Shown: positions 1 through 64,000 of the stretch, one piece after another | Numbering within the stretch: position 1 is the first letter of the stretch | How the letters are laid out: each line of letters starts with the position of its first letter | Source of the DNA: an uncultured Candidatus Poseidoniales archaeon | GTDB lineage: Archaea > Thermoplasmatota > Poseidoniia > Poseidoniales > Thalassarchaeaceae | Length of the DNA: 64,000 nucleotides | Reading direction: 5' to 3' | NCBI GenBank assembly: GCA_963934015.1 | Contig: CAWVWT010000002.1 | Location: 81,399 to 145,398 of the forward strand | Notes under the pieces: model-generated | Told to the model about the DNA's origin: nothing | Databases searched by the model: none | Seen by the model: the letters and a program-made list of their open reading frames with translations, nothing else | Made by a program: the position numbers and the translations under genes

Positions 1-1
1 T

Positions 2-775
2 TTCGATAGTCCCCTTGTTGAAGGAATCATCACCTTCTTCATGGTCGCTACCGGTATCAATTTCACACTTTTTCATTTCCTTCTTCTAAAGGAATATACC
101 AAGGTTGTCAACGATCAGGAGTTGCGGGTATATTTCCTCGTTCTTGCAGGTGCTTGGGCAATCTTCGCAATCAATCTCGTTAACAGTGCTGGTTGGGAAT
201 GGGGGGATGCTTTGCGGCACGGGGCATTCCAAGCAGCTGCCATTGGTACCTCAACCGGTTATGCTAGTGCAGATTTCGCGAGTTGGCCCGTTCTATCTCT
301 GTTTGTACTCCTCTTCCTAATGGTTGTGGGGGCTTCAGCCGGATCTACGAGTGGTGGGTTGAAGATTTTACGGCTCCGATTGGCTTTCGTTCTAGCACGT
401 CGTGAAATTCATCGTATGGTCCAACCCAGAGCCATTGTCAGCGTTCGAATGAATGGGGAGGTGGTCGAAGATTCACGAATGTGGGTTGTTATCGGAATGC
501 TAGCTACTTGGGCTGCCCTAGCGATGACTAGCCTTGTCGTGCTAGCGTTATTTGAGCCTGCACATTCTTTGGAAACAATCCTATCTGTAATCTTCGCTGC
601 ACTTGGAAACACTGGCCCGGCTTTGGGTGCTTTTGGCCCGACATCTACATGGGCAGGCCTTAACTGGTATTCGCTATTCTACACATCGCTTCTAATGTGG
701 GCGGGTCGGTTGGAATTACTGACTGTATTGGTCTTGTTCCACCCTCGAACCTGGCGTAGAGAAAATAAGAATTAG
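2..775 (+). CDS. TrkH/KtrB-family K+ uptake permease, C-terminal part (5' end outside window)
   Basis: Reading frame is open from nt 2 to the window edge. Hydrophobic multi-TM protein with a GSTSGGLKILR pore-loop-like motif typical of TrkH/KtrB. Confidence 0.75.
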   Translation, partial: FDSPLVEGIITFFMVATGINFTLFHFLLLKEYTKVVNDQELRVYFLVLAGAWAIFAINLVNSAGWEWGDALRHGAFQAAAIGTSTGYASADFASWPVLSLFVLLFLMVVGASAGSTSGGLKILRLRLAFVLARREIHRMVQPRAIVSVRMNGEVVEDSRMWVVIGMLATWAALAMTSLVVLALFEPAHSLETILSVIFAALGNTGPALGAFGPTSTWAGLNWYSLFYTSLLMWAGRLELLTVLVLFHPRTWRRENKN

Positions 776-2316
776 AAGAAATCCAACGATTTTTGTGAAG
801 AATCAACTTCGCCCTTGATTTCTTCGCTTATCTCTTCATCAACCTGTAGCAGGTCCCCCTGAATTCCCGGGGAGAGATTGACAATTTGGATTTCCTCATA
901 CCGTTCAGCAATTGCTTTACTCGTTTTGAGACTGGCGCGTAATCCATGTAGGGCAAGATGATCACTGGATGACAATCCAAATGCGAGGGATATATCAAAA
1001 TTTTCGGGATCACCTTCAAGTTTATCACTCGATATTGCCCGCAGTGCTGGCCACAATTCCTCACGAACTGCCATTTCACTTGCTCCACAAGTTTCTGCCA
1101 AACATTCGATAATAGAGGAGCGGCGCCATGATTCATTCCCTCGTCGTAAAAATGCGGGGAATTGTAAAGAAAATCTATCAGGCCGTTTTTCAGTGGAGGC
1201 TACGCTCGCCGCTAACGCGCCTAGATTTCCGCACCAATATGATGAGCGATAGGCTAGATTTGAAAATCTCACGAACACCGATTTTGCTGCAATCGAAAGG
1301 GTCCTCGAAGCGCGAGCCCAACTCTCGGGTTGACGCATCACCGAGGCATTGTTCCAAGTGACCCACGCGATAAATTCGTCAGGTGTTTTATCTAAAATCA
1401 AACTCAAACGGGCAGCTTCCTTGGAATTTTGGGTTCGATATAATTTCTCTAACCCAGGAAATAAATCAATTTGATGATCACGCAAACCCATGACGGTTTG
1501 TTCCAGTACCGCTTGTGCGCTAATGTGTGTAGGTGAGGTTGCACAAATCGCTTGTAAATCACGAACAATGGCTCGAATATCTCCTGGATTTGCGGCTACA
1601 AGCCGGTCGATTGCCACCGCATCAGCAGTAACCCCTTCTGCAACCAATACCCGATTCGCAATGCGTCTAAGGGCACTGTCGGATACTCGATTGAATTCGA
1701 TAATTTCTGCTAGGCGCGAAAATCGGTCACGTGTTGTGCGCCATTGCCCACCGCGGCCCCACAATCGCATGGGGTCGTTGCATGTTAGCAAAACTGGTTG
1801 TTTGGTATTCGCAAGCAATTTCAGGAGTTCAGCCTTCCCACCACTATCACCACGGAGTGTATTCTTTTTACTATCCGAATCTATTCTAGCACTCAGTGTA
1901 TCTGCAATTCGTTGTTCACTGGCTATTCTGAACGTACCAGAAAGGTGGTCAACCTCATCCAATAAGATGAGTGTACGGCGCTTCGCATCTGAACTAAAGG
2001 AACCGTCCATTGCGAATGTGAAGTGATTGGCGCTACCCGTTGATGCCCGGCGAATGGCAGCAGCATTTCGTTGGTCACTTGCATTAAGTTCGATGACATC
2101 CCAGCCCATGTCATTCGCAATGGCGGTTGCAAGGCTCGTTTTGCCTACACCAGGCGGTCCAGCGAGAAGCATTCCGCGCTTATCGGGCACCCCTCTCTCC
2201 CAAGATGTCAGCCAGTTGCGAATTCGTTTACGCTGCGTATCATTTCCTTCAAGGTCACGGGTGGCGCGGGGCCGATAGCGTTCAGTCCAGTCCTCAGGGG
2301 TATCTGAATCAGCCAT
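772..2316 (-). CDS. rfcL: Replication factor C large subunit
   Basis: TERYRP N-terminus, Walker A LLAGPPGVGKTS, ELNASDQRN, Walker B LILLDEVDHL. ATG at 2316 (MADSDTPEDW) chosen rather than the upstream in-frame extension that runs toward glyS. Confidence 0.9.
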   Translation of the reverse strand: MADSDTPEDWTERYRPRATRDLEGNDTQRKRIRNWLTSWERGVPDKRGMLLAGPPGVGKTSLATAIANDMGWDVIELNASDQRNAAAIRRASTGSANHFTFAMDGSFSSDAKRRTLILLDEVDHLSGTFRIASEQRIADTLSARIDSDSKKNTLRGDSGGKAELLKLLANTKQPVLLTCNDPMRLWGRGGQWRTTRDRFSRLAEIIEFNRVSDSALRRIANRVLVAEGVTADAVAIDRLVAANPGDIRAIVRDLQAICATSPTHISAQAVLEQTVMGLRDHQIDLFPGLEKLYRTQNSKEAARLSLILDKTPDEFIAWVTWNNASVMRQPESWARASRTLSIAAKSVFVRFSNLAYRSSYWCGNLGALAASVASTEKRPDRFSLQFPAFLRRGNESWRRSSIIECLAETCGASEMAVREELWPALRAISSDKLEGDPENFDISLAFGLSSSDHLALHGLRASLKTSKAIAERYEEIQIVNLSPGIQGDLLQVDEEISEEIKGEVDSSQKSLDFF

Positions 2317-2356
2317 CAGCAGTGCACGAACGGCGGCGCCCTTTGAACATTGACAA

Positions 2357-4075
2357 CTAGAACCGGTTAGCGATAGTATCGGATGTAAGTGCAGCAATGA
2401 GGTCTTCCGGCTGAATTCGCATTTGTTTACCATCATCGCGGCGTCGGATGGTTACTGAACCATTCTGAAGAGACTCATGGTCAACGGTGACTGCCCAGGG
2501 AACCCCTACTTCATCGGCACGGGCATATCGTCGCCCGATTGAACCGGAACCATCGTAGTATGAGGCCAGATTTTTCGTAGCGCAAATAGATCTGTGTATT
2601 TCATCCGCTATATCCCCCAACCCATCCTTTTCCATCAGTGGAAGCACAGCAACGTCAATGGCAGCAATCGATGGGTTTAGTCGCAGAACCGTGTATGGTT
2701 CGCCTCCTTTCTCTGATTCATCAAAAGCATGATCCAAAACATGCCATAGAATGCGATCGATTCCAAATGCAGGTTCGATGACATGTGGGAGGAACCATTC
2801 ACCGTGCTCTGTGCTCTGTATTCGCTTCTCGTCGACCATTCTCGATTCGATTGCAACACTGGAACCATCTTCGAGATGAAGATCAAATGGGAATTTAGTT
2901 GGTAGATGTTCTAATTTTTCAAGCGCACTGTTAACCGCACCGGCTTTTCCCTTGAACAATGGACCAATCACTGAACTGTTACCTGAAAGCACGGTCTTGT
3001 CAACAGTTTTCGGCTCATCATACGGGCGCCATGCACGCAGGTTCGTATCTGCAGTAGCGGTTTCATGGGCACTAAGATCGTAACAACCTCTGTGGGCGAT
3101 TCCAACACATTCAACCCAGCCGTATGAACCATGAATCTCAGCATCCCAGCAGTCCGTTGCATAGTGTGCCATTTCAGTGCCTTCATGCTGTCTGAAACGA
3201 ATTTTACTCGGGTCAATACCGACTGAAACCAGAAAGTCCCATGTGCGTGCCATGAACCAGGCAACAGTAGGATGGCGGATGACATTCGCAGAAGACGCTT
3301 GCTTTGGAGATATTTTGATTGGGCCTCCAAATTCTGGATCCGGAACGAGATTGAATACCACCCCTTCCCAATTTGAGAAATCGTGATTTGGTTCGACCTC
3401 TGGGTCAATGAAATATTCAAGTTCAGCCATGTTGAATTCCCGTAATCGAATCATTCCTTGCCGTGGACTAATCTCGTTGCGATATCCCTTGCCAGATTGG
3501 ACTGCACCGAATGGTAGCCTATTGCGGAAGTGCCGGTATAATGCAGGAAATAGCATGAACATTCCTTGTGCCGTTTCAGGTCGCATATAGGCAACACGTC
3601 CACCTTTCATCGCGCCCATTCGGGTACTGAACATCAAATTCATTGGGCGGGCGGATTTCCAATCACTCGTTTTACAAGTTGGACATTCAATATTATCCAC
3701 TGATATGATATCATCCAATTCTTCAGCAGTTAGGATGTCTGGGTTGGGGTGCTTATCCTCAACCAAATGGTCACTCCTAAATGCCCCTCCACATCCGTTG
3801 CATTCTGACATGTGGTCATTGAATTCTCCGACGTGGCCACTGGCGATCAATACGGATTCAGGTGTTAATGTGGGACTATCAATTTCAACAATATCTCCTT
3901 GTGAAGCCCAATGTTCAAGCCACGAATTCTTCAACCGTCTACGCAAACGCCCTCCAACTGGTCCGAAATCAAATAATCCTGCAACTCCACCATGTATTTC
4001 AAAGGCAGGCAAGATTACACCTCGCCTTTTCAGCATGCTAGTAAGACGTTCCAGACGCGCATGCGTATCGCTCAT
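2357..4075 (-). CDS. glyS: Glycyl-tRNA synthetase (archaeal/eukaryal type)
   Basis: 573-aa class II aaRS. N-terminus RRGVILPAFEIHGGVAGLFDFGPVG and C-terminal anticodon-binding region typical of archaeal GlyRS. The first listed codon (4078) is TTG; the ATG is at 4075. Confidence 0.9.
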   Translation of the reverse strand: MSDTHARLERLTSMLKRRGVILPAFEIHGGVAGLFDFGPVGGRLRRRLKNSWLEHWASQGDIVEIDSPTLTPESVLIASGHVGEFNDHMSECNGCGGAFRSDHLVEDKHPNPDILTAEELDDIISVDNIECPTCKTSDWKSARPMNLMFSTRMGAMKGGRVAYMRPETAQGMFMLFPALYRHFRNRLPFGAVQSGKGYRNEISPRQGMIRLREFNMAELEYFIDPEVEPNHDFSNWEGVVFNLVPDPEFGGPIKISPKQASSANVIRHPTVAWFMARTWDFLVSVGIDPSKIRFRQHEGTEMAHYATDCWDAEIHGSYGWVECVGIAHRGCYDLSAHETATADTNLRAWRPYDEPKTVDKTVLSGNSSVIGPLFKGKAGAVNSALEKLEHLPTKFPFDLHLEDGSSVAIESRMVDEKRIQSTEHGEWFLPHVIEPAFGIDRILWHVLDHAFDESEKGGEPYTVLRLNPSIAAIDVAVLPLMEKDGLGDIADEIHRSICATKNLASYYDGSGSIGRRYARADEVGVPWAVTVDHESLQNGSVTIRRRDDGKQMRIQPEDLIAALTSDTIANRF

Positions 4076-4240
4076 CAATCAATGCGCGGGCGCTTTAGCC
4101 CATCAAGCAATCGGCCCAATTTAGGATATGATGCAGAGTTTCACAAACCCCTCTAGGCACGATACACACATTTATCGACAATTCATCTCAATCCATCGAA
4201 TCGTTGATATACCGCTTCGCCACGCTTACCATCGCGTAAT

Positions 4241-4246
4241 AGGAGG
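4241..4246 (+). promoter_or_regulatory. Shine-Dalgarno-like AGGAGG 8 nt upstream of the Lhr ATG
   Basis: AGGAGG read directly at 4241-4246; ATG at 4255. Confidence 0.5.
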
Positions 4247-4254
4247 ATTTTCTC

Positions 4255-7200
4255 ATGGCAGATACAGTATACTTGGAATCCTATGAGGAGACTGAAGTAT
4301 TATTGTCGAAATTATCCCAACCAGTTCGCGACTGGTTCAAGGACAAATTTCCAGATTTCACCGACCCGCAAAAAATGGCAATTCCATCGATTATTGATGG
4401 TGAACATCTTTTGTTGTGCTCCCCTACTGGCTCGGGAAAAACTCTGACTGCATTTTTGACAATCATTGACAAACTTATTCGCTTGGCAATGGATGGTAAT
4501 CTCGAAAAGCAGGTATATTGTGTATACATTTCTCCAATCAAGGCACTTGCCAACGATATTCAGCGAAATCTAATCGGGCCTCTCACCGAGATCAAAGAGC
4601 GTTACCTTCCAGGAAGAACCCAGGAGATCAAAATTGGGTTGCGAACTGGAGACACCCCCCAATCCGAGCGGCAAAAGATGCTCAGAAAACCCCCTCATAT
4701 TCTCATTACTACACCCGAATCGTTGGGCCTTGCATTGGCCTCTAAGAAATTCAGACCTCTGATGCAGGATCTAAAGTGGCTGATTATTGATGAAATGCAT
4801 TCTCTTGTTCCAACCAAACGAGGTACACATCTGGCGCTAACCATGGCCCTGCTCGACACACTCATCGCAAATCCGGTTCAAAGACTAGGTATTTCTGCAA
4901 CCATGGAACCCTTAGGGGAAGTGGCACAATTTCTCGTCCCAGTGAAAGCTGAAGATCGCGAGAGTGAATCACATACACCGTTGCCTAAATTCGATGATGA
5001 AGTATCTTCAAGAGTCCATATCGCCAAAGTGAGCGAAGTTCGGGAATTGGATTTGGATATCATTCTACCACACCCTAAATTTAGTGAAGTCCCAGTCAAG
5101 CAATTACTCGAGCACAATGTCGACATCATCAAAGATCTTGTAGAGGCTCATACGACTACGCTTGTTTTCGCAAATACACGGCAGATGACCGAGACCATTA
5201 CACAAAAATTGCGTGTCTTGGGGGTGGCTGGTGTTGAAGGTCACCACGGTTCGATGGATAAGCAAATACGGCTTGAAGTGGAGCGTAAACTCAAACGTGG
5301 TGAATTGCGATGCTGTGTATCTTCCTCCTCACTTGAGATGGGTATCGACATTGGAAGCGTGGACTTGGTTATTCAATTGGGTTCCCCTGGTTCAATTGCC
5401 ACAGCGTTGCAGCGCATTGGGCGTGCAGGTCACCATGTGGGGGGTATTCCTCGTGCACGCTTCTTACCCACCTCATCCCACGACCTCCTCGAATTGGTCG
5501 CCCTCCAAGGTGCCATTATGTCCGGTGAAATGGATCTTCTTCGCTTCCCGAAGAATTGCTTCGATGTTTTAGCACAATTCGTCATTGGGTTGACCATATG
5601 TGGCGAGATTGACATGGATGAGGCATTCTCTATTATCACTTCAGCATACCCCTATCGTACCCTTTCCTATGATGATTACATCGAAGTTCTATCGTTGCTT
5701 GAGGATGAGCGTAGAGTCTGGGTTGATTGGGAACAAAACATCATCGGAAAGCGTGGTTACGCGCAGATGATTTACTACACGAACATCGGTACAATCGCTC
5801 CAGATAACAACTATCTTGTCTTCAGCGCGGATGGTTCGATGATTGGGCAATTATCCTCTTCATTTGTTCAAAATATACGCCCTGGTGACGTATTCTTACT
5901 GGGTGGTTCTACCTATCGTGTACACCAAATCCAAGCGAGTCGTGTTAGTGTGACATCAGTTACTGGATATCGCCCTACAGTACCCTCTTGGTCGGGTGAA
6001 GCCAAGAGTCGAACACGTGAACTTTCTCTAGCGGTTCTCAAATTATTGAATGTCACAGTGACCACAATTCGCCGGGGCCGAGATCCGCGCCTACTGCTGT
6101 CCGGGGCGTATGGATTATCGCAACCGGTAGCTGAATCCTTGGCACGTTTCCTTGAAGAACACACCATTGATTCAATTCAGGTACCAAGTCCGGACAAGAT
6201 TCTCATTGAGCAAATCGTTAATTCTTCAGTTCCAACATATATTATCACAACATGTCGGGGTCGAGCTTTCAACATGGCGCTCGGGTACTTCATGGCAGGA
6301 TTGTGTGATCTCAAAAATATCCATGTCGTTGAAATGTCATTTGATGAAAACTCATTCTTGTTCAAAACTGGTCAAGAGATTGATACAAATGAAATTTATC
6401 CGATGTTTAAGGACAATCAGCGAGATTCTGTATTGCAACGATATTTGCTAGATAGCCAACTATTTGCAAAGCGTTTCAGAGAGGTGTCTGGCCGTTCTAT
6501 GATAGTTCCACGAAGAATTGGTGCTGAAGAAGTGAGTCCCAAGCAATTTCAACAAAAGTCAGAGAAAGTTTTCCGAGAACATCGGCAGCACGCCGATAGT
6601 TTGCTAATACGCGAGGCCCAAAATGAAATTTTCCATACCGACCTTGACATGGAGGAACTGGAAAATTTCGTCAATCGGATGGAAGATGAAGGTGTACGAA
6701 TTGTGCATTCAAGGGTTACTTTACCCAGCGTTCTTGGTATGAATTTGTATATGGCAGCATTCGAAGATTTGCTTAGTATGCGGACCCGTGCATACCTAGT
6801 CAAAGACATCGATCCTGAAATTTTACGCCGGTTATTAGGTGGGCGTTCACGCGCCACCGATTTGGATGATGATGCCCTTAATCTCTACTTTCAAGCCAAG
6901 GCAAAGATTCCTGAAGATGCGGATGGGCTATTGCGTTTGATGGAAAAGGGTGGTGGTTTGCATCCAGATCTCAAGAATCCTCTCTATGAAGATAAGCTCA
7001 GAGATATTCAGCACGAAACTATTCATAAATGGGTAGTTGAACTAGCCGAATCAGGTTCGATTACAAAACTACGAGCAACTGGGTCTACAGAAGTGGATGA
7101 AAAATGGTTCTCAATGCGAATGGCAGAAGTTCACGGAACCCTCGGTGTACTCGCTACCAAGGGCGCCGATGGTATGGATGATTTACGTGAGTTGTATACA

Positions 7201-9591
7201 GGTGGACTTTCTTATGAGTTAGCAAACAAATTTGATGGTGCAAATCCAACATCTTGGGAATCTGTAAAATTGATGGACCCACACGAAGCCCTTCGAATAA
7301 AGATCGTCGATATGCTGGGTAGTGAAGGACCCAAAACATTGGTTGGACTTTCCGAACGGCTCCCTTTCCCAGAAGCTCAAATCGAGTCTTTACTACACGA
7401 ACTCGAAGTCCGCAATATTGTATCAATCGGCTTTTTCAAACAAACTGAGGAAGGCGAATTTATTCTTCGAATAGATGAGCACATTATCACTGGTGGTGAT
7501 GATAATATTGTCGAATACCGTGCCCTTCAAAATTTACTCTTAACAAAGTCATTCAAGCAATACCCTGATGCTTTGACAGCACTTGAAGATGGACATGTTA
7601 TGTTTGCTAAGATGCAAGAACTACTCGACCGTATCGAAAATTTCAGATTTGCTGATTGGAAGGATATGAAACATGATTCAGATATCGTCATGGGGCGTTT
7701 ACTCCATTCGCGTGTGGGGTATACGACTAAAGCAATGATTCCTATGCTACTTGGTCTGCGCCCAGAACCTTGGTTTTCCGAAATGGATGAGGAATTATCC
7801 GAAAAAATCCCACCACATGTAAATGTAGAAAGAACCGAAATTGTTGGTCATTTACCACGCGGTGATGAGAATAAGTATATTCAGAGGGATGCTCGAAATT
7901 CATTGTCGAATATGGAACGTCAAATGGTTTTCGTCAAGCAATTTGAGGAATTGATTGATCGTAAACGCTCATTGTCTCTTTTCCATCGAGTTCATGATGT
8001 CTATGAACCAATGCCATTCACTCAGGCATTAGAGGAATTAATCAAGAGAATCGGTCCGATCAAATTACACTCATTGCGATTATTCGTCAGCCATCCGGTG
8101 GAATTACTTGCTGAAGTCCTGCGCGACCTTGAGGATAGCAATAAAATTGTGAGAGTTACAGCTCTACAACCGGACCCAACTGACTTCTTCTGTGTGCCCT
8201 CAGATGCAGCCTCCCTAGAACGGTCACATCGAGAAGATCGAAAGTTACGCATATTGTCTCAATCAGATCCGTTCTGCTCACGTTTTATTCAAGAAGTACG
8301 CTATGTTCTCAAACAAGGTTGGTATTATCCAATTTTCAAGGGCGTTGATCCCGTCGGCCGCATCTTGATGTTCAAAGTAAATGACTATCTAGAAATCAAG
8401 GACATCCACATCCCACATGCCTACCTTGATGAATTTTCTGAAATATTTGAGACACTTCTTGACAACTACAAAGATACCCTTGTTGACGTATCTGTTTTAC
8501 ATGCATTCAATGGAGAACCAATCCATGATTGCGATGAAAACATTCAGGCGATCGTTGAAAAACTAGGTTTCCGTACGATGGGGGATAACCTTCGATACAT
8601 CCGTGGTGGTGTTGTTGATCCACGCCCGCGTTCACTCGCCCTTCGTGCACTATTCCACCATCATCGGCTGCATCAAGATACCCGTTTAGAAAACGAAACA
8701 ATAGCAGTTTCCCATATCCCAGAAATTCGTGACGATTTTGCCCTTCGAGGGCGTTGCGAGATGTTCCGCGTCGATTTGAAATCGATGGCTGCTAGTCAAC
8801 AATTGCACCAGGGCACCAATCTTCGGAATCATCAAGTTTGGGCACCTTACAAGCACTTTCAACGACTTCTACGTATGCGAGGTGTTGCACCTGATGAAGA
8901 TTTACTGGATATCCTTGAGTTCTTCTCTGGACACTCAGACGCTAAAGTTTTCATGGACCGTTATGCAATGAAACGAGCGGAATTCAGGAAATTGGTTCAA
9001 CCACTAATCCGCTCAGGGCACGTGGTTCAGGATTACCGAGGCGGATTTAAAACTGTAAAGCGACTTGAAGGTAAAGAGACATGGGAAATCAAGCGGGATT
9101 ACCTTAGAGAAATGGTCGCTGAATATCCAGTTATCACGTTAAAACAATTTGAGAAATTAGCAGGAAGTCCGTTCAAACCCGAGCAATTGTCGAGTGTACT
9201 GCATGAATTTGAAGAGGAAGGTCTTCTAATCAAGGGCTTCCTCATCGATGATTTACATGAGGTTTGCTGGGGGCGGCAAGAACTGCTAGAAGATGCTGAT
9301 AAATTACCTCCAATGCGTGATTTTGTCCTTCCGCCTTCAGATCCACTTCTGCCCTATTTCCAATCACTGCTTAGAGAGAGATTTGGTTACGGGAGTGCAT
9401 ACATGGTGTTTTGGAATGAAGAGCCAATTGCGGCTTTCAAGGCCAATACGAGAAATGATGTAATTGACGTAACTGATTTCGTTGGTGATTCCGAGAAGGA
9501 AAAAGAAGCATTACGGGTAATGAAAGAGTTTGCATGGGAACACAATATGCCACTCAAGGGCAAGGTTCTAGAGCGCTTGAAGTCAAGATGA
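4255..9591 (+). CDS. lhr: Lhr-type DExH-box ATP-dependent helicase, unusually long (1778 aa)
   Basis: Motif I CSPTGSGKT, motif II IIDEMH, motif III ISATM, motif VI LQRIGRAGH, followed by a DEAD-associated (Lhr) region FPKNCFDVLAQFVIG. About 880 extra C-terminal residues. Confidence 0.85.
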   Translation: MADTVYLESYEETEVLLSKLSQPVRDWFKDKFPDFTDPQKMAIPSIIDGEHLLLCSPTGSGKTLTAFLTIIDKLIRLAMDGNLEKQVYCVYISPIKALANDIQRNLIGPLTEIKERYLPGRTQEIKIGLRTGDTPQSERQKMLRKPPHILITTPESLGLALASKKFRPLMQDLKWLIIDEMHSLVPTKRGTHLALTMALLDTLIANPVQRLGISATMEPLGEVAQFLVPVKAEDRESESHTPLPKFDDEVSSRVHIAKVSEVRELDLDIILPHPKFSEVPVKQLLEHNVDIIKDLVEAHTTTLVFANTRQMTETITQKLRVLGVAGVEGHHGSMDKQIRLEVERKLKRGELRCCVSSSSLEMGIDIGSVDLVIQLGSPGSIATALQRIGRAGHHVGGIPRARFLPTSSHDLLELVALQGAIMSGEMDLLRFPKNCFDVLAQFVIGLTICGEIDMDEAFSIITSAYPYRTLSYDDYIEVLSLLEDERRVWVDWEQNIIGKRGYAQMIYYTNIGTIAPDNNYLVFSADGSMIGQLSSSFVQNIRPGDVFLLGGSTYRVHQIQASRVSVTSVTGYRPTVPSWSGEAKSRTRELSLAVLKLLNVTVTTIRRGRDPRLLLSGAYGLSQPVAESLARFLEEHTIDSIQVPSPDKILIEQIVNSSVPTYIITTCRGRAFNMALGYFMAGLCDLKNIHVVEMSFDENSFLFKTGQEIDTNEIYPMFKDNQRDSVLQRYLLDSQLFAKRFREVSGRSMIVPRRIGAEEVSPKQFQQKSEKVFREHRQHADSLLIREAQNEIFHTDLDMEELENFVNRMEDEGVRIVHSRVTLPSVLGMNLYMAAFEDLLSMRTRAYLVKDIDPEILRRLLGGRSRATDLDDDALNLYFQAKAKIPEDADGLLRLMEKGGGLHPDLKNPLYEDKLRDIQHETIHKWVVELAESGSITKLRATGSTEVDEKWFSMRMAEVHGTLGVLATKGADGMDDLRELYTGGLSYELANKFDGANPTSWESVKLMDPHEALRIKIVDMLGSEGPKTLVGLSERLPFPEAQIESLLHELEVRNIVSIGFFKQTEEGEFILRIDEHIITGGDDNIVEYRALQNLLLTKSFKQYPDALTALEDGHVMFAKMQELLDRIENFRFADWKDMKHDSDIVMGRLLHSRVGYTTKAMIPMLLGLRPEPWFSEMDEELSEKIPPHVNVERTEIVGHLPRGDENKYIQRDARNSLSNMERQMVFVKQFEELIDRKRSLSLFHRVHDVYEPMPFTQALEELIKRIGPIKLHSLRLFVSHPVELLAEVLRDLEDSNKIVRVTALQPDPTDFFCVPSDAASLERSHREDRKLRILSQSDPFCSRFIQEVRYVLKQGWYYPIFKGVDPVGRILMFKVNDYLEIKDIHIPHAYLDEFSEIFETLLDNYKDTLVDVSVLHAFNGEPIHDCDENIQAIVEKLGFRTMGDNLRYIRGGVVDPRPRSLALRALFHHHRLHQDTRLENETIAVSHIPEIRDDFALRGRCEMFRVDLKSMAASQQLHQGTNLRNHQVWAPYKHFQRLLRMRGVAPDEDLLDILEFFSGHSDAKVFMDRYAMKRAEFRKLVQPLIRSGHVVQDYRGGFKTVKRLEGKETWEIKRDYLREMVAEYPVITLKQFEKLAGSPFKPEQLSSVLHEFEEEGLLIKGFLIDDLHEVCWGRQELLEDADKLPPMRDFVLPPSDPLLPYFQSLLRERFGYGSAYMVFWNEEPIAAFKANTRNDVIDVTDFVGDSEKEKEALRVMKEFAWEHNMPLKGKVLERLKSR

Positions 9592-10569
9592 ATTCTTGTT
9601 CAGCCCGGCTCCGAACAATCGGAAAAATGGATCTAATACAGAGATTACATGTGCGTGTAATTTAGGCAATAAATCGAATAATACCAGTGCCATCAAGAAC
9701 ATCGCTCCTAAACTGAGAACCTTTGCCGCGTATGCATGGCCGAAGTCGAAGATATTCAGCCCATTAAGGCTCCAATTTGAATTATACTCCACGTGCATCC
9801 AAATGATTCCTGCATTGCGGAATACATTGAGGATGTGAATCAGTGGTATTGTAATCAATAGTGCCCGTGCTCTACGCTTCCAAGGTGAATTATGTACTGC
9901 AACAATCGCTCCTACGAAGACAATCATTGACTGTAGGGCACTGCATCCCAACACAAATCCAATATTCACTTCCGTTCCATCTGCATGAACCATCGGGACA
10001 AAAAAACCACCTTCACCTAAGGTATCTGTGAGCAACCACCTGTTACCATTCCAATTGGTCCATGTCTCGGAAGTAGTTCCCAGATCCACCATCATCTGAC
10101 CAAGCTGAATATCACCTGCCCCAGTCCACTGTAAGAATAATGATGTATTCCAAGCAGTAAACCAAACAATTCCCGCATTTAGCAGGGGGATATGTTGAAT
10201 GGCAAGATATGGCATTGCAGACCAGAATACTGCACCTCGCAACCACGCAACAGACTCAACGTTTCGTCCTTCACGAATCAGTATCACTTCCCAACCTCCA
10301 TAGGCGATACAAACCGGGAGGGCTGCAATCGACATGAAAATTAGAACCGGGTCAGATATTTCGAAATAATGTTCGGCTCCAAGATAAAAATATACTCCAA
10401 CACAAACCCAACCGAGTGGCGACATCCATCGGGCTTTCGGTTTGCGCGAATGAAATGCAGTGCCGAGAAAAATCAGGCCGATAGTCACAATGGCAAGGTT
10501 TGTTTGCCCCAAATCCAAACCGAATAGGGCACCCATTGAGGTTACACCAGAAGCGACAATGTCCTCCAT
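9583..10569 (-). CDS. artA: Archaeosortase/exosortase-family membrane protein (candidate ArtA)
   Basis: Polytopic membrane protein with candidate catalytic Cys in GCSALQSM and downstream IPLIHILNVFRNAG (N..R) motif, as in exosortase/archaeosortase. The first listed codon is TTG; the ATG (MEDIVASG) is at 10569. Confidence 0.55.
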   Translation of the reverse strand: MEDIVASGVTSMGALFGLDLGQTNLAIVTIGLIFLGTAFHSRKPKARWMSPLGWVCVGVYFYLGAEHYFEISDPVLIFMSIAALPVCIAYGGWEVILIREGRNVESVAWLRGAVFWSAMPYLAIQHIPLLNAGIVWFTAWNTSLFLQWTGAGDIQLGQMMVDLGTTSETWTNWNGNRWLLTDTLGEGGFFVPMVHADGTEVNIGFVLGCSALQSMIVFVGAIVAVHNSPWKRRARALLITIPLIHILNVFRNAGIIWMHVEYNSNWSLNGLNIFDFGHAYAAKVLSLGAMFLMALVLFDLLPKLHAHVISVLDPFFRLFGAGLNKNSS

Positions 10570-10628
10570 GTGGGCTTCACAGGTCGGCAAGTCACATATA
10601 GGCTCGCTACGACGCCGTGTTGAGTCGC

Positions 10629-11219
10629 ATGTCCGGAGACACCTTTGATTTCAGTGAGTTTATGGACGGCTATATCGCCGACCTATCACGTGCACTCAGC
10701 GCTCTCTCTCGCGAATCAGTTGGTCAACTCTACACTGAAATGCTTCAGGTTATGGATAATGGTGGAAAAGTCCACTTCATCGGAAATGGCGGTTCGGCAG
10801 CGACACCTAGCCACAGTGCTGGAGACTGGAGCAAGGAGTTGGGGTTGCCTACGATTGCACACACTGACAATATCGCGGCCCTAACTGCTTGGGCGAATGA
10901 TACATCTTACGCCAACATATTTGCTGGGCAATTACAAACTTGGCTATCACCTATTGATTTGGTAGTAGGCTACTCCGGTAGTGGCAATTCATCGAATGTA
11001 TTGAATGGAATCGCTTACGCAATGGAACAAAGTGCTCGAACGGTGGGGATTACTGGAAACTACAAGTCTGGAAATGGTGGTGCGCTTGCAGAAATGGTCG
11101 ATGTAGCAATTGTTTGTGACACCACATCAATGGAGAGGATCGAAGACCTACAACTCATTATCAATCACATCGTAAAAGAGGCAGTGAAGGCCAGCCGTGG
11201 TTTGCCGAGTCACTCATGA
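10629..11219 (+). CDS. gmhA: Phosphoheptose (sedoheptulose-7-P) isomerase, SIS domain
   Basis: SIS-domain pattern GNGGSAATPSH..D and overall GmhA-like length. ATG at 10629 (the listed start 10617 is GTG). Confidence 0.7.
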   Translation: MSGDTFDFSEFMDGYIADLSRALSALSRESVGQLYTEMLQVMDNGGKVHFIGNGGSAATPSHSAGDWSKELGLPTIAHTDNIAALTAWANDTSYANIFAGQLQTWLSPIDLVVGYSGSGNSSNVLNGIAYAMEQSARTVGITGNYKSGNGGALAEMVDVAIVCDTTSMERIEDLQLIINHIVKEAVKASRGLPSHS

Positions 11220-11228
11220 GGAGTAGAA

Positions 11229-11858
11229 ATGGACCTCCCACGAAGACACCTTGCCGAAATTGACGCTCCTGTTGAGCCACTCGATGATTGGGATGGTTCA
11301 ATTGCCTATTTAGATCGCGATGGAGTCATCAATATTGGGCGTGAAGATTATGTCAAAAATGTTGCTGAAGTAATTATGTTGGAAGGCGCTGGACACGCGA
11401 TTGCTGCTTTGCGCAGCGCAGGCTTTCGAATTGTGATTGTCACCAATCAATCCCCAGTCAATAGGGGGGTGTTTTCACACGATGATTTGGCAGATATGAA
11501 TCAGTATATCTTGGATGGTCTATTAGAAGAAAATAGCGATGCGCATGTCGATTTAGTACTGTACTCACCATATGCGCCTTGGGAATGCAGCCCGGTCCGG
11601 AAACCTGGACCTGGAATGCTCCAGGTCGGGCGTCAATTGTTGAGTAATTTACCACTTGAGGTGACTACAGATTCTACTTTATTGAGTTGTAAATTTGATG
11701 AAGGGAGATCATTCATGGCGGGAGATCGTAACGCCGATATGGGTGCCGCCCTACAGCATGGTGTCCGCGGATTCAGAGTTGACGCAAGTGTCGGAATTAC
11801 AGGTATCATAAACCGGCTATTAGATGATAACGACGCAGGTGATGCTTTGGAAATATGA
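11229..11858 (+). CDS. gmhB: HAD-family D,D-heptose 1,7-bisphosphate phosphatase-like protein
   Basis: HAD motif I YLDRDGVIN, motif II VTNQS, C-terminal GDRNADM. Directly follows gmhA. Confidence 0.65.
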   Translation: MDLPRRHLAEIDAPVEPLDDWDGSIAYLDRDGVINIGREDYVKNVAEVIMLEGAGHAIAALRSAGFRIVIVTNQSPVNRGVFSHDDLADMNQYILDGLLEENSDAHVDLVLYSPYAPWECSPVRKPGPGMLQVGRQLLSNLPLEVTTDSTLLSCKFDEGRSFMAGDRNADMGAALQHGVRGFRVDASVGITGIINRLLDDNDAGDALEI

Positions 11859-13057
11859 TCGTCGGGGATTCCCCGACATATTGGATTGGCCTAGATGATA
11901 CCGATGAACGGGAATTCGGTTGCACTACGCATGATTTTAACGATTTATTGAATCATTTGACTTCGAACGGGTATACTATTGAAGACCCGCGTCTTGTTAG
12001 ATTATGGCCATTCGCACCTAGGAGGACAAGAGGTAATGCTGCATTGGCAGCCTCCATATCAACGCGAGACAGATCATCCTTAGTAGAGTCTTTAGATGAT
12101 TGGTTCACCACAAGATTTTCGTCACTTCAACCTGGAACTGACACCCATTCTGCCCAACCTGTACTTATTCTATCATCAAAAAAATTGCCTGAATCCATTT
12201 ATTGGAATACCGTAAGGAAATATGTCGAACTTGAAGACAGAGTTTCGGAATTGGTATCATACCCTCATCATATTTGGTCGACACCAGCTGGGATGGGTGG
12301 TTTGATCGGGGCCAGCGCCGCAATAGCGTGGCAAGGCGAAAATGATTTCACCTGGGAATGCACAGCATGGCGGAATGGCACAGGGCAACGACAAATTCCG
12401 GTGAATCTCGTTAAGGAAATGTCACAACAATTTCCGAGTACATTTTTGAATCGAGACCCGACTGCTGGACGTAGCCTTATTGCCCCGCGTACCCCTTGCC
12501 CAGTTCTGTACGGCATCCGGGGCGAATCTAAACAAGATGTCTTGGACGCTCACATATATCTACAGAAAAATGGTGCAGAGGTTTCAGTTGACCATCGAGT
12601 CCATCGGAGCAACCAGGCCACTGATGATCATTTACAAGACTCAGTAATCGGGATGGTCAAAAATATCCGTGTGATGCAAGGGGGTCATGTTGAAATTGAT
12701 ACAGGGCAAAAACTACTGGCTTTTTCTCAAGGTGGGGACATTAACAAATTATCACAAGAACTCATTGAAGGCGACAAAATTCAGTGGCTTGGATTGGAAC
12801 ATAATGATGGCTCATTTCACCTTGAGCGCATCCGATTGGTTGATGGCCAGCGGAATCGTACCCGACCAATTTGTAGTTGTGGACGACGTTACAAATCACA
12901 GGGGAAAAATCAGTCACTAAAATGTCCGAATTGCGGGTCTAAACATGCAGATTTTTGGTGTACTGATAACGTGGATAGTGATTGGAAAGAACCCCCGGCG
13001 TCGCACCGCAGGCATTTGGCCAAACCATTGTCACGGATAGGTAAGTCTGAAATCTAA
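11855..13057 (+). CDS. tiaS: tRNA(Ile2) 2-agmatinylcytidine synthetase TiaS
   Basis: N-terminal IGLDDTDEREFGCTTH kinase-like motif and C-terminal zinc ribbon CSCG..CPNCG. About 400 aa, as for TiaS. The ATG overlaps the gmhB stop. Confidence 0.75.
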   Translation: MIVGDSPTYWIGLDDTDEREFGCTTHDFNDLLNHLTSNGYTIEDPRLVRLWPFAPRRTRGNAALAASISTRDRSSLVESLDDWFTTRFSSLQPGTDTHSAQPVLILSSKKLPESIYWNTVRKYVELEDRVSELVSYPHHIWSTPAGMGGLIGASAAIAWQGENDFTWECTAWRNGTGQRQIPVNLVKEMSQQFPSTFLNRDPTAGRSLIAPRTPCPVLYGIRGESKQDVLDAHIYLQKNGAEVSVDHRVHRSNQATDDHLQDSVIGMVKNIRVMQGGHVEIDTGQKLLAFSQGGDINKLSQELIEGDKIQWLGLEHNDGSFHLERIRLVDGQRNRTRPICSCGRRYKSQGKNQSLKCPNCGSKHADFWCTDNVDSDWKEPPASHRRHLAKPLSRIGKSEI

Positions 13058-13074
13058 GGTGCCATCCACCGGCC

Positions 13075-13326
13075 ATGGAGACCACCGAGATTGGCGCTTA
13101 TGCCATGATAGCTTTGACAATTGGATTATTATTTTTTATCTGGCGTATGCGAATGCGAAATATCGCAAACAATCAGGATGATCCAACCATAGCGGGACAA
13201 GATGTATTGGATGGAGCTGCGATTAATCCCGAACAATTTGAAGAACCAGATGATGACGCGCTGGATGAGATGCAGGATTTACTCGAAAAGGCAGCCGAGT
13301 CACAGGGTCTCACTTACGAGGAGTGA
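13075..13326 (+). CDS. Small single-TM protein with acidic C-terminal tail (hypothetical)
   Basis: ATG start, one N-terminal TM (AYAMIALTIGLLFFIW), D/E-rich tail. No recognisable family. Confidence 0.4.
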   Translation: METTEIGAYAMIALTIGLLFFIWRMRMRNIANNQDDPTIAGQDVLDGAAINPEQFEEPDDDALDEMQDLLEKAAESQGLTYEE

Positions 13327-13879
13327 ATCCCGCATCGGATAGGGTGAATTGTGTCACATTACCATCTATGTGTAATTCACGTATCATCGAATCGATTGAG
13401 CTTCGATGGAGGAACCACGTTTCACATTCGGACAAATCCCCACGTGATTTCCATCCCGAACCACCTGCATCTTCATAGGCGGATGAAATAGCAAGCAACC
13501 CAACATCTGACGACTTGCACTGATTGATTAGGTTGCGCATCGCTTTGAGAAGTGTTGAACTCACCCTACCCGTTTTTGCAGTCCAATCATCTACAACAAC
13601 GAGTTTGATATTTTGCAGAGCCTGTAACAAACCAATTGCGCTTTTAATACCTATTTCGGTATTTTCACCAACAGCACTCAAGTGAAGTTTTGACACTGCA
13701 CTCGGGGAAACATCAGCGAAAATTTGGGAAAATCGAACACTATCTGGAATCTTATCACAAATCCACACGATATGGTTGCCAGTGGCGAGTATTTCCCGTG
13801 CATACTGTAAACCACATGTTGTTCCACCACAACCACCTGCGACCGATAGATGAATACAACCAGAAATAGGTGGCAGCAT
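13310..13879 (-). CDS. RecA/KaiC-fold-like protein with degenerate Walker A (hypothetical)
   Basis: 189 aa. The P-loop position reads AGGCGGTTCG (no Lys). Walker-B-like KLVVVDDW. Size and layout resemble RadB/KaiC-like single-domain proteins. Confidence 0.45.
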   Translation of the reverse strand: MLPPISGCIHLSVAGGCGGTTCGLQYAREILATGNHIVWICDKIPDSVRFSQIFADVSPSAVSKLHLSAVGENTEIGIKSAIGLLQALQNIKLVVVDDWTAKTGRVSSTLLKAMRNLINQCKSSDVGLLAISSAYEDAGGSGWKSRGDLSECETWFLHRSSIDSMIRELHIDGNVTQFTLSDAGFTPRK

Positions 13880-13910
13880 GACCGGTCGTTACGGCCGCGG
13901 TACATGAGGA

Positions 13911-14204
13911 GTGTGGCTACGCAATGGATATACGGCTGACCACATGTGGAGATTCATGGCCAAAGATGCGATCCTCGACCCGGGATTCAATCTCGACAAC
14001 TTGGAACGAATCCCTCGAAGGGACCCTCCTTACTACGATGAGCAGGATGAGGACGTCGGCCTCATCACTGGAATGACAAGGAGTGGTGGCATTTTCCGTG
14101 TGGCATTCCTTGATACAAACCAGTTTGGACCGCACGCCATGATTGTGATGCTTTTTGGATTTGCTGCTATCACCGGCGGCATTCTTTTTGCCCTATCACT
14201 CTAA
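13911..14204 (+). CDS. Small tail-anchored membrane protein (hypothetical)
   Basis: C-terminal TM MIVMLFGFAAITGGILFAL. The listed start is GTG and in-frame ATGs follow, so the start is uncertain. Confidence 0.35.
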   Translation: MWLRNGYTADHMWRFMAKDAILDPGFNLDNLERIPRRDPPYYDEQDEDVGLITGMTRSGGIFRVAFLDTNQFGPHAMIVMLFGFAAITGGILFALSL

Positions 14205-14207
14205 TAA

Positions 14208-15554
14208 TCAGAGTTGAGAACGAGCAGCTGCTACCGCTTCATCGACCAATTCTAATGATACACCGATGTGATTTGCTGGATCAAACATTGCGTCGAGTTG
14301 TAAACTGTCAAAGCGTTGGGTGATTGCTGCAATATTTCCACAAACATCGCGGAGATGACTACCCTCGGAAATACAGGTCATGCTTGCATTGCGGAGAATT
14401 TCATGCGCCTCATCTCTTGGAATTCCAGCGTCGACAAGTTCTATCATCACTTTCTCGGCCATTACAAGCCCATTCTGTCGATCAATATTCAAGCGCATGT
14501 TATCGACATCAACTACACATTTTGCCATGACACGGTTGCATTTTGCCATGATGTCATCGAGCAAAATTGCTGAATGTGAAAGGGTGAATCTCTCAGCACT
14601 ACTATTGGCCAAATCACGCTCGTGCCAAAGCAATGCATTTTCGTATGACGGGATGATGAAGGAGCGAACAATTCTAGCCAACCCACATGCATTCTCAGCA
14701 GTGATTGGATTTCGCTTGTGCGCCATTGTGCTACTTCCAACTTGCTTTTCTGCATCGAACCACTCGCCTACTTCGGCAATTTCGCTGCGTTGAAGGTTAC
14801 GGATTTCTTGCAATAATTTCTCGACACTGGTAGCAACATTTGCCATCCAAGATACCCATTCGATGTACCGGTCACGGCCGACTACTTGTGTAGTAACCAA
14901 TGGCACACTGAGATCTAGGTGGGTCAGAATCAATCGCTGTAACTCACGTGCATCGGTTCCTTGTGCCGCACCGGTGCCCACGGCGCCGAGGAATTTACCG
15001 ACACAAATCCTTTCAGTAATTTCGTCAAGTCTGACATGATGGCGTCGAAACTCATCAACAAATACAGCGATTTTCAATCCAAATGTAATCGGGACTGCAG
15101 CCTGGCCATGGGTTCTCCCCAGCATGACGGTAGCACGCTCGCGTTCGGCTAAATCTGCAAGAGTTGAGATCAGTGTTTCCAGCATTTCCCGATGAATTTC
15201 CACACTATTCTTGATTTGCAGCCCTACAGCGGTATCGACAATATCATTGCTTGTTGCACCGAGGTGGATACACCAACCCGCTTCCCCAGCAGCTTCTGCC
15301 ATAGCTTTGGTTAGTGCCATGATGTCATGACGGGTTTCCCGCTCGATTTCATCGACTCTATCTGCAGTTACCGATACAGGGTTGGAGATGGCAGCCACCG
15401 CCGCATAATGTTCATCGGATACGCGGCCGAGTTGATTGTGGGCCCAAATTAGTGCCCTTTCGACTTCAAGTTGCCTCGCATGCCGCCCTTCTTGACTCCA
15501 TACCAACTTGATTGGCTCACGCCCATATCGATAATCTAGCGGACTTACTGGCAT
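14208..15554 (-). CDS. purB: Adenylosuccinate lyase
   Basis: Fumarate-lyase signature GSSTMAHKRNP; 448 aa with PurB-like termini. Confidence 0.9.
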   Translation of the reverse strand: MPVSPLDYRYGREPIKLVWSQEGRHARQLEVERALIWAHNQLGRVSDEHYAAVAAISNPVSVTADRVDEIERETRHDIMALTKAMAEAAGEAGWCIHLGATSNDIVDTAVGLQIKNSVEIHREMLETLISTLADLAERERATVMLGRTHGQAAVPITFGLKIAVFVDEFRRHHVRLDEITERICVGKFLGAVGTGAAQGTDARELQRLILTHLDLSVPLVTTQVVGRDRYIEWVSWMANVATSVEKLLQEIRNLQRSEIAEVGEWFDAEKQVGSSTMAHKRNPITAENACGLARIVRSFIIPSYENALLWHERDLANSSAERFTLSHSAILLDDIMAKCNRVMAKCVVDVDNMRLNIDRQNGLVMAEKVMIELVDAGIPRDEAHEILRNASMTCISEGSHLRDVCGNIAAITQRFDSLQLDAMFDPANHIGVSLELVDEAVAAARSQL

Positions 15555-15615
15555 TGAACCACCCAGTTGTGGGGCACATGGCGTCGGTTTTGAGGATGTC
15601 GCATTGCGCCACCCA

Positions 15616-16401
15616 TCAAAGTGAGGACAGTTCGGCCCCCCATATGTCTACCCAACCTCTGCGCCCCGTCCAATGAACAGTATGTTGAGTATTGATTTGA
15701 GATGCCATCCATGGGGCGCCAAGAACAGCGGTTTCGAATTCACCACCTTCTCCATCTATATTGAATCTGTATTTGTCTGCTAGAACCTCTAATTCATCAA
15801 TGTCACCCGCGTGTAATATTCGACCTAACCATTCCTCACCCAAGCCTTCTGTGGAAATAGAAGTCAGCATGATGTCATGTCCATGTGAAATCAAATCACG
15901 CATATGAGATAGACCATTATGGTGCCAGAGTGGGCTGAATGATTTGATCTTCAAGCGAGCACACATCTGCTCGATACGGGTTTTTTGGTAATCACTCCGT
16001 ATCGCGCCTACAACGACTCCCTCAATTGGATACGTTGGGCGCAAACGCCGCAAATTTTGTGGCCATTTCCATCCACCTGGCCAATTTGCATCTGTCAATT
16101 CGGTCGCTGACCATGTTTCTGAGCGAGATTTCCGACTCCCATATACTACACTAGTCAACGCGTCTTCGAGTTGGTTCATCTCAACCTCTTCGTCACCTTC
16201 AATCGAAATCGGTAGCCATGGAATATTTGCGCTTGCAGCTTGCAGCCCAACAAGCGCAGTGGTTGGTACTTGAAACATCATTGAATCATCACCTGTCACA
16301 CGTATAGTAACCATCCCGGAAACTTCCCATCCACGCAGTGTTGCCCACCATGTGGCATAAGACGAATCTTTGCCGCCGGATGACAGGACCAGTACCCGCA
16401 T
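15616..16401 (-). CDS. Diphthine-ammonia ligase-like N-type ATP pyrophosphatase (MJ0570/Dph6 family)
   Basis: N-terminal PP-loop VLSSGGKDS and GEGGEFETAVL motif. Confidence 0.75.
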   Translation of the reverse strand: MRVLVLSSGGKDSSYATWWATLRGWEVSGMVTIRVTGDDSMMFQVPTTALVGLQAASANIPWLPISIEGDEEVEMNQLEDALTSVVYGSRKSRSETWSATELTDANWPGGWKWPQNLRRLRPTYPIEGVVVGAIRSDYQKTRIEQMCARLKIKSFSPLWHHNGLSHMRDLISHGHDIMLTSISTEGLGEEWLGRILHAGDIDELEVLADKYRFNIDGEGGEFETAVLGAPWMASQINTQHTVHWTGRRGWVDIWGAELSSL

Positions 16402-16526
16402 GGCTCGCTAGGTACGGTTGAGGTCGATAGACCCGCCGCCCTCTGTGTTGAAGAACCCCCATACGCGCGCAAGGGTTAGCCGACGAAGGTTCAAAGGGGA
16501 CACCGAAGGTCGGCGGAGAGATTCAG

Positions 16527-17252
16527 ATGCAACCAAGCGGAAGAGGATATGACCATGGTATTACGACGTTTAGCCCAGATGGGCGCTTATTTCAGGTAGA
16601 ATATGCCCGGGAATCGGTGAAACGTGGAACGACCACGGCCGGTCTAAAATATCGTGACGGGGTCATATTGGTTGTCGATAAGCGAATTTCCAGCCGATTA
16701 ATCATACCTGAATCGATTGAGAAGGTCTACAAAATCGATGAACACATTGGATTTGCAACTTCGGGCCTTGTTGCTGATGCTAGGCAACTCGTTGACCGTG
16801 CACGTGTGCAGTGTCAGATTAACCGCATTACCTATAGTGACAAGATCCCAGTCGATGCATTGGCTAAGCGAATTTGCGATTTCAAGCAGTCATTCACCCA
16901 ATATGGGGGCTCACGTCCATTTGGCACCGCACTATTGATTGCAGGTGTCGATGAGAATGGCCTACATCTCTATGAAACTGATCCGTCTGGTGCTTACCAA
17001 TCTTATCACGCCGGTGCGATTGGGCGGGGTAGAAACACAGTTGTTGATTATTTTGAGAGCAACTGGAAACCGAACCTTACGCTCAATGCCGGTATCAAGA
17101 TGGGTCTTGAAGCTCTCAGAGAATCTATTGAAGCCAAACTCAACAAGCAAGCAGTTGAAGTTGCAATCATTGATTCAACGGGTTATCGGGTACTTGATCG
17201 TGACGAAACTATTGCACAAATTGACAAACTCAAACCCGCATATGACGAGTGA
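16527..17252 (+). CDS. psmA: Proteasome alpha subunit
   Basis: YDHGITTFSPDGRLFQVEYA N-terminus diagnostic of 20S alpha subunits. Confidence 0.95.
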   Translation: MQPSGRGYDHGITTFSPDGRLFQVEYARESVKRGTTTAGLKYRDGVILVVDKRISSRLIIPESIEKVYKIDEHIGFATSGLVADARQLVDRARVQCQINRITYSDKIPVDALAKRICDFKQSFTQYGGSRPFGTALLIAGVDENGLHLYETDPSGAYQSYHAGAIGRGRNTVVDYFESNWKPNLTLNAGIKMGLEALRESIEAKLNKQAVEVAIIDSTGYRVLDRDETIAQIDKLKPAYDE

Positions 17253-17260
17253 GGTTAGAT

Positions 17261-17950
17261 ATGGTTAGTTTGGATAACGCAGTCGTTGCTCGGTTAGAGA
17301 AAGGCGGAAAGCGCTACGAAATCCTTGTCGATCCCGAATTGGTTGACGGATTCAAAACCGACCCAAACAGTGTCGAACTTGATGATTTACTTGCGACCGA
17401 TGAAATTTGGCACGATGCCCGTGGTGGCGAACGGCCAACCGAAGAAAAAATCAAATCGACATTCGGGACTACCGAGTTACTTGACTGTGTCATCAATATT
17501 TTACACAATGGTTCGATTCAACTTACGACTATACAGCGAAGACAAATGATTGCTGATAAACGGCAACAGATTGTCAGTGAAATTTCAAGAACGGCAATCG
17601 ACCCCCGGAGTAAAGCACCGCACCCTGTAACTCGCATCGAACTAGCTTTGGATGAATTGCGTTGGAACCCAGATCCATTTCTATCCGTGGAGCGTCAAAT
17701 TAAGGACGCAATCACCGCGTTGCGTCCAGTCATCCCACTTTCTTTTGAAACGATAAAATTAGCATTCCGAGTATCCGGCTCCGCCTATGGGTCGGTTCAA
17801 CGCGAAGTCCGAAGTGATGTCATCAAAGAACAGTGGTTGGATAATGGCGACTGGGCCTTTGTTGTTGAAATCCCAGCGGGCATGAAGGGGGAGTACCTTT
17901 CGAAGGTTGCCAAGAGGGACCCAAATACCGAAGTCAAGGAGCTGAATTGA
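17261..17950 (+). CDS. Ribosome maturation protein SDO1/SBDS
   Basis: VARLEKGGKRYEILVDP N-terminal FYSH domain pattern and conserved position after psmA. ATG at 17261 preceded by GAGGT (the listed 17249 is GTG). Confidence 0.85.
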   Translation: MVSLDNAVVARLEKGGKRYEILVDPELVDGFKTDPNSVELDDLLATDEIWHDARGGERPTEEKIKSTFGTTELLDCVINILHNGSIQLTTIQRRQMIADKRQQIVSEISRTAIDPRSKAPHPVTRIELALDELRWNPDPFLSVERQIKDAITALRPVIPLSFETIKLAFRVSGSAYGSVQREVRSDVIKEQWLDNGDWAFVVEIPAGMKGEYLSKVAKRDPNTEVKELN

Positions 17951-18025
17951 CCGCTAGCGCACACCCCTACGGGGTGGGCACCGTTAAAGAGGGGCGTTGG
18001 GTCGGCGGGCCGGAGTGAATACGAT

Positions 18026-18715
18026 ATGAGTGAAGACAGCACCTCTACCGAGCATGACTCGGGTGCTGTGCGGCTTGTCCATCCGGGCGAGCGTGTCGGC
18101 GTGCACGAAGGCGCCGAAGCTGGGCACGGAATACGCCGGATAAACGGTGAACTAGTAGCCATGCGCATGGGAACCTTAAGTGATAATGGAAATACGATTA
18201 GCGTTGATCCTGTGAGCAGCCGATACGTTCCTCGTGCTGGTGATCTTGTCATCGGCCTCGTCGAGGGAATGACGAACAACATCTGGTTCCTCGACATCGG
18301 CGCATCTTTCAATGCTATTCTCCCAATGAGTCTTGCACCATGGAAGGTTGAATTTGGTGCTGTACGCGAACATCTCAATGTTGGCGAAGCCGTACTATGC
18401 CGCGTGCAAGAAGTTGATGAAACACATTCTTCTGTTGCGACAATGAAAGGCATGGGCCTACGGAAACTAAAGTCCGGGCTTCTCGAAGAGATTCCTCCAC
18501 ATATTATTCCTCAAGTCATAGGACAGGGTGGCAGCATGCTGCAGACCCTCAAGGATTTAGGCGACTGCCGGCTTGTCATTGGACAAAATGGCCGTGTCTG
18601 GCTCGATGGCGAGCACGGTGGGATGCACGCTGTACGCGCAGCATTGAAGTTGATTCGTGATACTGCACACCTCCCCGGTTTGAAAGAACGAATCAATGCA
18701 TTGGCGAATGAGTGA
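18026..18715 (+). CDS. rrp4: Exosome complex RNA-binding protein Rrp4 (S1 + KH)
   Basis: S1-like PRAGDLVIGLVEG and KH-like GQGGSMLQTLK motifs. Lies upstream of rrp41/rrp42. Confidence 0.9.
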   Translation: MSEDSTSTEHDSGAVRLVHPGERVGVHEGAEAGHGIRRINGELVAMRMGTLSDNGNTISVDPVSSRYVPRAGDLVIGLVEGMTNNIWFLDIGASFNAILPMSLAPWKVEFGAVREHLNVGEAVLCRVQEVDETHSSVATMKGMGLRKLKSGLLEEIPPHIIPQVIGQGGSMLQTLKDLGDCRLVIGQNGRVWLDGEHGGMHAVRAALKLIRDTAHLPGLKERINALANE

Positions 18716-18737
18716 GTGAGAGTTAGGAAGTGAAATT

Positions 18738-19460
18738 ATGGGATATGAAGATTATCAGTGTATGGATGAAAACGGCATCCGAGAAGATGGCCGTAAGGCG
18801 GACGAAATGCGTCCAGTTGAAATTGAATGTGGAGTTATTCCCGTCGCCGATGGGAGTGCTTACATCAAGTGGGGTAAGAACGAGGCAATTGCTGCAGTTT
18901 ACGGTCCGATGGAAGCACATCCACGAAAGATTCAGCGGCAAGATCGCGCTATTCTTGATGTCCGCTACAACATGGCACCCTTCAGTACCTCTGACCGTAT
19001 TCGGCCAGGGTTCAACCGCCGAAGTCGTGAAATCAGCAAGGTTACTCGAGACGCGCTTGAAAGCGTCGTTAATTTGGAGCTTTACCCGCGAAGTAAAATC
19101 CGCGTTGAAATCGAAATTATCTGTGCGGAAGCAGGTACACGTTGCTGTGGCATCACTGCTGCAAGTGTGGCACTAGCGGATGCAGGTATTCCGATGTCTG
19201 ACATGGTTGTCAGTGTAGCAGCGGGAAAATGCAATGGAATTGTGCTAATGGATTTAAACAAGCCTGAGGACAACTACGGGGAAGCGGATTTACCCATGGG
19301 CATCCTACCGATGACAGATGAACTAGTCTTCCTTCAAATGGATGGCGATCTTAGTATGGACGAATTCCAATTGGCATGGGATTACAATGTCAAGGCTGCA
19401 CATGATGTCCACGAAATCATGGTTGAAGCACTTCAGAAGCGATATGGAGGTGATGTTTGA
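18738..19460 (+). CDS. rrp41: Exosome complex exonuclease Rrp41 (RNase PH domain)
   Basis: REDGRKADEMRPVEIE and GSAYIKWGKN RNase PH motifs. Confidence 0.9.
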   Translation: MGYEDYQCMDENGIREDGRKADEMRPVEIECGVIPVADGSAYIKWGKNEAIAAVYGPMEAHPRKIQRQDRAILDVRYNMAPFSTSDRIRPGFNRRSREISKVTRDALESVVNLELYPRSKIRVEIEIICAEAGTRCCGITAASVALADAGIPMSDMVVSVAAGKCNGIVLMDLNKPEDNYGEADLPMGILPMTDELVFLQMDGDLSMDEFQLAWDYNVKAAHDVHEIMVEALQKRYGGDV

Positions 19461-20251
19461 TGGCTATTCCAATCATACCGAGCCTACTGCGCGATAACCT
19501 TGCAGCACTTGCAGAAGATGATCAGCGACTTGATGGCCGTGCACGATTTGCTGGCCGTGATCTCGAAATCGAAATTGATTGCCTCTATAATGCCGAAGGT
19601 TCGTGCCGAGTTCGCATGGGTGATACAATTGTATTCGCTGGTGTGAAATTTCAAATCATGACCCCTTATCCAGATCGACCTACACAAGGTGGATTGATGA
19701 CGAGTGCGGAGATTCGTCCTGTTTGCGGACCCGGTTGGGAACCAGGTCCCCCCTCTGAAGAAAGTATTGAGATGGGACGAGTTGTAGATCGTGGAATTCG
19801 TGAATCAGGTTGTATCAACACAACGGAATTGTGCATCTTACCTGGTGAAAAGGCATGGCAAGTCATTCTAGATTTATTCGCAATTAGCGATGATGGCAAT
19901 ATGTTTGATGCGTTCGCTTTGGCAGCAATCGCAGCACTGCGAACTGCGACAGTCCCGGCTGAACGATTCGATGTTGGTGAAGACTACAAGTTACCTGTTG
20001 CAGGTACACCCATCATGTGCTCGTATCAGAAAGTTGGTGGACGCTTTGTCTATGATGCCAGCAAGAGAGAAGAACTAGGTGGAGATGAACGTATTCATAT
20101 CACACTGGGTGATGAAGGCCATGTTCACTCTCTGCAGAAGGGTCTAAGAGGAGTTTTCACCGCAGATGAGTTCACAGAGATTATGGACACTGCTCAGTCG
20201 CGTTGTGCTGAACTGCGAGAAATTGTACACAAACTGGAGGAATCACAATGA
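19460..20251 (+). CDS. rrp42: Exosome complex component Rrp42
   Basis: RLDGRARFAGRDLEIE and GSCRVRMGDT RNase-PH-like motifs. ATG at 19460 overlaps the rrp41 stop (the listed 19457 is TTG). Confidence 0.9.
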   Translation: MAIPIIPSLLRDNLAALAEDDQRLDGRARFAGRDLEIEIDCLYNAEGSCRVRMGDTIVFAGVKFQIMTPYPDRPTQGGLMTSAEIRPVCGPGWEPGPPSEESIEMGRVVDRGIRESGCINTTELCILPGEKAWQVILDLFAISDDGNMFDAFALAAIAALRTATVPAERFDVGEDYKLPVAGTPIMCSYQKVGGRFVYDASKREELGGDERIHITLGDEGHVHSLQKGLRGVFTADEFTEIMDTAQSRCAELREIVHKLEESQ

Positions 20252-20613
20252 GCAAGCGGACACAGAAAACCGGTGCAACAGCGCGTTTTGGCAGCCGATA
20301 TGGTGTCAGTGTCAGACGGCGTGCCGGTTCTGCTATTGCAAAGTTAAAGCGAGCATACACTTGTCCGGTTTGCCAGTATCAAAAAGTGAAGCGTCAGGCC
20401 AGTGGAATCTGGGGTTGCAAGAAATGCGGCCACACATTTGCCGGGGGTGTATGGGAACCATTCACCCGTGCCAGTGATACAAACAACCGAATCATTCGCC
20501 GTGGTCTTGAAGGCGCTACCGCAACAGACATGGCAGTAATTGCAGCACAGAAGGCTATCGAATTTGAACGCTCACAAGCGGAGGCTGAAGAGCGTGGTAA
20601 CGAAGAAGAATAA
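20248..20613 (+). CDS. rpl37ae: Ribosomal protein L37Ae (eL43) with C-terminal extension
   Basis: TARFGSRYGVSVRRR and zinc ribbon CPVC..CKKCG..AGGVW. About 25 extra acidic or Ala-rich residues at the C-terminus. Confidence 0.9.
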   Translation: MSKRTQKTGATARFGSRYGVSVRRRAGSAIAKLKRAYTCPVCQYQKVKRQASGIWGCKKCGHTFAGGVWEPFTRASDTNNRIIRRGLEGATATDMAVIAAQKAIEFERSQAEAEERGNEEE

Positions 20614-20620
20614 GGCCTGG

Positions 20621-20824
20621 GTGGCTACAATCAAGACCACTAGCGCTGATTCCGTTGCACTGGCTGCAAGTTTGGCATGTGAAGATGTTGAATATGTTAT
20701 GCGGGAATCGAAATTGATCCAAGTTACAATTCATGGGGACAGCGCCTCAGATCTACGTGCGAAATACAATTCAATGATGAGGTCGCTAAGGGCCTCAAGT
20801 GATGCATTATCGGTTATTCAATGA
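20621..20824 (+). CDS. pcc1: KEOPS subunit Pcc1-like protein
   Basis: IQVTIHGDSASDLRAKYNSMMRSLRA matches the Pcc1 pattern I.A.D...LR...NS.LR. Position between L37ae and prefoldin beta is as in the exosome superoperon. The GTG start at 20621 is inferred. Confidence 0.55.
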   Translation: MATIKTTSADSVALAASLACEDVEYVMRESKLIQVTIHGDSASDLRAKYNSMMRSLRASSDALSVIQ

Positions 20825-20834
20825 AGTGGTTTAG

Positions 20835-21146
20835 ATGAGTGAAAATATTCCCTTGGAACAAGTCGTGCAGGAATTGCAAATGGTCGCGCAACAATTAGTA
20901 TCTGCACAGACTCAGGTTAGAGAATTGCAAGGGACCATCGATTATTTGGCAAATCAAATTGAAGGTAATTCAATATTTCAGCAGGTTGGGCCACTTTTGG
21001 TTGAAGTTGATGATGTTGCCACGCTGAGGGATAGTTTGGCAGAAACATGTAGACAACTAAACGATCATGCTGAAAAGTTGAGTGTGAGAGAAAGTGAATT
21101 GCGCTCCGCGTATGAATCAGCTGTTAAGCAATTTGAGTCCGCATAG
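20835..21146 (+). CDS. pfdB: Prefoldin beta subunit
   Basis: 103-aa two-coiled-coil protein with central FQQVGPLLVEVD hairpin. Conserved superoperon position. Confidence 0.8.
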   Translation: MSENIPLEQVVQELQMVAQQLVSAQTQVRELQGTIDYLANQIEGNSIFQQVGPLLVEVDDVATLRDSLAETCRQLNDHAEKLSVRESELRSAYESAVKQFESA

Positions 21147-21154
21147 GTGATTGT

Positions 21155-22153
21155 TTGAGTCAAGTACGTGTCGAAGACATGGAACGCCTGAATCAATGGA
21201 TAGGTGCCTCGATTAAGCGTGGGGCTATTGCGGTTCTAACGCACAGGAATGGTGACATGGATACTGTCGGTTCCGCATGCGCTCTCGCCAATATCATTGG
21301 TCCCGCAGCACGTGCTTGCGGAATCCATCTTTCTACTATGGCAAGAACGATGGTAACAAAAACAGGTGCCGATTTTCTCATACTTGATCCTAAATCTCCT
21401 GCATGGCCACGAAATTTGGGTGGTTTAATCATTGTAGATGCAGCAGGCCCGAACCAGCCAGGTATTGAAATTCCGGATGTACCAATATGCATCATCGATC
21501 ACCATGCTGCAGGTGAATCGTTTGAAATCGGCAGTTCTGATCTTGAAATCAATTGGGAAACATGTTCTACTGCAGAAATAATTCAACTATGGGCTGAAAC
21601 TCATGCCAGTGCACGAATTGATAATCAATCTAGAATGCTCCTTTTAGCAGGGATTATCACAGATACGGGGAGATTTAGGCATGCCAATGCTGCGGCACTT
21701 TCTTCAGCGGGTAGATTGGCCGATGACGCCAAGATTGATTTTTCAGAGTTCATTGAAGAAATGGAATCTGTCGAACTAAATAATTCACAACGAGTTGCAA
21801 TTACAAAGGCATTATCTCGAGTTCAAACATTGGATGCAGGTAGGTGGTTTCTATCCTATACTAAAGCAGGTACAAATGAAGGAATAGTTGCTAGAGCACT
21901 GATATCTGCTGGTGCCGATATTGCATTGGTTTGTCGCAATTTAAAGGGCGAAACAAGATTGGTCGCCCGCGCGAGTCGAAGTGCTACACGCAAGGGCGCT
22001 CATCTTGGTGAACTAATGCAGAAAATGGTTTCTCGAAGTGGCGGTGAAGGTGGTGGTCATGCAGGGGCAGCAGGGTGGACTGGTGCAATAGATGCAACAG
22101 ATGCAACATCAGGATTCATATCGTTATTAATGGCGGCACAAGGAGGGGATTAA
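21155..22153 (+). CDS. DHH/DHHA1-family phosphoesterase (NrnA-like)
   Basis: DHH motifs HRNGDMDTVGS, IIDHH and DHHA1 GGGHAGAAG. The listed start is TTG and the alternative ATG is at 21179. Confidence 0.8.
   Translation: MSQVRVEDMERLNQWIGASIKRGAIAVLTHRNGDMDTVGSACALANIIGPAARACGIHLSTMARTMVTKTGADFLILDPKSPAWPRNLGGLIIVDAAGPNQPGIEIPDVPICIIDHHAAGESFEIGSSDLEINWETCSTAEIIQLWAETHASARIDNQSRMLLLAGIITDTGRFRHANAAALSSAGRLADDAKIDFSEFIEEMESVELNNSQRVAITKALSRVQTLDAGRWFLSYTKAGTNEGIVARALISAGADIALVCRNLKGETRLVARASRSATRKGAHLGELMQKMVSRSGGEGGGHAGAAGWTGAIDATDATSGFISLLMAAQGGD
22141..22146 (+). promoter_or_regulatory. Shine-Dalgarno-like AGGAGG upstream of the 22154 ATG
   Basis: AGGAGG read at 22141-22146, 7 nt before the ATG. 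Confidence 0.45.
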
Positions 22154-23023
22154 ATGGACCCGAGGCAAGTTATCTCTTGTTTTTTGTCAGGCGAAATTTC
22201 TGAATTTACACCCAAAGGCCCCCATGAATTATTGATACTGACTGAGCAAGCCATCGGTGAAGGTCACAATGAGTTGGCCGATAATCTCGCCATCCAATTA
22301 AATGAAATTGAATTGCAAATCATAAAATTTCGTACTGCTCAAATTGCAAATGATGCGGAATTGGCGCAACAATGCCTGGCAAGCGCTCTCGAAATCAGCC
22401 GGTCAAAGGAAAAGAGAGACCATCTTTTAGAAGCGAGAATTCGGATGGAATGGGGTATTCTTCGTGCAAGTATAGGTGAATTTGACAAAGCAGGCGTCGA
22501 TTTAAAGTGGGCTGTAGATCGCCTTGGTGCGATTTCAGAGGGACACAGGTGGCATGGTGTAGCATTGCTGAATATGGCTGCATGGCACAATAGACGAGGT
22601 GAATTCGGGATGGCATTGGCGTTACATGCATCAATTTCTCGGCATGGACCCCACTTGATCGAAATTGTATCTATTTCTAGACGCCGAGCTGCTGAAATGT
22701 TAATTGAAAAAGATCACATTTACAGTGGACTTAGAAATTTATGGATTTCTCATCATGGATTCAGGCAAACCAATATGTTAGATGAAGCGATTGAAGCGGG
22801 TTTGCATTGGATTGATTTGGGATTGACAGAAGTTTCAGTTGAAGCACCAGAAATGAGTGCCGCAATTGAAATGGCATCACCTCGTTCTGCGGGTGAGCCA
22901 AAACAGCGTGTATGGATTCACCCAAATGACTTAGAGAATATGTGTATGTGGATTCAATCTCGAACAGATGATAGTGATGCAATTGCAGTATTAAACGACG
23001 CACATCAGGTACTCCATCCATGA
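22154..23023 (+). CDS. Helical-repeat (TPR-like) hypothetical protein
   Basis: 289-aa ORF with strong SD and ATG immediately after the DHH stop. Predicted all-helical by composition. No family recognised. Confidence 0.5.
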   Translation: MDPRQVISCFLSGEISEFTPKGPHELLILTEQAIGEGHNELADNLAIQLNEIELQIIKFRTAQIANDAELAQQCLASALEISRSKEKRDHLLEARIRMEWGILRASIGEFDKAGVDLKWAVDRLGAISEGHRWHGVALLNMAAWHNRRGEFGMALALHASISRHGPHLIEIVSISRRRAAEMLIEKDHIYSGLRNLWISHHGFRQTNMLDEAIEAGLHWIDLGLTEVSVEAPEMSAAIEMASPRSAGEPKQRVWIHPNDLENMCMWIQSRTDDSDAIAVLNDAHQVLHP

Positions 23024-23406
23024 CTAGAAAATAATTCCAGTTCATCTTCATCCCAAGCCAGCGGGTGTGGCGGAGACAGGCACCAACCGACTTCATCGAT
23101 CTTTGGGTCAACCGAATCCCATGGTGTCGGAGTTGGTTCAATCTCAACTTCAACCCAGACCACATCACCCCCTCCATCCGCTAGGTTAACGGCGGATTTT
23201 CGTGCTGTTCCCAATAACCCAGTTTCTTCGTATACTTCTCGGAGGGCCGCCATTTCACTATCTTCGCCATCTTCAACCCAGCCACCAGGTAATTCCCAGC
23301 CACGTTCCTTGTGACGAACCATGAGCCAGCAGGCACTTTCACTACTAATTGCAATAGGGGGCGTACTCGTGGGGGTAACCCAAGCAACGACCCATTTTTT
23401 TTGCAT
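23005..23406 (-). CDS. NUDIX hydrolase
   Basis: Nudix box GGWVEDGEDSEMAALREVYEETG. Confidence 0.85.
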   Translation of the reverse strand: MQKKWVVAWVTPTSTPPIAISSESACWLMVRHKERGWELPGGWVEDGEDSEMAALREVYEETGLLGTARKSAVNLADGGGDVVWVEVEIEPTPTPWDSVDPKIDEVGWCLSPPHPLAWDEDELELFSSHGWST

Positions 23407-23414
23407 AACAGACC

Positions 23415-24425
23415 TCAGGGTATGTGGATATCGTCTTCTGAATCAAGTCCTTCTTGGGCTCGCTGTAGATAGGGCGCAACCCATTCCTCACCGCGGGTAA
23501 GTAAACGGCGCGATAGGAAGAATGCGGTTGAAAATTCACCAGAATCCAAAAGTCGTGATAATTCGATTTCATCGATGTTGCCACTATTTTCCTCTGAAAT
23601 TGGTTGATTTTCAATAGTAATTGGTTCTACAAACCGTGAAGAAAGGTTCTGCATTTTCACGAGGAATTGATCTCTAACATCAATTGGAGGCTGTTTCCAC
23701 GGCAAACGCTTACCAGTTTCCATTTGGACTTCCATTCTAGCGCGGAATTGATCACGAACATCTAAATGAGGTGCTGTTGTTTGTGCCTGGTCATAACAAA
23801 ACCAAGCTTCATCGAAAGATTTTCTACGCTCATGCGCGCGTGCGAGTTCGACCCACATTTCGAAATTTTGTGGACGGTTCGATAGTAGTATACGCGCTAA
23901 CGGGATACAAACATCATCACCCTCTGAATCCCACAAGCGCTCCACTCTGCGCCCAAATAATACGTTACATCTTGGGTCTGATAAATCAAGTTGTTCAAAT
24001 CGACTGCAAAATTCGTCAATCATTGATTCTTGCATAGATTGGTGCCATATATCGGGGTCAAGATGATCTCGATTTAATGCCGCCTCGAGTAGTTCATTAC
24101 CAACATTAAGAATGGGAACGCCATCCAATTGTTTCACCTGTTCAGGGTCACGGCCGAGTACAGAAAAAAGGTCACTAATCAATGCACGCAGTCCAATTTC
24201 GTCCGATAATAAAATCTTAATTTTAGCCAAAGTCCTCCAATTTTCAGGATGGGTGAAATCATGGAGCAATGCTTGACGGGCATTTTGTTCAGCCCAGCCG
24301 ATATTCTCAGTTACCCGATCGGGGTCGGAATCAACCAATTGTAGAAACTTCAGTGCTTGTGAGCGGTGCCTATCCCCTAAACTTCGACGTGGATGTTGAA
24401 GGCGGCCGGCCAATCCTCCTCTCAA
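23415..24425 (-). CDS. Helical-repeat hypothetical protein
   Basis: 336-aa ORF between the UbiD-family gene and the Nudix gene on the same strand with 8-9 nt gaps. Internal duplicated motif DVRDQF(R/L)..M. Start codon uncertain (TTG listed). Confidence 0.5.
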   Translation of the reverse strand: MRGGLAGRLQHPRRSLGDRHRSQALKFLQLVDSDPDRVTENIGWAEQNARQALLHDFTHPENWRTLAKIKILLSDEIGLRALISDLFSVLGRDPEQVKQLDGVPILNVGNELLEAALNRDHLDPDIWHQSMQESMIDEFCSRFEQLDLSDPRCNVLFGRRVERLWDSEGDDVCIPLARILLSNRPQNFEMWVELARAHERRKSFDEAWFCYDQAQTTAPHLDVRDQFRARMEVQMETGKRLPWKQPPIDVRDQFLVKMQNLSSRFVEPITIENQPISEENSGNIDEIELSRLLDSGEFSTAFFLSRRLLTRGEEWVAPYLQRAQEGLDSEDDIHIP

Positions 24426-24433
24426 ATAATCAC

Positions 24434-25696
24434 CTACTGAACTGATGTATATGGGGCACGGTCGATTTCAGGAGACAGTGTGGCATCATAACCGATTTTT
24501 GATGTTGTACCATCTTCGTTACGCGAAGGGTCGAGACTACTGCCTTTTTGCCCTGAAAGTATGATGGTGTCTTGATCAGGTTGCCATCTTGTCATGAGTG
24601 CCCACTCAACCCGTACTGGATCACTTACATCGATATCCTTGTCGACTATTGTTACAGATTTCATACTCCGATGTCCGTTGAGGGCCGCATGGATTGAATT
24701 ACGACCATCTTCTGTCGAATTAGGTGTAATACTGACGACTGCGGAAAGCCAACCACAGCCACCTTCAGTCATATGCACATCATGGCAATTAGTCACCTTT
24801 GAAACCGCTGCTTTAATTGTGGGGGCACGTGGAAGTCCCATGAGTGCTTTATGCTCAGCTTCTGCGGGAATAAGTGCATGGAATATCGGATCATTTCGAT
24901 GATGGACAGAATGTATTTCGAACACTGGTTCAATTCGCTCATCATCAAGAGTTCCAGTAATATCAACATAAGGCGCCTCATCATCATCTTCAAGCGTGAT
25001 TTCTGCTGTCATCGCATATTCGGCATTCGCTGGCACAGGTATGCCATTGGCGAGTGTCACCATGGGGAGGGGTTTCCCATAGAATCGTTCATGCAGAGTT
25101 GAAGCAACAGTTAATTCATCGATATGCTCTTCAAACGACATAGCAGCAGCGAGTAAAACAACAGGGTCGCAGCCATTAACAATAGCAATTGGAATCGAGT
25201 CACCATTTTCTCTCGCCGTATCTAGCATTGTTCGGAGATGCCTCGGAACGAGTCGTGCAACGACATGTGTGTCATCGCGTAAAAATTGGCGGTGGAATGA
25301 AACATTTCGTTGCCCCCCATACTCGGCAATCACGATGCTCGCCGACATATACCGACCTCGATCTTCGCGGTAATGATGAGGGATGGGTAATTCCGAGAGT
25401 GCGACGGTTTTTTGAGAATTTTCAAGTACGGGACCAGATGGTTCAAAAGTAGGTTCTTGTGGATTTTCCATGGCCCACCCAAGGATATCAATTAGTTCGC
25501 CCGGACTGACATTGAACACATCGCACAATCTTTCCCTGGAGAGCACATTTAGCGCTGCCATATGCCCAGGTGTCTCTGTAACGGTTGTAACAATCATTTG
25601 ATGCTGTCTTTCTACAGAAAGGTCGAATAATCCATGAATACACGAAACTGGATTGTCCGGTGAATATGCCCCGGCTAGATGGTCACGAAAGGCCAT
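24434..25696 (-). CDS. UbiD-family (prenyl-FMN dependent) decarboxylase
   Basis: 420 aa, UbiD-like throughout (for example VTETPGHMAALNV, IAIVNGCDPVVLLAA, GCGWLSAVVSI). Confidence 0.75.
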   Translation of the reverse strand: MAFRDHLAGAYSPDNPVSCIHGLFDLSVERQHQMIVTTVTETPGHMAALNVLSRERLCDVFNVSPGELIDILGWAMENPQEPTFEPSGPVLENSQKTVALSELPIPHHYREDRGRYMSASIVIAEYGGQRNVSFHRQFLRDDTHVVARLVPRHLRTMLDTARENGDSIPIAIVNGCDPVVLLAAAMSFEEHIDELTVASTLHERFYGKPLPMVTLANGIPVPANAEYAMTAEITLEDDDEAPYVDITGTLDDERIEPVFEIHSVHHRNDPIFHALIPAEAEHKALMGLPRAPTIKAAVSKVTNCHDVHMTEGGCGWLSAVVSITPNSTEDGRNSIHAALNGHRSMKSVTIVDKDIDVSDPVRVEWALMTRWQPDQDTIILSGQKGSSLDPSRNEDGTTSKIGYDATLSPEIDRAPYTSVQ

Positions 25697-25820
25697 GTTT
25701 GCGCGGAGGGGGTTAAACGTATGATGGTTAGGGGTGGATTGACCAATATTCGCCGCTGCGTGTACTGATTCTTACCCGTCACGCTCATATACGGTGGGTC
25801 AGTCGCCGGGTTGCTCCTTA

Positions 25821-25828
25821 GGAGAGGT
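25821..25828 (+). promoter_or_regulatory. Shine-Dalgarno-like GGAGAGGT upstream of the rps12 ATG
   Basis: Read directly; 7 nt before the ATG at 25836. Confidence 0.4.
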
Positions 25829-25835
25829 ACTGTAC

Positions 25836-26276
25836 ATGGGTCGCGGATTATTCTCAGGACCAAAGATGAAGTCGGACCGTCTAAAGTTTCGATGGAAGGA
25901 CAGCGGATTCAGAAAACGTCAAGAGAAACGCCGCCAAGGTGGAGTGTTGAAACACGACCCACTGCAAGGCAGTTCACAAGCAAAAGGAATTGTTATTGAG
26001 AAGATCGGAGTCGAGGCAAAACAACCAAACTCCGGTATCCGTAAGGGTGTCAAAGTCAGTCTCATTCGAAGTGGAAACAAACTCACAGCTTTCGCCCCAG
26101 GCGATGGTGCAATCAATTTTATCGATGAACACGATGAAGTCATGGTCGAAGGAATCGGTGGCCGCCAAGGACGTTCATACGGTGACATCCCAGGAATACG
26201 CTACAAAGTAATACAGGTCAATGGAGTCTCACTTGATGAGATGGTCCGTGGCCGAAAAGAGAAGCCAATACGCTGA
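25836..26276 (+). CDS. rps12: Ribosomal protein S12 (uS12)
   Basis: [15 protein letters not shown] and [17 protein letters not shown] motifs. ATG at 25836 gives the typical archaeal length of about 146 aa. Confidence 0.95.
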
Positions 26277-26286
26277 GGTTTGCATT

Positions 26287-26928
26287 ATGTCTGAAGATGA
26301 AGTAGTTGAAGAATCTCCAGACGAACCTGTTGTTGAAGATACACCACCTCAACCGATAGCTGGAATTGGCACACTTGTCTTTGGCAAGTGGGATGCCAGT
26401 GAAGTTACTTGTGAGGACCCTGGTCTGGCACCATATGTCAATTTGGATACTGTTGGCACCCCGCATTCAGGTGGTCGGCATGCTAATGCATGGATGGGCA
26501 AGGCAAAACTGAGTGTTGTTGAGCGATTTATCAATGGCCTCATGCGCGATGGAAGAAATGGCGGTAAGAAGCAATATGCAGCCAAAGCCTTTGAACAAGC
26601 ACTCGATGTCATTCACGAACGCACCAAGGGAAATCCTTTGCAGGCACTTGTTGATGCAATTACACACGCTGCTCCTATGGAAGAAGTTACACGTATCAAA
26701 TTCGGTGCAGTTTCTCAGCCAAAAGCCGTTGATAGTGCACCTAGCCGCCGCTTGGATGTCGCTATCCGAAACCTCTGCAAAGGCAGTATTTCAGCCACGT
26801 ACAAGACCACAAAAACACTCAAGGATGGAATTACCAACGAGATCATGAAAGCGAAGGATGGAGATGTTGCATCTTTCGCTGTGGCCAAGAAAGAGGAAGT
26901 CCAACGTATTGCGGCTTCCGCACGTTGA
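26287..26928 (+). CDS. rps7: Ribosomal protein S7 (uS7)
   Basis: S7 C-terminal pattern SFAVAKKEEVQRIAASAR and position between S12 and EF-2. ATG at 26287. Confidence 0.9.
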   Translation: MSEDEVVEESPDEPVVEDTPPQPIAGIGTLVFGKWDASEVTCEDPGLAPYVNLDTVGTPHSGGRHANAWMGKAKLSVVERFINGLMRDGRNGGKKQYAAKAFEQALDVIHERTKGNPLQALVDAITHAAPMEEVTRIKFGAVSQPKAVDSAPSRRLDVAIRNLCKGSISATYKTTKTLKDGITNEIMKAKDGDVASFAVAKKEEVQRIAASAR

Positions 26929-27015
26929 TTCGGTATTCCTCGCGCGTGGGCGCGCGTGCGCACAGGCGGATTTATCAACCATGTTCAGGTGGCCGGGCCA
27001 CTTAGGTGATTTATT

Positions 27016-29223
27016 ATGGGCCGAAAGGAAGACAATATCGCAAAAGCAACAGAAGTCATGCATGTTCGTGATCAAATACGAAATCTATGCATTGCAGCAC
27101 ATATTGACCATGGGAAGACAACACTTTCTGACAATCTTATCGCAGGCGCCGGCATGATGTCTGAGGAACTTGCTGGCAAAGCTCGTGTACTTGATTTCGA
27201 TGAGCAGGAATCTGCTCGCGGTATTACAATCAATGCTGCTAGCGCGTCCATGGTTCACAATGTCGAAGGGACTGATTATCTGATTAATCTAATCGACACC
27301 CCTGGGCACGTTGATTTTGGTGGTGACGTGACTCGTGCCATGCGAGCCGTTGATGGATGTTTTATCCTCACTTGTGCAGTTGAGGGGGCCATGCCGCAAA
27401 CAGAAACAGTTGTACGCCAAGCACTGAAAGAAAAGGTCAAGCCAATTTTATTCATTAACAAGGTTGATCGTCTAATCAATGAATTACAAGTCACCCCTGA
27501 AGATATGATGGCGCGATTTGAGGAGCAAATCACTCGCGTTAACAAATTGATCAAACAATTTGCCCCTGATGAGTACAAAAAATCATGGCAAGTTAGTGTC
27601 ATGAATGGGACGGTGGCTTTTGGTTCCGCATACCACAATTGGGGAATCACCGTACCATATATGAAGAAATCAGGAATTAACTTCACTCAAATTTTTGAGT
27701 ATTGTCACAATGAGGAGCAGAAAGAATTGGCCAAGAAGGCCCCGGTTCACGAAGTTCTATTGGATATGGCGGTCTCAAAATTACCAAATCCCATGGAAGC
27801 ACAAGTTTACCGAATCCCTAACATTTGGACGGGCGATATGGAATCCAAAGAAGGAAAGGCAATGCTAGAGTGTGATCCGAATGGACCTTTGGCTATGATG
27901 ATTACCAAGATATGGATGGATCCTCACGCAGGTGAGGTTGCAGTTGGTAGAATCTATTCGGGATCAATCAACCATGGTGAAACAGTTTGGGCGATTGGTG
28001 GCAGTAAACCAGAACGTGTCCAACAAGTCAGTATGATGGTTGGTGGTGACCGTATTGCAGTCCCCACAGTAGTCGCAGGCAATATTGCCGCCATTACTGG
28101 TATTCGTTCTGCTGCTGCTGGTGTGACCGTTACGTCTGACAAGGACCTGACGCCTTACGAAGCAATTCGTCATTATTCAGAACCGGTTGTTACAGTGGCT
28201 GTAGAGCCACTATCGATGAAGGATTTACCCAAATTCATTGACGCTTTGCGGAGTCTCGCAAAGTCGGATGCTTCATTGCAAGTAACAACCAATCCAGAAA
28301 CAGGAGAAGCACTTCTTGCAGGCATGGGGGAACTTCATCTGGAGATCACCACATATAGAATTGAAGAAGAACAAAAAATCAAAGTTAAGGTGAGTGAACC
28401 AATTGTCGTATACCGTGAGGCGATTAATGGTAACAATGTAGGTCGTCCGTTTGAAGGTAAATCACCGAATCGGCACAACCGTTTCTATATCGAAGTTGAA
28501 ATGCTGCCCCAAGAAGTAGTCGATGCTCTGCGTGCCGGCGATTTCAAAGAAGGCACAATCCGAAATAAAGATCAGAAGGAAATGGGAAACCAATTCGCTG
28601 AATTGGGGATGGACAAGGATATGATGCGCAAAGGATATGCAATCCACGGAACAAACGTTTTCATCAATGGCACCAAGGGTATCCAAGGACTTCACGAAAC
28701 ACGTGAACTACTGATTGAAGGATTCAATGAAGTCTGTAAACACGGACCGCTATGCCACGAACCCGCAATGGGCATGCTCGTCCGTCTGACCGATGCAAAG
28801 TTACACGAAGATGCAATTCACCGTGGCCCCGCTCAAACCATCCCAGCAATGCGTAGCGCCATGCGAGGTGCTATGGTACGTGCTGGTACTACAATCATGG
28901 AACCGATGCAGAAATTACATGTCTCAGTTCCCAACGATTGGCTGGGTGGAGTCACCCGCGAAGTTACACAGCGCCGTGGTGTGATTGAAGATATGCCTGC
29001 AGATGGCGAAACCACGACTGTGATTGGCACGGTTCCTGTGGCCGAAAGCTTTGGCTTTTCCAATGACATTCGTGCAGCATCACAAGGTCGGGCTATTTGG
29101 AATACTGAAAATTCCGGATTCGAAGAGTTGCCTCGTATGTTGCTAGAGAAAGTAGTTGGTGAAATACGAACACGTAAGGGCATGAAACCAGAAGTCCCTG
29201 GCGAATCGTATTATGCAGACTGA
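27016..29223 (+). CDS. fusA: Translation elongation factor 2 (aEF-2)
   Basis: G-domain AHIDHGKTT, DTPGHVDF, NKVDR. 735 aa. Diphthamide-loop region HEDAIHRG. Confidence 0.97.
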   Translation: MGRKEDNIAKATEVMHVRDQIRNLCIAAHIDHGKTTLSDNLIAGAGMMSEELAGKARVLDFDEQESARGITINAASASMVHNVEGTDYLINLIDTPGHVDFGGDVTRAMRAVDGCFILTCAVEGAMPQTETVVRQALKEKVKPILFINKVDRLINELQVTPEDMMARFEEQITRVNKLIKQFAPDEYKKSWQVSVMNGTVAFGSAYHNWGITVPYMKKSGINFTQIFEYCHNEEQKELAKKAPVHEVLLDMAVSKLPNPMEAQVYRIPNIWTGDMESKEGKAMLECDPNGPLAMMITKIWMDPHAGEVAVGRIYSGSINHGETVWAIGGSKPERVQQVSMMVGGDRIAVPTVVAGNIAAITGIRSAAAGVTVTSDKDLTPYEAIRHYSEPVVTVAVEPLSMKDLPKFIDALRSLAKSDASLQVTTNPETGEALLAGMGELHLEITTYRIEEEQKIKVKVSEPIVVYREAINGNNVGRPFEGKSPNRHNRFYIEVEMLPQEVVDALRAGDFKEGTIRNKDQKEMGNQFAELGMDKDMMRKGYAIHGTNVFINGTKGIQGLHETRELLIEGFNEVCKHGPLCHEPAMGMLVRLTDAKLHEDAIHRGPAQTIPAMRSAMRGAMVRAGTTIMEPMQKLHVSVPNDWLGGVTREVTQRRGVIEDMPADGETTTVIGTVPVAESFGFSNDIRAASQGRAIWNTENSGFEELPRMLLEKVVGEIRTRKGMKPEVPGESYYAD

Positions 29224-30963
29224 TTACGATATCCGAACCATCTGGAAATCGGTCAAATCACGCAACACCTGCATCCCCGGTGTTTCCGGTAATAGTTTCA
29301 GGCAATCATGAGCAGCGGCGTGGAAACTCATTGCCTTATCATGTGCATATTGAATTGAACCGGAACCACGTAGTTCAGCTACAACGGTATCTAATACTTC
29401 ACGATCAGTTTCCTCGATGCCTGAACCAAATACTTCTGAAAAATTCTGCAATGAACCTTGATTTTGCCGTAAAGCGTGGATTGCAATCAGGGTTTGCTTA
29501 CCTTCAATGATGTCACTACAAGCGGGTTTACCAAGTGTTTCACTATCCCCGGTTGCATCGATCAAATCATCCATCAATTGGAAACACAATCCAACATTTT
29601 CACCCCACTCAGACATGATATCAACGGTGCCTTTTGAGGCACCAGATAACAGCGCACCAGTACGTGCACAAGTGGTGAACATTGCTGCTGTTTTACCACT
29701 AATCATATGTAGATATTCATCTTCACTAACTTCATTCTGTTCTTCGAACGACATGTCTTGTTGCTGGCCCTCACTAACTCGGCGCACCATACTACCTATG
29801 ATGCGTACCAAATCACGGAAATGCACATCATCAAAATGTTGAGATTCAGCAAGTACTTCGAAGGCAACAGCTAACATTGCATCCCCTGCATTGATTGCAG
29901 TTGGATGATCGAACGCCACATGAACCGCTGGCCGCCCCCGGCGCACAGAATCATTGTCCATAATGTCGTCATGGACTAATGTGAAATTATGAATAATCTC
30001 AATAGATGCCCCTAAATCATACAATCCATCATTTGGTTTACCAACTGCATTTGCCACCAGCCATGGTAAAATTGCTCGCAGTCGCTTACCACCTCCCTCA
30101 ATCAAATGTTTCATGGCTGAGCCGAGGCGCTCGTTTTCAGATTTTGATAACGCATTAATCACTCGCGTTTCTACTGCGTCCTTGTGAGATTTAAGAGCCG
30201 TCATGACACCAATTTTTGAAGAATCAATCGAATTGCTAGTAGTCATGCTCACATCACCGAAATTGTGTATCTTTTGGTCTGCGTGGGCCGGCAGGCCGTC
30301 AAGGTTGCCCCACCACGTAGGCAGAATATTTTCAGCAATAAGCCTGAACCACGGTGCAATTACACCGGAGCGAGATGTACTATCAGAAACCCATTCTTCT
30401 AATTCTGATTTTCCTATCCAACAAACATCTGAAATTTCATTTGGATTAACATCCATTTGCATTGCATTGGGTGCACGGGCAAATAAGATGTGATCTAGTT
30501 CATGTTCAACCCAAACATTGTCTGCTCTGGCCCTGTAGATCATTCGTGTGATAAGATGGATATCATCCGGTTGTATTGTTTCTACCGGTATACCCAATTC
30601 TTGTTCCATTTTTCGGATGGCAGCAATTTTTGAACCTGCACCCAGTGGCATTACATCCATCTCAGCAGGAACATGGAGTGGGTGGCTGCAGACCGTATTT
30701 GCCCAAATATCAGGGAATGTAATTTTGTGAGATGCACGCTTCTGTATTAACAATCTGTCATTCTCATCGAAAATTAGAATTGAAAATGCTCGATGTAATA
30801 CGCCTTCACCACGATGTGCATCGACTTTGCTCATTGAGCCGAGAACCCGGTCTTGTTGGTCAACCAAAATGACTCTCTCAGACATCATATCTACTTGTTC
30901 GGTATCATACCCTTCAACGCGCAACTCGTTTTGGGCGTCCGATTGTATGTCTTCCACATACAT
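29224..30963 (-). CDS. Fusion protein: type-1 isopentenyl-diphosphate isomerase (N) + polyprenyl (GGPP-type) diphosphate synthase (C)
   Basis: N-half: IDI-1/Nudix-like HRAFSILIF, WANTVCSHP, VEHELDHILF. C-half: first Asp-rich motif LVHDDIMDND and second FQLMDDLID. Confidence 0.85.
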   Translation of the reverse strand: MYVEDIQSDAQNELRVEGYDTEQVDMMSERVILVDQQDRVLGSMSKVDAHRGEGVLHRAFSILIFDENDRLLIQKRASHKITFPDIWANTVCSHPLHVPAEMDVMPLGAGSKIAAIRKMEQELGIPVETIQPDDIHLITRMIYRARADNVWVEHELDHILFARAPNAMQMDVNPNEISDVCWIGKSELEEWVSDSTSRSGVIAPWFRLIAENILPTWWGNLDGLPAHADQKIHNFGDVSMTTSNSIDSSKIGVMTALKSHKDAVETRVINALSKSENERLGSAMKHLIEGGGKRLRAILPWLVANAVGKPNDGLYDLGASIEIIHNFTLVHDDIMDNDSVRRGRPAVHVAFDHPTAINAGDAMLAVAFEVLAESQHFDDVHFRDLVRIIGSMVRRVSEGQQQDMSFEEQNEVSEDEYLHMISGKTAAMFTTCARTGALLSGASKGTVDIMSEWGENVGLCFQLMDDLIDATGDSETLGKPACSDIIEGKQTLIAIHALRQNQGSLQNFSEVFGSGIEETDREVLDTVVAELRGSGSIQYAHDKAMSFHAAAHDCLKLLPETPGMQVLRDLTDFQMVRIS

Positions 30964-31005
30964 TGCAGGTAGATACGTCTCATGAAGACGTCGGTTCGGA
31001 TTTTT

Positions 31006-31773
31006 CTACTCATCGACGATTCTTGTACCAATAGTATGGCCATTCTGGATGATTTCATGGATTCGCTCAGTTTGTGTACCATCGACGAACCAAACATGTT
31101 CGACATGTTTCGATATCATAGTAGCCCGTTCAGCTTTGAGGAAAATTCCACCTGTAACATCAATTTCTTCAGAATGTTGCCCTTTAAAATGCATCTTGCT
31201 ATGCCATATTGGTATCAATTCACCTTCCGGTCCAGGTTTTGTCATCAGCCCGGGTGTTTCCCCCATGGCAAAAATGACATGAGTCACATCCGGTAACTCT
31301 AGGCTCAATCGCAGCATCAAATCATCCCCTGATAAAATACCAAAATATTTGGGTGGTTCACAATCTACGACATCGCCAAATGTAATATGAATGCCAGGGT
31401 CGAGAAATTGGCTTAGGTCTCCGATAAATGATGGCCCCGTATTTAGCACAAAATTCCGAGGTGCATGACTTGCGATAGGTACTGCCCTAAGGGGCGCGAT
31501 GACGAGTTGGTGTAGAGCATCCATATCGCTGCGAACTTGCTTTATTGCTTCGTTTTGGTCTATGCCCACAACCGCACCCTCTGCTAATCGGAATTTACGT
31601 GCACGAATATGACCAAACGAACCTGCTCCATGGACAACAACCACATCATGACCCTGGTCGACCAATTGAATTACGCAGTCTGCCAATGCAAGTATTCGAT
31701 CAGTATAGGGCTTGCAGAGGGTCGATTTATCGGAAATCAAACCCCCACCCCATTTCATGATAATGCGGCCCAT
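31006..31773 (-). CDS. Isopentenyl phosphate kinase (amino-acid-kinase fold)
   Basis: MKWGGGLISDK and VVVHGAGSFGH motifs characteristic of IPK. Confidence 0.8.
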   Translation of the reverse strand: MGRIIMKWGGGLISDKSTLCKPYTDRILALADCVIQLVDQGHDVVVVHGAGSFGHIRARKFRLAEGAVVGIDQNEAIKQVRSDMDALHQLVIAPLRAVPIASHAPRNFVLNTGPSFIGDLSQFLDPGIHITFGDVVDCEPPKYFGILSGDDLMLRLSLELPDVTHVIFAMGETPGLMTKPGPEGELIPIWHSKMHFKGQHSEEIDVTGGIFLKAERATMISKHVEHVWFVDGTQTERIHEIIQNGHTIGTRIVDE

Positions 31774-31847
31774 AAAGCCTCTAGGGGGTCACCATTCAAA
31801 GCGATAGCGTCGCTTCATTCATCTAGGAGCCCGATGTTCACCAAAAC

Positions 31848-32174
31848 ATGGGCAAGCCAACTTTAGAGGAATTTCGTCGGTGGTTACAATCCGAAATTAT
31901 GGAAATCGAAGCGCTTGACGGTGGTCCAAATGTGGATAAACGGTTGATCCAATTGGAAATGGCACTGCAAGAAGCAATGGCTTTCAGTGCCGCATGGGAA
32001 TTACGCATGGAATCATCAGTCACGCCCGTCATTCAGGAAAAGGCAGTACGGCTATTATCTGCGAGCCCCGATACCATTAGTAGTTCAGATGGACCTAAGG
32101 GGATCTGCACTGCTTGTGAAACTGAAATCGATGAAGATTTACCTTTTTGCCCCACATGCGGAGAAAACAGATAG
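31848..32174 (+). CDS. Small protein with C-terminal zinc ribbon (hypothetical)
   Basis: ATG start; CTAC..x11..CPTCG at the C-terminus. The stop directly abuts the kptA stop. Confidence 0.45.
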   Translation: MGKPTLEEFRRWLQSEIMEIEALDGGPNVDKRLIQLEMALQEAMAFSAAWELRMESSVTPVIQEKAVRLLSASPDTISSSDGPKGICTACETEIDEDLPFCPTCGENR

Positions 32175-32909
32175 TTACTCTTCTTCCGCCGCCGCCGCCG
32201 CTTCTTCGTGTTCCCATTCTGAAATACGTTCCAGTATTTCGGGGTGGTCCGAATCAACAGTGGCACAATATCGCGCTTCGACTTCTTCCGTCAGATAGAC
32301 AGTTGTACCTGCATGGTATATCGTATCGCCATTAGCTTCCATTTGAATGCAATCAACTTCGATAATCACTGGACGGTGGTGGTGTACATGCCCAGCATTT
32401 GCTGCAGCAGTAACGGTTTTTGAAAGATGGACATGTTTCCGGTCGCCTGGCTTAATTCCATGTTCTAAAAGATGTGCTTCGCCATCAATTGCACATGGGA
32501 AGTACAACAAGTTGGGGGTATCATCAGTTGGTAGATCAAGTTCGATTTCCACGGTATGCGCGTATGTAGCTCGAACCATGTCGCCACGAACATCGTAACG
32601 GCCCTTTGTACATGTTTCACTCACAGCACGAATGTGGTGAGGACGCAGCCAATGCATTCGTCGATCACGCTTGGTCAGTGCTTCAACCATTTCTCTAATA
32701 TCGACCCAACCATTCAAATCCATTTCCAAGTCAAACTTTTCGGGGAAATGGCGCAATATACCGGCCATCCGACGCCCTAAAATGTCACGTTCGCGGTCGC
32801 TCATAATGAATTTTCCTTCATCATTACATGATGGGCAATTCTCTCCATCGAAGAATCCGTGGGACTTACAATCTCTAATCATCGAGCCGGCGACTGGCCT
32901 TACCTTCAT
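32175..32909 (-). CDS. kptA: RNA 2'-phosphotransferase Tpt1/KptA with N-terminal Cys cluster
   Basis: ILRHFPEKF..LNGWVDI, VRATYAHT and RKHVHLS motifs match Tpt1. Extra N-terminal CKSHG..CPSC and C-terminal EEAAAAAEEE tail. Confidence 0.8.
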   Translation of the reverse strand: MKVRPVAGSMIRDCKSHGFFDGENCPSCNDEGKFIMSDRERDILGRRMAGILRHFPEKFDLEMDLNGWVDIREMVEALTKRDRRMHWLRPHHIRAVSETCTKGRYDVRGDMVRATYAHTVEIELDLPTDDTPNLLYFPCAIDGEAHLLEHGIKPGDRKHVHLSKTVTAAANAGHVHHHRPVIIEVDCIQMEANGDTIYHAGTTVYLTEEVEARYCATVDSDHPEILERISEWEHEEAAAAAEEE

Positions 32910-32967
32910 AATTCGTTCTGTGCCTCTCGGGCAAAATTCTCGTCAAGATTATGGGTATGTAATCATT

Positions 32968-32975
32968 GGAGGTGG
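32968..32975 (+). promoter_or_regulatory. Shine-Dalgarno-like GGAGGTGG upstream of the thiolase ATG
   Basis: Read directly; immediately upstream of the ATG at 32977. Confidence 0.45.
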
Positions 32976-32976
32976 C

Positions 32977-34107
32977 ATGCGAGCCGTAATTGGTGGCTAT
33001 ATTCGGACGCCTTTCCAGCGAGCGCATCGGGGAGCACTCAAAGATACAAGACCAGAAGACATGGTATCTTCCTGCATCCGACATACGGTTGCCCAATGCA
33101 ACCAAGGTGACCAAATTGAAGATGTCATGGTCGGCTGCGCCTATCCTGAAGGGGAACAAGGGCTCAATATCGGCCGTATTTCCACATATATGGCTGGACT
33201 TCCAGACACCGTACCAGGTATGACAACAAATCGTTTGTGTGGATCGTCCATGCAAGTCATTCACACAGCAGCAGGTTCTATCGCCATGGGTTCGGGTCAA
33301 GTGTTCATATGCGCAGGTGTCGAATCAATGTCTCGTGTAATGCGAGGTGGATTCAATCGCTCCCCACATCCTAATCTAGAACAATCATATCCTGAGGCCT
33401 ATATTGGAATGGGTATGACGGCTGAAAATTTAGCATTAAGCCATGATATTACTCGCAAAGCACAAGAAGAATTTGCAGCCATTAGTCATTCGAAAGCAAT
33501 TTCCGCCCAGAGGGTCGGTCATTTCAAGGATGAAATCATTCCAGTTGATGGTACTGATTGCCAATTAGACGGATGCATACGTGAGCCCAATCTGGAAAAA
33601 ATGGCTAATTTGAAGCCTGCTTTCATCGAAAATGGTAGTGTCACGGCTGCGACTAGTTCACCACTCACTGATGGTGCCGCAAGTGTCTTCGTTTGCTCTG
33701 ATATATTTGCCATGGAACATAATATCAAGCCCCTAGCCACAATCGTCGCAACCGCTGTAGCTGGTGTTTCACCTGGGATCATGGGTTACGGACCAGTACC
33801 AGCGGCAAACAAAGCCCTATCTCGGGCAGGTTTGTCTTTGGATGATATCGATATTATCGAAATGAATGAAGCCTTTAGCGCACAATCCTTGGCATGCATG
33901 AAAGATATGGAACTAGACATGGATGATTCTAGGATTAATGTTGACGGGGGCGCTTTGGCAATCGGCCATCCACTAGGGGCGAGTGGTTGCCGAATCACTG
34001 GTAAATCTGCTAGTTTATTGCAAAGAACTGGCGGGCAGTATGCGCTTGCGACCATGTGCATTGGTGGCGGCATGGGTATCGCAACAGTGCTTGAGAGATG
34101 GAATTGA
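32977..34107 (+). CDS. Acetyl-CoA C-acetyltransferase (thiolase II, bacterial-like)
   Basis: Active-site NRLCGSSMQ, C-terminal NVDGGALAIGHPLGASG and CIGGGMG motifs. ATG at 32977 chosen because the longer ORF overlaps kptA. Confidence 0.88.
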   Translation: MRAVIGGYIRTPFQRAHRGALKDTRPEDMVSSCIRHTVAQCNQGDQIEDVMVGCAYPEGEQGLNIGRISTYMAGLPDTVPGMTTNRLCGSSMQVIHTAAGSIAMGSGQVFICAGVESMSRVMRGGFNRSPHPNLEQSYPEAYIGMGMTAENLALSHDITRKAQEEFAAISHSKAISAQRVGHFKDEIIPVDGTDCQLDGCIREPNLEKMANLKPAFIENGSVTAATSSPLTDGAASVFVCSDIFAMEHNIKPLATIVATAVAGVSPGIMGYGPVPAANKALSRAGLSLDDIDIIEMNEAFSAQSLACMKDMELDMDDSRINVDGGALAIGHPLGASGCRITGKSASLLQRTGGQYALATMCIGGGMGIATVLERWN

Positions 34108-35156
34108 TTCACAATAGGCTGATATGTTGTAGTCAATGGCGCATCATGGGCTTCGGTATACGTGATGGACGCCGTCAAGCAAAGGAAAACTTGAGTTCCG
34201 ATGAAGAGGGTGACTGCCCACGGTGCAATGGCAGTGCCAATGCATCATCTATTCCTGGTTATCTCCAATGCGCTAGGTGTAAATATGAATGGCAAGATTC
34301 CGATGAGTTATCCTCAGATAAAGGGCCACGTGATTCTATTTCGCGTGATTCAGAGAAACTTGAAGATTTCAAACGTGAAATGTCTGCCGGTGAGGGACTT
34401 GCGCGTGTTTTAGGTGTCGAAGATGGATTGGATGCTGCTCAGAAAGAATCTATGGGGCGATTGCAGGACAAATGGATGAGTGGGATGCATGGGCAATACA
34501 ATGCTGCAGAGGATGAACGCAAACCACTAATGATCGCCTTTGACGATGATGATAATCTTCTCGAAACACAGGTTGGCGCCATTCATATATCGGACAATGT
34601 ATTTGATGGCGGGGAAGAAATTCGAATTGAGTACCCCGGAAGGGGAACTGAATTTTTTGTCATAAATGATGATGATGCTCTTGGATGGAAACGGGGCCGG
34701 ACATTGGAGGAAACTGCACGTAACATAGCGTCGATTATCAACCGCTCCAGTACACTTGTGCATGCATCAGCTGAAGGTACGACCGTGTCTATCGAATTAC
34801 GCGATATTAATCTTGATTCCAATAGTCTAGTAATTTACGTTGACGATCCTGGTGGCAAAAATATGACAGTCGAGCGCTTAGGGGTCATTCTAGATCCTGA
34901 TCAAATACAGGTGTATGAAGACTATCATCAAGTCATCAAGGTTGCATTGGCTGATGGAATCATCACACCAAGTGAAGATCAAATGCTTTGGGCAATGCGC
35001 CAAAATCTTGGCATAACAGATGAAGACCACGTTCGTATCATCCTTGACTTATTTGGCGACGATGCCGTCAAAGAATGTCCAGATTGTAGTGTCAATGTAC
35101 CTCTTTACATTGAGTATAATGCTTGGTGGTGCGAAGGTTGCCAGCAATGGGTTTGA
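34098..35156 (+). CDS. Acidic protein with N- and C-terminal zinc ribbons (hypothetical)
   Basis: CPRCNG..x14..CARC near the N-terminus, CPDC..x14..CEGC at the C-terminus, and DGIITPSEDQMLWAMRQNLGITDEDH (TerB-like helix pair). Start is ambiguous (34098 or 34146). Confidence 0.55.
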   Translation: MELIHNRLICCSQWRIMGFGIRDGRRQAKENLSSDEEGDCPRCNGSANASSIPGYLQCARCKYEWQDSDELSSDKGPRDSISRDSEKLEDFKREMSAGEGLARVLGVEDGLDAAQKESMGRLQDKWMSGMHGQYNAAEDERKPLMIAFDDDDNLLETQVGAIHISDNVFDGGEEIRIEYPGRGTEFFVINDDDALGWKRGRTLEETARNIASIINRSSTLVHASAEGTTVSIELRDINLDSNSLVIYVDDPGGKNMTVERLGVILDPDQIQVYEDYHQVIKVALADGIITPSEDQMLWAMRQNLGITDEDHVRIILDLFGDDAVKECPDCSVNVPLYIEYNAWWCEGCQQWV

Positions 35157-35242
35157 GGATCGAATCCAGAGTGGGAATGGAACAACAAGTTGGGTATGGT
35201 TGAAATACCGGGTGGACTCAGTCACCCCTAGAGGTCGTAGAC

Positions 35243-36268
35243 ATGACAGATGAGACACTTTACATTGGAGTAGACTTGGGGACATTTCGTTCAGTAATGG
35301 TATCCAGTGATGGACACGACGAAAAGGTGCTAACTGTTATTGGTACGCCAAAAGATCAAATTGCTAAGGGTTTCCTCAAGCGCGATGTTCTATTTGGTGA
35401 AGAAGCACTCAAAAACCGCCTCGCCCTCAACTTATTTCGTCCACTGGAACACGGTGTCATCAAAGATACTGCCGAAGACAAAAAATTCATTGCCCATTTC
35501 ATTACGAATATCATTGGGCTGGGAGATCCTGAAGATTACAACCGGGTAGTTGCCGTTATCGGCGCACCAGCTGAAGCTAGTCACGTAGACAAAACTGCTA
35601 TTTTCGATGCTGCTGCAGGCAGTGTGAATGCCTGTATGATTATATCTGAACCATTTGCTGTTGCTTACGCTCTCGATAAGATAGAGCATACGCTAGTCAT
35701 CGATATTGGTGCCGGCACCACTGATCTTTGTCGTGTTTACGGCACCGTGCCTACGCCTAATGACCAAATGCACCTCAATTTCGCTGGTGACCACATCGAC
35801 GCTCAAATCATAGCCGAAATTCAGCGTAAGTATGCCGGTGCTCAAGTCACCAAGGATATGGCACGTCGATGGAAGGAATCTCATTCCTTTGTCGGCGGAG
35901 CAGCACCAGATGACCCCGTAATTGTGGATTTTTCGATAGAAGGCAAGGCAATGTCTCTGGATATCACAGATTGCATCAGTGCAGCATGTGAAACCATTGT
36001 GGAACCAATCGTAGCTAGTGTCAAGGAATTGGTTGCAGGCTCCAATCCGGAATATCATGATGCATTCCGCCGGAATGTGATTCTCGCTGGTGGAGGGTCT
36101 GGAATCATTGGGCTTGGCGATATGATTGAAGAACGACTATCCGATCTTGGTGATGTCGAAGTTCTCACTGTTGAAGACCCATTGGAACTAGGTGCTATGG
36201 GTGGACTCAGATTGGCAATGGAAGTTCCTGAAGATATGTGGAAGAATCTAACTCTTGCACACCGCTAA
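35243..36268 (+). CDS. Actin-fold ATPase, MamK-like
   Basis: Phosphate-1 IGVDLGTFRS, connect-1 AVIGAPA, phosphate-2 LVIDIGAGTTDLC, adenosine VILAGGGSGIIGL, connect-2 EDPLELGAMGGLRLA. GAGGT SD 8 nt upstream of the ATG. Confidence 0.85.
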   Translation: MTDETLYIGVDLGTFRSVMVSSDGHDEKVLTVIGTPKDQIAKGFLKRDVLFGEEALKNRLALNLFRPLEHGVIKDTAEDKKFIAHFITNIIGLGDPEDYNRVVAVIGAPAEASHVDKTAIFDAAAGSVNACMIISEPFAVAYALDKIEHTLVIDIGAGTTDLCRVYGTVPTPNDQMHLNFAGDHIDAQIIAEIQRKYAGAQVTKDMARRWKESHSFVGGAAPDDPVIVDFSIEGKAMSLDITDCISAACETIVEPIVASVKELVAGSNPEYHDAFRRNVILAGGGSGIIGLGDMIEERLSDLGDVEVLTVEDPLELGAMGGLRLAMEVPEDMWKNLTLAHR

Positions 36269-36859
36269 TTACTCTTCTTCACCATAGAGTGCAACGCTAC
36301 TTGCGCCCACTAACTGCATGTTGCATTTCGGACATTTTTCACTTTTATCCAGATTCAACGGTTGCACGGCCAACAAACTACGGCAATGTGGGCAAGATGC
36401 CAACACTTCGTCTGGCTGTAAAGCAATGTTCTGATTTAATGCTGGTGCATCACCATCATACCATGCCCTAAACATTGGGTGTTTAAGCAACCGGAGTCTT
36501 TGCGACATTGACCAGCATAAATACAACAAAAGGAATCCCTGTAAGAAGCCCCAGGCACCGCTAGAATCTTGACTAGCAGTCATAAATTCAACTATCATCA
36601 ATAAAAAACAGAGCCCGATTGCAATCATCCATATTGTCATGACCCACGGTAAAGCCCAACTATCTCTTTGAAAATATCCTCGAACAATCATGATGCAAAA
36701 CGGCAGTGGTAGCAATAATACGACTAAGATAGCCATACCCATAAATGCACCAAAGGATACGAAAAATAAGAAAGCGATTAGTGATAAAGTGAAAATCAAC
36801 ATCATGCCAGATTGACGGTGCGCAAGGGCCAACTGATCAACTTCTAACTCATCGCTCAT
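36269..36859 (-). CDS. 4-TM membrane protein with C-terminal zinc ribbon (hypothetical)
   Basis: ATG start. Four hydrophobic segments, then CPHC..x16..CPKC. The stop abuts the stop of the actin-like gene. Confidence 0.5.
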   Translation of the reverse strand: MSDELEVDQLALAHRQSGMMLIFTLSLIAFLFFVSFGAFMGMAILVVLLLPLPFCIMIVRGYFQRDSWALPWVMTIWMIAIGLCFLLMIVEFMTASQDSSGAWGFLQGFLLLYLCWSMSQRLRLLKHPMFRAWYDGDAPALNQNIALQPDEVLASCPHCRSLLAVQPLNLDKSEKCPKCNMQLVGASSVALYGEEE

Positions 36860-36947
36860 GCACCGCTCAATACGTACTCTGAAATCGTTCTTTCCATCGC
36901 AAATGCTCAGAGGATGGATTCATGAAGGCGGAGCGGGACCATCAATC

Positions 36948-38120
36948 ATGACCCGCGATATCGATGTTGATACTCGCAGCACTGCGCTTGCAGGTAAACA
37001 CATTGCATTGGGTATTACCGGTGGTATCGCAGCAACTGAAACTGTCAAACTTTGCCGTGAATTACGCCGGCATGGTGCCGCTGTAACCACTATCATGACC
37101 ACGGCTGCCACCAAAGTGATTACTCCACTGGCGGTAGAATGGGCATCTCAGGGTAGCGTAATCACCGAGTGGACCGCTGAAATGTCACAATTGAGTCAAT
37201 TTGATGCACTGCTCATTGCGCCAGCATCCCGAAATTTCATCTCCCGATATGTAAATGGGATGATGGATCATCCACTGCTGATGAGTTGTTCGGCTGCTCG
37301 AAGTCGTTCAACACCCGTCGTAATGGTGCCCTCAATGCATAGCGATTTGTTTGATGACCCGGTTACACAAGATCTCCTCAAGCGCTTAGATGGTGAGTCT
37401 GTAATCTTGGGGCCGTTTGAAGAGGGTCGTTACAAACAACCAAACCCGGTTCAAATCGTAGCTGAATTATGTCAAGTTGTAAATTTTAATCAAAATTCGA
37501 TACATATTGCGATTACGCTCGGAGCGAATCGAGCACCTATTGATTCTGTGCGAGCAATTCAGAATGCTTCTAGCGGTGAAACTGGTTGGTATATTGCTGA
37601 ATATTTGTATCGATTTGGACACCAAATCACCGTCATTGCTGGAAAAACTAGTGCGTATCCATCATTCAATTTGCCGACGGTAATACGCGCAGGCACTCCT
37701 GATGAAATGTTGGCCGCCTGTGTCGATACAGCGAAATCAAAGCCTAGAGCGTGGATTCATGCCGCAGCAGTATTAGATTACTACACGAAACCCTTGCGCG
37801 GTAAGAAAAAGAGTGGTTCGGATTGTTGGGAATTAAATTTACAACCAGGTCCAAAGCACATCGCAGAGCTAGACCAATATGTGGGCACAGCAAAGCGTAT
37901 TGGATTCAAACTTGAAACAGGAGTAACGGTGGATGAATTACACTCTAGGGCCCTCGAGCAAATTTCGCAGTATGGTGTAGATGCAACTGTCGCCAATATC
38001 ATGGAGAAAATGCACGATTTTGATACACCTAGAGCCTATTTTGTCACCAGTGAGGCAATCACCGAGTTGGCTGACATGGATGCGATGTGCAATTCGATTT
38101 TAGGCGTCTTAATGCAATGA
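36948..38120 (+). CDS. coaBC: Bifunctional phosphopantothenoylcysteine decarboxylase / phosphopantothenate-cysteine ligase
   Basis: Flavoprotein N-domain KHIALGITGGIAATETVKL and DFP C-domain. ATG at 36948 preferred because the listed 36858 start overlaps the divergent gene. Confidence 0.8.
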   Translation: MTRDIDVDTRSTALAGKHIALGITGGIAATETVKLCRELRRHGAAVTTIMTTAATKVITPLAVEWASQGSVITEWTAEMSQLSQFDALLIAPASRNFISRYVNGMMDHPLLMSCSAARSRSTPVVMVPSMHSDLFDDPVTQDLLKRLDGESVILGPFEEGRYKQPNPVQIVAELCQVVNFNQNSIHIAITLGANRAPIDSVRAIQNASSGETGWYIAEYLYRFGHQITVIAGKTSAYPSFNLPTVIRAGTPDEMLAACVDTAKSKPRAWIHAAAVLDYYTKPLRGKKKSGSDCWELNLQPGPKHIAELDQYVGTAKRIGFKLETGVTVDELHSRALEQISQYGVDATVANIMEKMHDFDTPRAYFVTSEAITELADMDAMCNSILGVLMQ

Positions 38121-38174
38121 ATTCCGTATTCAGCGGCGTCACATTGAAGCAGAAGATATTGACGAGCGTGAATT

Positions 38175-39668
38175 ATGGCAGACCATGGGAAGGCGAAGCG
38201 TGGCATCCCCCCAAAGTCTGACTTCAATGCTTGGTACCCAGCTATTGTTGAAATTGCCGAACTGGTTGATAAGCGATATCCAATCAAGGGAATGGATGTA
38301 TGGAGGCCCTACGGATGGAAGGCAATGCGTTGCATCGATGCCCTAACCCATTCAGAAATGGAACGCACTGATCACGAAGAAGTACGATTCCCATTATTAA
38401 TCCCTGAAGATTTGCTTGAAAAGGAAAATCGGCTGGTGTCACGGCTCAAACGTGCGCGTGAGGAGGACGTTGACCCCAGTGAACTTCGGGACGATGAAGA
38501 AGAAGCTGGTTTCAAGAAAGAAGTGTATTGGGTTAAACATGCGGGAGAGACTGATCTCGAAGTCCCTATGTTCTTGCGACCAACTAGTGAAACTGCGATG
38601 TACACCATGTTTCCACTCTGGATTCGAAGCCATGCAGATTTACCATTAAAGACATATCAAATTGTCAACACATTTCGTTATGAAACCAAACAAACGCGCT
38701 CTTTTATTAGAGTACGTGAAATTCATTTCTTCGAGGCACATACAGCTCACGCCGACGAAGATTGCGCATCTCGACAAATAGAGGAAGACTTGGAAATTGT
38801 TTCTCGATTAATGGGTAGTATGTCACTTCCAGTGATTATTTCCAAACGTCCCGTCTGGGACACGTTTCCCGGTGCATGGTATACAATTGCGATAGATGTA
38901 ATCATGCCAAATGGTCGAACCTTACAAGTCGCATCATGTCACCATTACAAAGATCAGTGGGCCAAAGCATTCGATATTACATATCAAGACGCGGACGGAG
39001 GCACTCAGTATTGCCACCAGACGACATATGGGATGTCCGAACGTTTACTTGGGTCGGTAGTCGGTATGCATGGTGATGATAACGGACTCATATTCCCGCC
39101 ACAAATTGCCCCCATACAAGTTGTATTAATGCCTGTTGCTGCACATAAAAATCCATCTATAACCAAGGCTGTTGATGCTGCTGCTGCCGAGTTGCGAGGT
39201 TCAGGATATAGAGTCAAAATCGATGCACGAGATTTACGCCCAGGTCAGAAATATTGGGATTGGGAAATCAAAGGTGTCCCACTTCGATTAGAAATTGGAC
39301 CTAGAGATGTTGAAAATGGCAATGCATTTGCAGCACGTCGGACGGGTGGAAAAGAGCCGATTCCACTTGACAATATAGTGGAAGGTGTGCGAGGACAACT
39401 CGAATTGGTTCATACCGAACTAACCAATCGGAGCCAGGCACACATCAGTGATTGCATCATCCGCTTAGAAAACATGGACCAAGAAATCAATGATGGCCAT
39501 ATTTACGAAGTTGCTTTTGACGGAACCGATGCAGATGCCGAAGTCTTGGAAAAATCGACAGGATTGACAATTCTCGGTGATGCCATGGCGGGATTTTCCG
39601 AGGATCAGATTTGTATCGCTACCGGTAAATCAACCCGGCGTAAGCAGCATCTAGCTAGAATGTATTAA
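38175..39668 (+). CDS. proS: Prolyl-tRNA synthetase (archaeal/eukaryal type)
   Basis: FNAWYPAIVEIAELVDKRYPIKG N-terminus, class II motifs, and a C-terminal domain ending in Y as in archaeal ProRS. Confidence 0.9.
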   Translation: MADHGKAKRGIPPKSDFNAWYPAIVEIAELVDKRYPIKGMDVWRPYGWKAMRCIDALTHSEMERTDHEEVRFPLLIPEDLLEKENRLVSRLKRAREEDVDPSELRDDEEEAGFKKEVYWVKHAGETDLEVPMFLRPTSETAMYTMFPLWIRSHADLPLKTYQIVNTFRYETKQTRSFIRVREIHFFEAHTAHADEDCASRQIEEDLEIVSRLMGSMSLPVIISKRPVWDTFPGAWYTIAIDVIMPNGRTLQVASCHHYKDQWAKAFDITYQDADGGTQYCHQTTYGMSERLLGSVVGMHGDDNGLIFPPQIAPIQVVLMPVAAHKNPSITKAVDAAAAELRGSGYRVKIDARDLRPGQKYWDWEIKGVPLRLEIGPRDVENGNAFAARRTGGKEPIPLDNIVEGVRGQLELVHTELTNRSQAHISDCIIRLENMDQEINDGHIYEVAFDGTDADAEVLEKSTGLTILGDAMAGFSEDQICIATGKSTRRKQHLARMY

Positions 39669-40276
39669 TCGCGTGCTCGCCACCCATTTACGATGTACCA
39701 CACACTCATTAAGAGTAGAAGTACATCAGGTATACCAATATCGCCTGTTGGACTCCATGCTATGTGTTCATCCATACGATGGAATTCTAGCCAATTTAGT
39801 TTCATACTTGTTGAACATGTAGCATGAACGTCGGATGCACAATTTGAAAGTATATTTCCAAATCCGTAAAATAAGTTTACAATAACACCGGTTGCTCCTA
39901 GCAAACCACCTAAAATACTCAATTTGTGTTTCAGAGAACGCCCAGCAATACCTTCATCGTCAATAGAATACGATGGGTTTGGTGGCATGTCTTCTGGCAT
40001 CGGAAGTGGGAGTCCACCTTCTGGCATATCATCGATTAGTAAATCATCGCCATCAATTTCCGAAAATTGTTCAGCAAGGGCACGTTTAGTTTCACCGCGT
40101 GAGATTCCAACATTGTCTAAAAATTCGGTCCCATAAATTCGTTCAGCCAAACTAGCCAAGACTGGATCATCAGCGATTTGCTGGGCTGAAAGTTTGCCAT
40201 CAAGGAGTTCCTTGAGTCGACTATCATCTTCACTCATGTGTTCCCCTCTAATGGGTGCGTGCCCCCACCTCTTCAT
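39665..40276 (-). CDS. Hypothetical membrane protein
   Basis: Acidic N-terminal half and two C-terminal TM segments. Start ambiguous (ATG 40276 or 40237). Confidence 0.4.
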   Translation of the reverse strand: MKRWGHAPIRGEHMSEDDSRLKELLDGKLSAQQIADDPVLASLAERIYGTEFLDNVGISRGETKRALAEQFSEIDGDDLLIDDMPEGGLPLPMPEDMPPNPSYSIDDEGIAGRSLKHKLSILGGLLGATGVIVNLFYGFGNILSNCASDVHATCSTSMKLNWLEFHRMDEHIAWSPTGDIGIPDVLLLLMSVWYIVNGWRARD

Positions 40277-40306
40277 CAAGGCTATGGAGCAGAGGGGGGT
40301 TCATAC

Positions 40307-41254
40307 TTACCTCCGAGAGATTGCACGTTGGGCTGCTTTCGAGATGTCATTAGCCTTCATATGTAGCATTTCAAGCAATTCATCACTACCACCTGATTCT
40401 CCAAATCTATCTTGGACCCCAATTCGCTCAACTGGGACTGGATGTTCTGAAACAATGCATTCTGAAACCGCACCACCAAGACCCCCGATGATAGAATGAT
40501 CTTCAGCCGTTACAATCGCACCACATCGCTTGGCTAAATCTACAATTAATTCTGTATCTAATGGCTTGATTGTATGCATATCGACAACTGTAGCTTCAAT
40601 TCCCTGTTGCGAGAGAGATTCTGCTGCATCAAGGGCTTCATTGAGTAATACACCACAGGCGATAATGGCCACATCATCTCCAGTTCGGTGGACATACCCT
40701 TTGCCGATTTGCAATTGGGCGGCCGACTCTTCGGTGTAAGCACGCTGCACCTTATTTCTGGCAGTGCGCATATAGGAAGGTCGTTCATGTTGTCTTAGCG
40801 CAAGCGTCAATGCCTTTGCTGAAATGTCGTCGCACGGATGCATCACAGTCATGTTGGGCAATGTCCGATATATGGCTAGATCCTCAATCGACTGGGCACT
40901 GGAACCATCAGTTCCAGTATGGATACCACCATGACTTCCACAGAGGTGGACAACAATATTCGGACGCGCTATTCCATTTCGAACTTGCTCGAATCCTCTT
41001 TCAGTAAAAATTGCAAAAGTAGAGGCAAATGGAACATAACCTGATGTAGACAAGCCAGCAGCAACCAACATCATATTTTGTTCAGCAATACCCAAACTTA
41101 CAGTATGGCTTGGCTTTTCTGCCCTGAATAGGCAAGATTTAGTTGATTTACCGAGATCTGCTTCCAAAACCACTACTCGGTCATCACCGACCATTTCGAG
41201 GAGTGCAGCTCCGTAGCCATCTCGACTTGCCCCCCCGCCGCTTGGAGCACTCAT
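40307..41254 (-). CDS. Transketolase, C-terminal (pyrimidine-binding) subunit
   Basis: GIAEQNMMLVAAGL and downstream transketolase C-domain. The start overlaps the stop of the N-terminal subunit gene. Confidence 0.9.
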   Translation of the reverse strand: MSAPSGGGASRDGYGAALLEMVGDDRVVVLEADLGKSTKSCLFRAEKPSHTVSLGIAEQNMMLVAAGLSTSGYVPFASTFAIFTERGFEQVRNGIARPNIVVHLCGSHGGIHTGTDGSSAQSIEDLAIYRTLPNMTVMHPCDDISAKALTLALRQHERPSYMRTARNKVQRAYTEESAAQLQIGKGYVHRTGDDVAIIACGVLLNEALDAAESLSQQGIEATVVDMHTIKPLDTELIVDLAKRCGAIVTAEDHSIIGGLGGAVSECIVSEHPVPVERIGVQDRFGESGGSDELLEMLHMKANDISKAAQRAISRR

Positions 41255-42081
41255 GCTAATTCCTCCATGGCCAAATTGAATTGTGCTTCGCTAGGAGCGG
41301 CCCCATGAAATTTAGGATTGTTTTCCATATATGAAACTCCTTTTCCTTTGATAGTGTGCATCACAATACATGCGGGCCCATCAGTGACCTGATCAGCCCA
41401 ATCGATAGCGTTGACAACTTGCTGCATATCGTGCCCATCAATTTCCATCACAGCCCAACCAAAGGCAGCAAATTTTTCTGCAACATCGAACATTCGCATT
41501 TGTGTTTCGCAGAAATCATCGTTCTGGATACCGTTACGATCAACGATTACGTTCAAATTTCCAATTTCATGATGCACGGCAGCCATCACACCTTCCCAAA
41601 TTTGTCCTTCTTGTAATTCCCCATCGCCTAGCATTACCCATGCAGTACGATCGCTACCATCTAGTGTTGCGGCAAGCGCGCACCCTATTCCGAAGGATAG
41701 CCCCATGCCTAGGCTACCGGCACTGAAATCAACACCTGGGCACCATTTCATGTCCACGTGACCTTGGCACCTTCCACCGAGCTTGCGGTATGTCCACAAA
41801 TCCGACTCAGATAAAAATCCACGTTCATGTAGAATAGAATATACCCCCGGGCTTGCATGCCCTTTGCTCATGATAAATCGGTCTCTATTGGCCCACGTGG
41901 AATCATTTGTATCGACACGCAGTCGGTGGCCATACAAGCCAGTCAGCATGTCGATTGCACTCAAGCTTCCACCAGGGTGTCCTGCACCAATTCCGTATAC
42001 CATCCGAACTATGTTACGACGGCAGCGTTTAGCCATCATTTCTAGTTCAGCGATATCCAATCCCATGCCCCGTTCAGCCAT
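41251..42081 (-). CDS. Transketolase, N-terminal (ThDP-binding) subunit
   Basis: GAGHPGGSLS, MSKGHASP and GDGELQEGQIWE motifs. Confidence 0.9.
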   Translation of the reverse strand: MAERGMGLDIAELEMMAKRCRRNIVRMVYGIGAGHPGGSLSAIDMLTGLYGHRLRVDTNDSTWANRDRFIMSKGHASPGVYSILHERGFLSESDLWTYRKLGGRCQGHVDMKWCPGVDFSAGSLGMGLSFGIGCALAATLDGSDRTAWVMLGDGELQEGQIWEGVMAAVHHEIGNLNVIVDRNGIQNDDFCETQMRMFDVAEKFAAFGWAVMEIDGHDMQQVVNAIDWADQVTDGPACIVMHTIKGKGVSYMENNPKFHGAAPSEAQFNLAMEELA

Positions 42082-42144
42082 ACCATCACTAATTTGGTCC
42101 TCACCCGGGGGGTCTTTGAGCGTTACCGCAATACAATGCGAATT

Positions 42145-44313
42145 TTAAGAGCGCATTGATGGTGGTTTCAAGGAGTTGATGAATCTCCTAATGCCATCTA
42201 CCGCAATCGCAATCCAATCAATTAACAGGTTACCACGTCCATTCTTTGAGTGTGGCATGCCACGTGTTGCAAGATATGTAAAGACCAAGAAGAACCAGAC
42301 AAAGAACAGAACAGATAACCAAGTAGGAAGCGTGCCAATAACACGTTCATTACACATTGAGTGCCCTGTCGCAGAATCAACATAGGATTCGCTACAGAAC
42401 CACTCACCTGGAACTCGAATCGGCTTGACTAAATTAGCGATTACAATAAACATGGCAACAACAACTCCCATCAGAGCCTCTCCAGCAATCATCCCCGCCG
42501 AAAGTAGCAACCCCCGTTTGGAGACTTCCGTTCCGGCTTCAACTGCCTCCTCACTTGGATCTCCTGACAACGAACCATCGACTCTTAAATGCGTGGTTCG
42601 CACTACAAAATGACTCAGTAGACCCCCGATAAAAATGGTTGCTGAAAGATAGAATGGTAGGTACATTCCAATTGCAACAGACATTACTGGAAGCCCCTTC
42701 CAAATGATAAGAATCGCAACCAAAACACCCAACCCGAGCATTGGGTAATTGACCGTCCCCCCAAATATCCCTTCAATTAGTGTGCCGATAATTTCTGCCT
42801 GAGGAGCTGCTAAAGCGCTAGAACATGTTGGGTCATTGGCAGGGGGGTTTGACATACAATATGTGTTTGTAATTCTATATGCATCATTGAGGACGACCAA
42901 AGTCAGTGGTGCCATCACAGCTCCAGTGATGACTCCAACAATTTCAGCAATTTGCTGCTTCCATGGAGTTGCGCCAACCAAATGCCCAGTTTTCAAATCC
43001 TGCATTACATCTCCTGCGATTGCGGCATTTACGGCGACAACACTAGCAATAATCAGGGTTGCATACATCAATTCATTTTGTTCCATTCCCAATAGTAGAT
43101 CACCAACAATCCAAACAAGTAGTGCAGTCGCCATTAGTGTCGCGATTGTCATGCCCGAAACTGGTGAATTGCTTGAACCTACGACACCTGCAATATATCC
43201 GGCAACTGCGGAGAAGAAAAAGGCAGTCATAGCCAAGAATAACGACCCCACAGCACCTAGAATTAGCGATTCCATCATAGAAGCCCCTTTCAGATTTAAT
43301 CTCCATGTGTAGAAAATGAACGTTAGGATTACTATAGCAATCAATACTGGCATCATTTTCTTCATGGGTAAATCTTGTTCAGTTCGAGGTAAACCTTGTA
43401 CATCGTCCCCTAAATCAGATCCAAATACACGCTTAACACCAGTCATGATTGTCTTTCTCATTGACCAAAGGGTCCACAACCCGCCTACAACCATACAGCC
43501 TACACCGACGAATTTGACGTGGGTACTCCACAGTGAATGGGCGCTATGTGCTAGATCCATGCCGCCGCTTGGCCATCCATGAACTAAGCCATAAACTGGC
43601 GTAATTAACAGTACACCGATAATGGCTCCTGTGAAAATATATGACGCTATTCGTAATCCAACGATGTAGCCTACAGAAAGGAGTGCTAGGGACAAGTCAG
43701 AAGCACCATAAATTCTCGCTCCAGCAATATCAATTCCTGCCATAACCTTCCCTTCAACAATTTCAAATCCCTTAACAAACCATCCGTATAATGCACCTAA
43801 ACCAAGTGCATATAGAATGACAATCAGAGAAGAACCACCCTTTTCACCTGCAACAAGAACTTCTTCGCATGCTATCCCTTCAGGATACAGTAACGCTTCC
43901 TCGACGATGAATACACGCCGTAATGCAATGGTGAAGATTGTACCCAAAACACCCCCCAGAATTGCGACGCAAAATACGGTAACAAAATTCATGTCGCCCG
44001 CAAATCCCATTACTAGAAGTGCAGGCATTGTGAATATGATCCCAGCAGCGAGTGATTCTCCTGCCGAGGTCATTGTTTGAACCACATTGTTTTCGAGGAT
44101 TGTCACATCCTTGAACTTCATTAGTCGAAGAAGTAGCATCGACATGACGGCTGCTGGGATAGAGGCAGATACAGTCATCCCCATATACAGTCCAAGATAC
44201 GTGTTAGCCGCAGTCATCAGCGCACCCAATACGATACCGAGGACAATTGCGCGGACTGTTAATTCTGCAATATTCTTGTCAGCGGTCACATATGGTGTGT
44301 GGGTGGCCGTCAT
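42145..44313 (-). CDS. OPT-family oligopeptide transporter
   Basis: 722-aa polytopic protein. The N-terminus ELTVRAIVLGIVLGALMTAANTYLGLYMGMTVSASIPAAV is typical of the OPT superfamily. Confidence 0.8.
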   Translation of the reverse strand: MTATHTPYVTADKNIAELTVRAIVLGIVLGALMTAANTYLGLYMGMTVSASIPAAVMSMLLLRLMKFKDVTILENNVVQTMTSAGESLAAGIIFTMPALLVMGFAGDMNFVTVFCVAILGGVLGTIFTIALRRVFIVEEALLYPEGIACEEVLVAGEKGGSSLIVILYALGLGALYGWFVKGFEIVEGKVMAGIDIAGARIYGASDLSLALLSVGYIVGLRIASYIFTGAIIGVLLITPVYGLVHGWPSGGMDLAHSAHSLWSTHVKFVGVGCMVVGGLWTLWSMRKTIMTGVKRVFGSDLGDDVQGLPRTEQDLPMKKMMPVLIAIVILTFIFYTWRLNLKGASMMESLILGAVGSLFLAMTAFFFSAVAGYIAGVVGSSNSPVSGMTIATLMATALLVWIVGDLLLGMEQNELMYATLIIASVVAVNAAIAGDVMQDLKTGHLVGATPWKQQIAEIVGVITGAVMAPLTLVVLNDAYRITNTYCMSNPPANDPTCSSALAAPQAEIIGTLIEGIFGGTVNYPMLGLGVLVAILIIWKGLPVMSVAIGMYLPFYLSATIFIGGLLSHFVVRTTHLRVDGSLSGDPSEEAVEAGTEVSKRGLLLSAGMIAGEALMGVVVAMFIVIANLVKPIRVPGEWFCSESYVDSATGHSMCNERVIGTLPTWLSVLFFVWFFLVFTYLATRGMPHSKNGRGNLLIDWIAIAVDGIRRFINSLKPPSMRS

Positions 44314-44436
44314 ATGCCTACGACTTCAATTAGGATTGTCAAGCATCCGGTTGACCAAACAGAAAATGTTCAGGTCCCTACAGGGACCCCGAACATGAGT
44401 ATCATAAGCAAGGGTACACCACGACATTGTGTTCAT

Positions 44437-47355
44437 ATGTCAGCGGATGCTATGAAGTCCGACCATCCCGAAGGGGAGTGGCACGCACTTCCAATCGAGG
44501 AAGTGTTTGAGGTGTTGCAATCGCACGATGCCGGTTTGTCCAACGATGAAGTTATTCATCGACGCGAATTATACGGTGAAAATAAACTCGCTGCAAAACC
44601 GCCAGTCCCGAAATGGAAACGTTTTCTCGAGCAATTCCAAGACCCAATGGTGTACCTATTGATTATTGCCGCTGTTATCGCATTTATCTTCGAACGCGAT
44701 GATATCGGCACTCCAATATTTATTGTGATCGCACTTTCACTGAATGCATTTTTTGGTTATTTGCAGGAATCACGCGCGGAAGAGGCGATGGAATCTCTAA
44801 AGAAATTATTAGTGAGTCATTGCGTTGCTCTGCGTGATGGATCGGAATTCAAGGTGAGCATCGAGGAACTTGTACCTGGCGATGTAATTTGGTTGGAAGA
44901 TGGATTGAATGTTCCGGCAGACATTCGTATTTTTGAAATCCATCAATTACTTGTTGATGAATCAAGCCTAACTGGTGAGTCCAATGTCATACACAAACAA
45001 ATTGAACCCGTATCTGCTGATTCTATTCTACAAGAGCAATCTAACATGGCATTCATGGGCACTGTTGCTTCAAGTGGTCGAGCTAAAGGGATTGTCACAA
45101 GAGTTGGCATGAATACAATCCTTGGCGGGATTGCTTCAGGTATTAGTGATGTCACAACTCCAAAAACACCACTTGAGGTTAAATTGGAATCACTCGGTAA
45201 ATTCCTAGGTGGGATCGCAGTTACATGTGCAGCATTGTTGTTGTTGCTCCATGTCGTCAAAGCTTGGGGCGAAGGATCTACCGATAGTATGTATGATGTG
45301 ATTGCCGAACAGTTTCTCGTATCGGTAGTGATATTCGTAGCAATTGTACCTGAGGGATTACCAATTATTTTGGTGATATCCTTGTCAATGGGTATGCGAA
45401 ACATGGCAAGGCAAAAAGCGATTGTGCGGAAAATGAAGGCTGTTGAAACATTGGGCTCGACAACTATAATCTGTACTGATAAAACTGGCACAATTACACG
45501 TAATGAAATGACTGTTCGAGCATTTTTACTCAATGGTGAGAGCTATGGTGTATCTGGTAGAGGATTTGATCCTACAGTAGGAAGACTGCAGAAAGGTGGT
45601 AAAGACTTGCCTGAATCAGAACTCGCTGAATTACATACGAATATCGCATTTAGGCAGGCAATTGCTGCATGCTTGCTTTGTCAGAATTCTAATCTGAACC
45701 TCATTGATGATGAATGGCAGTCTGTTGGAGATCCTACAGATTCAGCCTGTGCAGTTTTCGGTTGGAAATTGAAAGAATCTGTAGATTCATATCGCCGTCG
45801 TCACCCAAGGTTCCGAGAATTTACGTTCGATCGAACAAGGAAACGAATGACTACAATTCACGAATTTGATGGGGAGAGGTGGGCATTTTCCAAGGGGGCT
45901 TTGGGGCCTTTCATGGGTGTTGTAACCCATATTTATGAGAATGGGGAAATTGTTTCACTCGAAGGTCGTCATAAAGATACGATTTCTGAGATCAACTTGG
46001 AATATGCTTCGCGGGCACTGCGCGTTCTTGCCTTGTGTGCGCGAAGAGTATCGGATGATGTCGACATAGATTCTGTTGAATCTGTTGAAGAGGAGATGAT
46101 ATTCTTGGGTTTGGTGGGAATTATGGACCCACCTAGGCCAGAAGTTCTAGATTCGATTTCAAAATGTCATGCCGCTGGTATTCGTGTTACAATGATTACT
46201 GGTGATCAACGCATGACTGCAATGGCGGTAGGCAAAGAAATTGGAATTGTGCTGGACGATTCAGATCACATGAGTGGTAAAGAATTGAGGGAATGCTCCG
46301 ATACTGAATTGCGTGAACGATTGGGTACAGTAGCCGTCTTTAGTAGAGTGACTCCTGATCAAAAATTGCGTATTGTCGAGCAATTGCAGGTACAGGGTCA
46401 CGTTGTAGCTATGACTGGTGATGGTGATAATGACGCTCCCGCGCTATCTCAGGCAAACATTGGTGTTGCCATGGGCAATACAGGAACCGATGTTGCTAGA
46501 GATGCCTCAGACATGGTGCTACAGGATGACAATTTCGCAAATATTGTTTCTGCTGTGGAAGAAGGGCGCAAATTATATCTCAATATCCGTAATTTTGTCC
46601 GCTACCAAATTTCTACAAATGTAGCGGCTGTTTTGTTAATTGTCATCACACCATTCCTGTTCGGTTGGGATTTACCGTTGACTGTGACCCAATTACTTGT
46701 AATCAATATTTTGATGGATGGCCCACCTGCTGTTGCTTTAGGCATAGAGAAACGGCACGCAGATGTAATGAATGAACCACCTAGAGAGTTAGATGAATCG
46801 CTGCCAAATCGTTCTGATCGTAGTGTAATTATCATGCTTGGTATTGTGATGTTCCTGGGTACAGCTGCTGTGTTTTGGTTTTCAGGTGGGGGGATTGTTT
46901 CAAGTGAGGAACCATGCACTGAATTCGATGGTAGTATAGAAGAAAGTTATTTTGACGAGAATGGATATTGTATTGAAGACGCGTGGCGTGCTGATGCCGA
47001 AGAACGGTTTTTGAAAGCGCAGACAATGGCATTTTCTGTGTTTGTTCTATTCCAATTATTCAATGTGCTAAACTGTAGAAGTACCGATCGTAGCATTTTT
47101 GAATTAGGATTATTCAACAATAAAGCAATTACAATTTCATTTGCAATCAGTGCTGTATTTTTGTTATTCTTGGTTCAAGGTTCAATGTTGTCCATCCCAT
47201 TGATTGGTATTGAGATCGGCGATCTACTTTCGGTGGTTCCACTTGAATTACAGGATTGGGGAATTGTATTCGCAACTGCTTCTGGCGTATTCTTTTTCGA
47301 TGAAGTTCGAAAACTTATATTCCGTTCGCAGCAACCAAAAAAATTGAACAGGTGA
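44437..47355 (+). CDS. P-type cation-transporting ATPase (type II, Ca2+/Na+-like)
   Basis: TGES, PEGLP, phosphorylation site ICTDKTGTITRN, MITGD, TGDGDNDAP. ATG at 44437 chosen because upstream starts overlap the divergent OPT gene. Confidence 0.9.
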   Translation: MSADAMKSDHPEGEWHALPIEEVFEVLQSHDAGLSNDEVIHRRELYGENKLAAKPPVPKWKRFLEQFQDPMVYLLIIAAVIAFIFERDDIGTPIFIVIALSLNAFFGYLQESRAEEAMESLKKLLVSHCVALRDGSEFKVSIEELVPGDVIWLEDGLNVPADIRIFEIHQLLVDESSLTGESNVIHKQIEPVSADSILQEQSNMAFMGTVASSGRAKGIVTRVGMNTILGGIASGISDVTTPKTPLEVKLESLGKFLGGIAVTCAALLLLLHVVKAWGEGSTDSMYDVIAEQFLVSVVIFVAIVPEGLPIILVISLSMGMRNMARQKAIVRKMKAVETLGSTTIICTDKTGTITRNEMTVRAFLLNGESYGVSGRGFDPTVGRLQKGGKDLPESELAELHTNIAFRQAIAACLLCQNSNLNLIDDEWQSVGDPTDSACAVFGWKLKESVDSYRRRHPRFREFTFDRTRKRMTTIHEFDGERWAFSKGALGPFMGVVTHIYENGEIVSLEGRHKDTISEINLEYASRALRVLALCARRVSDDVDIDSVESVEEEMIFLGLVGIMDPPRPEVLDSISKCHAAGIRVTMITGDQRMTAMAVGKEIGIVLDDSDHMSGKELRECSDTELRERLGTVAVFSRVTPDQKLRIVEQLQVQGHVVAMTGDGDNDAPALSQANIGVAMGNTGTDVARDASDMVLQDDNFANIVSAVEEGRKLYLNIRNFVRYQISTNVAAVLLIVITPFLFGWDLPLTVTQLLVINILMDGPPAVALGIEKRHADVMNEPPRELDESLPNRSDRSVIIMLGIVMFLGTAAVFWFSGGGIVSSEEPCTEFDGSIEESYFDENGYCIEDAWRADAEERFLKAQTMAFSVFVLFQLFNVLNCRSTDRSIFELGLFNNKAITISFAISAVFLLFLVQGSMLSIPLIGIEIGDLLSVVPLELQDWGIVFATASGVFFFDEVRKLIFRSQQPKKLNR

Positions 47356-47359
47356 TGGA

Positions 47360-48583
47360 ATGAAGTCATGGATTTCAGATATCGAATCATGTGGTGTCAA
47401 CATTGATTGGTGCCAACGATTGGATGAATTATTACCTGAAACCCAATTATTTCCAATCCAGCTTCGTGCTATTGTACATTCTCTTCGCAATGGAAACCAA
47501 TTGACTGCAGAACAAGGAGTATTGCTATGGAACTATCCCGATCTCAATGTTGTAGCATCACTAGCATCTGCAGCGAGGAATGCTCGCTATGATGATCACG
47601 TTTTCTTTAATTCGAATCTACATGTGAATCAAACGAATATCTGTACATTGGCCTGTAAATTCTGCGCATTTCGACGTGGACCTAAAGCAAAAGATGCGTA
47701 TGCTTTGAGTATTGACGATTTTATCGAGCGAATCCGTCCCTATGAGAATATCATAGATGAAGTTCATACCGTGGGTGGTCTACATCCTGAATGGGATGTT
47801 TCTTTCTATGAATCACTATTCTCCAGTGTAAAGAAAGAGTTCCCTCACATCCACATCAAATCACTATCAGCCGTTGAAGTCAAGCATATCGCAGAAGTAA
47901 GTGGTATTAGTCCGCGTGCATTATTATCCCGTTTACAAAAATCAGGATTGGACTCATTGCCAGGGGGTGGTGCAGAAATACTCGATGATGCAGTTCGCGA
48001 CATCATATGTTATGGTAAAGAGTCTAGTGGTGAATATATTGCCATTCACAGAGATGCACATTCAATCGGCATGCCAACCAACTGCACCATGTTATTCGGG
48101 ACTATTGAATCAGTTGAGCAGAGAATTTTGCATCTATGCAAATTACGAGAATTACAGGACGAAACATCCGGATTCCAATGTTTTGTGCCCTATCCATATT
48201 TACCAGATAACTCAAGGCTCCCGGAGGCACAATTAGCTAGTGGGAATGAAATATTACGCATGATTGCAATATCTAGGTTGATGCTCGACAACATCCCCCA
48301 TATCAAGGCATACAGGATGAATATTGGTGATTATATGTCTGAATTGGCGTTGCACCATGGTGCCGACGATTTTGACGGTACGGTTGGACATGAGGAGATT
48401 ATGCATGAGGCCGGTTCAAAATCCGTTGTCGGGTATTCAAAATCCCAACTAACGAAGTTTATCATCGAAGCGAAAGGGTTGCCAGTTCAACGGAATTCAA
48501 ACTACACCAAATTCCGGCACTTCGAAGATGATGATTACGACACAGGTATACGTTTACCAGTCTCCACAACGGTAGGTGAATAA
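47360..48583 (+). CDS. Radical SAM enzyme of the MqnE/MqnC (futalosine pathway) family
   Basis: CTLACKFCAF (Cx3Cx2C) cluster. About 400 aa. Immediately upstream of an MqnA-like gene. The homologous CofG/CofH cannot be excluded. Confidence 0.7.
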   Translation: MKSWISDIESCGVNIDWCQRLDELLPETQLFPIQLRAIVHSLRNGNQLTAEQGVLLWNYPDLNVVASLASAARNARYDDHVFFNSNLHVNQTNICTLACKFCAFRRGPKAKDAYALSIDDFIERIRPYENIIDEVHTVGGLHPEWDVSFYESLFSSVKKEFPHIHIKSLSAVEVKHIAEVSGISPRALLSRLQKSGLDSLPGGGAEILDDAVRDIICYGKESSGEYIAIHRDAHSIGMPTNCTMLFGTIESVEQRILHLCKLRELQDETSGFQCFVPYPYLPDNSRLPEAQLASGNEILRMIAISRLMLDNIPHIKAYRMNIGDYMSELALHHGADDFDGTVGHEEIMHEAGSKSVVGYSKSQLTKFIIEAKGLPVQRNSNYTKFRHFEDDDYDTGIRLPVSTTVGE

Positions 48584-49375
48584 TTGAATCGATGGCATCG
48601 TATATTGGGCCGTGTGGCATTCGTAAATTGTGATCCTTTGTATCATGATTTGCCCCCACCTTGGGAAGTTTTACCAGCACCGCCATCATGGCTAACTGGC
48701 CACATTCTGCGAAAGGATTGCTTACTTGCACCGATACCAACCGCGGATTTTGCCAAACATTCAGAGCAATTGCAACTGTTACCTGATATTTGCATCGGTT
48801 CAACCGGTACCGTTGGATCCGTTCTATTATTTGGAGACAGAGATCCATCACAAATGCGTGATGTTGCATTGCCTACAGATTCTGCCACCTCTCGAAAATT
48901 ATGCATGTGGTTGCTGCAACAAATGGGTTTGAACCCACGTCCAGTTGACATGGGCCCAGATCTTGGTCAAATGCTAGATCGTTGTGATGGTGCGTTGTTG
49001 ATTGGTGATAGGGCCCTTGATGAATCAGCTAGACATCCAGAATTAATCCGAATGGATTTGGGTCAAGCATGGCTGGAACTAACCGGTTTCCCCATGGTAT
49101 TCGCAGTATATGCAGCCCATCGCGATGCTCCACCTGAAATGCTTAGGAAAGCACACAAATTACTTCGAACCCAATTAGAATCATTCGAAAATTCTCCTGC
49201 TGTTAGAAATTCCGTGATTCGTGCAACATCAACGCGCAGTGGCTTCAGTGAGGACAGGATAGAACAGTACTTCGGGGAGGTAGTTCATCGACTAGATGTT
49301 CTTGGAAAAAAAGGACTCACACACTTTTTGGAGGAAGTATGTGAATTACCATCCTATCAAATTGTAGACATTTAG
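48584..49375 (+). CDS. mqnA: MqnA-like chorismate dehydratase (VitK2 biosynthesis family)
   Basis: GRVAFVNCDPLYHDL N-terminus and LIGDRALD motif typical of MqnA. Non-ATG start (TTG 48584, or GTG 48614). Confidence 0.65.
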   Translation: MNRWHRILGRVAFVNCDPLYHDLPPPWEVLPAPPSWLTGHILRKDCLLAPIPTADFAKHSEQLQLLPDICIGSTGTVGSVLLFGDRDPSQMRDVALPTDSATSRKLCMWLLQQMGLNPRPVDMGPDLGQMLDRCDGALLIGDRALDESARHPELIRMDLGQAWLELTGFPMVFAVYAAHRDAPPEMLRKAHKLLRTQLESFENSPAVRNSVIRATSTRSGFSEDRIEQYFGEVVHRLDVLGKKGLTHFLEEVCELPSYQIVDI

Positions 49376-51729
49376 TTACTCGACTTCTTTCGTCGTACAG
49401 GGCGCTTCTTTTTGGGTTTCGTTCCAGTCTCCGATGTTATGTAAGCGATAGCATCTGAGATCGTTTCCTCGTCTTCAATGTCGGACATTTTATTCTCTTC
49501 ACTTGGTGCAATCAAGTGTTTGAAATCTACAGATTCGTTTCCGCTGGCATCAGCAGATTCAGTTTTACGTGTTCGTTTCACTTTCTGTTTTTTTGAGGAG
49601 GGAATATTCGGTTGACGTTTTTGCCTCGCAATGTCGCGCTGTACTGCACCAGGCGGCATGGGCATGCCCCGTAAATCTCTGATTACAGCTGAAGGAGGAA
49701 CGGGTCCCGATTTGGGTGAGAGTTCACCCTCCATCTCTTCATCCCATGCGGCTGCATCATCAATGAGTTGTTCCAATTCTTCATCGTGTTGTGAATCGAT
49801 ATACCCTGGCTCCTCTGTATCCGTAAAATCAATTGTATTTCGATGTCGCATTATTGCAAGGGATATTGCTGATATCGATAATAGCGAGATGAATGCAAAC
49901 GCATACCAGTAAGTTGTTAGTAGTTCAACAAGTGAATCAACATTGGATTTTTCATCGATTGGAGGGATATCCATTAGCAAATAAATATCTGGATCTCTGC
50001 GATTCCAAACTTCATAATCAATTCGACTACCACTGACATCTTCAATCTGAACATGGATTGGGAATGCATGGACATTTTGTGCAATGCTCTCACTGGGAGT
50101 TTGAATGCCCGATAATATACTAACATTGTACGGTGTTTGGACTGGTGCATCTATGAATCCCTGCACTTGCCAACTGACTGAAATCCGGGTGCCTCTATCA
50201 CTGTCCATCGTACCATATAAATCAGATTTTTCAATACTACACTGTACTGAAACTGGGTTATATGGGTTATCATCAATTTCAAGATATGCGCCCCACCTAG
50301 ATAGTACCTCATCGACATTGTATTCAGTGCAGATAGAATGTTGTATTTGCATAAATTCATCATTATCGACACGATGATTGGAATTAAGTGAATTTGAAGC
50401 CAAGATTCGTAGCTGATGGCTATTTTTAGCATCAAGGTGGATTGTTTCAATCACGATTACTGAATCTTGATTTATCGTAATATCAAATTGACGAATGAAA
50501 TTTTGGTCGGGTTGTAAGTGGCAATTGGTGCCGGCGATGCAGATATTATCATACATATCAATGATGCCATCACCATCATCATCATCATCTACTTGGTCCG
50601 CTAGATTGTCCTGATCAGTATCTATTGAACTGGGTATCAGCAATTCTGAATAAACTGAATCAGAATAAAAGGCAACTAGATTTGACAATGTCGAAATTGC
50701 CAGAGCGTTAGAACTTGGATGTAAGGACATCATTACAGCCTTATGACCAATAAACAGGGTTCTAGATGTTGAGATTGGTGTTGATTTAATTTCAACAAAA
50801 TCTACCTTGCGATATTGCGTAGTAATGACTTCAGATGATAATATTGCAACCTCTGAATCATCGTATGTATACAACATTTGTGAAGCATTTGGACTAATAT
50901 CATATTGCCCGAAATAAGATCGAGTGACATCGTGGTTCCTCAGGTATAGTGATCCATCACCAATCCACGACATAAGGGTCCCATCATTAGAAAATTTACA
51001 ATCAACGATTGGGTGGGTGTACTCCCAACGTGTGATTTCCGACTGATCGTTTCTATTCCATAATATCACAATACCGTCGCTCGCCCCACTCAGTAGATGT
51101 TCTCCGTCATTTGAATGGTCGAGACATGAAATATGCCCATTGTGCGGTGAAGAATATACTCGGTCGATATCTAAAATAGACCCTGTCCCCATATTTATGC
51201 TCCATTCAATGATCTCACCATTTTCGGATGCAGTCGCGAATGTATTGTCGTCGGGTGATATGCTAATTCGATCAATATTCTCTCCATCTTCTGTATGCAT
51301 AGTACGTTCATAGACACCATCAAGGAGTTCATACACAATTGTTGCTGGCGTGTTCGGTAATTGGCTTACCATTCCAATAAGTAGGTATTGAGCATTCGAT
51401 GTAAATGCTATTGAGTCTACAAAAAAATCAACGTGGAAGTTCTGAATTTTCTCGTTTGTAACTGTGTCAACTATCATAATTGACGATTCATGGGCGCTAG
51501 CAACAATATCTCCATTCGGGCTATATGCAACTGCGCTACCATACCCGAAATCCGATTCAGCTGCACCAGCCCATGCCAATCCACTTGAGGCAGTCACGAA
51601 AGGTGTCATGCATACAGCAACGAAGCAAAGTGAAAGAAGAATCGCGGAGAGCCCACGATTGTTGAAATCAGCACCGGCCACGATAGTGGTAGTGCAATTC
51701 CACTCAAAGGCATTGCGCAATATATGCAT
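49372..51729 (-). CDS. Membrane-anchored beta-propeller (WD40-like) surface protein with Ca-binding Asp-rich repeat and basic cytoplasmic tail
   Basis: N-terminal signal/TM LSAILLSLCFVAVCMTPFV. Repeated blades (SPNGDIVASAHESSIMIVD, SPDDNTFATASENGEIIEW, HSNDGEHLLSGASDGIVILWN). TSP3-like DDDGDGIIDMYDNIC. TM YAFAFISLLSISAISLAIM. Lys/Arg-rich tail. Confidence 0.6.
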   Translation of the reverse strand: MHILRNAFEWNCTTTIVAGADFNNRGLSAILLSLCFVAVCMTPFVTASSGLAWAGAAESDFGYGSAVAYSPNGDIVASAHESSIMIVDTVTNEKIQNFHVDFFVDSIAFTSNAQYLLIGMVSQLPNTPATIVYELLDGVYERTMHTEDGENIDRISISPDDNTFATASENGEIIEWSINMGTGSILDIDRVYSSPHNGHISCLDHSNDGEHLLSGASDGIVILWNRNDQSEITRWEYTHPIVDCKFSNDGTLMSWIGDGSLYLRNHDVTRSYFGQYDISPNASQMLYTYDDSEVAILSSEVITTQYRKVDFVEIKSTPISTSRTLFIGHKAVMMSLHPSSNALAISTLSNLVAFYSDSVYSELLIPSSIDTDQDNLADQVDDDDDGDGIIDMYDNICIAGTNCHLQPDQNFIRQFDITINQDSVIVIETIHLDAKNSHQLRILASNSLNSNHRVDNDEFMQIQHSICTEYNVDEVLSRWGAYLEIDDNPYNPVSVQCSIEKSDLYGTMDSDRGTRISVSWQVQGFIDAPVQTPYNVSILSGIQTPSESIAQNVHAFPIHVQIEDVSGSRIDYEVWNRRDPDIYLLMDIPPIDEKSNVDSLVELLTTYWYAFAFISLLSISAISLAIMRHRNTIDFTDTEEPGYIDSQHDEELEQLIDDAAAWDEEMEGELSPKSGPVPPSAVIRDLRGMPMPPGAVQRDIARQKRQPNIPSSKKQKVKRTRKTESADASGNESVDFKHLIAPSEENKMSDIEDEETISDAIAYITSETGTKPKKKRPVRRKKSSN

Positions 51730-51842
51730 CAATACGATTCGAATATACGATTATTTGGCCATTCCAGTAAATCAGCGATACTCGCAACATTACTGGTTTT
51801 TGACACCTGAATCAAATCAACGAGGGGGGAGTCCTTAGCCCC

Positions 51843-52715
51843 CTAATTATCAGCGTCCGCACCAATAAAATCGATATTGGCGGTGTCAAAGTTTACATCA
51901 ATCATGCCAATATCCTGGCCTGCTTTGAGAAATTTTTTGACACTTGCCCTTCCATCAGCGCCATAGTCAATAGTACGTGCGTTCACATACATCTGCACAA
52001 ATTTTGAATTTGTTTCCTCATCGATACCTCGACCCCATTGCATGGCGAAATCAAGAGCGGCTTCTGGTTCTTTGATACTATATTCAATCGACATCTTAAC
52101 CCATTCCGATATCTGTGCACATGCATCTTCACCAAGATCTCTGCGAACGACATTACCCCCCAAGGGAAGTGGCCAGCCATTGTTTGAATTATTCCACCAA
52201 ACACCCAAATCTAAGAGAAGATTCATTCCGTGCTCTTTCCAAGTTAATTGTCCCTCGTGGATGATAACACCTGCTGCAAATTCCCCAGATTGAATTCGGG
52301 GGATGATTTCATCAAAGGGTACTACGGCAATATCAACCTCTCCGCAAGCGAGTTTTAGTGCTAGATAGGCACTTGTTTTTAATCCAGGGATGGCGATTGT
52401 TCCACGGCAAGCCTCATCGAGTGAAATCGGTGTATTTGTGACCAGCATTGGGCCATACCCTTCACCCATTGACGCACCACAATTCATCAACGCATAGCGT
52501 TCACTAATTTCTGGATATGCATGTATGCTAACTGCGCTAACCTCATATTCGCCTTCAAGAGCCTTTTGATTGAGTGTTTCTATATCCAACAATACATGTT
52601 CGAAACAATAACCTGGAGTTTCAAATGCCCCCGTAGTAAGTGCGTGAAACATGAACGCATCATCAGGATCTGGGGAATGCCCAACTCGTATGGTACGCAC
52701 GCCTTGATTGCCCAT
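51843..52715 (-). CDS. mqnD: MqnD-like 1,4-dihydroxy-6-naphthoate synthase
   Basis: IRVGHSPDPDDAFMFHAL (compare the SPCPNDTF motif), DIETLNQKA and GEGYGPMLV patterns of MqnD. Confidence 0.7.
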   Translation of the reverse strand: MGNQGVRTIRVGHSPDPDDAFMFHALTTGAFETPGYCFEHVLLDIETLNQKALEGEYEVSAVSIHAYPEISERYALMNCGASMGEGYGPMLVTNTPISLDEACRGTIAIPGLKTSAYLALKLACGEVDIAVVPFDEIIPRIQSGEFAAGVIIHEGQLTWKEHGMNLLLDLGVWWNNSNNGWPLPLGGNVVRRDLGEDACAQISEWVKMSIEYSIKEPEAALDFAMQWGRGIDEETNSKFVQMYVNARTIDYGADGRASVKKFLKAGQDIGMIDVNFDTANIDFIGADADN

Positions 52716-52818
52716 ATTCTGTGCGGGAAGCGTTGACCATTTGACAGATTCGGCTCGAAGGACTCAATGGTAGAACGGCGTCCTTAATAGCCGACCGGCT
52801 GTGCAACCGACGAAGGAT

Positions 52819-53013
52819 ATGGTAGACAAGTCGAGACTGGCGATATCAAAAGGTCAGTTGGGCCCTGTGTGTGATTCATGTGGTGCTCTAATGACATTTG
52901 GCGAATCATGTACAATCGATGGTCAATATGTTTGCTGGGATTGTTATGTGTCTTTGACTGGTGCTGAGTCATCAACTGACTCAAACTCTAACCCTGGCTT
53001 GCGCATCTCATAA
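52819..53013 (+). CDS. Small zinc-ribbon protein (hypothetical)
   Basis: CDSCG..x17..CWDC pairs. ATG at 52819 preceded by GAAGGA. Low information. Confidence 0.3.
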   Translation: MVDKSRLAISKGQLGPVCDSCGALMTFGESCTIDGQYVCWDCYVSLTGAESSTDSNSNPGLRIS

Positions 53014-53060
53014 GCGTCGTATTCAATAGCCCCCGTCATTCATCACTTTGTGGTGAGTTG

Positions 53061-54299
53061 ATGTCTGTTGGTTGGGCCCGATACGCATTCAAGTTCGGTG
53101 AATACTACAGGAATCGTAAAATTGATGAAATGTGGTACCCACCACGACTCCGTTCTAGAGAATGGATGTTCGATGGATTCGATGACAGGCCACCGGAGCG
53201 ACACCGTGGATTTCGAAAACCGACTGACTTACTCGCTCATGTTGTCCGAAAAACCCCCAAAAGTTGTTTTTATTCAACAGCATATTATCTGGACCCAAAT
53301 CAACGATTAATGAAGGAAAAAGGGTTGCAAGGTGCAGATTTAATTTTCGATTTGGATGGCGATCACCTACCAGGGGTTACAGATGGTGATTTCCCGACAA
53401 TGATTCATGTCATTCAAGATCAAGCATTCAAATTGTGGACAGATTTTTTGGAACCAGAATTTGGTTTTGATCGACAACATTTGCAAATTACGTTCTCCGG
53501 ACATCGGGGATTCCACCTGCATTATAGATCGCCTGATATTTGGGCCCTAGATTCACAAGCTAGACGTGAAATTGTTTCCCACATCAAGGGTGAAGGTGTT
53601 GATGTGCAGGTTCTGCTCAAAGGCCCCGATTGTGCATGGAAAAGGCGCATTACATCTGGAGTTGATTCGGTCCTTAGTAAACTCGATTTTGCTGCCAATG
53701 ATGATGCGCAGGGGCGCAGTTCCATCAAGGAACTCAAAGCCATCATTGATTCGAGAATTGGCACACCAGGTGTAAAGGTGCGAAGTTGTGGAATAAAATC
53801 GATTCAAGCCATTGCCGACAAAGTGCAAAATATTGGGCTGCGGAATAGGCTAATTGATGGACTCAACGCTGGTGAATTGAAACCCGTATTTGGGGGTCGT
53901 AAAGGTGGTGGTGAATATGATCAAATCTTCAGGGAATTGGTCAAGGGCGATAGTTCGGTGGTTCTCGGCAATGCAGGTGAAACCGATGAAGTTGTTACAA
54001 TTGATTTGAAACGTGTCATTCGTTGGCCGACGAGTTTGCACGGTAAATCTGGGATGAAGGTTGTCGAGTTTCCACTCGAACGACTAAACCCTGATGATGC
54101 CAATGCGTTTGATCCTCTCACTGAAGCTGTACCTTGGAAGATGGGGGTCAATGATGTGAAGGTGCGTGCCATACGGTCTGATGTTCAGTACAGAATCGGT
54201 GAATCGGCAGGTCAACTAGACACCGGTGAAATTTACCATGTAGATGAGGCTACAGCGACATTTTTGGTACTCAAAAAATGGGCCGAACCTATTGATTAG
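53061..54299 (+). CDS. priS: DNA primase small (catalytic) subunit PriS
   Basis: Catalytic ADLIFDLDGDH and FSGHRGFHLHY motifs. ATG at 53061 (the listed 53058 is TTG). Confidence 0.88.
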   Translation: MSVGWARYAFKFGEYYRNRKIDEMWYPPRLRSREWMFDGFDDRPPERHRGFRKPTDLLAHVVRKTPKSCFYSTAYYLDPNQRLMKEKGLQGADLIFDLDGDHLPGVTDGDFPTMIHVIQDQAFKLWTDFLEPEFGFDRQHLQITFSGHRGFHLHYRSPDIWALDSQARREIVSHIKGEGVDVQVLLKGPDCAWKRRITSGVDSVLSKLDFAANDDAQGRSSIKELKAIIDSRIGTPGVKVRSCGIKSIQAIADKVQNIGLRNRLIDGLNAGELKPVFGGRKGGGEYDQIFRELVKGDSSVVLGNAGETDEVVTIDLKRVIRWPTSLHGKSGMKVVEFPLERLNPDDANAFDPLTEAVPWKMGVNDVKVRAIRSDVQYRIGESAGQLDTGEIYHVDEATATFLVLKKWAEPID

Positions 54300-54388
54300 C
54301 CTTGCACCAACTCTGTTGGTGTGGAAGGACTACCGCAGCATACGTTAAAGGCGAACGCAGGTTCAAGGTTGGTACGGTGGTGCGTAGC

Positions 54389-56170
54389 ATGTCTGAAGAA
54401 GATGAGAATCCAACCCTTCCACCGCCACCTATGCCTGGGTCTGCAGACCTTCCACCACCACCACCAATGCCAGCACCTGTAGGTCTGCCAATCCCACCTC
54501 CTATGCCTTCTGCGGGGGATTTACCACCTCCACCCATGCCTGCCGCTATGCCTGCCCCTCCACCCATGCCTGCCGCTATGCCTGCCCCTCCACCCATGCC
54601 TGCTGCTATGCCTGCTCCTCCACCCATGCCTGCCGCTATGCCTGCTCCCCCACCTATGCCAGAGATGCCAGCACCCCCCCTCACGCCCGTGATGCCCGCC
54701 CCTCCACCTATGCCAGAGATGCCCGTGCCGATTGCCGCAATCGACGAGGCTACAGAACCAGTAATTGAATTGCCTGACCCACTGGCAGCTCTCGACATCC
54801 TTGGTTCCACAACAGCTCCAATACAATCACCGGAACCTGCAATTGGCGAGTCTTTAGAGACGGCTGATTTACTAGCTGCTCTAGATTCTTCACCCTCTGA
54901 AAATGCTGGTGAACCAGAACTAAGTGTGGCTGATTACAAATGGAAAGATACTGTACTTGAAGCGGTTATTGATAAATTTAGCATCACGGATCGAGATGCA
55001 TTTTTGGTTCATGCAACATCTTTCGACGCCAATAAGAATCTCTACCTGACAAAAAGTGAACTTACACAGGCAGCGAAAGAATGGGTTGAAATGACGACCC
55101 CAATTGCTGATTTACAAACTGTTGATCTGCCTGTGGAATTTGCTGCAGTGGTTTCGGACGAAACCGAAGCAACCGCTGATTTACCAGAAGTTGTTGATTT
55201 AGAAATAGCACCTGTGGTAAAATTGCCCGAACCAGTACCTGCCCCAGCAGTTGTGGATTTACCCCCACCTCTGCCAGCACCACCACAAGCGATTGAATTA
55301 CCTCCATTACCAGCCCCTGTCCCCGAAGCGACTGTTGAAATTCAAGGGTTTACCGTGCAAGATACTGATGTGGATGTCGGTGATGATAATACCCAAACTG
55401 AGGATTATCGTGAACTATGGAAGCGCCGTTCGGAGAAATCATTGCCACAGATGTATGGTGCCATAGATCGAATTGGCAGTGGGGAAATAGGATCACTACT
55501 CGATCGATATTCGGATAGATTTGGTCATGAGTTGGACCGCGAGATTATTGTAATGCGCAGGGCTGAACAGGATTCAAGGCGCGAAGCAGTGCCAGTTGTT
55601 GAATTGATTTCATCCCCAGAACAAGAGGAGGTGGAAGAAGATGAACTCAAATCGCAACTTACCGAAGTTGAGGATATTCTGCGTCCACTTCAGCAGGCAT
55701 ACAAGGCTGCTGAAAGTAATTCTGAAAAGAAAGAAATGGCCCCTGCTTTGAAAGCATTGATTGCTGAGCGAAAAATTTTGCTTTCAGTCATTGCCGGTGA
55801 AGCCGATGAAGATGCCCTACTTGACATCCCTGAAAGACCCGAAATTCCAAATTATTTGGGCGCCGACGCCGATTATCAGGCTGATGATGTCGAATCTGGT
55901 GACGATTTCGATGATTTCTTCAATATCATCAACCAATTATTAGGGGAAATGCCGGAAAAATGGGTGAATAATTTTGTTGACTCCAAGGGTTTTGCACTGT
56001 TTCAAAAAGTTGGTGCAGATCCAAATAGTGCAAATGAAAAGACCCGGAAGAAATTCTTCAATATGATTAACAACGAGCTTGGAAGCATGCCAGAAGATAT
56101 GCTTGATGCCTTTGTGGCTTCACCCGAGTTTGAATTGTACAAGAGTATAGGCGAAAAATACGGAGAGTGA
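54389..56170 (+). CDS. Acidic proline-rich repeat protein (hypothetical)
   Basis: ATG at 54389 (MSEEDEN). About 110-aa polyproline tract including 4x PPMPAAMPAP, a second P-rich block, a coiled-coil-like region, and a duplicated C-terminal motif FFN(I/M)IN..LG.MPE. No TM or signal peptide seen. Confidence 0.7.
   Translation: MSEEDENPTLPPPPMPGSADLPPPPPMPAPVGLPIPPPMPSAGDLPPPPMPAAMPAPPPMPAAMPAPPPMPAAMPAPPPMPAAMPAPPPMPEMPAPPLTPVMPAPPPMPEMPVPIAAIDEATEPVIELPDPLAALDILGSTTAPIQSPEPAIGESLETADLLAALDSSPSENAGEPELSVADYKWKDTVLEAVIDKFSITDRDAFLVHATSFDANKNLYLTKSELTQAAKEWVEMTTPIADLQTVDLPVEFAAVVSDETEATADLPEVVDLEIAPVVKLPEPVPAPAVVDLPPPLPAPPQAIELPPLPAPVPEATVEIQGFTVQDTDVDVGDDNTQTEDYRELWKRRSEKSLPQMYGAIDRIGSGEIGSLLDRYSDRFGHELDREIIVMRRAEQDSRREAVPVVELISSPEQEEVEEDELKSQLTEVEDILRPLQQAYKAAESNSEKKEMAPALKALIAERKILLSVIAGEADEDALLDIPERPEIPNYLGADADYQADDVESGDDFDDFFNIINQLLGEMPEKWVNNFVDSKGFALFQKVGADPNSANEKTRKKFFNMINNELGSMPEDMLDAFVASPEFELYKSIGEKYGE
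54530..54649 (+). repeat. Four in-frame 30-bp tandem repeats (CCACCCATGCCTGCCGCTATGCCTGCCCCT)
   Basis: Copies at 54530, 54560, 54590 and 54620. Copies 1 and 2 are identical. Copies 3 and 4 differ only at third codon positions (all synonymous). Confidence 0.95.
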
Positions 56171-56174
56171 ATCC

Positions 56175-56960
56175 ATGGGACTCCTAGAAAAAGCAGGCAA
56201 AATCAAAGATGGTGACAAGCCCAAAAAGGCTGTAGCAAAAGCAACTAAGGGTAAAGCGAAGCCTGTAAAAGCAGTAAAAGCAAAACCTGTGAAAGCACAG
56301 AAGGCAGCTCGCAAACCTCGTGAACGTGTTGCACGCGAACCTCGTGTGATGCCTGATGGATTCAATTTAGCGGGTAAGGCAGCTAGATTTGCACGCCGCT
56401 TGGTTGATTTCATTGTAACTTATGGCGCATTCTTGGGTGTTCTTGGCGCCTTTGCAATGATTGATGGTGATTTTACCTACTTGTGGATTGCTGCAATCGC
56501 AATGATGCTGCTCAATCTGGTCGTATTGCCTCTCAAAACAAATCGCTCCGTTGGTATGTTTCTAACCAGGACTCGATATGTGAATCATAAAGGAAATCAT
56601 CCCTTTTTCATGCATCAAATTTTGAGTAGTCTTACTGCATTATATGTCATGCTGTCCATCGTAATGATTGGTGTTGGTGCAGGTGATACCGGTGGTGCTA
56701 ACTGGACAATTATTTCAATCGGGATTTTCCTTGGACTGATTCCATTTTCTGATTATGTAGTCACTAAATTGCGCAAAGCAAATGGTGAAACACAAAGTAT
56801 GTATGATGCTATGTTTGGTTGCTGGTATGTCGTTGCTGAACGCGCGGATACGGGTGACAGCGCATGGATGTCACGTCTGGAATCATTAGGAGATTGGGGC
56901 GAAAAGAAGGGCTGGTCAGGCTCTGCTACAGAAGACGAGGATGCAGAAAGTAATGATTGA
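56175..56960 (+). CDS. Membrane protein with lysine-rich N-terminal tail and RDD-like domain (hypothetical)
   Basis: ATG 4 nt after the preceding stop. N-terminus KPKKAVAKATKGKAKPVKAVKAKPVKAQKAARKPR, then ARFARRLVDFIVTYGAF and 3-4 TM segments. Confidence 0.6.
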   Translation: MGLLEKAGKIKDGDKPKKAVAKATKGKAKPVKAVKAKPVKAQKAARKPRERVAREPRVMPDGFNLAGKAARFARRLVDFIVTYGAFLGVLGAFAMIDGDFTYLWIAAIAMMLLNLVVLPLKTNRSVGMFLTRTRYVNHKGNHPFFMHQILSSLTALYVMLSIVMIGVGAGDTGGANWTIISIGIFLGLIPFSDYVVTKLRKANGETQSMYDAMFGCWYVVAERADTGDSAWMSRLESLGDWGEKKGWSGSATEDEDAESND

Positions 56961-57044
56961 TCATATTGCCAAGTCAATTTACCCGTTTGAGCGGATTGGA
57001 ATTTATTCCACGCTCGACCTACCGTACGTGAGGTGCAACATCCG

Positions 57045-58124
57045 ATGAGTCCACTTACCTTGATTTTCATATACGCAAGTTTAGCGCTAGGTGCATCGTT
57101 TCTATGCTCGATTCTTGAGGCCGTTTTACTGTCAACAACGAGGGGTCACGTTGCAGTATTGGAATCGACTGGTAGTCGCACAGCACATCTTTGGATACGA
57201 TTCAAGGAGGACCCTGAACGACCTCTTACTGCAATTTTAACATTGAATACAATCGCTCATACTGTTGGCGCCCTAGGTGTTGGCACCCAGGTCGAAGCAC
57301 TCCATAACGGACAGTATGCAATGGCGGTTGCATCAGCATTATTGACGATAGGTGTTCTATTATTCAGTGAAATTCTCCCTAAAACATTGGGTACAATGTA
57401 TTGGAAATCACTTTGTAAGCCCAGTGCATATATTCTGAATGTTCTAATCTGGATTCTGATTTGGGTCGTAGTCCCAATAGAATTTATCAGACGAATGTTT
57501 CCAGCATCTGAGCAAGAAACTGTTTCACGTGAAGAATTGGTTGCATTGGCCGATATCGGTGAGGCGGAAGGTACAATTGAAGAGGATGAAGAGAAAGTCA
57601 TTACAAATCTATTGCGGCTACGTGAGACATCTGTCAGTGAGGTAATGACACCCAGCGTAGTCATCACAACTGTATCGGCAGACTGGTCTGTAGACACGGT
57701 GCGAAAAGAAATCCCCATCATGACTCATGGTAGACTTCCCGTTACAGGTGAGACTGTTGACGATATCCGAGGAATTGTGTTGCGCAGTGATATTTTACGA
57801 ATGGCTGCAGCCGATGAAGATGATGTTTTGATGTCTGATATCATGAGACCAGTGACATACTGTAATCAAGCTGAATCCGTGGACGTTGCTCTCGATATGC
57901 TATTGGAAAAACGAGAGCAGATTATGGTGATAAAGGATGAATTTGGTGCCACTAGAGGTTTACTCAGCATGGAAGACATCATTGAAACACTACTCGGGGT
58001 AGAAATTGTTGATGAGGACGATCTTGATGCAATCGAAGAAGGTACGACAGCAGAAGACCTTCGCGAATTTGCCAAGGAAAAATTTGCTCAAACCAATGAT
58101 GCATTGCCAGACGACGTGGAATGA
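57045..58124 (+). CDS. CNNM/DUF21 + CBS-pair membrane protein (CorC/TlyC-like divalent cation transport)
   Basis: N-terminal 4-TM DUF21-like region (TILTLNTIAHTVGALGVG) followed by two CBS-like repeats. ATG at 57045. Confidence 0.7.
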   Translation: MSPLTLIFIYASLALGASFLCSILEAVLLSTTRGHVAVLESTGSRTAHLWIRFKEDPERPLTAILTLNTIAHTVGALGVGTQVEALHNGQYAMAVASALLTIGVLLFSEILPKTLGTMYWKSLCKPSAYILNVLIWILIWVVVPIEFIRRMFPASEQETVSREELVALADIGEAEGTIEEDEEKVITNLLRLRETSVSEVMTPSVVITTVSADWSVDTVRKEIPIMTHGRLPVTGETVDDIRGIVLRSDILRMAAADEDDVLMSDIMRPVTYCNQAESVDVALDMLLEKREQIMVIKDEFGATRGLLSMEDIIETLLGVEIVDEDDLDAIEEGTTAEDLREFAKEKFAQTNDALPDDVE

Positions 58125-60388
58125 TGAATATTATGACTGAAGAACATGTTCTCATTTGTGTCGCTTGGCCCTATGCCAATGGTCCATTGCACCTAGGACA
58201 TGTCGCTGGCTGTTATTTGCCACCTGACATTCATGCTCGTTATGAAAGGGCTTTGGGCAATCGTGTTTTGATGGTTTCAGGCTCAGATGAGCATGGTACG
58301 CCGATTACAGTTACCGCCGAAACGCTGGGAATATCTCCTCAACAGGTCGTTGACAAATATCATGCAACAAACACGCAGGCTTTACTTGATCTCGGTTGTA
58401 TGTGGGAACCTAATATAGATCCACGCGGGGTCGATTTTGGAGGTGCGCTATTCAATCGTACAAGTGATCCAGAGCATAAGCAATTTGTCCAAGAGAATTT
58501 TTTATCACTGCTGGATGCTGGATTGTTTGAACAAAAAACAATGCAGCAATATTATGAAAACCGAGAGCAAGGGGGACGATTTTTACCCGACCGATATGTG
58601 GAAGGTGAATGTCCAAATTGTGGAGAAGATGGGGCGCGAGGCGACCAATGTGATGAATGTGGCACCACGTATGAATCGCATGAACTACAGAACCCCCGCT
58701 CCAAAATGAATCCAGGTGCTAAGATTGAAGTCCGTGATACAGAACACTTTTTCTATCGATTAGATCGATTCCAAAGTGTCTTGGAGAAACATGCAACTCA
58801 ACAGAATCCAAAATGGAAATCCAATGTCCGTGCAATGACAAAACAGTGGTTGGACATGGGTCTTCGCCCACGTGCTGTGACCCGTGATCTTGAATGGGGC
58901 ATTCCACTCCCTCTTGAAGGAAAAGAGTGGGATGGGAAATGTGTTTACGTATGGTTTGAAGCGGTACAAGGCTACTACTCTTGTGCACGTATTTGGGCAC
59001 AACGTCATGCAGTATCAACGGATTGGCGAAAATGGTGGTGTGTTTCTGAAGATGGAGTTGTGCCTCGACATCTCTATTTCCTTGGAAAGGACAACATTCC
59101 ATTCCATACCGTCATTTGGCCTGCCCTGATTATGGGTCTAAATCACGCAAACAATGGTCTTGGTGATGGCGACCCCGTTTCTCTTCCAGGGCCTGGTGAT
59201 CTCGCTCTCGAGACTAATGTCCCAGCCATGGAATATCTGATGCTTGCTGGTGGTCAATTCAGTAAAAGCCGCAAGCACGCAGTATGGCTCCCATCATTCC
59301 TTGAACGATTCGATCCAGATACTCTGCGCTACTATCTCAGTATCAATATGCCAGAAAACCACGATACCGATTTCAATTGGCCCGATTTTGTTGAGAAAAT
59401 TAATGCTGAACTGAATGGGACATATGGTAATTATGTCAACCGTGTCATGAGTTTGGGCAATAAATTAGGTGGTGAGAATCCACTTCTCGAATTTGACAAC
59501 TTGCCCGCATGCAACGCTGAAATGGAAAGACTTGCCCAGATATACGTCCAAATTACGCAAAGCCTGAATCGGCATCGATACAAAGAAGCATTGAGACATG
59601 TTATGTCCGCCGCACAATATGGAAACCAAATGTTGCAAAAAGCAGCTCCGTGGAAATATATCGAAGTGGTGGATGATGAAGAGCACCGAACAAATCGATT
59701 AGATTCTCTCGCCAAATTGGCATTTGGGTGGCGGCTCGCTAGATTCCTTGCCATTACAAGCCACCCATTCTTGCCATTCAGTGCACAACGGCTCTGGGTC
59801 ATGCTGGGACAGGTAGGTGATGTTTCTGAAGCATTGTATGAAAGTGCGATTGATTGGTCTACGGCAATCACATGGTCTAAAATCAGTGAGCCGTTGTTTT
59901 CGCGGCTTGATTTAGACGCGATCATTGAGCATGAAGAATCTCTAGTAGCATCCAGTGAAGAACTGGCACATGATGACCCAGGTCATGGTGTCAAAGGTAG
60001 TGGGAAAAAATTGAAAGTAGAGGAGGAAAATGAAATGAATAATGCACCAGAAGGAACCGCTTTTTTGAATTTTGAGACATTTATGTCTGTAGAACTGTGT
60101 ACAGGTACAATCACTTCAGTAGAAGATCACCCTAATGCTGATAAATTGTATGTGGTCAATATCGACGATGGTTCTGATGAGGGGAGAATCGTTTGTGCTG
60201 GCCTGAAACCATACTATTCAATCGAAGAAATGACTGGTAAACAGGTTGTTTTCGTAGCGAATTTAGAGCCCCGAAAATTACGAGGTGTAATGTCTGAAGG
60301 TATGATTTGTGCTGCAGATGATGGAAATGGCACTGTAAAACTCATCACAATCGATGGTGGAATTACAGATGGTTCACGTGTACGCTAA
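58121..60388 (+). CDS. metG: Methionyl-tRNA synthetase with C-terminal tRNA-binding (Trbp111/EMAP-like) domain
   Basis: HIGH-like PYANGPLHLGHV, zinc knuckles CPNCG..CDECG, KMSKS-like GQFSKSRK, C-terminal VEDHPNADKLYV. Confidence 0.95.
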   Translation: MMNIMTEEHVLICVAWPYANGPLHLGHVAGCYLPPDIHARYERALGNRVLMVSGSDEHGTPITVTAETLGISPQQVVDKYHATNTQALLDLGCMWEPNIDPRGVDFGGALFNRTSDPEHKQFVQENFLSLLDAGLFEQKTMQQYYENREQGGRFLPDRYVEGECPNCGEDGARGDQCDECGTTYESHELQNPRSKMNPGAKIEVRDTEHFFYRLDRFQSVLEKHATQQNPKWKSNVRAMTKQWLDMGLRPRAVTRDLEWGIPLPLEGKEWDGKCVYVWFEAVQGYYSCARIWAQRHAVSTDWRKWWCVSEDGVVPRHLYFLGKDNIPFHTVIWPALIMGLNHANNGLGDGDPVSLPGPGDLALETNVPAMEYLMLAGGQFSKSRKHAVWLPSFLERFDPDTLRYYLSINMPENHDTDFNWPDFVEKINAELNGTYGNYVNRVMSLGNKLGGENPLLEFDNLPACNAEMERLAQIYVQITQSLNRHRYKEALRHVMSAAQYGNQMLQKAAPWKYIEVVDDEEHRTNRLDSLAKLAFGWRLARFLAITSHPFLPFSAQRLWVMLGQVGDVSEALYESAIDWSTAITWSKISEPLFSRLDLDAIIEHEESLVASSEELAHDDPGHGVKGSGKKLKVEEENEMNNAPEGTAFLNFETFMSVELCTGTITSVEDHPNADKLYVVNIDDGSDEGRIVCAGLKPYYSIEEMTGKQVVFVANLEPRKLRGVMSEGMICAADDGNGTVKLITIDGGITDGSRVR

Positions 60389-60927
60389 TCGGCGGGCATC
60401 TCAAAAAATTCCCATTGCAAATCAATAAGCTGTTGCCTTGATTCTGCTTCCTTATATGCAGCCAACGGTTCTGCGTTCAAGATTAGAAATTGTTCACCCC
60501 AAGCAAACGGTTTCAGTATTCGTTTAGCTTGGTCATCTTTGTTTAGAAGCACTAGGCACATTGCTAGTGCTTCTACAGTACTCAATCTCCCGGGTTTCCC
60601 CCATGAAACTGGGTTGGCTGCGAGAACCAATGGGAGTGTCCTACCCTCCAACCTAGGTGATGATGATTTGATTTGTTTTAGCGATTCTGTCAACCGTTTC
60701 CATGAGCAATCTAGTGCAACCAATGCTGCGCCTTTTTCAATCATTGGTAAATCATCAGGACCCAAAATAATACCTGCAGCAGGATCTAACAAATATCCCC
60801 TCCGAGGGGGACGGCGGGTGTTGAAATGCAATGTGGCCAATTCTCGTGCAGCCAATTTTCGAGCGGTGCATTTCTTGGGATCATCCTGTTCCAAATGAAT
60901 GATGTGCAATGGCACATCTTGTCCCAT
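60385..60927 (-). CDS. tsr3: 16S rRNA aminocarboxypropyltransferase Tsr3
   Basis: HLEQDDPKKCTARKL and ALDCSWKR motifs of the Tsr3/DUF367 family. Confidence 0.8.
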   Translation of the reverse strand: MGQDVPLHIIHLEQDDPKKCTARKLAARELATLHFNTRRPPRRGYLLDPAAGIILGPDDLPMIEKGAALVALDCSWKRLTESLKQIKSSSPRLEGRTLPLVLAANPVSWGKPGRLSTVEALAMCLVLLNKDDQAKRILKPFAWGEQFLILNAEPLAAYKEAESRQQLIDLQWEFFEMPAD

Positions 60928-61446
60928 CTAATCACCTCGGAGTTCCTTCTTGGCTTGATCATACAAATCTTCCATTGTCATCGGACGATTTGATGTTTGC
61001 CTCACGATGGATTCTTCCTCAATCGTGCGTGTAACCAAGAGTTTCATGCCGAGAATCCGCTCAAATTTTTTTATGACTGAATCGGTAGGGTGTTTTCCAC
61101 CTTCAGTGTGTTGAATGATATTAACGCGTTCAGCCATACGTTTCGCGAGTTCACGTTGATCCCAGCCCTTGTCTTCGCGGGCAAGTCGTATTGCAGACGC
61201 AAAATCGCTTCGTAATTCATCACTATGTCTGACCATGATGTCTTTGCCTTTCTTACCAATGCCACCGAAGCCACCACTTGTCTTACCTCTAAGAACGCCT
61301 GAAGGTGCGCGAGGCGGTGTGGGTTGTTCAGTGATGCTAAGTCCCATTCGCTCTAGGCAATTTTGACAGGCTTCAATCGAAGAACGCCCCTTCATGGCAG
61401 TGCGAGTTCCCACCTTTACTGCGCCACACACTTCACATTCACCCAT
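60928..61446 (-). CDS. mbf1: Archaeal multiprotein bridging factor 1 (zinc ribbon + HTH)
   Basis: CEVCGA..x18..CQNC zinc ribbon and XRE-type HTH KGWDQRELAKRMAERVNIIQHTEGG. ATG at 61446 (MGECEVCG). Confidence 0.8.
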   Translation of the reverse strand: MGECEVCGAVKVGTRTAMKGRSSIEACQNCLERMGLSITEQPTPPRAPSGVLRGKTSGGFGGIGKKGKDIMVRHSDELRSDFASAIRLAREDKGWDQRELAKRMAERVNIIQHTEGGKHPTDSVIKKFERILGMKLLVTRTIEEESIVRQTSNRPMTMEDLYDQAKKELRGD

Positions 61447-61547
61447 GGTATCACCAAGTCTCTGGCCTTGCGAATTACTCTTCAACTTTCACTTTAACCT
61501 ACAATCAATGTGTAAATCTTCATCAACGTTGCCCCTGCCGACCAACC

Positions 61548-62795
61548 ATGTCTTCCGACTCAGACGCGATTAACCCCGGCGGGGACGAATCACTTCATCA
61601 CCGCGAAGACGAGGGTGTTGATGGCCAACTATCACGCCTTGAGAGCGACTTTAGAGACCTTACCGAAAGAGCACAAAATCTACTCACCGAGCGTGTTTAT
61701 CTTGAAAATGAGGTTAGTCAGCAAAAAAAGAAAGTAAATCGTCTAGAAGAAGAAATTCGAATGCTCCGGTCTCCACCACACATTGTTGGACATGTACAAG
61801 ATCGAATTAACGATGAGAAAGTTGTTGTTCGTTCATCCAACGGCACGGTGTTTTTGGTTTCGGCTAACCAACGTATCGAACAGGATTTACTCAAACCAGG
61901 TGCGCGTGTTGCGCTTAATCAGGACACACTGTCAGTTATCGAGGTATTGCATGATGCATGGGATCCACTGGTAACTGGAGCCGAAATGGTGGATAAGCCT
62001 GATATTTCATATAGTGACATGGGTGGAATAGATGAACAAATCCGACTTATCAAAGAGAGTATTGAATTGCCACTGACATCACCTGAGGCGTTTACCCGAT
62101 TTGGTATTCAACCTCCAAAAGGTGTTCTACTCGTCGGTCCACCTGGCTGTGGGAAGACCATGCTGGCCAAGGCTGTGGCTTCTTCAACGGATTGTTCATT
62201 CATTCGATTGGTTGGAAGTGAATTGGCGCAGAAGTACATCGGCGAAGGGGGACGTATGGTGCGTGAATTATTCGATTTAGCTCGTGAAAAAGCCCCATCG
62301 ATTGTTTTTATCGATGAGATTGATGCAATCGGTGCTAAGCGATTGGATACTGCGACCAGTGGTGACCGTGAAGTGCAACGCACATTAATGCAATTGCTAG
62401 CGGAATTGGATGGTTTTGATTCCCTCGATGATGTAAAATTGATTTCTGCTACTAACCGACCTGATATTCTGGATGAAGCATTACTGCGACCTGGGCGCTT
62501 TGACAGAATTATCGAAATTCCATTGCCGAATGAGGATGGGCGTACTGCTATTTTGAAAATCCACATGGGTAAGATGCCCAAAACCAAAGACCTCTCAATA
62601 AGGAAAATTGTATCCAAGACCAAGGGTTTCAGCGGTGCTGATTTGAAAGCGACGTGTGTTGAAGCCGCAATGGTTGCAATCAGGGCCAAGAGGAAGTCTG
62701 TAAATTCAAAGGATTTCACTACCGCTATTGAAAGAATTTCAGAAAAGAAGGCTAGTTCATCTCTAGGAGATGCCCCCGAAAATCTGTTTCACTGA
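61548..62795 (+). CDS. pan: Proteasome-activating nucleotidase (AAA+ ATPase)
   Basis: N-terminal coiled coil, OB region, Walker A GPPGCGKT, Walker B VFIDEIDA, second region of homology ATNRPDILDEALLRPGRFD. Confidence 0.93.
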   Translation: MSSDSDAINPGGDESLHHREDEGVDGQLSRLESDFRDLTERAQNLLTERVYLENEVSQQKKKVNRLEEEIRMLRSPPHIVGHVQDRINDEKVVVRSSNGTVFLVSANQRIEQDLLKPGARVALNQDTLSVIEVLHDAWDPLVTGAEMVDKPDISYSDMGGIDEQIRLIKESIELPLTSPEAFTRFGIQPPKGVLLVGPPGCGKTMLAKAVASSTDCSFIRLVGSELAQKYIGEGGRMVRELFDLAREKAPSIVFIDEIDAIGAKRLDTATSGDREVQRTLMQLLAELDGFDSLDDVKLISATNRPDILDEALLRPGRFDRIIEIPLPNEDGRTAILKIHMGKMPKTKDLSIRKIVSKTKGFSGADLKATCVEAAMVAIRAKRKSVNSKDFTTAIERISEKKASSSLGDAPENLFH

Positions 62796-62833
62796 TGCGA
62801 ACACTCATGGATATCCTCCTATGAGCCTGCTCT

Positions 62834-63868
62834 ATGACAGCGCTGGTTGAGTGTGTACCAAATTTCTCCGAAGGACGCGACAAATCCGTCATCCGCGCGA
62901 TAACAAACGCCATGTCATCAGTTGATGGGGTGACATTGCTCGACGTCGATATGGGTGCTGATTTTAATCGTACAGTCGTCACAATTGTCGGTCCACCTAA
63001 CGCAGTTCTTGAGGCAGCAATTAATGGCACACGGGTCGCAATAGAGCGAATTGACATGTCGGATCACTCTGGTGAGCATGCCAGAATGGGTGCGGTTGAT
63101 GTTGTTCCATTCATTCCAATCTCGGGTGTATCAATGGCAGATTGTGTTGATTTGTCAATTAGATTCGCTGAGCAAGCAAGCGATGAATTTGGTCTACCCG
63201 TCTACTTGTATGCAGAATCTGCACGCCTCGATGGGCGGATTAGATTGCCTGATATTCGCCGCGGGGAGTATGAAGGGCTTGAGAATAAATTTTCAGACCC
63301 TGATTGGCATCCTGATTTCGGTCCTGCAGAATTCAAACCTACCATGGGTGCAACAGCATCCGGGGCACGGAATATCCTGATTGCATACAATGTCAACCTA
63401 AACACAGATAATAAGTCATCAGCGAATCTAATCGCTGGAAAATTACGATCAAGTGGTGTTCTCAAGAAGGATGCAGATGGCCAGAAAATCATTGGTCCTG
63501 ATGGTAAGGCAGAACGAATTCTAGGGAAGTTCGAATCATTGCAAGCAGCTGGTTGGATGTACAACGAGGATATCGCACAGGTTTCTATGAATCTACTGGA
63601 CTATTCACTTACAGGTTTGCATAGTGTTACGGAAGCCATCCGAAATGAGGCTGAGGCAATGGGCCTGAAAGTGACTGCTGGTGAAATTGTAGGACTTGTC
63701 CCATTGAATGCCATACTAAATGCTGGTAAATTTTACATTACTGATTCCGATAATGCGGAAACACGGAGACTCGTAGACGCTGCCATTTGCGGGTTGAAAT
63801 TAGATATCTTGGGTGAATTTATTCCCGAAGAACGAATCATTGAATGGGCAGCGGAGGTGATTGAATGA
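62834..63868 (+). CDS. Glutamate formimidoyltransferase
   Basis: LVECVPNFSEGRD N-terminus diagnostic of the FtcD transferase domain. Confidence 0.85.
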   Translation: MTALVECVPNFSEGRDKSVIRAITNAMSSVDGVTLLDVDMGADFNRTVVTIVGPPNAVLEAAINGTRVAIERIDMSDHSGEHARMGAVDVVPFIPISGVSMADCVDLSIRFAEQASDEFGLPVYLYAESARLDGRIRLPDIRRGEYEGLENKFSDPDWHPDFGPAEFKPTMGATASGARNILIAYNVNLNTDNKSSANLIAGKLRSSGVLKKDADGQKIIGPDGKAERILGKFESLQAAGWMYNEDIAQVSMNLLDYSLTGLHSVTEAIRNEAEAMGLKVTAGEIVGLVPLNAILNAGKFYITDSDNAETRRLVDAAICGLKLDILGEFIPEERIIEWAAEVIE

Positions 63869-64000
63869 GCGAATACGGCAACATGACATTGGATGAGTAT
63901 CGTGATACATTGGCCTCGGATTCACCCACCCCTGGGGGAGGTAGTGCAGCAGCCATCGCTCTTTCACAAGCAGCCGCACTGGCAACGATGGTTTGCAATT
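63865..64000 (+). CDS. Formiminotetrahydrofolate cyclodeaminase-like protein, N-terminal part (3' end outside window)
   Basis: My translation from the ATG at 63865 gives MSEYGNMTLDEYRDTLASDSPTPGGGSAAAIALSQAAALATMVCN. The P.PGGGS..A...AL..MV pattern is typical of cyclodeaminase. The ATG overlaps the preceding TGA. Confidence 0.7.
   Translation, partial: MSEYGNMTLDEYRDTLASDSPTPGGGSAAAIALSQAAALATMVCN

Follow-up and report, generated by a model that had tools for sequence, protein, structure and literature searches.

Prokaryotic actin genes usually adjoin the genes of their partners, as in ParM/ParR, AlfA/AlfB, MamK/MamJ, crenactin/arcadins and MreB/MreCD. MamK forms double-stranded non-staggered filaments in an ATP-dependent manner and organises magnetosomes from the magnetosome gene cluster; MamJ-like adaptors carry an acidic repetitive (CAR) domain and bind MamK. 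BeeR, the three-stranded tubular actin of Verrucomicrobiota, is 25–30% identical to MamK and has a disordered N-terminal domain as its hallmark (PMC11929497). The nearest family of salactin is again MamK (PMC10746226). CorMR shows that two-gene units of an actin-like ATPase and an adaptor may reside on the chromosome and act in cell shape (10.1101/2025.06.27.661541).

Here we analysed a window of 64,000 nucleotides from an uncultured Candidatus Poseidoniales archaeon (Marine Group II, MGII). Marine Group II archaea are uncultured, outnumber all other archaea in the surface ocean and are among its most abundant microbes; to our knowledge their cell biology is essentially unknown. The original prediction was that a MamK-like actin gene in this window forms a cytoskeletal module with its two neighbours, an acidic adaptor (A) and a membrane anchor (C). 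The features of the locus are as follows:

34098..35156, + strand: ORF of A, 352-aa mechanical ORF
34115..34126, + strand: promoter-like box TAGGCTGATATG, about -31..-20 from the A start codon
34146..35156, + strand: gene A, acidic double zinc-ribbon protein, 336 aa from the homolog-supported start
34215..34280, + strand: N-terminal zinc ribbon of A (C24, C27, C42, C45), invariant in 56 sequences
34500..34556, + strand: motif NAAEEERKPLMIxFDDDDN of A, residues 119-137, in a predicted-disordered segment
34566..34895, + strand: central alpha/beta domain of A, residues 141-250, pLDDT 75-88
34914..35063, + strand: three-helix segment of A, residues 257-306, with one TerB/Tic110/ENT-like helical-hairpin repeat, DGIITPSEDQMLWAMRQNLGI
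35076..35141, + strand: C-terminal zinc ribbon of A (C311, C314, C329, C332), CPxC..YxxWWCxxC type, invariant
35198..35211, + strand: conserved block GGTTGAAATACCGG in the A-actin gap; the box TTGAAATA begins -43 from the actin ATG
35230..35234, + strand: Shine-Dalgarno-like AGAGG, -13..-9 from the actin ATG
35243..36268, + strand: MamK-family actin-like ATPase gene, 341 aa
36269..36859, - strand: gene C, 4-TM zinc-ribbon membrane protein, 196 aa, convergent with the actin gene

The three open reading frames were found where they had been predicted, including the spacing of 86 nt between A and the actin gene and the exact abutment of the convergent actin (36268) and C (36269) stops. The actin gene is flanked within ~6 kb by thiolase, Tpt1, IPK, CoaBC and ProRS genes, and the thiolase gene precedes A by 38 nt in the window. 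All three genes are real and under purifying selection, with dN/dS values of 0.03-0.07 for A and C from only 10 usable pairs. Neither A nor C matched a Pfam or NCBIfam family above threshold, in agreement with their description as proteins of no recognisable family. CxxC..CxxC motifs are not rare and occur in 6 of the 57 window ORFs.

The actin-like protein and its relatives

The assignment of the actin to the MamK type was borne out: the NCBIfam MamK model gave 362 bits and the best PDB match was MamK (5ljw, E 2e-70), to which the protein is colinear and 37% identical over 332 aa with 3 gap positions. MamK is the nearest family, though the match (6-337 of 341) stays below the curated cut-off of 400 bits (NF040964). 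The other NCBIfam models scored 219 bits for BeeR, 88 for MreB, 15.9 for ParM and 13 for crenactin, while the salactin HMM (59 vs 400 bits) and Pfam Volactin (28.9 vs 35) both remained below their cut-offs. An identity as MreB was rejected, as NF010539 reached 87.7 of 293 bits and TIGR00904 80 of 366 and no mreCD genes lie beside it; the 'MreB' label that public records give this actin is therefore over-specific. The Pfam MreB_Mbl match (88.8 bits) indicates the general fold family only.

The motif test covered the phosphate 1, connect, phosphate 2 and adenosine motifs of the actin fold, and the ATPase motifs DLGT (phosphate 1), SEPF, DIGAGTTD and GGGS were invariant in the relatives. The protein is predicted to be an ATP-dependent filament former. 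It is universal in Poseidoniales, with 78-98% identity across the order, and is the slowest-evolving gene of its neighbourhood.

Among the described systems MamK/MamJ/MamY/McaA/McaB is closest: MamK is the nearest solved relative, the ATPase motifs are the same and both actin genes have that of a soluble acidic protein as a neighbour. In contrast to that system the Poseidoniales actin is archaeal, no magnetosome (mam) genes lie within about 6 kb of it and the membrane-protein neighbour C is not stably linked. We found no similarity of A to the MamK partners (MamJ, LimJ, MamY, McaAB) in sequence, repeat structure or fold, and A has zinc ribbons; the parallel with MamJ-like acidic adaptors is one of analogy. 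BeeR is a MamK-related actin of a non-magnetotactic host too and was the second-best match in both NCBIfam and the PDB (E 1e-44); the actin studied here stands nearer to MamK and lacks an N-terminal extension. Crenactin and the arcadins (Thermoproteales) likewise combine an archaeal actin with adjacent lineage-specific accessory proteins of otherwise unknown family, whereas the crenactin HMM score is minimal here, the arcadins are unrelated to A, and the crenactin cluster is operon-like where our locus has separate promoter-like boxes. The two-gene units ParM/ParR and CorMR also pair an actin-like ATPase with a small adaptor, but A lies upstream, is acidic, has zinc ribbons instead of an RHH fold and is not accompanied by centromere repeats. 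Salactin and volactin (Haloarchaea/Methanotecta) are euryarchaeal actin homologs as well, and we know of no A-like partner described for either. The claim of novelty held in the searchable literature, where nothing on a Poseidoniales actin/A system was found.

Conservation of the gene neighbourhood

We compared the neighbourhood across 80 species-representative Poseidoniales genomes and a set of A-anchored metagenome loci. The predicted adjacency of A and actin stood: A lies directly upstream of actin on the same strand in 79 of the 80 genomes and in 68/68 A-anchored loci, with gaps of 66-240 nt, and the sole exception (L049) is a single-cell amplified genome (SAG). The predicted adjacency of actin and C did not, as the two are neighbours in only 38 of 75 species-representative loci whereas C and CoaBC are in 43 of 44. 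The conserved unit is thus the A-actin pair and not the trio. The pair persists while the gene upstream of A varies (thiolase, X266, Tpt1) and while the gene downstream of actin varies (C, DUF2071, DUF1295, a 226-aa membrane protein, Zn108/IPK). An inversion in L032/L040 has its breakpoint between actin and C and leaves A and actin together, six further loci have 2-5 kb of other genes inserted between actin and C, and in 29 loci neither C nor CoaBC occurs in the available downstream sequence (1-6 kb), where unrelated genes follow actin.

We then set these numbers against control pairs of apparently unrelated genes. IPK-Zn108 (61/62) and Zn108-Tpt1 (60/63) were equally conserved, and hence synteny alone discriminates poorly within Poseidoniales. 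A and actin share their phyletic range, which is a single clade without an outgroup or an independent gain or loss event. Rate covariation did not set the pair apart, its partial r of 0.24 falling in the middle of the range of 21 pairs.

Gene C has the predicted layout of four TM helices followed by a zinc ribbon (AF2 model, pLDDT 78.9). The ribbon is cytoplasmic, its cysteines C156, C159, C176 and C179 are invariant, and an EEE tail (E194-E196) at the C-terminus is conserved. In rearranged regions C remains with CoaBC rather than actin, and the divergent pairing of C and CoaBC is kept in 43/44 and 55/55 loci. C belongs to a separate conserved pair with this CoA-biosynthesis gene and probably stands outside the actin unit.

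Protein A and its upstream signals

The length of A had been given as 350 aa. Met17 (nt 34146) is the start in all 100+ homologs and the promoter-like box lies downstream of the first ATG of the ORF, so A is 336 aa long. All 297 homologs are in MGII (52-100% identical) and an exhaustive HMMER search returned no full-length relative outside Poseidoniales, to which A is confined as far as this search reaches. Its dN/dS is about 0.05 and its mean distance of 0.50, compared to 0.66 for CoaBC and 0.80 for IPK, makes it slower-evolving, which we counted in favour of a link with actin. The strong acidity that had been predicted is real (pI 4.36, net -33, every segment strongly acidic) but not distinctive against an acidic background: actin has a pI of 4.69, the window median is 5.45 and one-third of the long ORFs are below pI 5. 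No internal repeats were found in A.

Zinc ribbons at both termini were confirmed, each of the form CxxC-14-CxxC and with all eight cysteines invariant in 56 aligned homologs. The N-terminal ribbon, modelled by AF2 as three short strands with a pLDDT of about 75, weakly resembles the L37Ae and IS1595 ribbons. Seven repeats of the C-terminal type occur in P0234, and the C-terminal helical-hairpin-plus-ribbon module is found elsewhere without any actin. The 'TerB-like' element fared less well: the PF05099 match is sub-threshold (21.5 bits vs a cut-off of 24.4), spans only 35 residues (profile positions 81-115 of 118), and the same stretch also matches ENT and Tic110 repeats. We therefore rejected a TerB domain in favour of one copy of a widespread two-helix repeat, which recurs in many unrelated proteins; no actin gene adjoined the hairpin-repeat proteins in the three cases looked up.

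The central domain, with the invariants FDGGEExRxEYPGxGTEF and DDPGG, is novel. No sequence relatives were found outside the A family, and Foldseek gave only weak matches to phage tail sheath and flagellin insertion domains (best E 1.7e-4, TM 0.23) and no structural match of A to a known actin-binding protein. In the motif at residues 119-137, A121, R125, P127, L128, F132, D133 and N137 are invariant despite a pLDDT of 27-34. This combination was counted for the link with actin and makes the segment a candidate partner-binding motif.

The box upstream of A is conserved in position and A/T-rich in relatives whatever gene lies 5' of it: CTGATATG in MGIIb and TTCATAGAAA or TTCAAAAG in MGIIa. In the A-actin gap the block 35198..35211 is invariant among MGIIb relatives while its flanks vary, and it has one exact occurrence in the window; other lineages show TTGATATA, TTCATAAG or TTCATAAA at the position of the actin box. 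The Shine-Dalgarno position of actin is conserved as AGAGG, GGTGAG or GGCGAG, and CCCCTAGAGG also occurs upstream of the IPK gene. The gap gave no Rfam match and no stable RNA fold (z = 0.47). Going by position and composition the two boxes would be the promoters of their respective genes, A looks nearly leaderless and actin looks to have a short leader with a Shine-Dalgarno sequence. A and actin appear to have separate promoters, hence the neighbours are probably co-regulated and not obligatorily co-transcribed. The gap is longer than is typical of archaeal operons, which we counted against the link.

Competing readings and their meaning

Our best reading, put forward tentatively and quite possible, is that A serves an archaeal MamK-family filament as a lineage-specific accessory protein. 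The actin would be a MamK-family, ATP-dependent, filament-forming homolog and A its dedicated accessory factor, which would bind polymer or monomer via the central domain or the invariant disordered EERKPLxIxFDDDDN motif; the zinc ribbons and the TerB-like hairpin, both promiscuous protein-interaction modules, could link the filament with a further partner or control its assembly. Evidence for a functional link is moderate only, and A may contact actin. In favour we counted the retention of the pair through rearrangements, the restriction of A to the actin-bearing clade and the rule that actins adjoin partners; against it stand the control pairs, the separate boxes, the covariation, the modules away from actins and the lack of an actin-binding-protein match. 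The same five points, the last excepted, support inherited synteny, in which actin acts alone or with partners encoded elsewhere and A is an independent conserved protein, both lying among housekeeping genes (isoprenoid, CoA, tRNA) whose order changes slowly. We consider this conceivable, if on balance doubtful: the pair sits between two repeatedly rearranged junctions and was split at most once, in a SAG, the phyletic ranges are identical and actin-like genes as a rule adjoin partners.

The full trio, with C tethering filaments to the membrane through its ribbon or EEE tail, is improbable. The genes are contiguous in Thalassarchaeaceae-like and many Poseidoniaceae loci (56/57 in one count, 38/75 in another) and C has a cytoplasmic ribbon and an invariant acidic tail resembling a docking motif, but in roughly every second species representative C is parted from actin, moving always with CoaBC and leaving unrelated genes 3' of actin. 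It is also convergent, the fastest-evolving gene (distance 1.43) and lowest in covariation with actin (-0.20). Membership in type II (ParMRC) partition was rejected on the ParM score, the upstream position and acidity of the candidate adaptor and the absence of repeat arrays. A looser ParMRC-like segregation role, with A as a zinc-ribbon nucleic-acid-binding adaptor joining DNA to the filament, is very unlikely. The N-terminal ribbon with its preceding basic helix does recall L37Ae and IS1595, type II partition systems as a rule pair an actin with an adaptor and salactin, an archaeal MamK relative, affects chromosome partitioning (PMC10746226); however, A is acidic throughout and has neither an HTH nor an RHH fold, no iterons or centromere-like repeats occur in or near the locus, and the gene order is opposite to parMR in a chromosomal housekeeping context. 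We give scarcely any credence to the idea that A pairs with the thiolase encoded 5' of it and acts in the archaeal thiolase/HMG-CoA synthase complex as a zinc-ribbon scaffold of the DUF35 kind. DUF35 proteins have an N-terminal ribbon, and in 33 of 67 A-anchored loci the gene immediately 5' of A is a thiolase gene. Yet A has no DUF35 or OB-fold match; in 13 loci it adjoins Tpt1 and no thiolase is present, and in 21 X266 stands between thiolase and A. Moreover, the two arrangements involve distinct thiolase paralogs (21% identical) and X266, judged by eye, itself looks like the DUF35-type partner.

The picture of filament, adaptor and anchor encoded by three genes thus fails the comparative analysis, and routine annotations as 'MreB / rod shape-determining protein' are corrected. 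Neither BeeR nor salactin comes as near to bacterial MamK as the Poseidoniales actin, whose universal presence and slowest evolution in its neighbourhood suggest a filament system of importance. In A the locus offers a concrete candidate, open to testing, for a new class of proteins associated with actins. It is rather unlikely, though worth stating, that the locus encodes an archaeal cytoskeletal system in which A, as a new zinc-ribbon actin-binding family, nucleates, regulates or tethers a MamK-family filament, perhaps membrane-coupled via C in part of the order. If true, cell shape, division or the placement of an intracellular cargo could depend on such a new cytoskeletal system in the planktonic archaea that are most abundant.

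Genes of the locus and their products

The original prediction described a filament-adaptor-anchor module formed by an acidic protein with two zinc ribbons (A), a MamK-like actin and a convergent four-TM zinc-ribbon protein (C). A mechanical ORF listing recovered all three ORFs where they had been placed, with an 86-nt gap between A and actin on one strand and with the stop codons of actin and C abutting (36268 / 36269). The flanks of the three genes are housekeeping genes:

31006..31773, minus strand: putative isopentenyl phosphate kinase (IPK), an AA-kinase-fold gene, name adopted in this analysis
31848..32174, plus strand: Zn108, zinc-ribbon protein, 108 aa
32175..32909, minus strand: Tpt1, RNA 2'-phosphotransferase
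end at 34107, plus strand: thiolase
34098..35156, plus strand: A, 352-aa ORF (ORF listing)
35243..36268, plus strand: actin homolog, 341 aa (ORF listing)
36269..36859, minus strand: C, 196 aa (ORF listing)
~36948..38120, plus strand: CoaBC
38175..39668, plus strand: prolyl-tRNA synthetase

Named close homologs and best-matching genome loci assign the window to Marine Group II / Poseidoniales, on the Thalassarchaeaceae (MGIIb) side. The flanking ORFs are real genes. The ORFs are intact in ~100-155 loci each and dN/dS was low for 10 pairs with unsaturated dS (A 0.046, actin 0.027, C 0.068, CoaBC 0.052). Isoprenoid and CoA genes are abundant in the conserved neighbourhood (thiolase, putative IPK with its AA-kinase fold, a NUDIX-polyprenyl synthetase fusion and CoaBC), as viewed in the window at 32175-32909 and 31006-31773 and in the upstream regions of loci L001 and L004, and the actin pair is embedded in this lipid-precursor region. 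Zn108 is acidic (pI 4.34), carries its zinc ribbon at the C-terminus and is flanked by IPK and Tpt1 at almost every locus; the 5-kb stretch in which it lies holds three of the six ribbon-motif ORFs of the 64-kb window. As CxxC..CxxC motifs occur in 6 of the 57 window ORFs, shared ribbons are weak evidence for a module.

For the actin homolog the nearest NCBIfam family is MamK, which bears out the MamK-like assignment, though its 362 bits fall short of the 400-bit cut-off. The other scores were 219 bits for BeeR, 88 for MreB, 59 for salactin and 13 for crenactin. The closest PDB relatives are the MamK structures 5ljw, 5ljv and 5jyg (E 2e-70), followed by BeeR 8r2n (1e-44) and then MreB (1e-13). 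BLASTP aligned 332 residues with MamK at 37% identity and 3 gap positions, and the phosphate-1 DLGT, SEPF, phosphate-2 DIGAGTTD and adenosine GGGS motifs are invariant. From these scores, relatives, motifs and identity we therefore classify the protein as MamK-like, but not as a curated MamK. The public label 'rod shape-determining protein MreB' is over-specific, given 88 bits for MreB versus 362 for MamK. The host is an archaeon and no magnetosome genes were found within ~6 kb of the gene. Identity within the Poseidoniales (Marine Group II, MGII) is 77-98%, and actin evolves more slowly than any of its neighbours (mean distance 0.195, compared to 0.50-1.43).

The ORF of A is real, but its predicted length of 350 aa was not upheld: all homologs start at Met17, which leaves 336 aa, and the stretch from the first ATG to that start contains a conserved promoter-like box. 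The protein is strongly acidic as predicted (pI 4.36, net -33), in a local proteome that is itself acidic. A word-indexed search returned 297 homologs. The best 120 of the 297 were 51-100% identical, and those named among them all came from MGII, Poseidoniales or unclassified 'Euryarchaeota/Thermoplasmatota' MAGs. When 1.84 billion cluster representatives were searched exhaustively with HMMER, one other full-length representative emerged (P0197, 52% identity); the remaining matches were fragments or proteins with only residues ~253-335 in common.

Domain anatomy of A, from the 56-sequence alignment A2 and an AF2 model (mean pLDDT 69.6)
N-terminal to ribbon 1: short basic helix
C24, C27, C42, C45: zinc ribbon 1, all invariant in 56 sequences
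65-115: helical region
113-140: predicted disordered, pLDDT 27-40
141-250: confident alpha/beta domain, invariant FDGGEExRxEYPGxGTEF and DDPGG
257-306: three helices, hairpin 'DGIITPSEDQMLW...LGI...H' inside
C311, C314, C329, C332: zinc ribbon 2, all invariant in 56 sequences

The alignment confirmed ribbons at both termini with all eight cysteines invariant. The proposed TerB-like element did not hold, as the TerB match was partial and below threshold. The predicted disordered segment nonetheless bears an invariant motif (A121, R125, P127, L128, F132, D133, N137). Foldseek of the model against the PDB matched the central domain only weakly, with hits in insertion domains from phage tail sheath, T7-like tail tube and flagellin, and no function is read from them. 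The profile of A matched PDB sequences only in L37Ae-ribbon-like and Tic110-repeat-like regions, at E 0.02 or weaker. The hairpin and the ribbon CPxC..YxxWxCxxC reappear in unrelated proteins. P0234 is a TPR protein that carries the ribbon seven times, P0248 and P0266 are wHTH proteins with the hairpin in three copies, P0264 is a Ser/Thr kinase, and the small protein P0277 is encoded downstream of an MscS channel gene. In none of the three loci examined from other lineages (P0239, P0277, P0264) did the C-terminal module lie beside an actin. The hairpin 'Y..L..AL.DG.I...E...L..LR..LGI....H' and this ribbon occur together or arrayed in many uncharacterised proteins (P0234, P0248, P0266, P0250), and the combination may be an undescribed interaction module.

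For C we found 76 homologs; its ribbon cysteines C156, C159, C176 and C179 are invariant. The AF2 model (pLDDT 78.9) agrees with the predicted architecture of four TM helices followed by a C-terminal ribbon, which we read as cytoplasmic from where the loops carry positive charge. No family matched C, and Foldseek returned a generic ribbon only. Both MGII families conserve the EEE C-terminus (36269-36280), in which E194 and E196 never vary and E195 hardly does, and the orthologs of L001 and of the Poseidoniaceae (L004) have it as well; this acidic tail looks like a candidate docking peptide.

Conservation of the gene neighbourhood

Neighbours were located by tblastn in two sets of loci. The actin-anchored set comprised 80 species-representative genomes (L007-L086, the best 80 loci, all Poseidoniales) and the A-anchored set 80 metagenome contigs (L087-L166).

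Conservation of gene pairs (species representatives; A-anchored metagenome loci)
A directly upstream of actin, same strand: 79/80; 68/68
Actin-C adjacent: 38/75; 56/57 (set biased to closer relatives of the window)
C-CoaBC divergent pair: 43/44 (sole exception a partial HSP); 55/55
IPK-Zn108, control: 61/62; 53/53
Zn108-Tpt1, control: 60/63; 55/55

Because actin and C are split in about half of the species representatives, the trio fails the conservation test, which the A-actin pair passes. The A-actin pair is thus real and conserved, and the three-gene architecture is not supported. The only A-actin exception (L049) has Tpt1-thiolase-A inverted in a single-cell amplified genome, and amplification chimeras are a known risk in such genomes. 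L048 and L049 are typical Poseidoniales loci filed as 'Yoonia sp.' (MAG) and 'Deltaproteobacteria bacterium AH-558-G13' (SAG), titles that probably reflect mis-binning or contamination.

The pair is kept despite varying neighbours upstream of A and downstream of actin. Two independent MAGs (L032, L040) have a common inversion of [Tpt1-thiolase-A-actin] relative to IPK-Zn108 and C-CoaBC, with breakpoints at Zn108|Tpt1 and actin|C, a natural experiment on which genes travel together. Insertions of 2-5 kb separate actin from C in six loci (L056, L062, L070, L080, L081, L082). In 29 loci, mostly Poseidonia, C and CoaBC are both absent from the available downstream sequence (1-6 kb), and the genes after actin are DUF2071, transaldolase, DUF1295, sirtuin or others. 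C and CoaBC (36269-38120) form a strictly conserved divergent pair that rearranges as a unit.

In Poseidoniaceae (MGIIa) a 266-aa protein, X266 (L004 5155-5955, equivalents in ~70 loci), lies between a Thiolase_C_1-type thiolase and A. It has no Pfam match and no homolog in the window; by eye, its C-terminus resembles the OB fold seen in DUF35 proteins that associate with thiolases.

Sequences upstream of A and actin

The A-actin gap contains a block, GGTTGAAATACCGG (35198-35211), that is invariant in relatives from the Thalassarchaeaceae side (MGIIb) with diverged flanking intergenic sequence and occurs exactly once in the window. Other lineages carry TTGATATA, TTCATAAG or TTCATAAA at the same position (-43 from the actin ATG), and a Shine-Dalgarno-like AGAGG, GGTGAG or GGCGAG then follows downstream. 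A similar box lies at about -31 to -20 from the A start (34115-34126), irrespective of the upstream gene. The gap matched no Rfam family and its RNA stability was not unusual, so a promoter reading is preferred for the block. We infer that the two boxes would be separate TATA-like promoter elements, which makes a strict operon less likely.

TATA-like boxes conserved in position (TGATAT, TTGAAATA, TTCATA) were seen at 34115-34126, 35198-35234 and 31774-31810, and a Shine-Dalgarno-like CCCCTAGAGG is common to the upstream regions of actin and IPK (31774-31810). Together they may give an initial picture of how promoters and leaders are built in Poseidoniales.

Interpretation and relation to known systems

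Our best reading, a tentative one, is that the actin would form a MamK-family filament, A would be its lineage-specific accessory protein and C would go with CoaBC. Its main rival, inherited synteny with no functional link between A and actin, is a real possibility: the control neighbours IPK-Zn108 and Zn108-Tpt1, to all appearances unrelated, are conserved equally to A-actin, so adjacency within the order is weak evidence of a functional link. Mirror-tree rate covariation with partial correlation (64 loci, 7 genes) gave no special A-actin signal, and is taken as uninformative for this pair because actin is too conserved.

The original trio is unlikely, as C leaves actin in many species representatives (38/75 adjacent) and stays with CoaBC (43/44), and actin-C covariation was the lowest of 21 gene pairs. 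A ParMRC-like machine appears improbable, since the centromere-like repeats that we looked for were not found. A role of A as a thiolase scaffold is hardly credible, given that its upstream neighbour in the A-anchored loci varies (thiolase 33, X266 21, Tpt1 13).

The Poseidoniales pair resembles MamK/MamJ, crenactin/arcadins and ParM/ParR in logic only. A is unrelated to the MamK partner proteins, to the arcadins and to the ParM/ParR partners, including those of chromosomal CorMR (10.1101/2025.06.27.661541). Work on MamK-related actins beyond the magnetotactic bacteria is active, as BeeR (PMC11929497) and salactin (PMC10746226) illustrate. The literature searched held no description of the Poseidoniales actin or of A, in line with the claim that no such system had been described before. 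The preferred reading, a MamK-family filament with A as its putative accessory protein, offers a testable candidate in an ecologically dominant uncultured lineage.

Follow-up and report, generated by a model that had tools for sequence, protein, structure and literature searches.

Does a proline-rich tract that resembles the FH1 domain of formins tie a euryarchaeal protein to actin? The question is raised by a gene, here called gene X, in a 64-kb stretch of Poseidoniales DNA (the window, to which all positions refer). A preliminary description had singled out the N-terminal part of its product as an FH1-like polyproline tract built from 30-bp tandem repeats. We analyzed this tract together with the rest of protein X, its relatives and its genomic neighborhood. 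The parts of the gene are as follows.

54389-56170, + strand: gene X, 593 aa, pI 4.05 (from the list of open reading frames; identical to database protein P0002)
54416-54730, + strand: proline tract near the N-terminus, four LPxPPP(M)P motifs spaced apart and then (A/E)(A)MPAPPPMP units
54530-54649, + strand: core array, 4 x 30 bp head to tail, each unit encoding PPMPAAMPAP
54926-55096, + strand: small domain of three helices, restricted to long-form members (alignment A5)
55220-55330, + strand: second proline block, (I/M)ELPPLPAP-type units, immediately upstream of the conserved core
55406-55588, + strand: core motif Y.ELW.RRS.KSLPQMYGAIDRIGSGEIGSLLDRYSDRFGHELDREIIVMR, the most conserved sequence of the family (invariant columns in alignment A1)
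55619-55795, + strand: antiparallel coiled-coil hairpin (AlphaFold2 helices 82-111 and 115-140, pLDDT ~90)
55907-56161, + strand: aromatic-rich double three-helix module, PF27359 (TP_0179), pLDDT ~90

The repeat array and its reality

Protein X begins with MSEEDEN and, given a start at ATG 54389, the peptide quoted earlier is right. The tract comprises 105 residues, of which 50.5% are proline, four are acidic and none is basic. Tandem Repeats Finder recovered an array at 54527-54660 with a period of 30, 4.5 copies, 95% matches and a score of 233. Compared in frame, the units begin at 54530, 54560, 54590 and 54620, all four encode the same peptide, and unit 1 does not differ from unit 2, so that the tandem repeat was described correctly. 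The layout of the tract, motifs first and units thereafter, recurs in long-form relatives with other unit numbers.

The units differ at 54604 and 54616 (unit 3) and at 54646 and 54649 (unit 4), and nowhere else. All four differences are synonymous C/T exchanges at third codon positions, and had been read as a sign of purifying selection on the peptide. Positions 54616 and 54646 are equivalent in adjacent units, therefore three events are probable rather than four. With 24 of the 90 single changes per unit being synonymous, p is ~0.019 if three events took place and 0.005 if four did. Taken alone, the four sites make a weak case for selection on the peptide; the strong evidence lies in the homologues, which keep the peptide motif. 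Because of these homologues the conclusion of purifying selection stands, even though the argument first offered for it is weak. The proline repeat is real and maintained by selection.

An artefact would be one alternative: the array could be an assembly expansion, the true gene could be the Gly-rich frame on the opposite strand, or the protein could be a secreted envelope spacer. In favor of this, one near-identical contig (L001) has three units, not four. It aligns with the window over 13,782 bases with no mismatch and a single 30-bp gap, which removes one of the two identical units (1 or 2). The three-unit version is from sample ERZ27293055. The three-unit variant could itself be an assembly collapse and not a true allele. 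Two scans of JGI metagenome contigs yielded no match to the array alleles or to the right flank of the array. The four-unit array is, however, present in an independent assembly (P0003, sample ERZ4109989), in which the protein differs at two residues elsewhere, and hence it is no one-off artefact. The opposite strand does hold an open reading frame of 173 aa (54289-54810), but this is a mere mirror image of the tract, whereas the + frame runs through 593 codons into a strongly conserved C-terminal half with 332 relatives in the database. A secreted cell-wall-type spacer could be ruled out as well, since neither X nor any of 120 relatives has a signal peptide or membrane segment by hydropathy. 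The highest 19-residue value reaches 1.25 in X and does not exceed 1.71 among these relatives. Because X lacks a hydrophobic segment and has a pI of 4.05, we predict that it is cytoplasmic. An artefact, wrong strand or wrong compartment is thus hardly credible.

A conserved protein with a fast-changing proline region

Besides the 332 database relatives, 375 loci were found in species-representative genomes, and 375/375 belong to Poseidoniales. Judged by this distribution, gene X is a core gene of the order (Marine Group II). Every member examined carries a proline-rich segment upstream of the same conserved C-terminal half, and the region N-terminal to the core has a median proline content of 30% (70 complete genes). 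To call such a tract highly unusual among cytoplasmic proteins of euryarchaea was therefore an overstatement, as a proline-rich segment is constant in this family across the order.

What does change is the length. As the proline region evolves, units of 15-81 nt are gained and lost in frame, and in-frame tandem repeats were detected at 34 of 78 loci. Copy number varies, as a comparison of homologues shows: arrays range from about 2 to 13 units between species, and from three to four between near-identical contigs. Different clades amplified different units, such as EMPAPPPMP x11.4 (L015), an 11-residue unit x4.5 (L070) and an 8-residue unit x3.5 (L083). The second P-rich block, which had also been noted before, is present and occupies the position of the sole proline block in short-form relatives. 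In relatives this block too has multiplied in tandem, as with ELPPLPSPPPAM x3.9 of L016. Throughout, the motif type is kept, PxPP or PPxP after a hydrophobic residue. The tract is the length-variable, disordered N-terminal region of the conserved cytoplasmic protein X.

This pattern bears on whether the tract is a passive spacer that provides only length and stiffness, in which case the similarity of motifs between units would be a by-product of recent duplication. The wide spread of tract lengths (about 50 to about 200 residues), the unlike unit sequences of different clades and the youth of the arrays, in which adjacent units are identical, all agree with a spacer. Yet the three or four leading LPxPPP motifs are the same in sequence and spacing between proteins with only ~60% identity in the folded parts, and the hydrophobic flank (L/M) is kept in all clades, which a constraint on composition alone would not predict. 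We consider a purely passive spacer rather unlikely.

Downstream of the tract, the small domain at 54926-55096 is predicted as three helices with pLDDT 80-87 (AlphaFold2) and is preceded by the motifs LPDPLAALDIL and DLLAALD. A Foldseek search of the PDB with this middle domain gave nothing significant (best E 0.37). Its loop FDANKNLYLTKSE is EF-hand-like, as a sequence pattern only. The core motif at 55406-55588 is predicted to be helical with moderate confidence only (pLDDT 50-65), and a weak collinear match to it was found in remote relatives. An acidic linker separates the coiled-coil hairpin from the C-terminal module.

The C-terminal 85 residues of X form a tandem pair of aromatic-rich three-helix units of ~35-40 residues each, as seen in alignments A1 and A4 and in the AlphaFold2 model. 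The general pattern is F..F..(I/V)(V/I)(D/N).LL..(L/M)P......F..S..F.(L/I)(Y/F), which in X takes the form F..FF.I.N.LLG.MPE....F..S..F.L(F/Y), twice. Searches of whole X against Pfam and NCBIfam gave no match above noise. A PF27359 match is precomputed for relatives of X at E about 1e-52, while the corresponding field is empty for the window protein. Profile comparison (hhalign) of the X module with that of P0219, which carries a PF27359 match, returned a probability of 97.8%. The TP_0179 module also occurs in Altiarchaeales, Woesearchaeota and other lineages, where it is fused to unrelated N-terminal parts: a DnaA-type ATPase (Altiarchaeales), a HerA-type ATPase and membrane proteins. Searching a word index with the profile of the module contributed little more. 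With these fusions, TP_0179 behaves as a portable module. X shares the tandem module with PF27359 proteins, but that domain does not extend to its coiled coil, its core motif or its proline tract. Our literature search on PF27359, TP0179 and proline-rich proteins in Poseidoniales found nothing functional.

A conserved gene neighborhood and a putative membrane partner

Gene X lies between two genes on the same strand.

53058-54299, + strand: PriS, primase small subunit (Pfam DNA_primase_S, E 8.5e-17)
54344-54351 and 54376-54382, + strand: conserved upstream elements, the GTTAAAGG box and GGTGGTG
56175-56960, + strand: gene Y, 261 aa with four hydrophobic segments, starting MGLLEKAG

PriS is the constant upstream neighbor of X within Poseidoniales; on the near-identical contig L001 gene callers place its start at ATG 53166. 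Among 80 loci, all those with enough flank have the order PriS-X-Y, and Y directly follows X at 78 of the 80. A ..GTT(A/C)AAG.. box and a GGTG lie at a constant distance from the ATG of X (48 loci, 20 aligned species), and in the window the GTTAAAGG box and GGTGGTG look like a promoter box and ribosome-binding site of gene X's own. A check for a structured RNA upstream of X revealed no conserved RNA structure in the 20 aligned species and no meaningful Rfam match.

The stop codon of X is separated from the start of Y by 4 nt. Because a GGAG sits within the end of X, Y is probably coupled translationally to X. This would also suit a tract that acts on translation, with PPP triplets tying the synthesis of X and of coupled Y to the archaeal elongation factor aIF5A, whose state would then set how much of both proteins is made. 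X contains 14 PPP and 15 PPxP motifs, and stalling of ribosomes at PPP and its relief by EF-P or IF5A are well established. However, many relatives have PPLP, PAPG or MPMPP units and few PPP, so that stalling strength is not conserved. Pausing would moreover be a side effect that gives no reason for the conserved hydrophobic flanks. We regard a translation-pausing element as highly improbable.

Several observations indicate what Y may be. At the N-terminus, Y proteins have MGLL(D/E)KA in common. The first 60 residues of Y are polybasic (pI 11.0) and its tail is acidic. The Pfam RDD profile (PF06271) scored 13.9 bits on the window Y against a cut-off of 24.1 bits, 19.3 bits on the Y orthologue of L005, and 61.8 bits on a remote partner in L008, to which the Y profile matched with 95.8% probability (hhalign). 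Y has the Arg before and the Asp within the first membrane helix that are typical of RDD proteins. The segment reads RFARRLVDF in the window Y and RF..QLLDG in L008; in alignment A7 the Arg is invariant, and the Asp is replaced by Asn in L002. Some relatives of Y carry the JGI label "RDD family membrane protein YckC". Together, these similarities argue for Y as a divergent RDD-family membrane protein. Among RDD proteins, an assay is known for one only, the Na+(Li+,K+)/H+ antiporter of Halobacillus (PMC5996927).

X is acidic (pI 4.05) and the N-terminal tail of Y is basic (pI 11.0). From gene order and complementary charge, which are the basis here, we infer an interaction between X and Y. Within Poseidoniales, common descent could account for part of this conserved order. 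Independent support for this type of pairing comes from one remote lineage only, where X-like genes with the core motif and the TP_0179 module adjoin a bona fide RDD gene, stop and start codons overlapping.

As in the X-Y pair, a proline-rich segment goes together with an RDD-type membrane domain in a membrane protein of the RDD family from mycobacteria, the proline-rich antigen Pra (Rv1078 / MAP_1025; PMC6313528). In Pra both parts reportedly reside in one polypeptide, whereas X and Y are separate, adjacent genes, and a search with the Y profile revealed no X-Y fusion protein among 120 Y relatives. We know of no TP_0179 module in Pra. Another comparison is offered by bacterial ZipA, FtsK linkers and TonB, in which P/Q-rich, low-complexity segments of variable length connect a membrane-proximal end to a folded interaction domain. 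The X tract likewise is a low-complexity, proline-rich connector of variable length. These bacterial proteins, however, have their own membrane anchor and linkers that lack a conserved, repeated hydrophobic-proline motif, while X has the motif and no anchor.

A formin-like role, or a proposed membrane-associated stalk

The comparison with formin FH1 domains holds at the level of composition. FH1 domains and the X tract are both unstructured, with many short polyproline runs, hydrophobic flanks and a number of runs that varies between homologues, and the PPP and PPxP motifs of X indeed form several short polyproline runs. Beyond composition the likeness ends, as X lacks the adjacent FH2 domain. 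Neither Pfam nor Foldseek detected FH2 in X, and the C-terminal half had no PDB match by sequence or by fold: the family profile retrieved coiled-coil noise only (E at least 0.15), and the best Foldseek hit had E 0.35. Formins moreover act with profilin and eukaryote-type actin. The only actin-fold gene of the window is MreB/salactin-like and lies outside the conserved PriS-X-Y neighborhood. We therefore reject membership of X in the formins, and a functional link to the MreB-like gene 18 kb away. In our view the tract does not belong to any formin-like nucleator of actin.

In a looser version, the polyproline motifs would recruit a profilin-, SH3-, WW- or EVH1-like protein and so supply a cytoskeletal polymer, for example of the MreB-like protein. 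The motifs LPPPP, LPPPPPMP and PPLP match short consensus patterns of eukaryotic proline-recognition domains. It is the motif itself, beyond composition, that is conserved across species, and repeated amplification keeps its multivalency. The proline runs of X (3-5) are, however, shorter than many profilin-binding tracts. No known actin- or tubulin-binding domain was found in X by Pfam, Foldseek or PDB search, and a scan of 23 proteins of the window found no profilin, SH3 or WW domain. Together with the type and location of the actin-fold gene, these results make such a recruiter very unlikely, although a polyproline-binding profilin does occur in some archaea, namely Heimdallarchaeia only (PMC8410842).

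Instead, we favor, as the probable explanation, that X and Y form a membrane-associated unit in which the tract serves as an extended stalk of polyproline or as a multivalent array of motifs, with no formin role. The tract would form an extended polyproline-II stalk of up to about 30 nm at full extension. The repeated hydrophobic-proline motifs may provide a multivalent docking surface or a tether of tunable length, or may do both. Through its basic tail, Y would keep acidic X at the membrane, and the TP_0179 module might act as a protein-protein docking domain.

A more far-reaching form of this stalk model is that a dedicated partner reads the motifs of X and that, with Y, a membrane-anchored multivalent assembly evolved independently in Poseidoniales. 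Candidates for this partner are the aromatic-rich TP_0179 module of X and an unrecognized proline-binding fold. We consider such a scaffold unlikely. If true, it would work like eukaryotic FH1/WASP-type proline signaling, but in a euryarchaeote, and the adjacency to primase together with the occurrence of TP_0179 on DnaA- and HerA-type ATPases would suggest a role at the membrane in replicating or segregating the chromosome.

Few archaea of the surface ocean are as abundant as those of Marine Group II. To our knowledge they have never been cultured, so that nearly all ideas about their cell biology derive from sequence. The results presented here give no support for a eukaryote-like actin-regulating system outside Asgard archaea. 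The fast-evolving repeat could double as a strain marker in metagenomes. What began as an oddity of composition has become a defined target: a two-gene unit, seen in every Poseidoniales lineage examined, with a portable, predicted docking module common to other archaea.

The proline repeat and its reading frame

Tandem Repeats Finder detected a period-30 array at 54527-54660 (4.5 copies, 95% matches, score 233). The array lies in gene X, a plus-strand frame of 593 codons that runs from the ATG at 54389 to the stop codon at 56168-56170. Together with a unit-by-unit translation, this confirmed the repeat that the preliminary description had placed in an ORF at 54416-54730. Cut in frame, the units are:

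54530, plus strand: first 30-bp unit, PPMPAAMPAP
54560, plus strand: second 30-bp unit, PPMPAAMPAP
54590, plus strand: third 30-bp unit, PPMPAAMPAP
54620, plus strand: fourth 30-bp unit, PPMPAAMPAP

The tract at 54416-54730 corresponds to residues 10-114 of X and consists of 50.5% proline, with four acidic and no basic residues; the complete protein contains 14 PPP triplets. A second proline block, also described before, is present at 55220-55330. Units 1 and 2 are identical in DNA, and comparison of the units bore out that all four differences between units (54604, 54616, 54646 and 54649) are synonymous C/T changes at third positions.

The coding strand is supported by P0002, a database protein identical to X, and by 332 relatives that matched the C-terminal 479 residues in a database search. 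We therefore rejected the opposite-strand, Gly-rich ORF (54289-54810) as the true gene; it is merely the mirror image of the tract. Two elements precede X:

54344-54351, plus strand: GTT(A/C)AAG box, about 38-45 nt 5' of the X ATG; 48 loci, 20 aligned species
54376-54382, plus strand: GGTG element, about 7-13 nt 5' of the X ATG; 48 loci, 20 aligned species

Their distances from the start codon are fixed order-wide in these loci (L015-L092, about 75 nt upstream examined). They look like a conserved promoter box and a ribosome-binding site, which supports ATG 54389 as the likely start and suggests that X has its own promoter. The 20-species alignment revealed no conserved RNA structure upstream of X, and Rfam gave no meaningful match. 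In some clades, CACC or CCTC about 20 nt 5' of GGTG/GAGG could pair with that element. A perfect 7-bp hairpin (CACCAAC-TCT-GTTGGTG, 54305-54321) lies 6 nt past the primase stop, between priS and the upstream box.

Family architecture and repeat variation

All named matches to X belong to Marine Group II / Poseidoniales. Scanning a single representative genome for each species yielded 375 loci, and the 80 that were kept carry Poseidoniales-type titles except for one Rhodobiaceae-binned contig. This contig (L073, CALDQY010000261.1, from a MAG labelled "uncultured Rhodobiaceae bacterium") carries the archaeal priS-X-Y triad and is hence probably a mis-binned Poseidoniales contig. The full-length family is narrow: 1.84 billion representative proteins, searched exhaustively with a profile, gave no more than 282 clusters under an E of 0.001.

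Two architectures were found. Short forms, of about 320-390 aa, begin with a basic head (MAFRKRKKN, MRRRKKNK or MGLGKKKK, for example); a proline block of LPPPPG, LPPLPG or GMPMPPAP units and an acidic stretch then lead into the conserved C-terminal half. Long forms, of about 560-670 aa, were seen in Thalassarchaeaceae-type genomes, the window included, and add an acidic head, the N-terminal proline tract, a small helical domain and two motifs:

54767-54799, plus strand: LPDPLAALDIL, conserved within variable disordered sequence between tract and middle domain
54863-54883, plus strand: DLLAALD, conserved in the same disordered stretch

Both look like short linear interaction motifs. The second proline block of long forms, built of (I/M)ELPPLPAP units, occupies the position of the sole block of short forms, and the N-terminal tract is thus a clade-specific extension of a proline feature common to the entire family.

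Locus L001 (ENA ERZ27293055) matches the window base for base across 13,782 aligned bases except for a single 30-bp gap. The gap takes out one of the identical units 1 and 2 and leaves three; this shorter array could be a real allele or an assembly collapse. The four-unit array itself is reproducible and not a one-off assembly artefact, since the database protein P0003, which comes from another sample and carries two substitutions outside the array, also keeps four units. The window strain did not turn up in either of two scans of JGI metagenome contigs. Long forms with complete N-termini keep the leading three or four LPxPPP(M/L)P motifs in sequence and spacing; about 2 to 13 (E/A)MPAPPPMP units follow. 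In the closest complete species-level relative (L015, 83% identity in the C-terminal half), a 27-nt unit (EMPAPPPMP) is repeated 11.4 times, compared to four 30-nt units in the window. In-frame DNA tandem repeats occur in the proline region of 34 of 78 loci, and their periods and units differ by clade. Two forces are therefore visible: frequent slippage or unequal recombination that alters unit number, and selection that holds the motif type, in which PxPP or PPxP follows a hydrophobic residue.

Retention of this motif type is the real basis for calling the peptide conserved. The preliminary description had invoked purifying selection from the four synonymous sites, which by themselves are modest evidence. 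Because 54616 and 54646 are equivalent positions of neighbouring units, the differences probably represent three events, and with 24 of 90 possible single changes per unit being synonymous, p is about 0.02 for three events. The claim of a conserved peptide holds through the homologue comparison. A pure spacer would fit less well with the retention of the leading LPxPPP motifs and their hydrophobic flanks between proteins whose folded parts share only about 60% identity, and we therefore favour some motif-specific role.

Folded parts of X and the formin comparison

AlphaFold2 (32-sequence alignment) modelled the C-terminal half of X as all-helical (mean pLDDT 76.5). Confidence is moderate over the most conserved sequence motif and high for a coiled-coil hairpin and for a C-terminal pair of three-helix units; an acidic linker between these two is disordered. 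Foldseek against the PDB and a profile search of PDB sequences found no relative of this half. The pair of three-helix units corresponds to Pfam PF27359, "TP_0179" in precomputed annotations. In a profile search, this double module terminated proteins with unrelated N-terminal parts (P0218/P0269, P0261, P0246, P0176):

bacterial-type DnaA ATPase domain, Candidatus Altiarchaeales; the module replaces the DNA-binding domain
HerA-type ATPase with a long coiled coil
zinc-ribbon coiled-coil protein
several multi-pass membrane proteins
small beta-rich proteins

Since the module is acidic, aromatic-rich and joined to many different domains, its simplest reading is that of a protein-protein docking domain. 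For the middle domain of long forms, structure prediction gave three helices and a short bridge that links two loops (pLDDT 80-87). This domain carries FDANKNLYLTKSE (55037-55075), conserved across long forms, whose spacing D-x-N-x-N-x-Y-x-x-x-x-E is that of an EF-hand loop minus the usual glycine; Foldseek gave no significant match and Pfam no support for this likeness.

The tract had been likened to formin FH1 regions, and its composition indeed resembles them. The likeness ends there: a Pfam scan, Foldseek against the PDB and a PDB profile search found no FH2 or other cytoskeleton-binding domain after the tract, and the actin homologue, whose link to it had been mentioned before as pure speculation, is MreB/salactin-like (35243-36268, plus strand; Pfam MreB_Mbl, E 3.9e-25) and lies outside the conserved PriS-X-Y neighbourhood. 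Profilin, SH3 and WW families were absent from the 23 scanned window proteins, and archaeal polyproline-binding profilin has so far been documented for Heimdallarchaeia (PMC8410842). We consider the formin-like reading very improbable; beyond these 64 kb, the genome may still encode a partner that recognises the proline motifs.

Upstream of the MreB-like gene, 34098-35156 (plus strand) encodes a protein whose zinc-ribbon and TerB-like matches are weak and stay below the cut-off. A 1778-aa Lhr-type helicase with an extra AlkZ-like DNA glycosylase region is encoded at 4255-9591 (plus strand), and a 786-aa WD40 beta-propeller protein at 49372-51732 (minus strand), between two menaquinone genes:

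48584-49375, plus strand: MqnA-like (VitK2_biosynth) gene
51843-52715, minus strand: MqnA-like (VitK2_biosynth) gene

This arrangement was found again in distant Poseidoniales contigs (L001, L003-L006).

Gene Y and the proposed X-Y complex

The primase small subunit gene (PriS) lies directly upstream of X, and gene Y (56175-56960), preceded by GGAG, begins 4 nt past the X stop. Every locus with enough flank among 80 species loci shows the order PriS-X-Y on one strand. Y contains four hydrophobic segments and an acidic tail; its first 60 residues have a pI of 11.0, and X as a whole has one of 4.05. Y stays below the Pfam RDD threshold; its profile matches a remote partner protein with 95.8% probability, this partner scores 61.8 bits on RDD, and JGI labels some Y relatives RDD family proteins.

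The X-like proteins of the remote lineage resemble X in just two parts: the TP_0179 module, at an i-E of about 1e-22 to 1e-25, and the collinear core motif, which matches weakly (i-E between 2e-4 and 4e-2). Their genes abut an RDD gene, with stop and start overlapping, and follow a VWA protein gene, not primase. As this adjacency persists without primase, we infer that the conserved functional unit is X plus Y; primase adjacency may merely be order-level synteny. The remote RDD partners start MGLLDKAK and have polybasic tails. All RDD-type partners (window 56175-56198; loci L002, L005, L008, L009) start MGLL(D/E)K(A/V) despite about 25% overall identity between lineages, which suggests a functional N-terminal peptide. 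No X-Y fusion was found among 120 Y relatives.

X is an acidic protein of the cytoplasm, disordered for the most part, that ends in a portable module and bears a hydrophobic-proline motif array of fast-changing length. It is probably coupled to Y, a basic-tailed and probably RDD-type membrane protein. Extended polyproline-II measures about 0.31 nm per residue. If the 105-residue tract took up this conformation, it could reach roughly 30 nm and might be a stalk of tunable length, a surface for multivalent docking, or both, in a membrane-associated X-Y complex. A proline-rich segment and an RDD domain are found together again in bacteria, in the mycobacterial proline-rich antigen Pra (PMC6313528). 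The only RDD protein that has been assayed, from Halobacillus, is a cation/proton antiporter (PMC5996927). As a type of feature, the tract is an ordinary proline-rich low-complexity region. It is a real, selected and fast-evolving proline repeat in an uncharacterised, order-wide archaeal protein, and the X-Y gene pair is a reasonable target for study.
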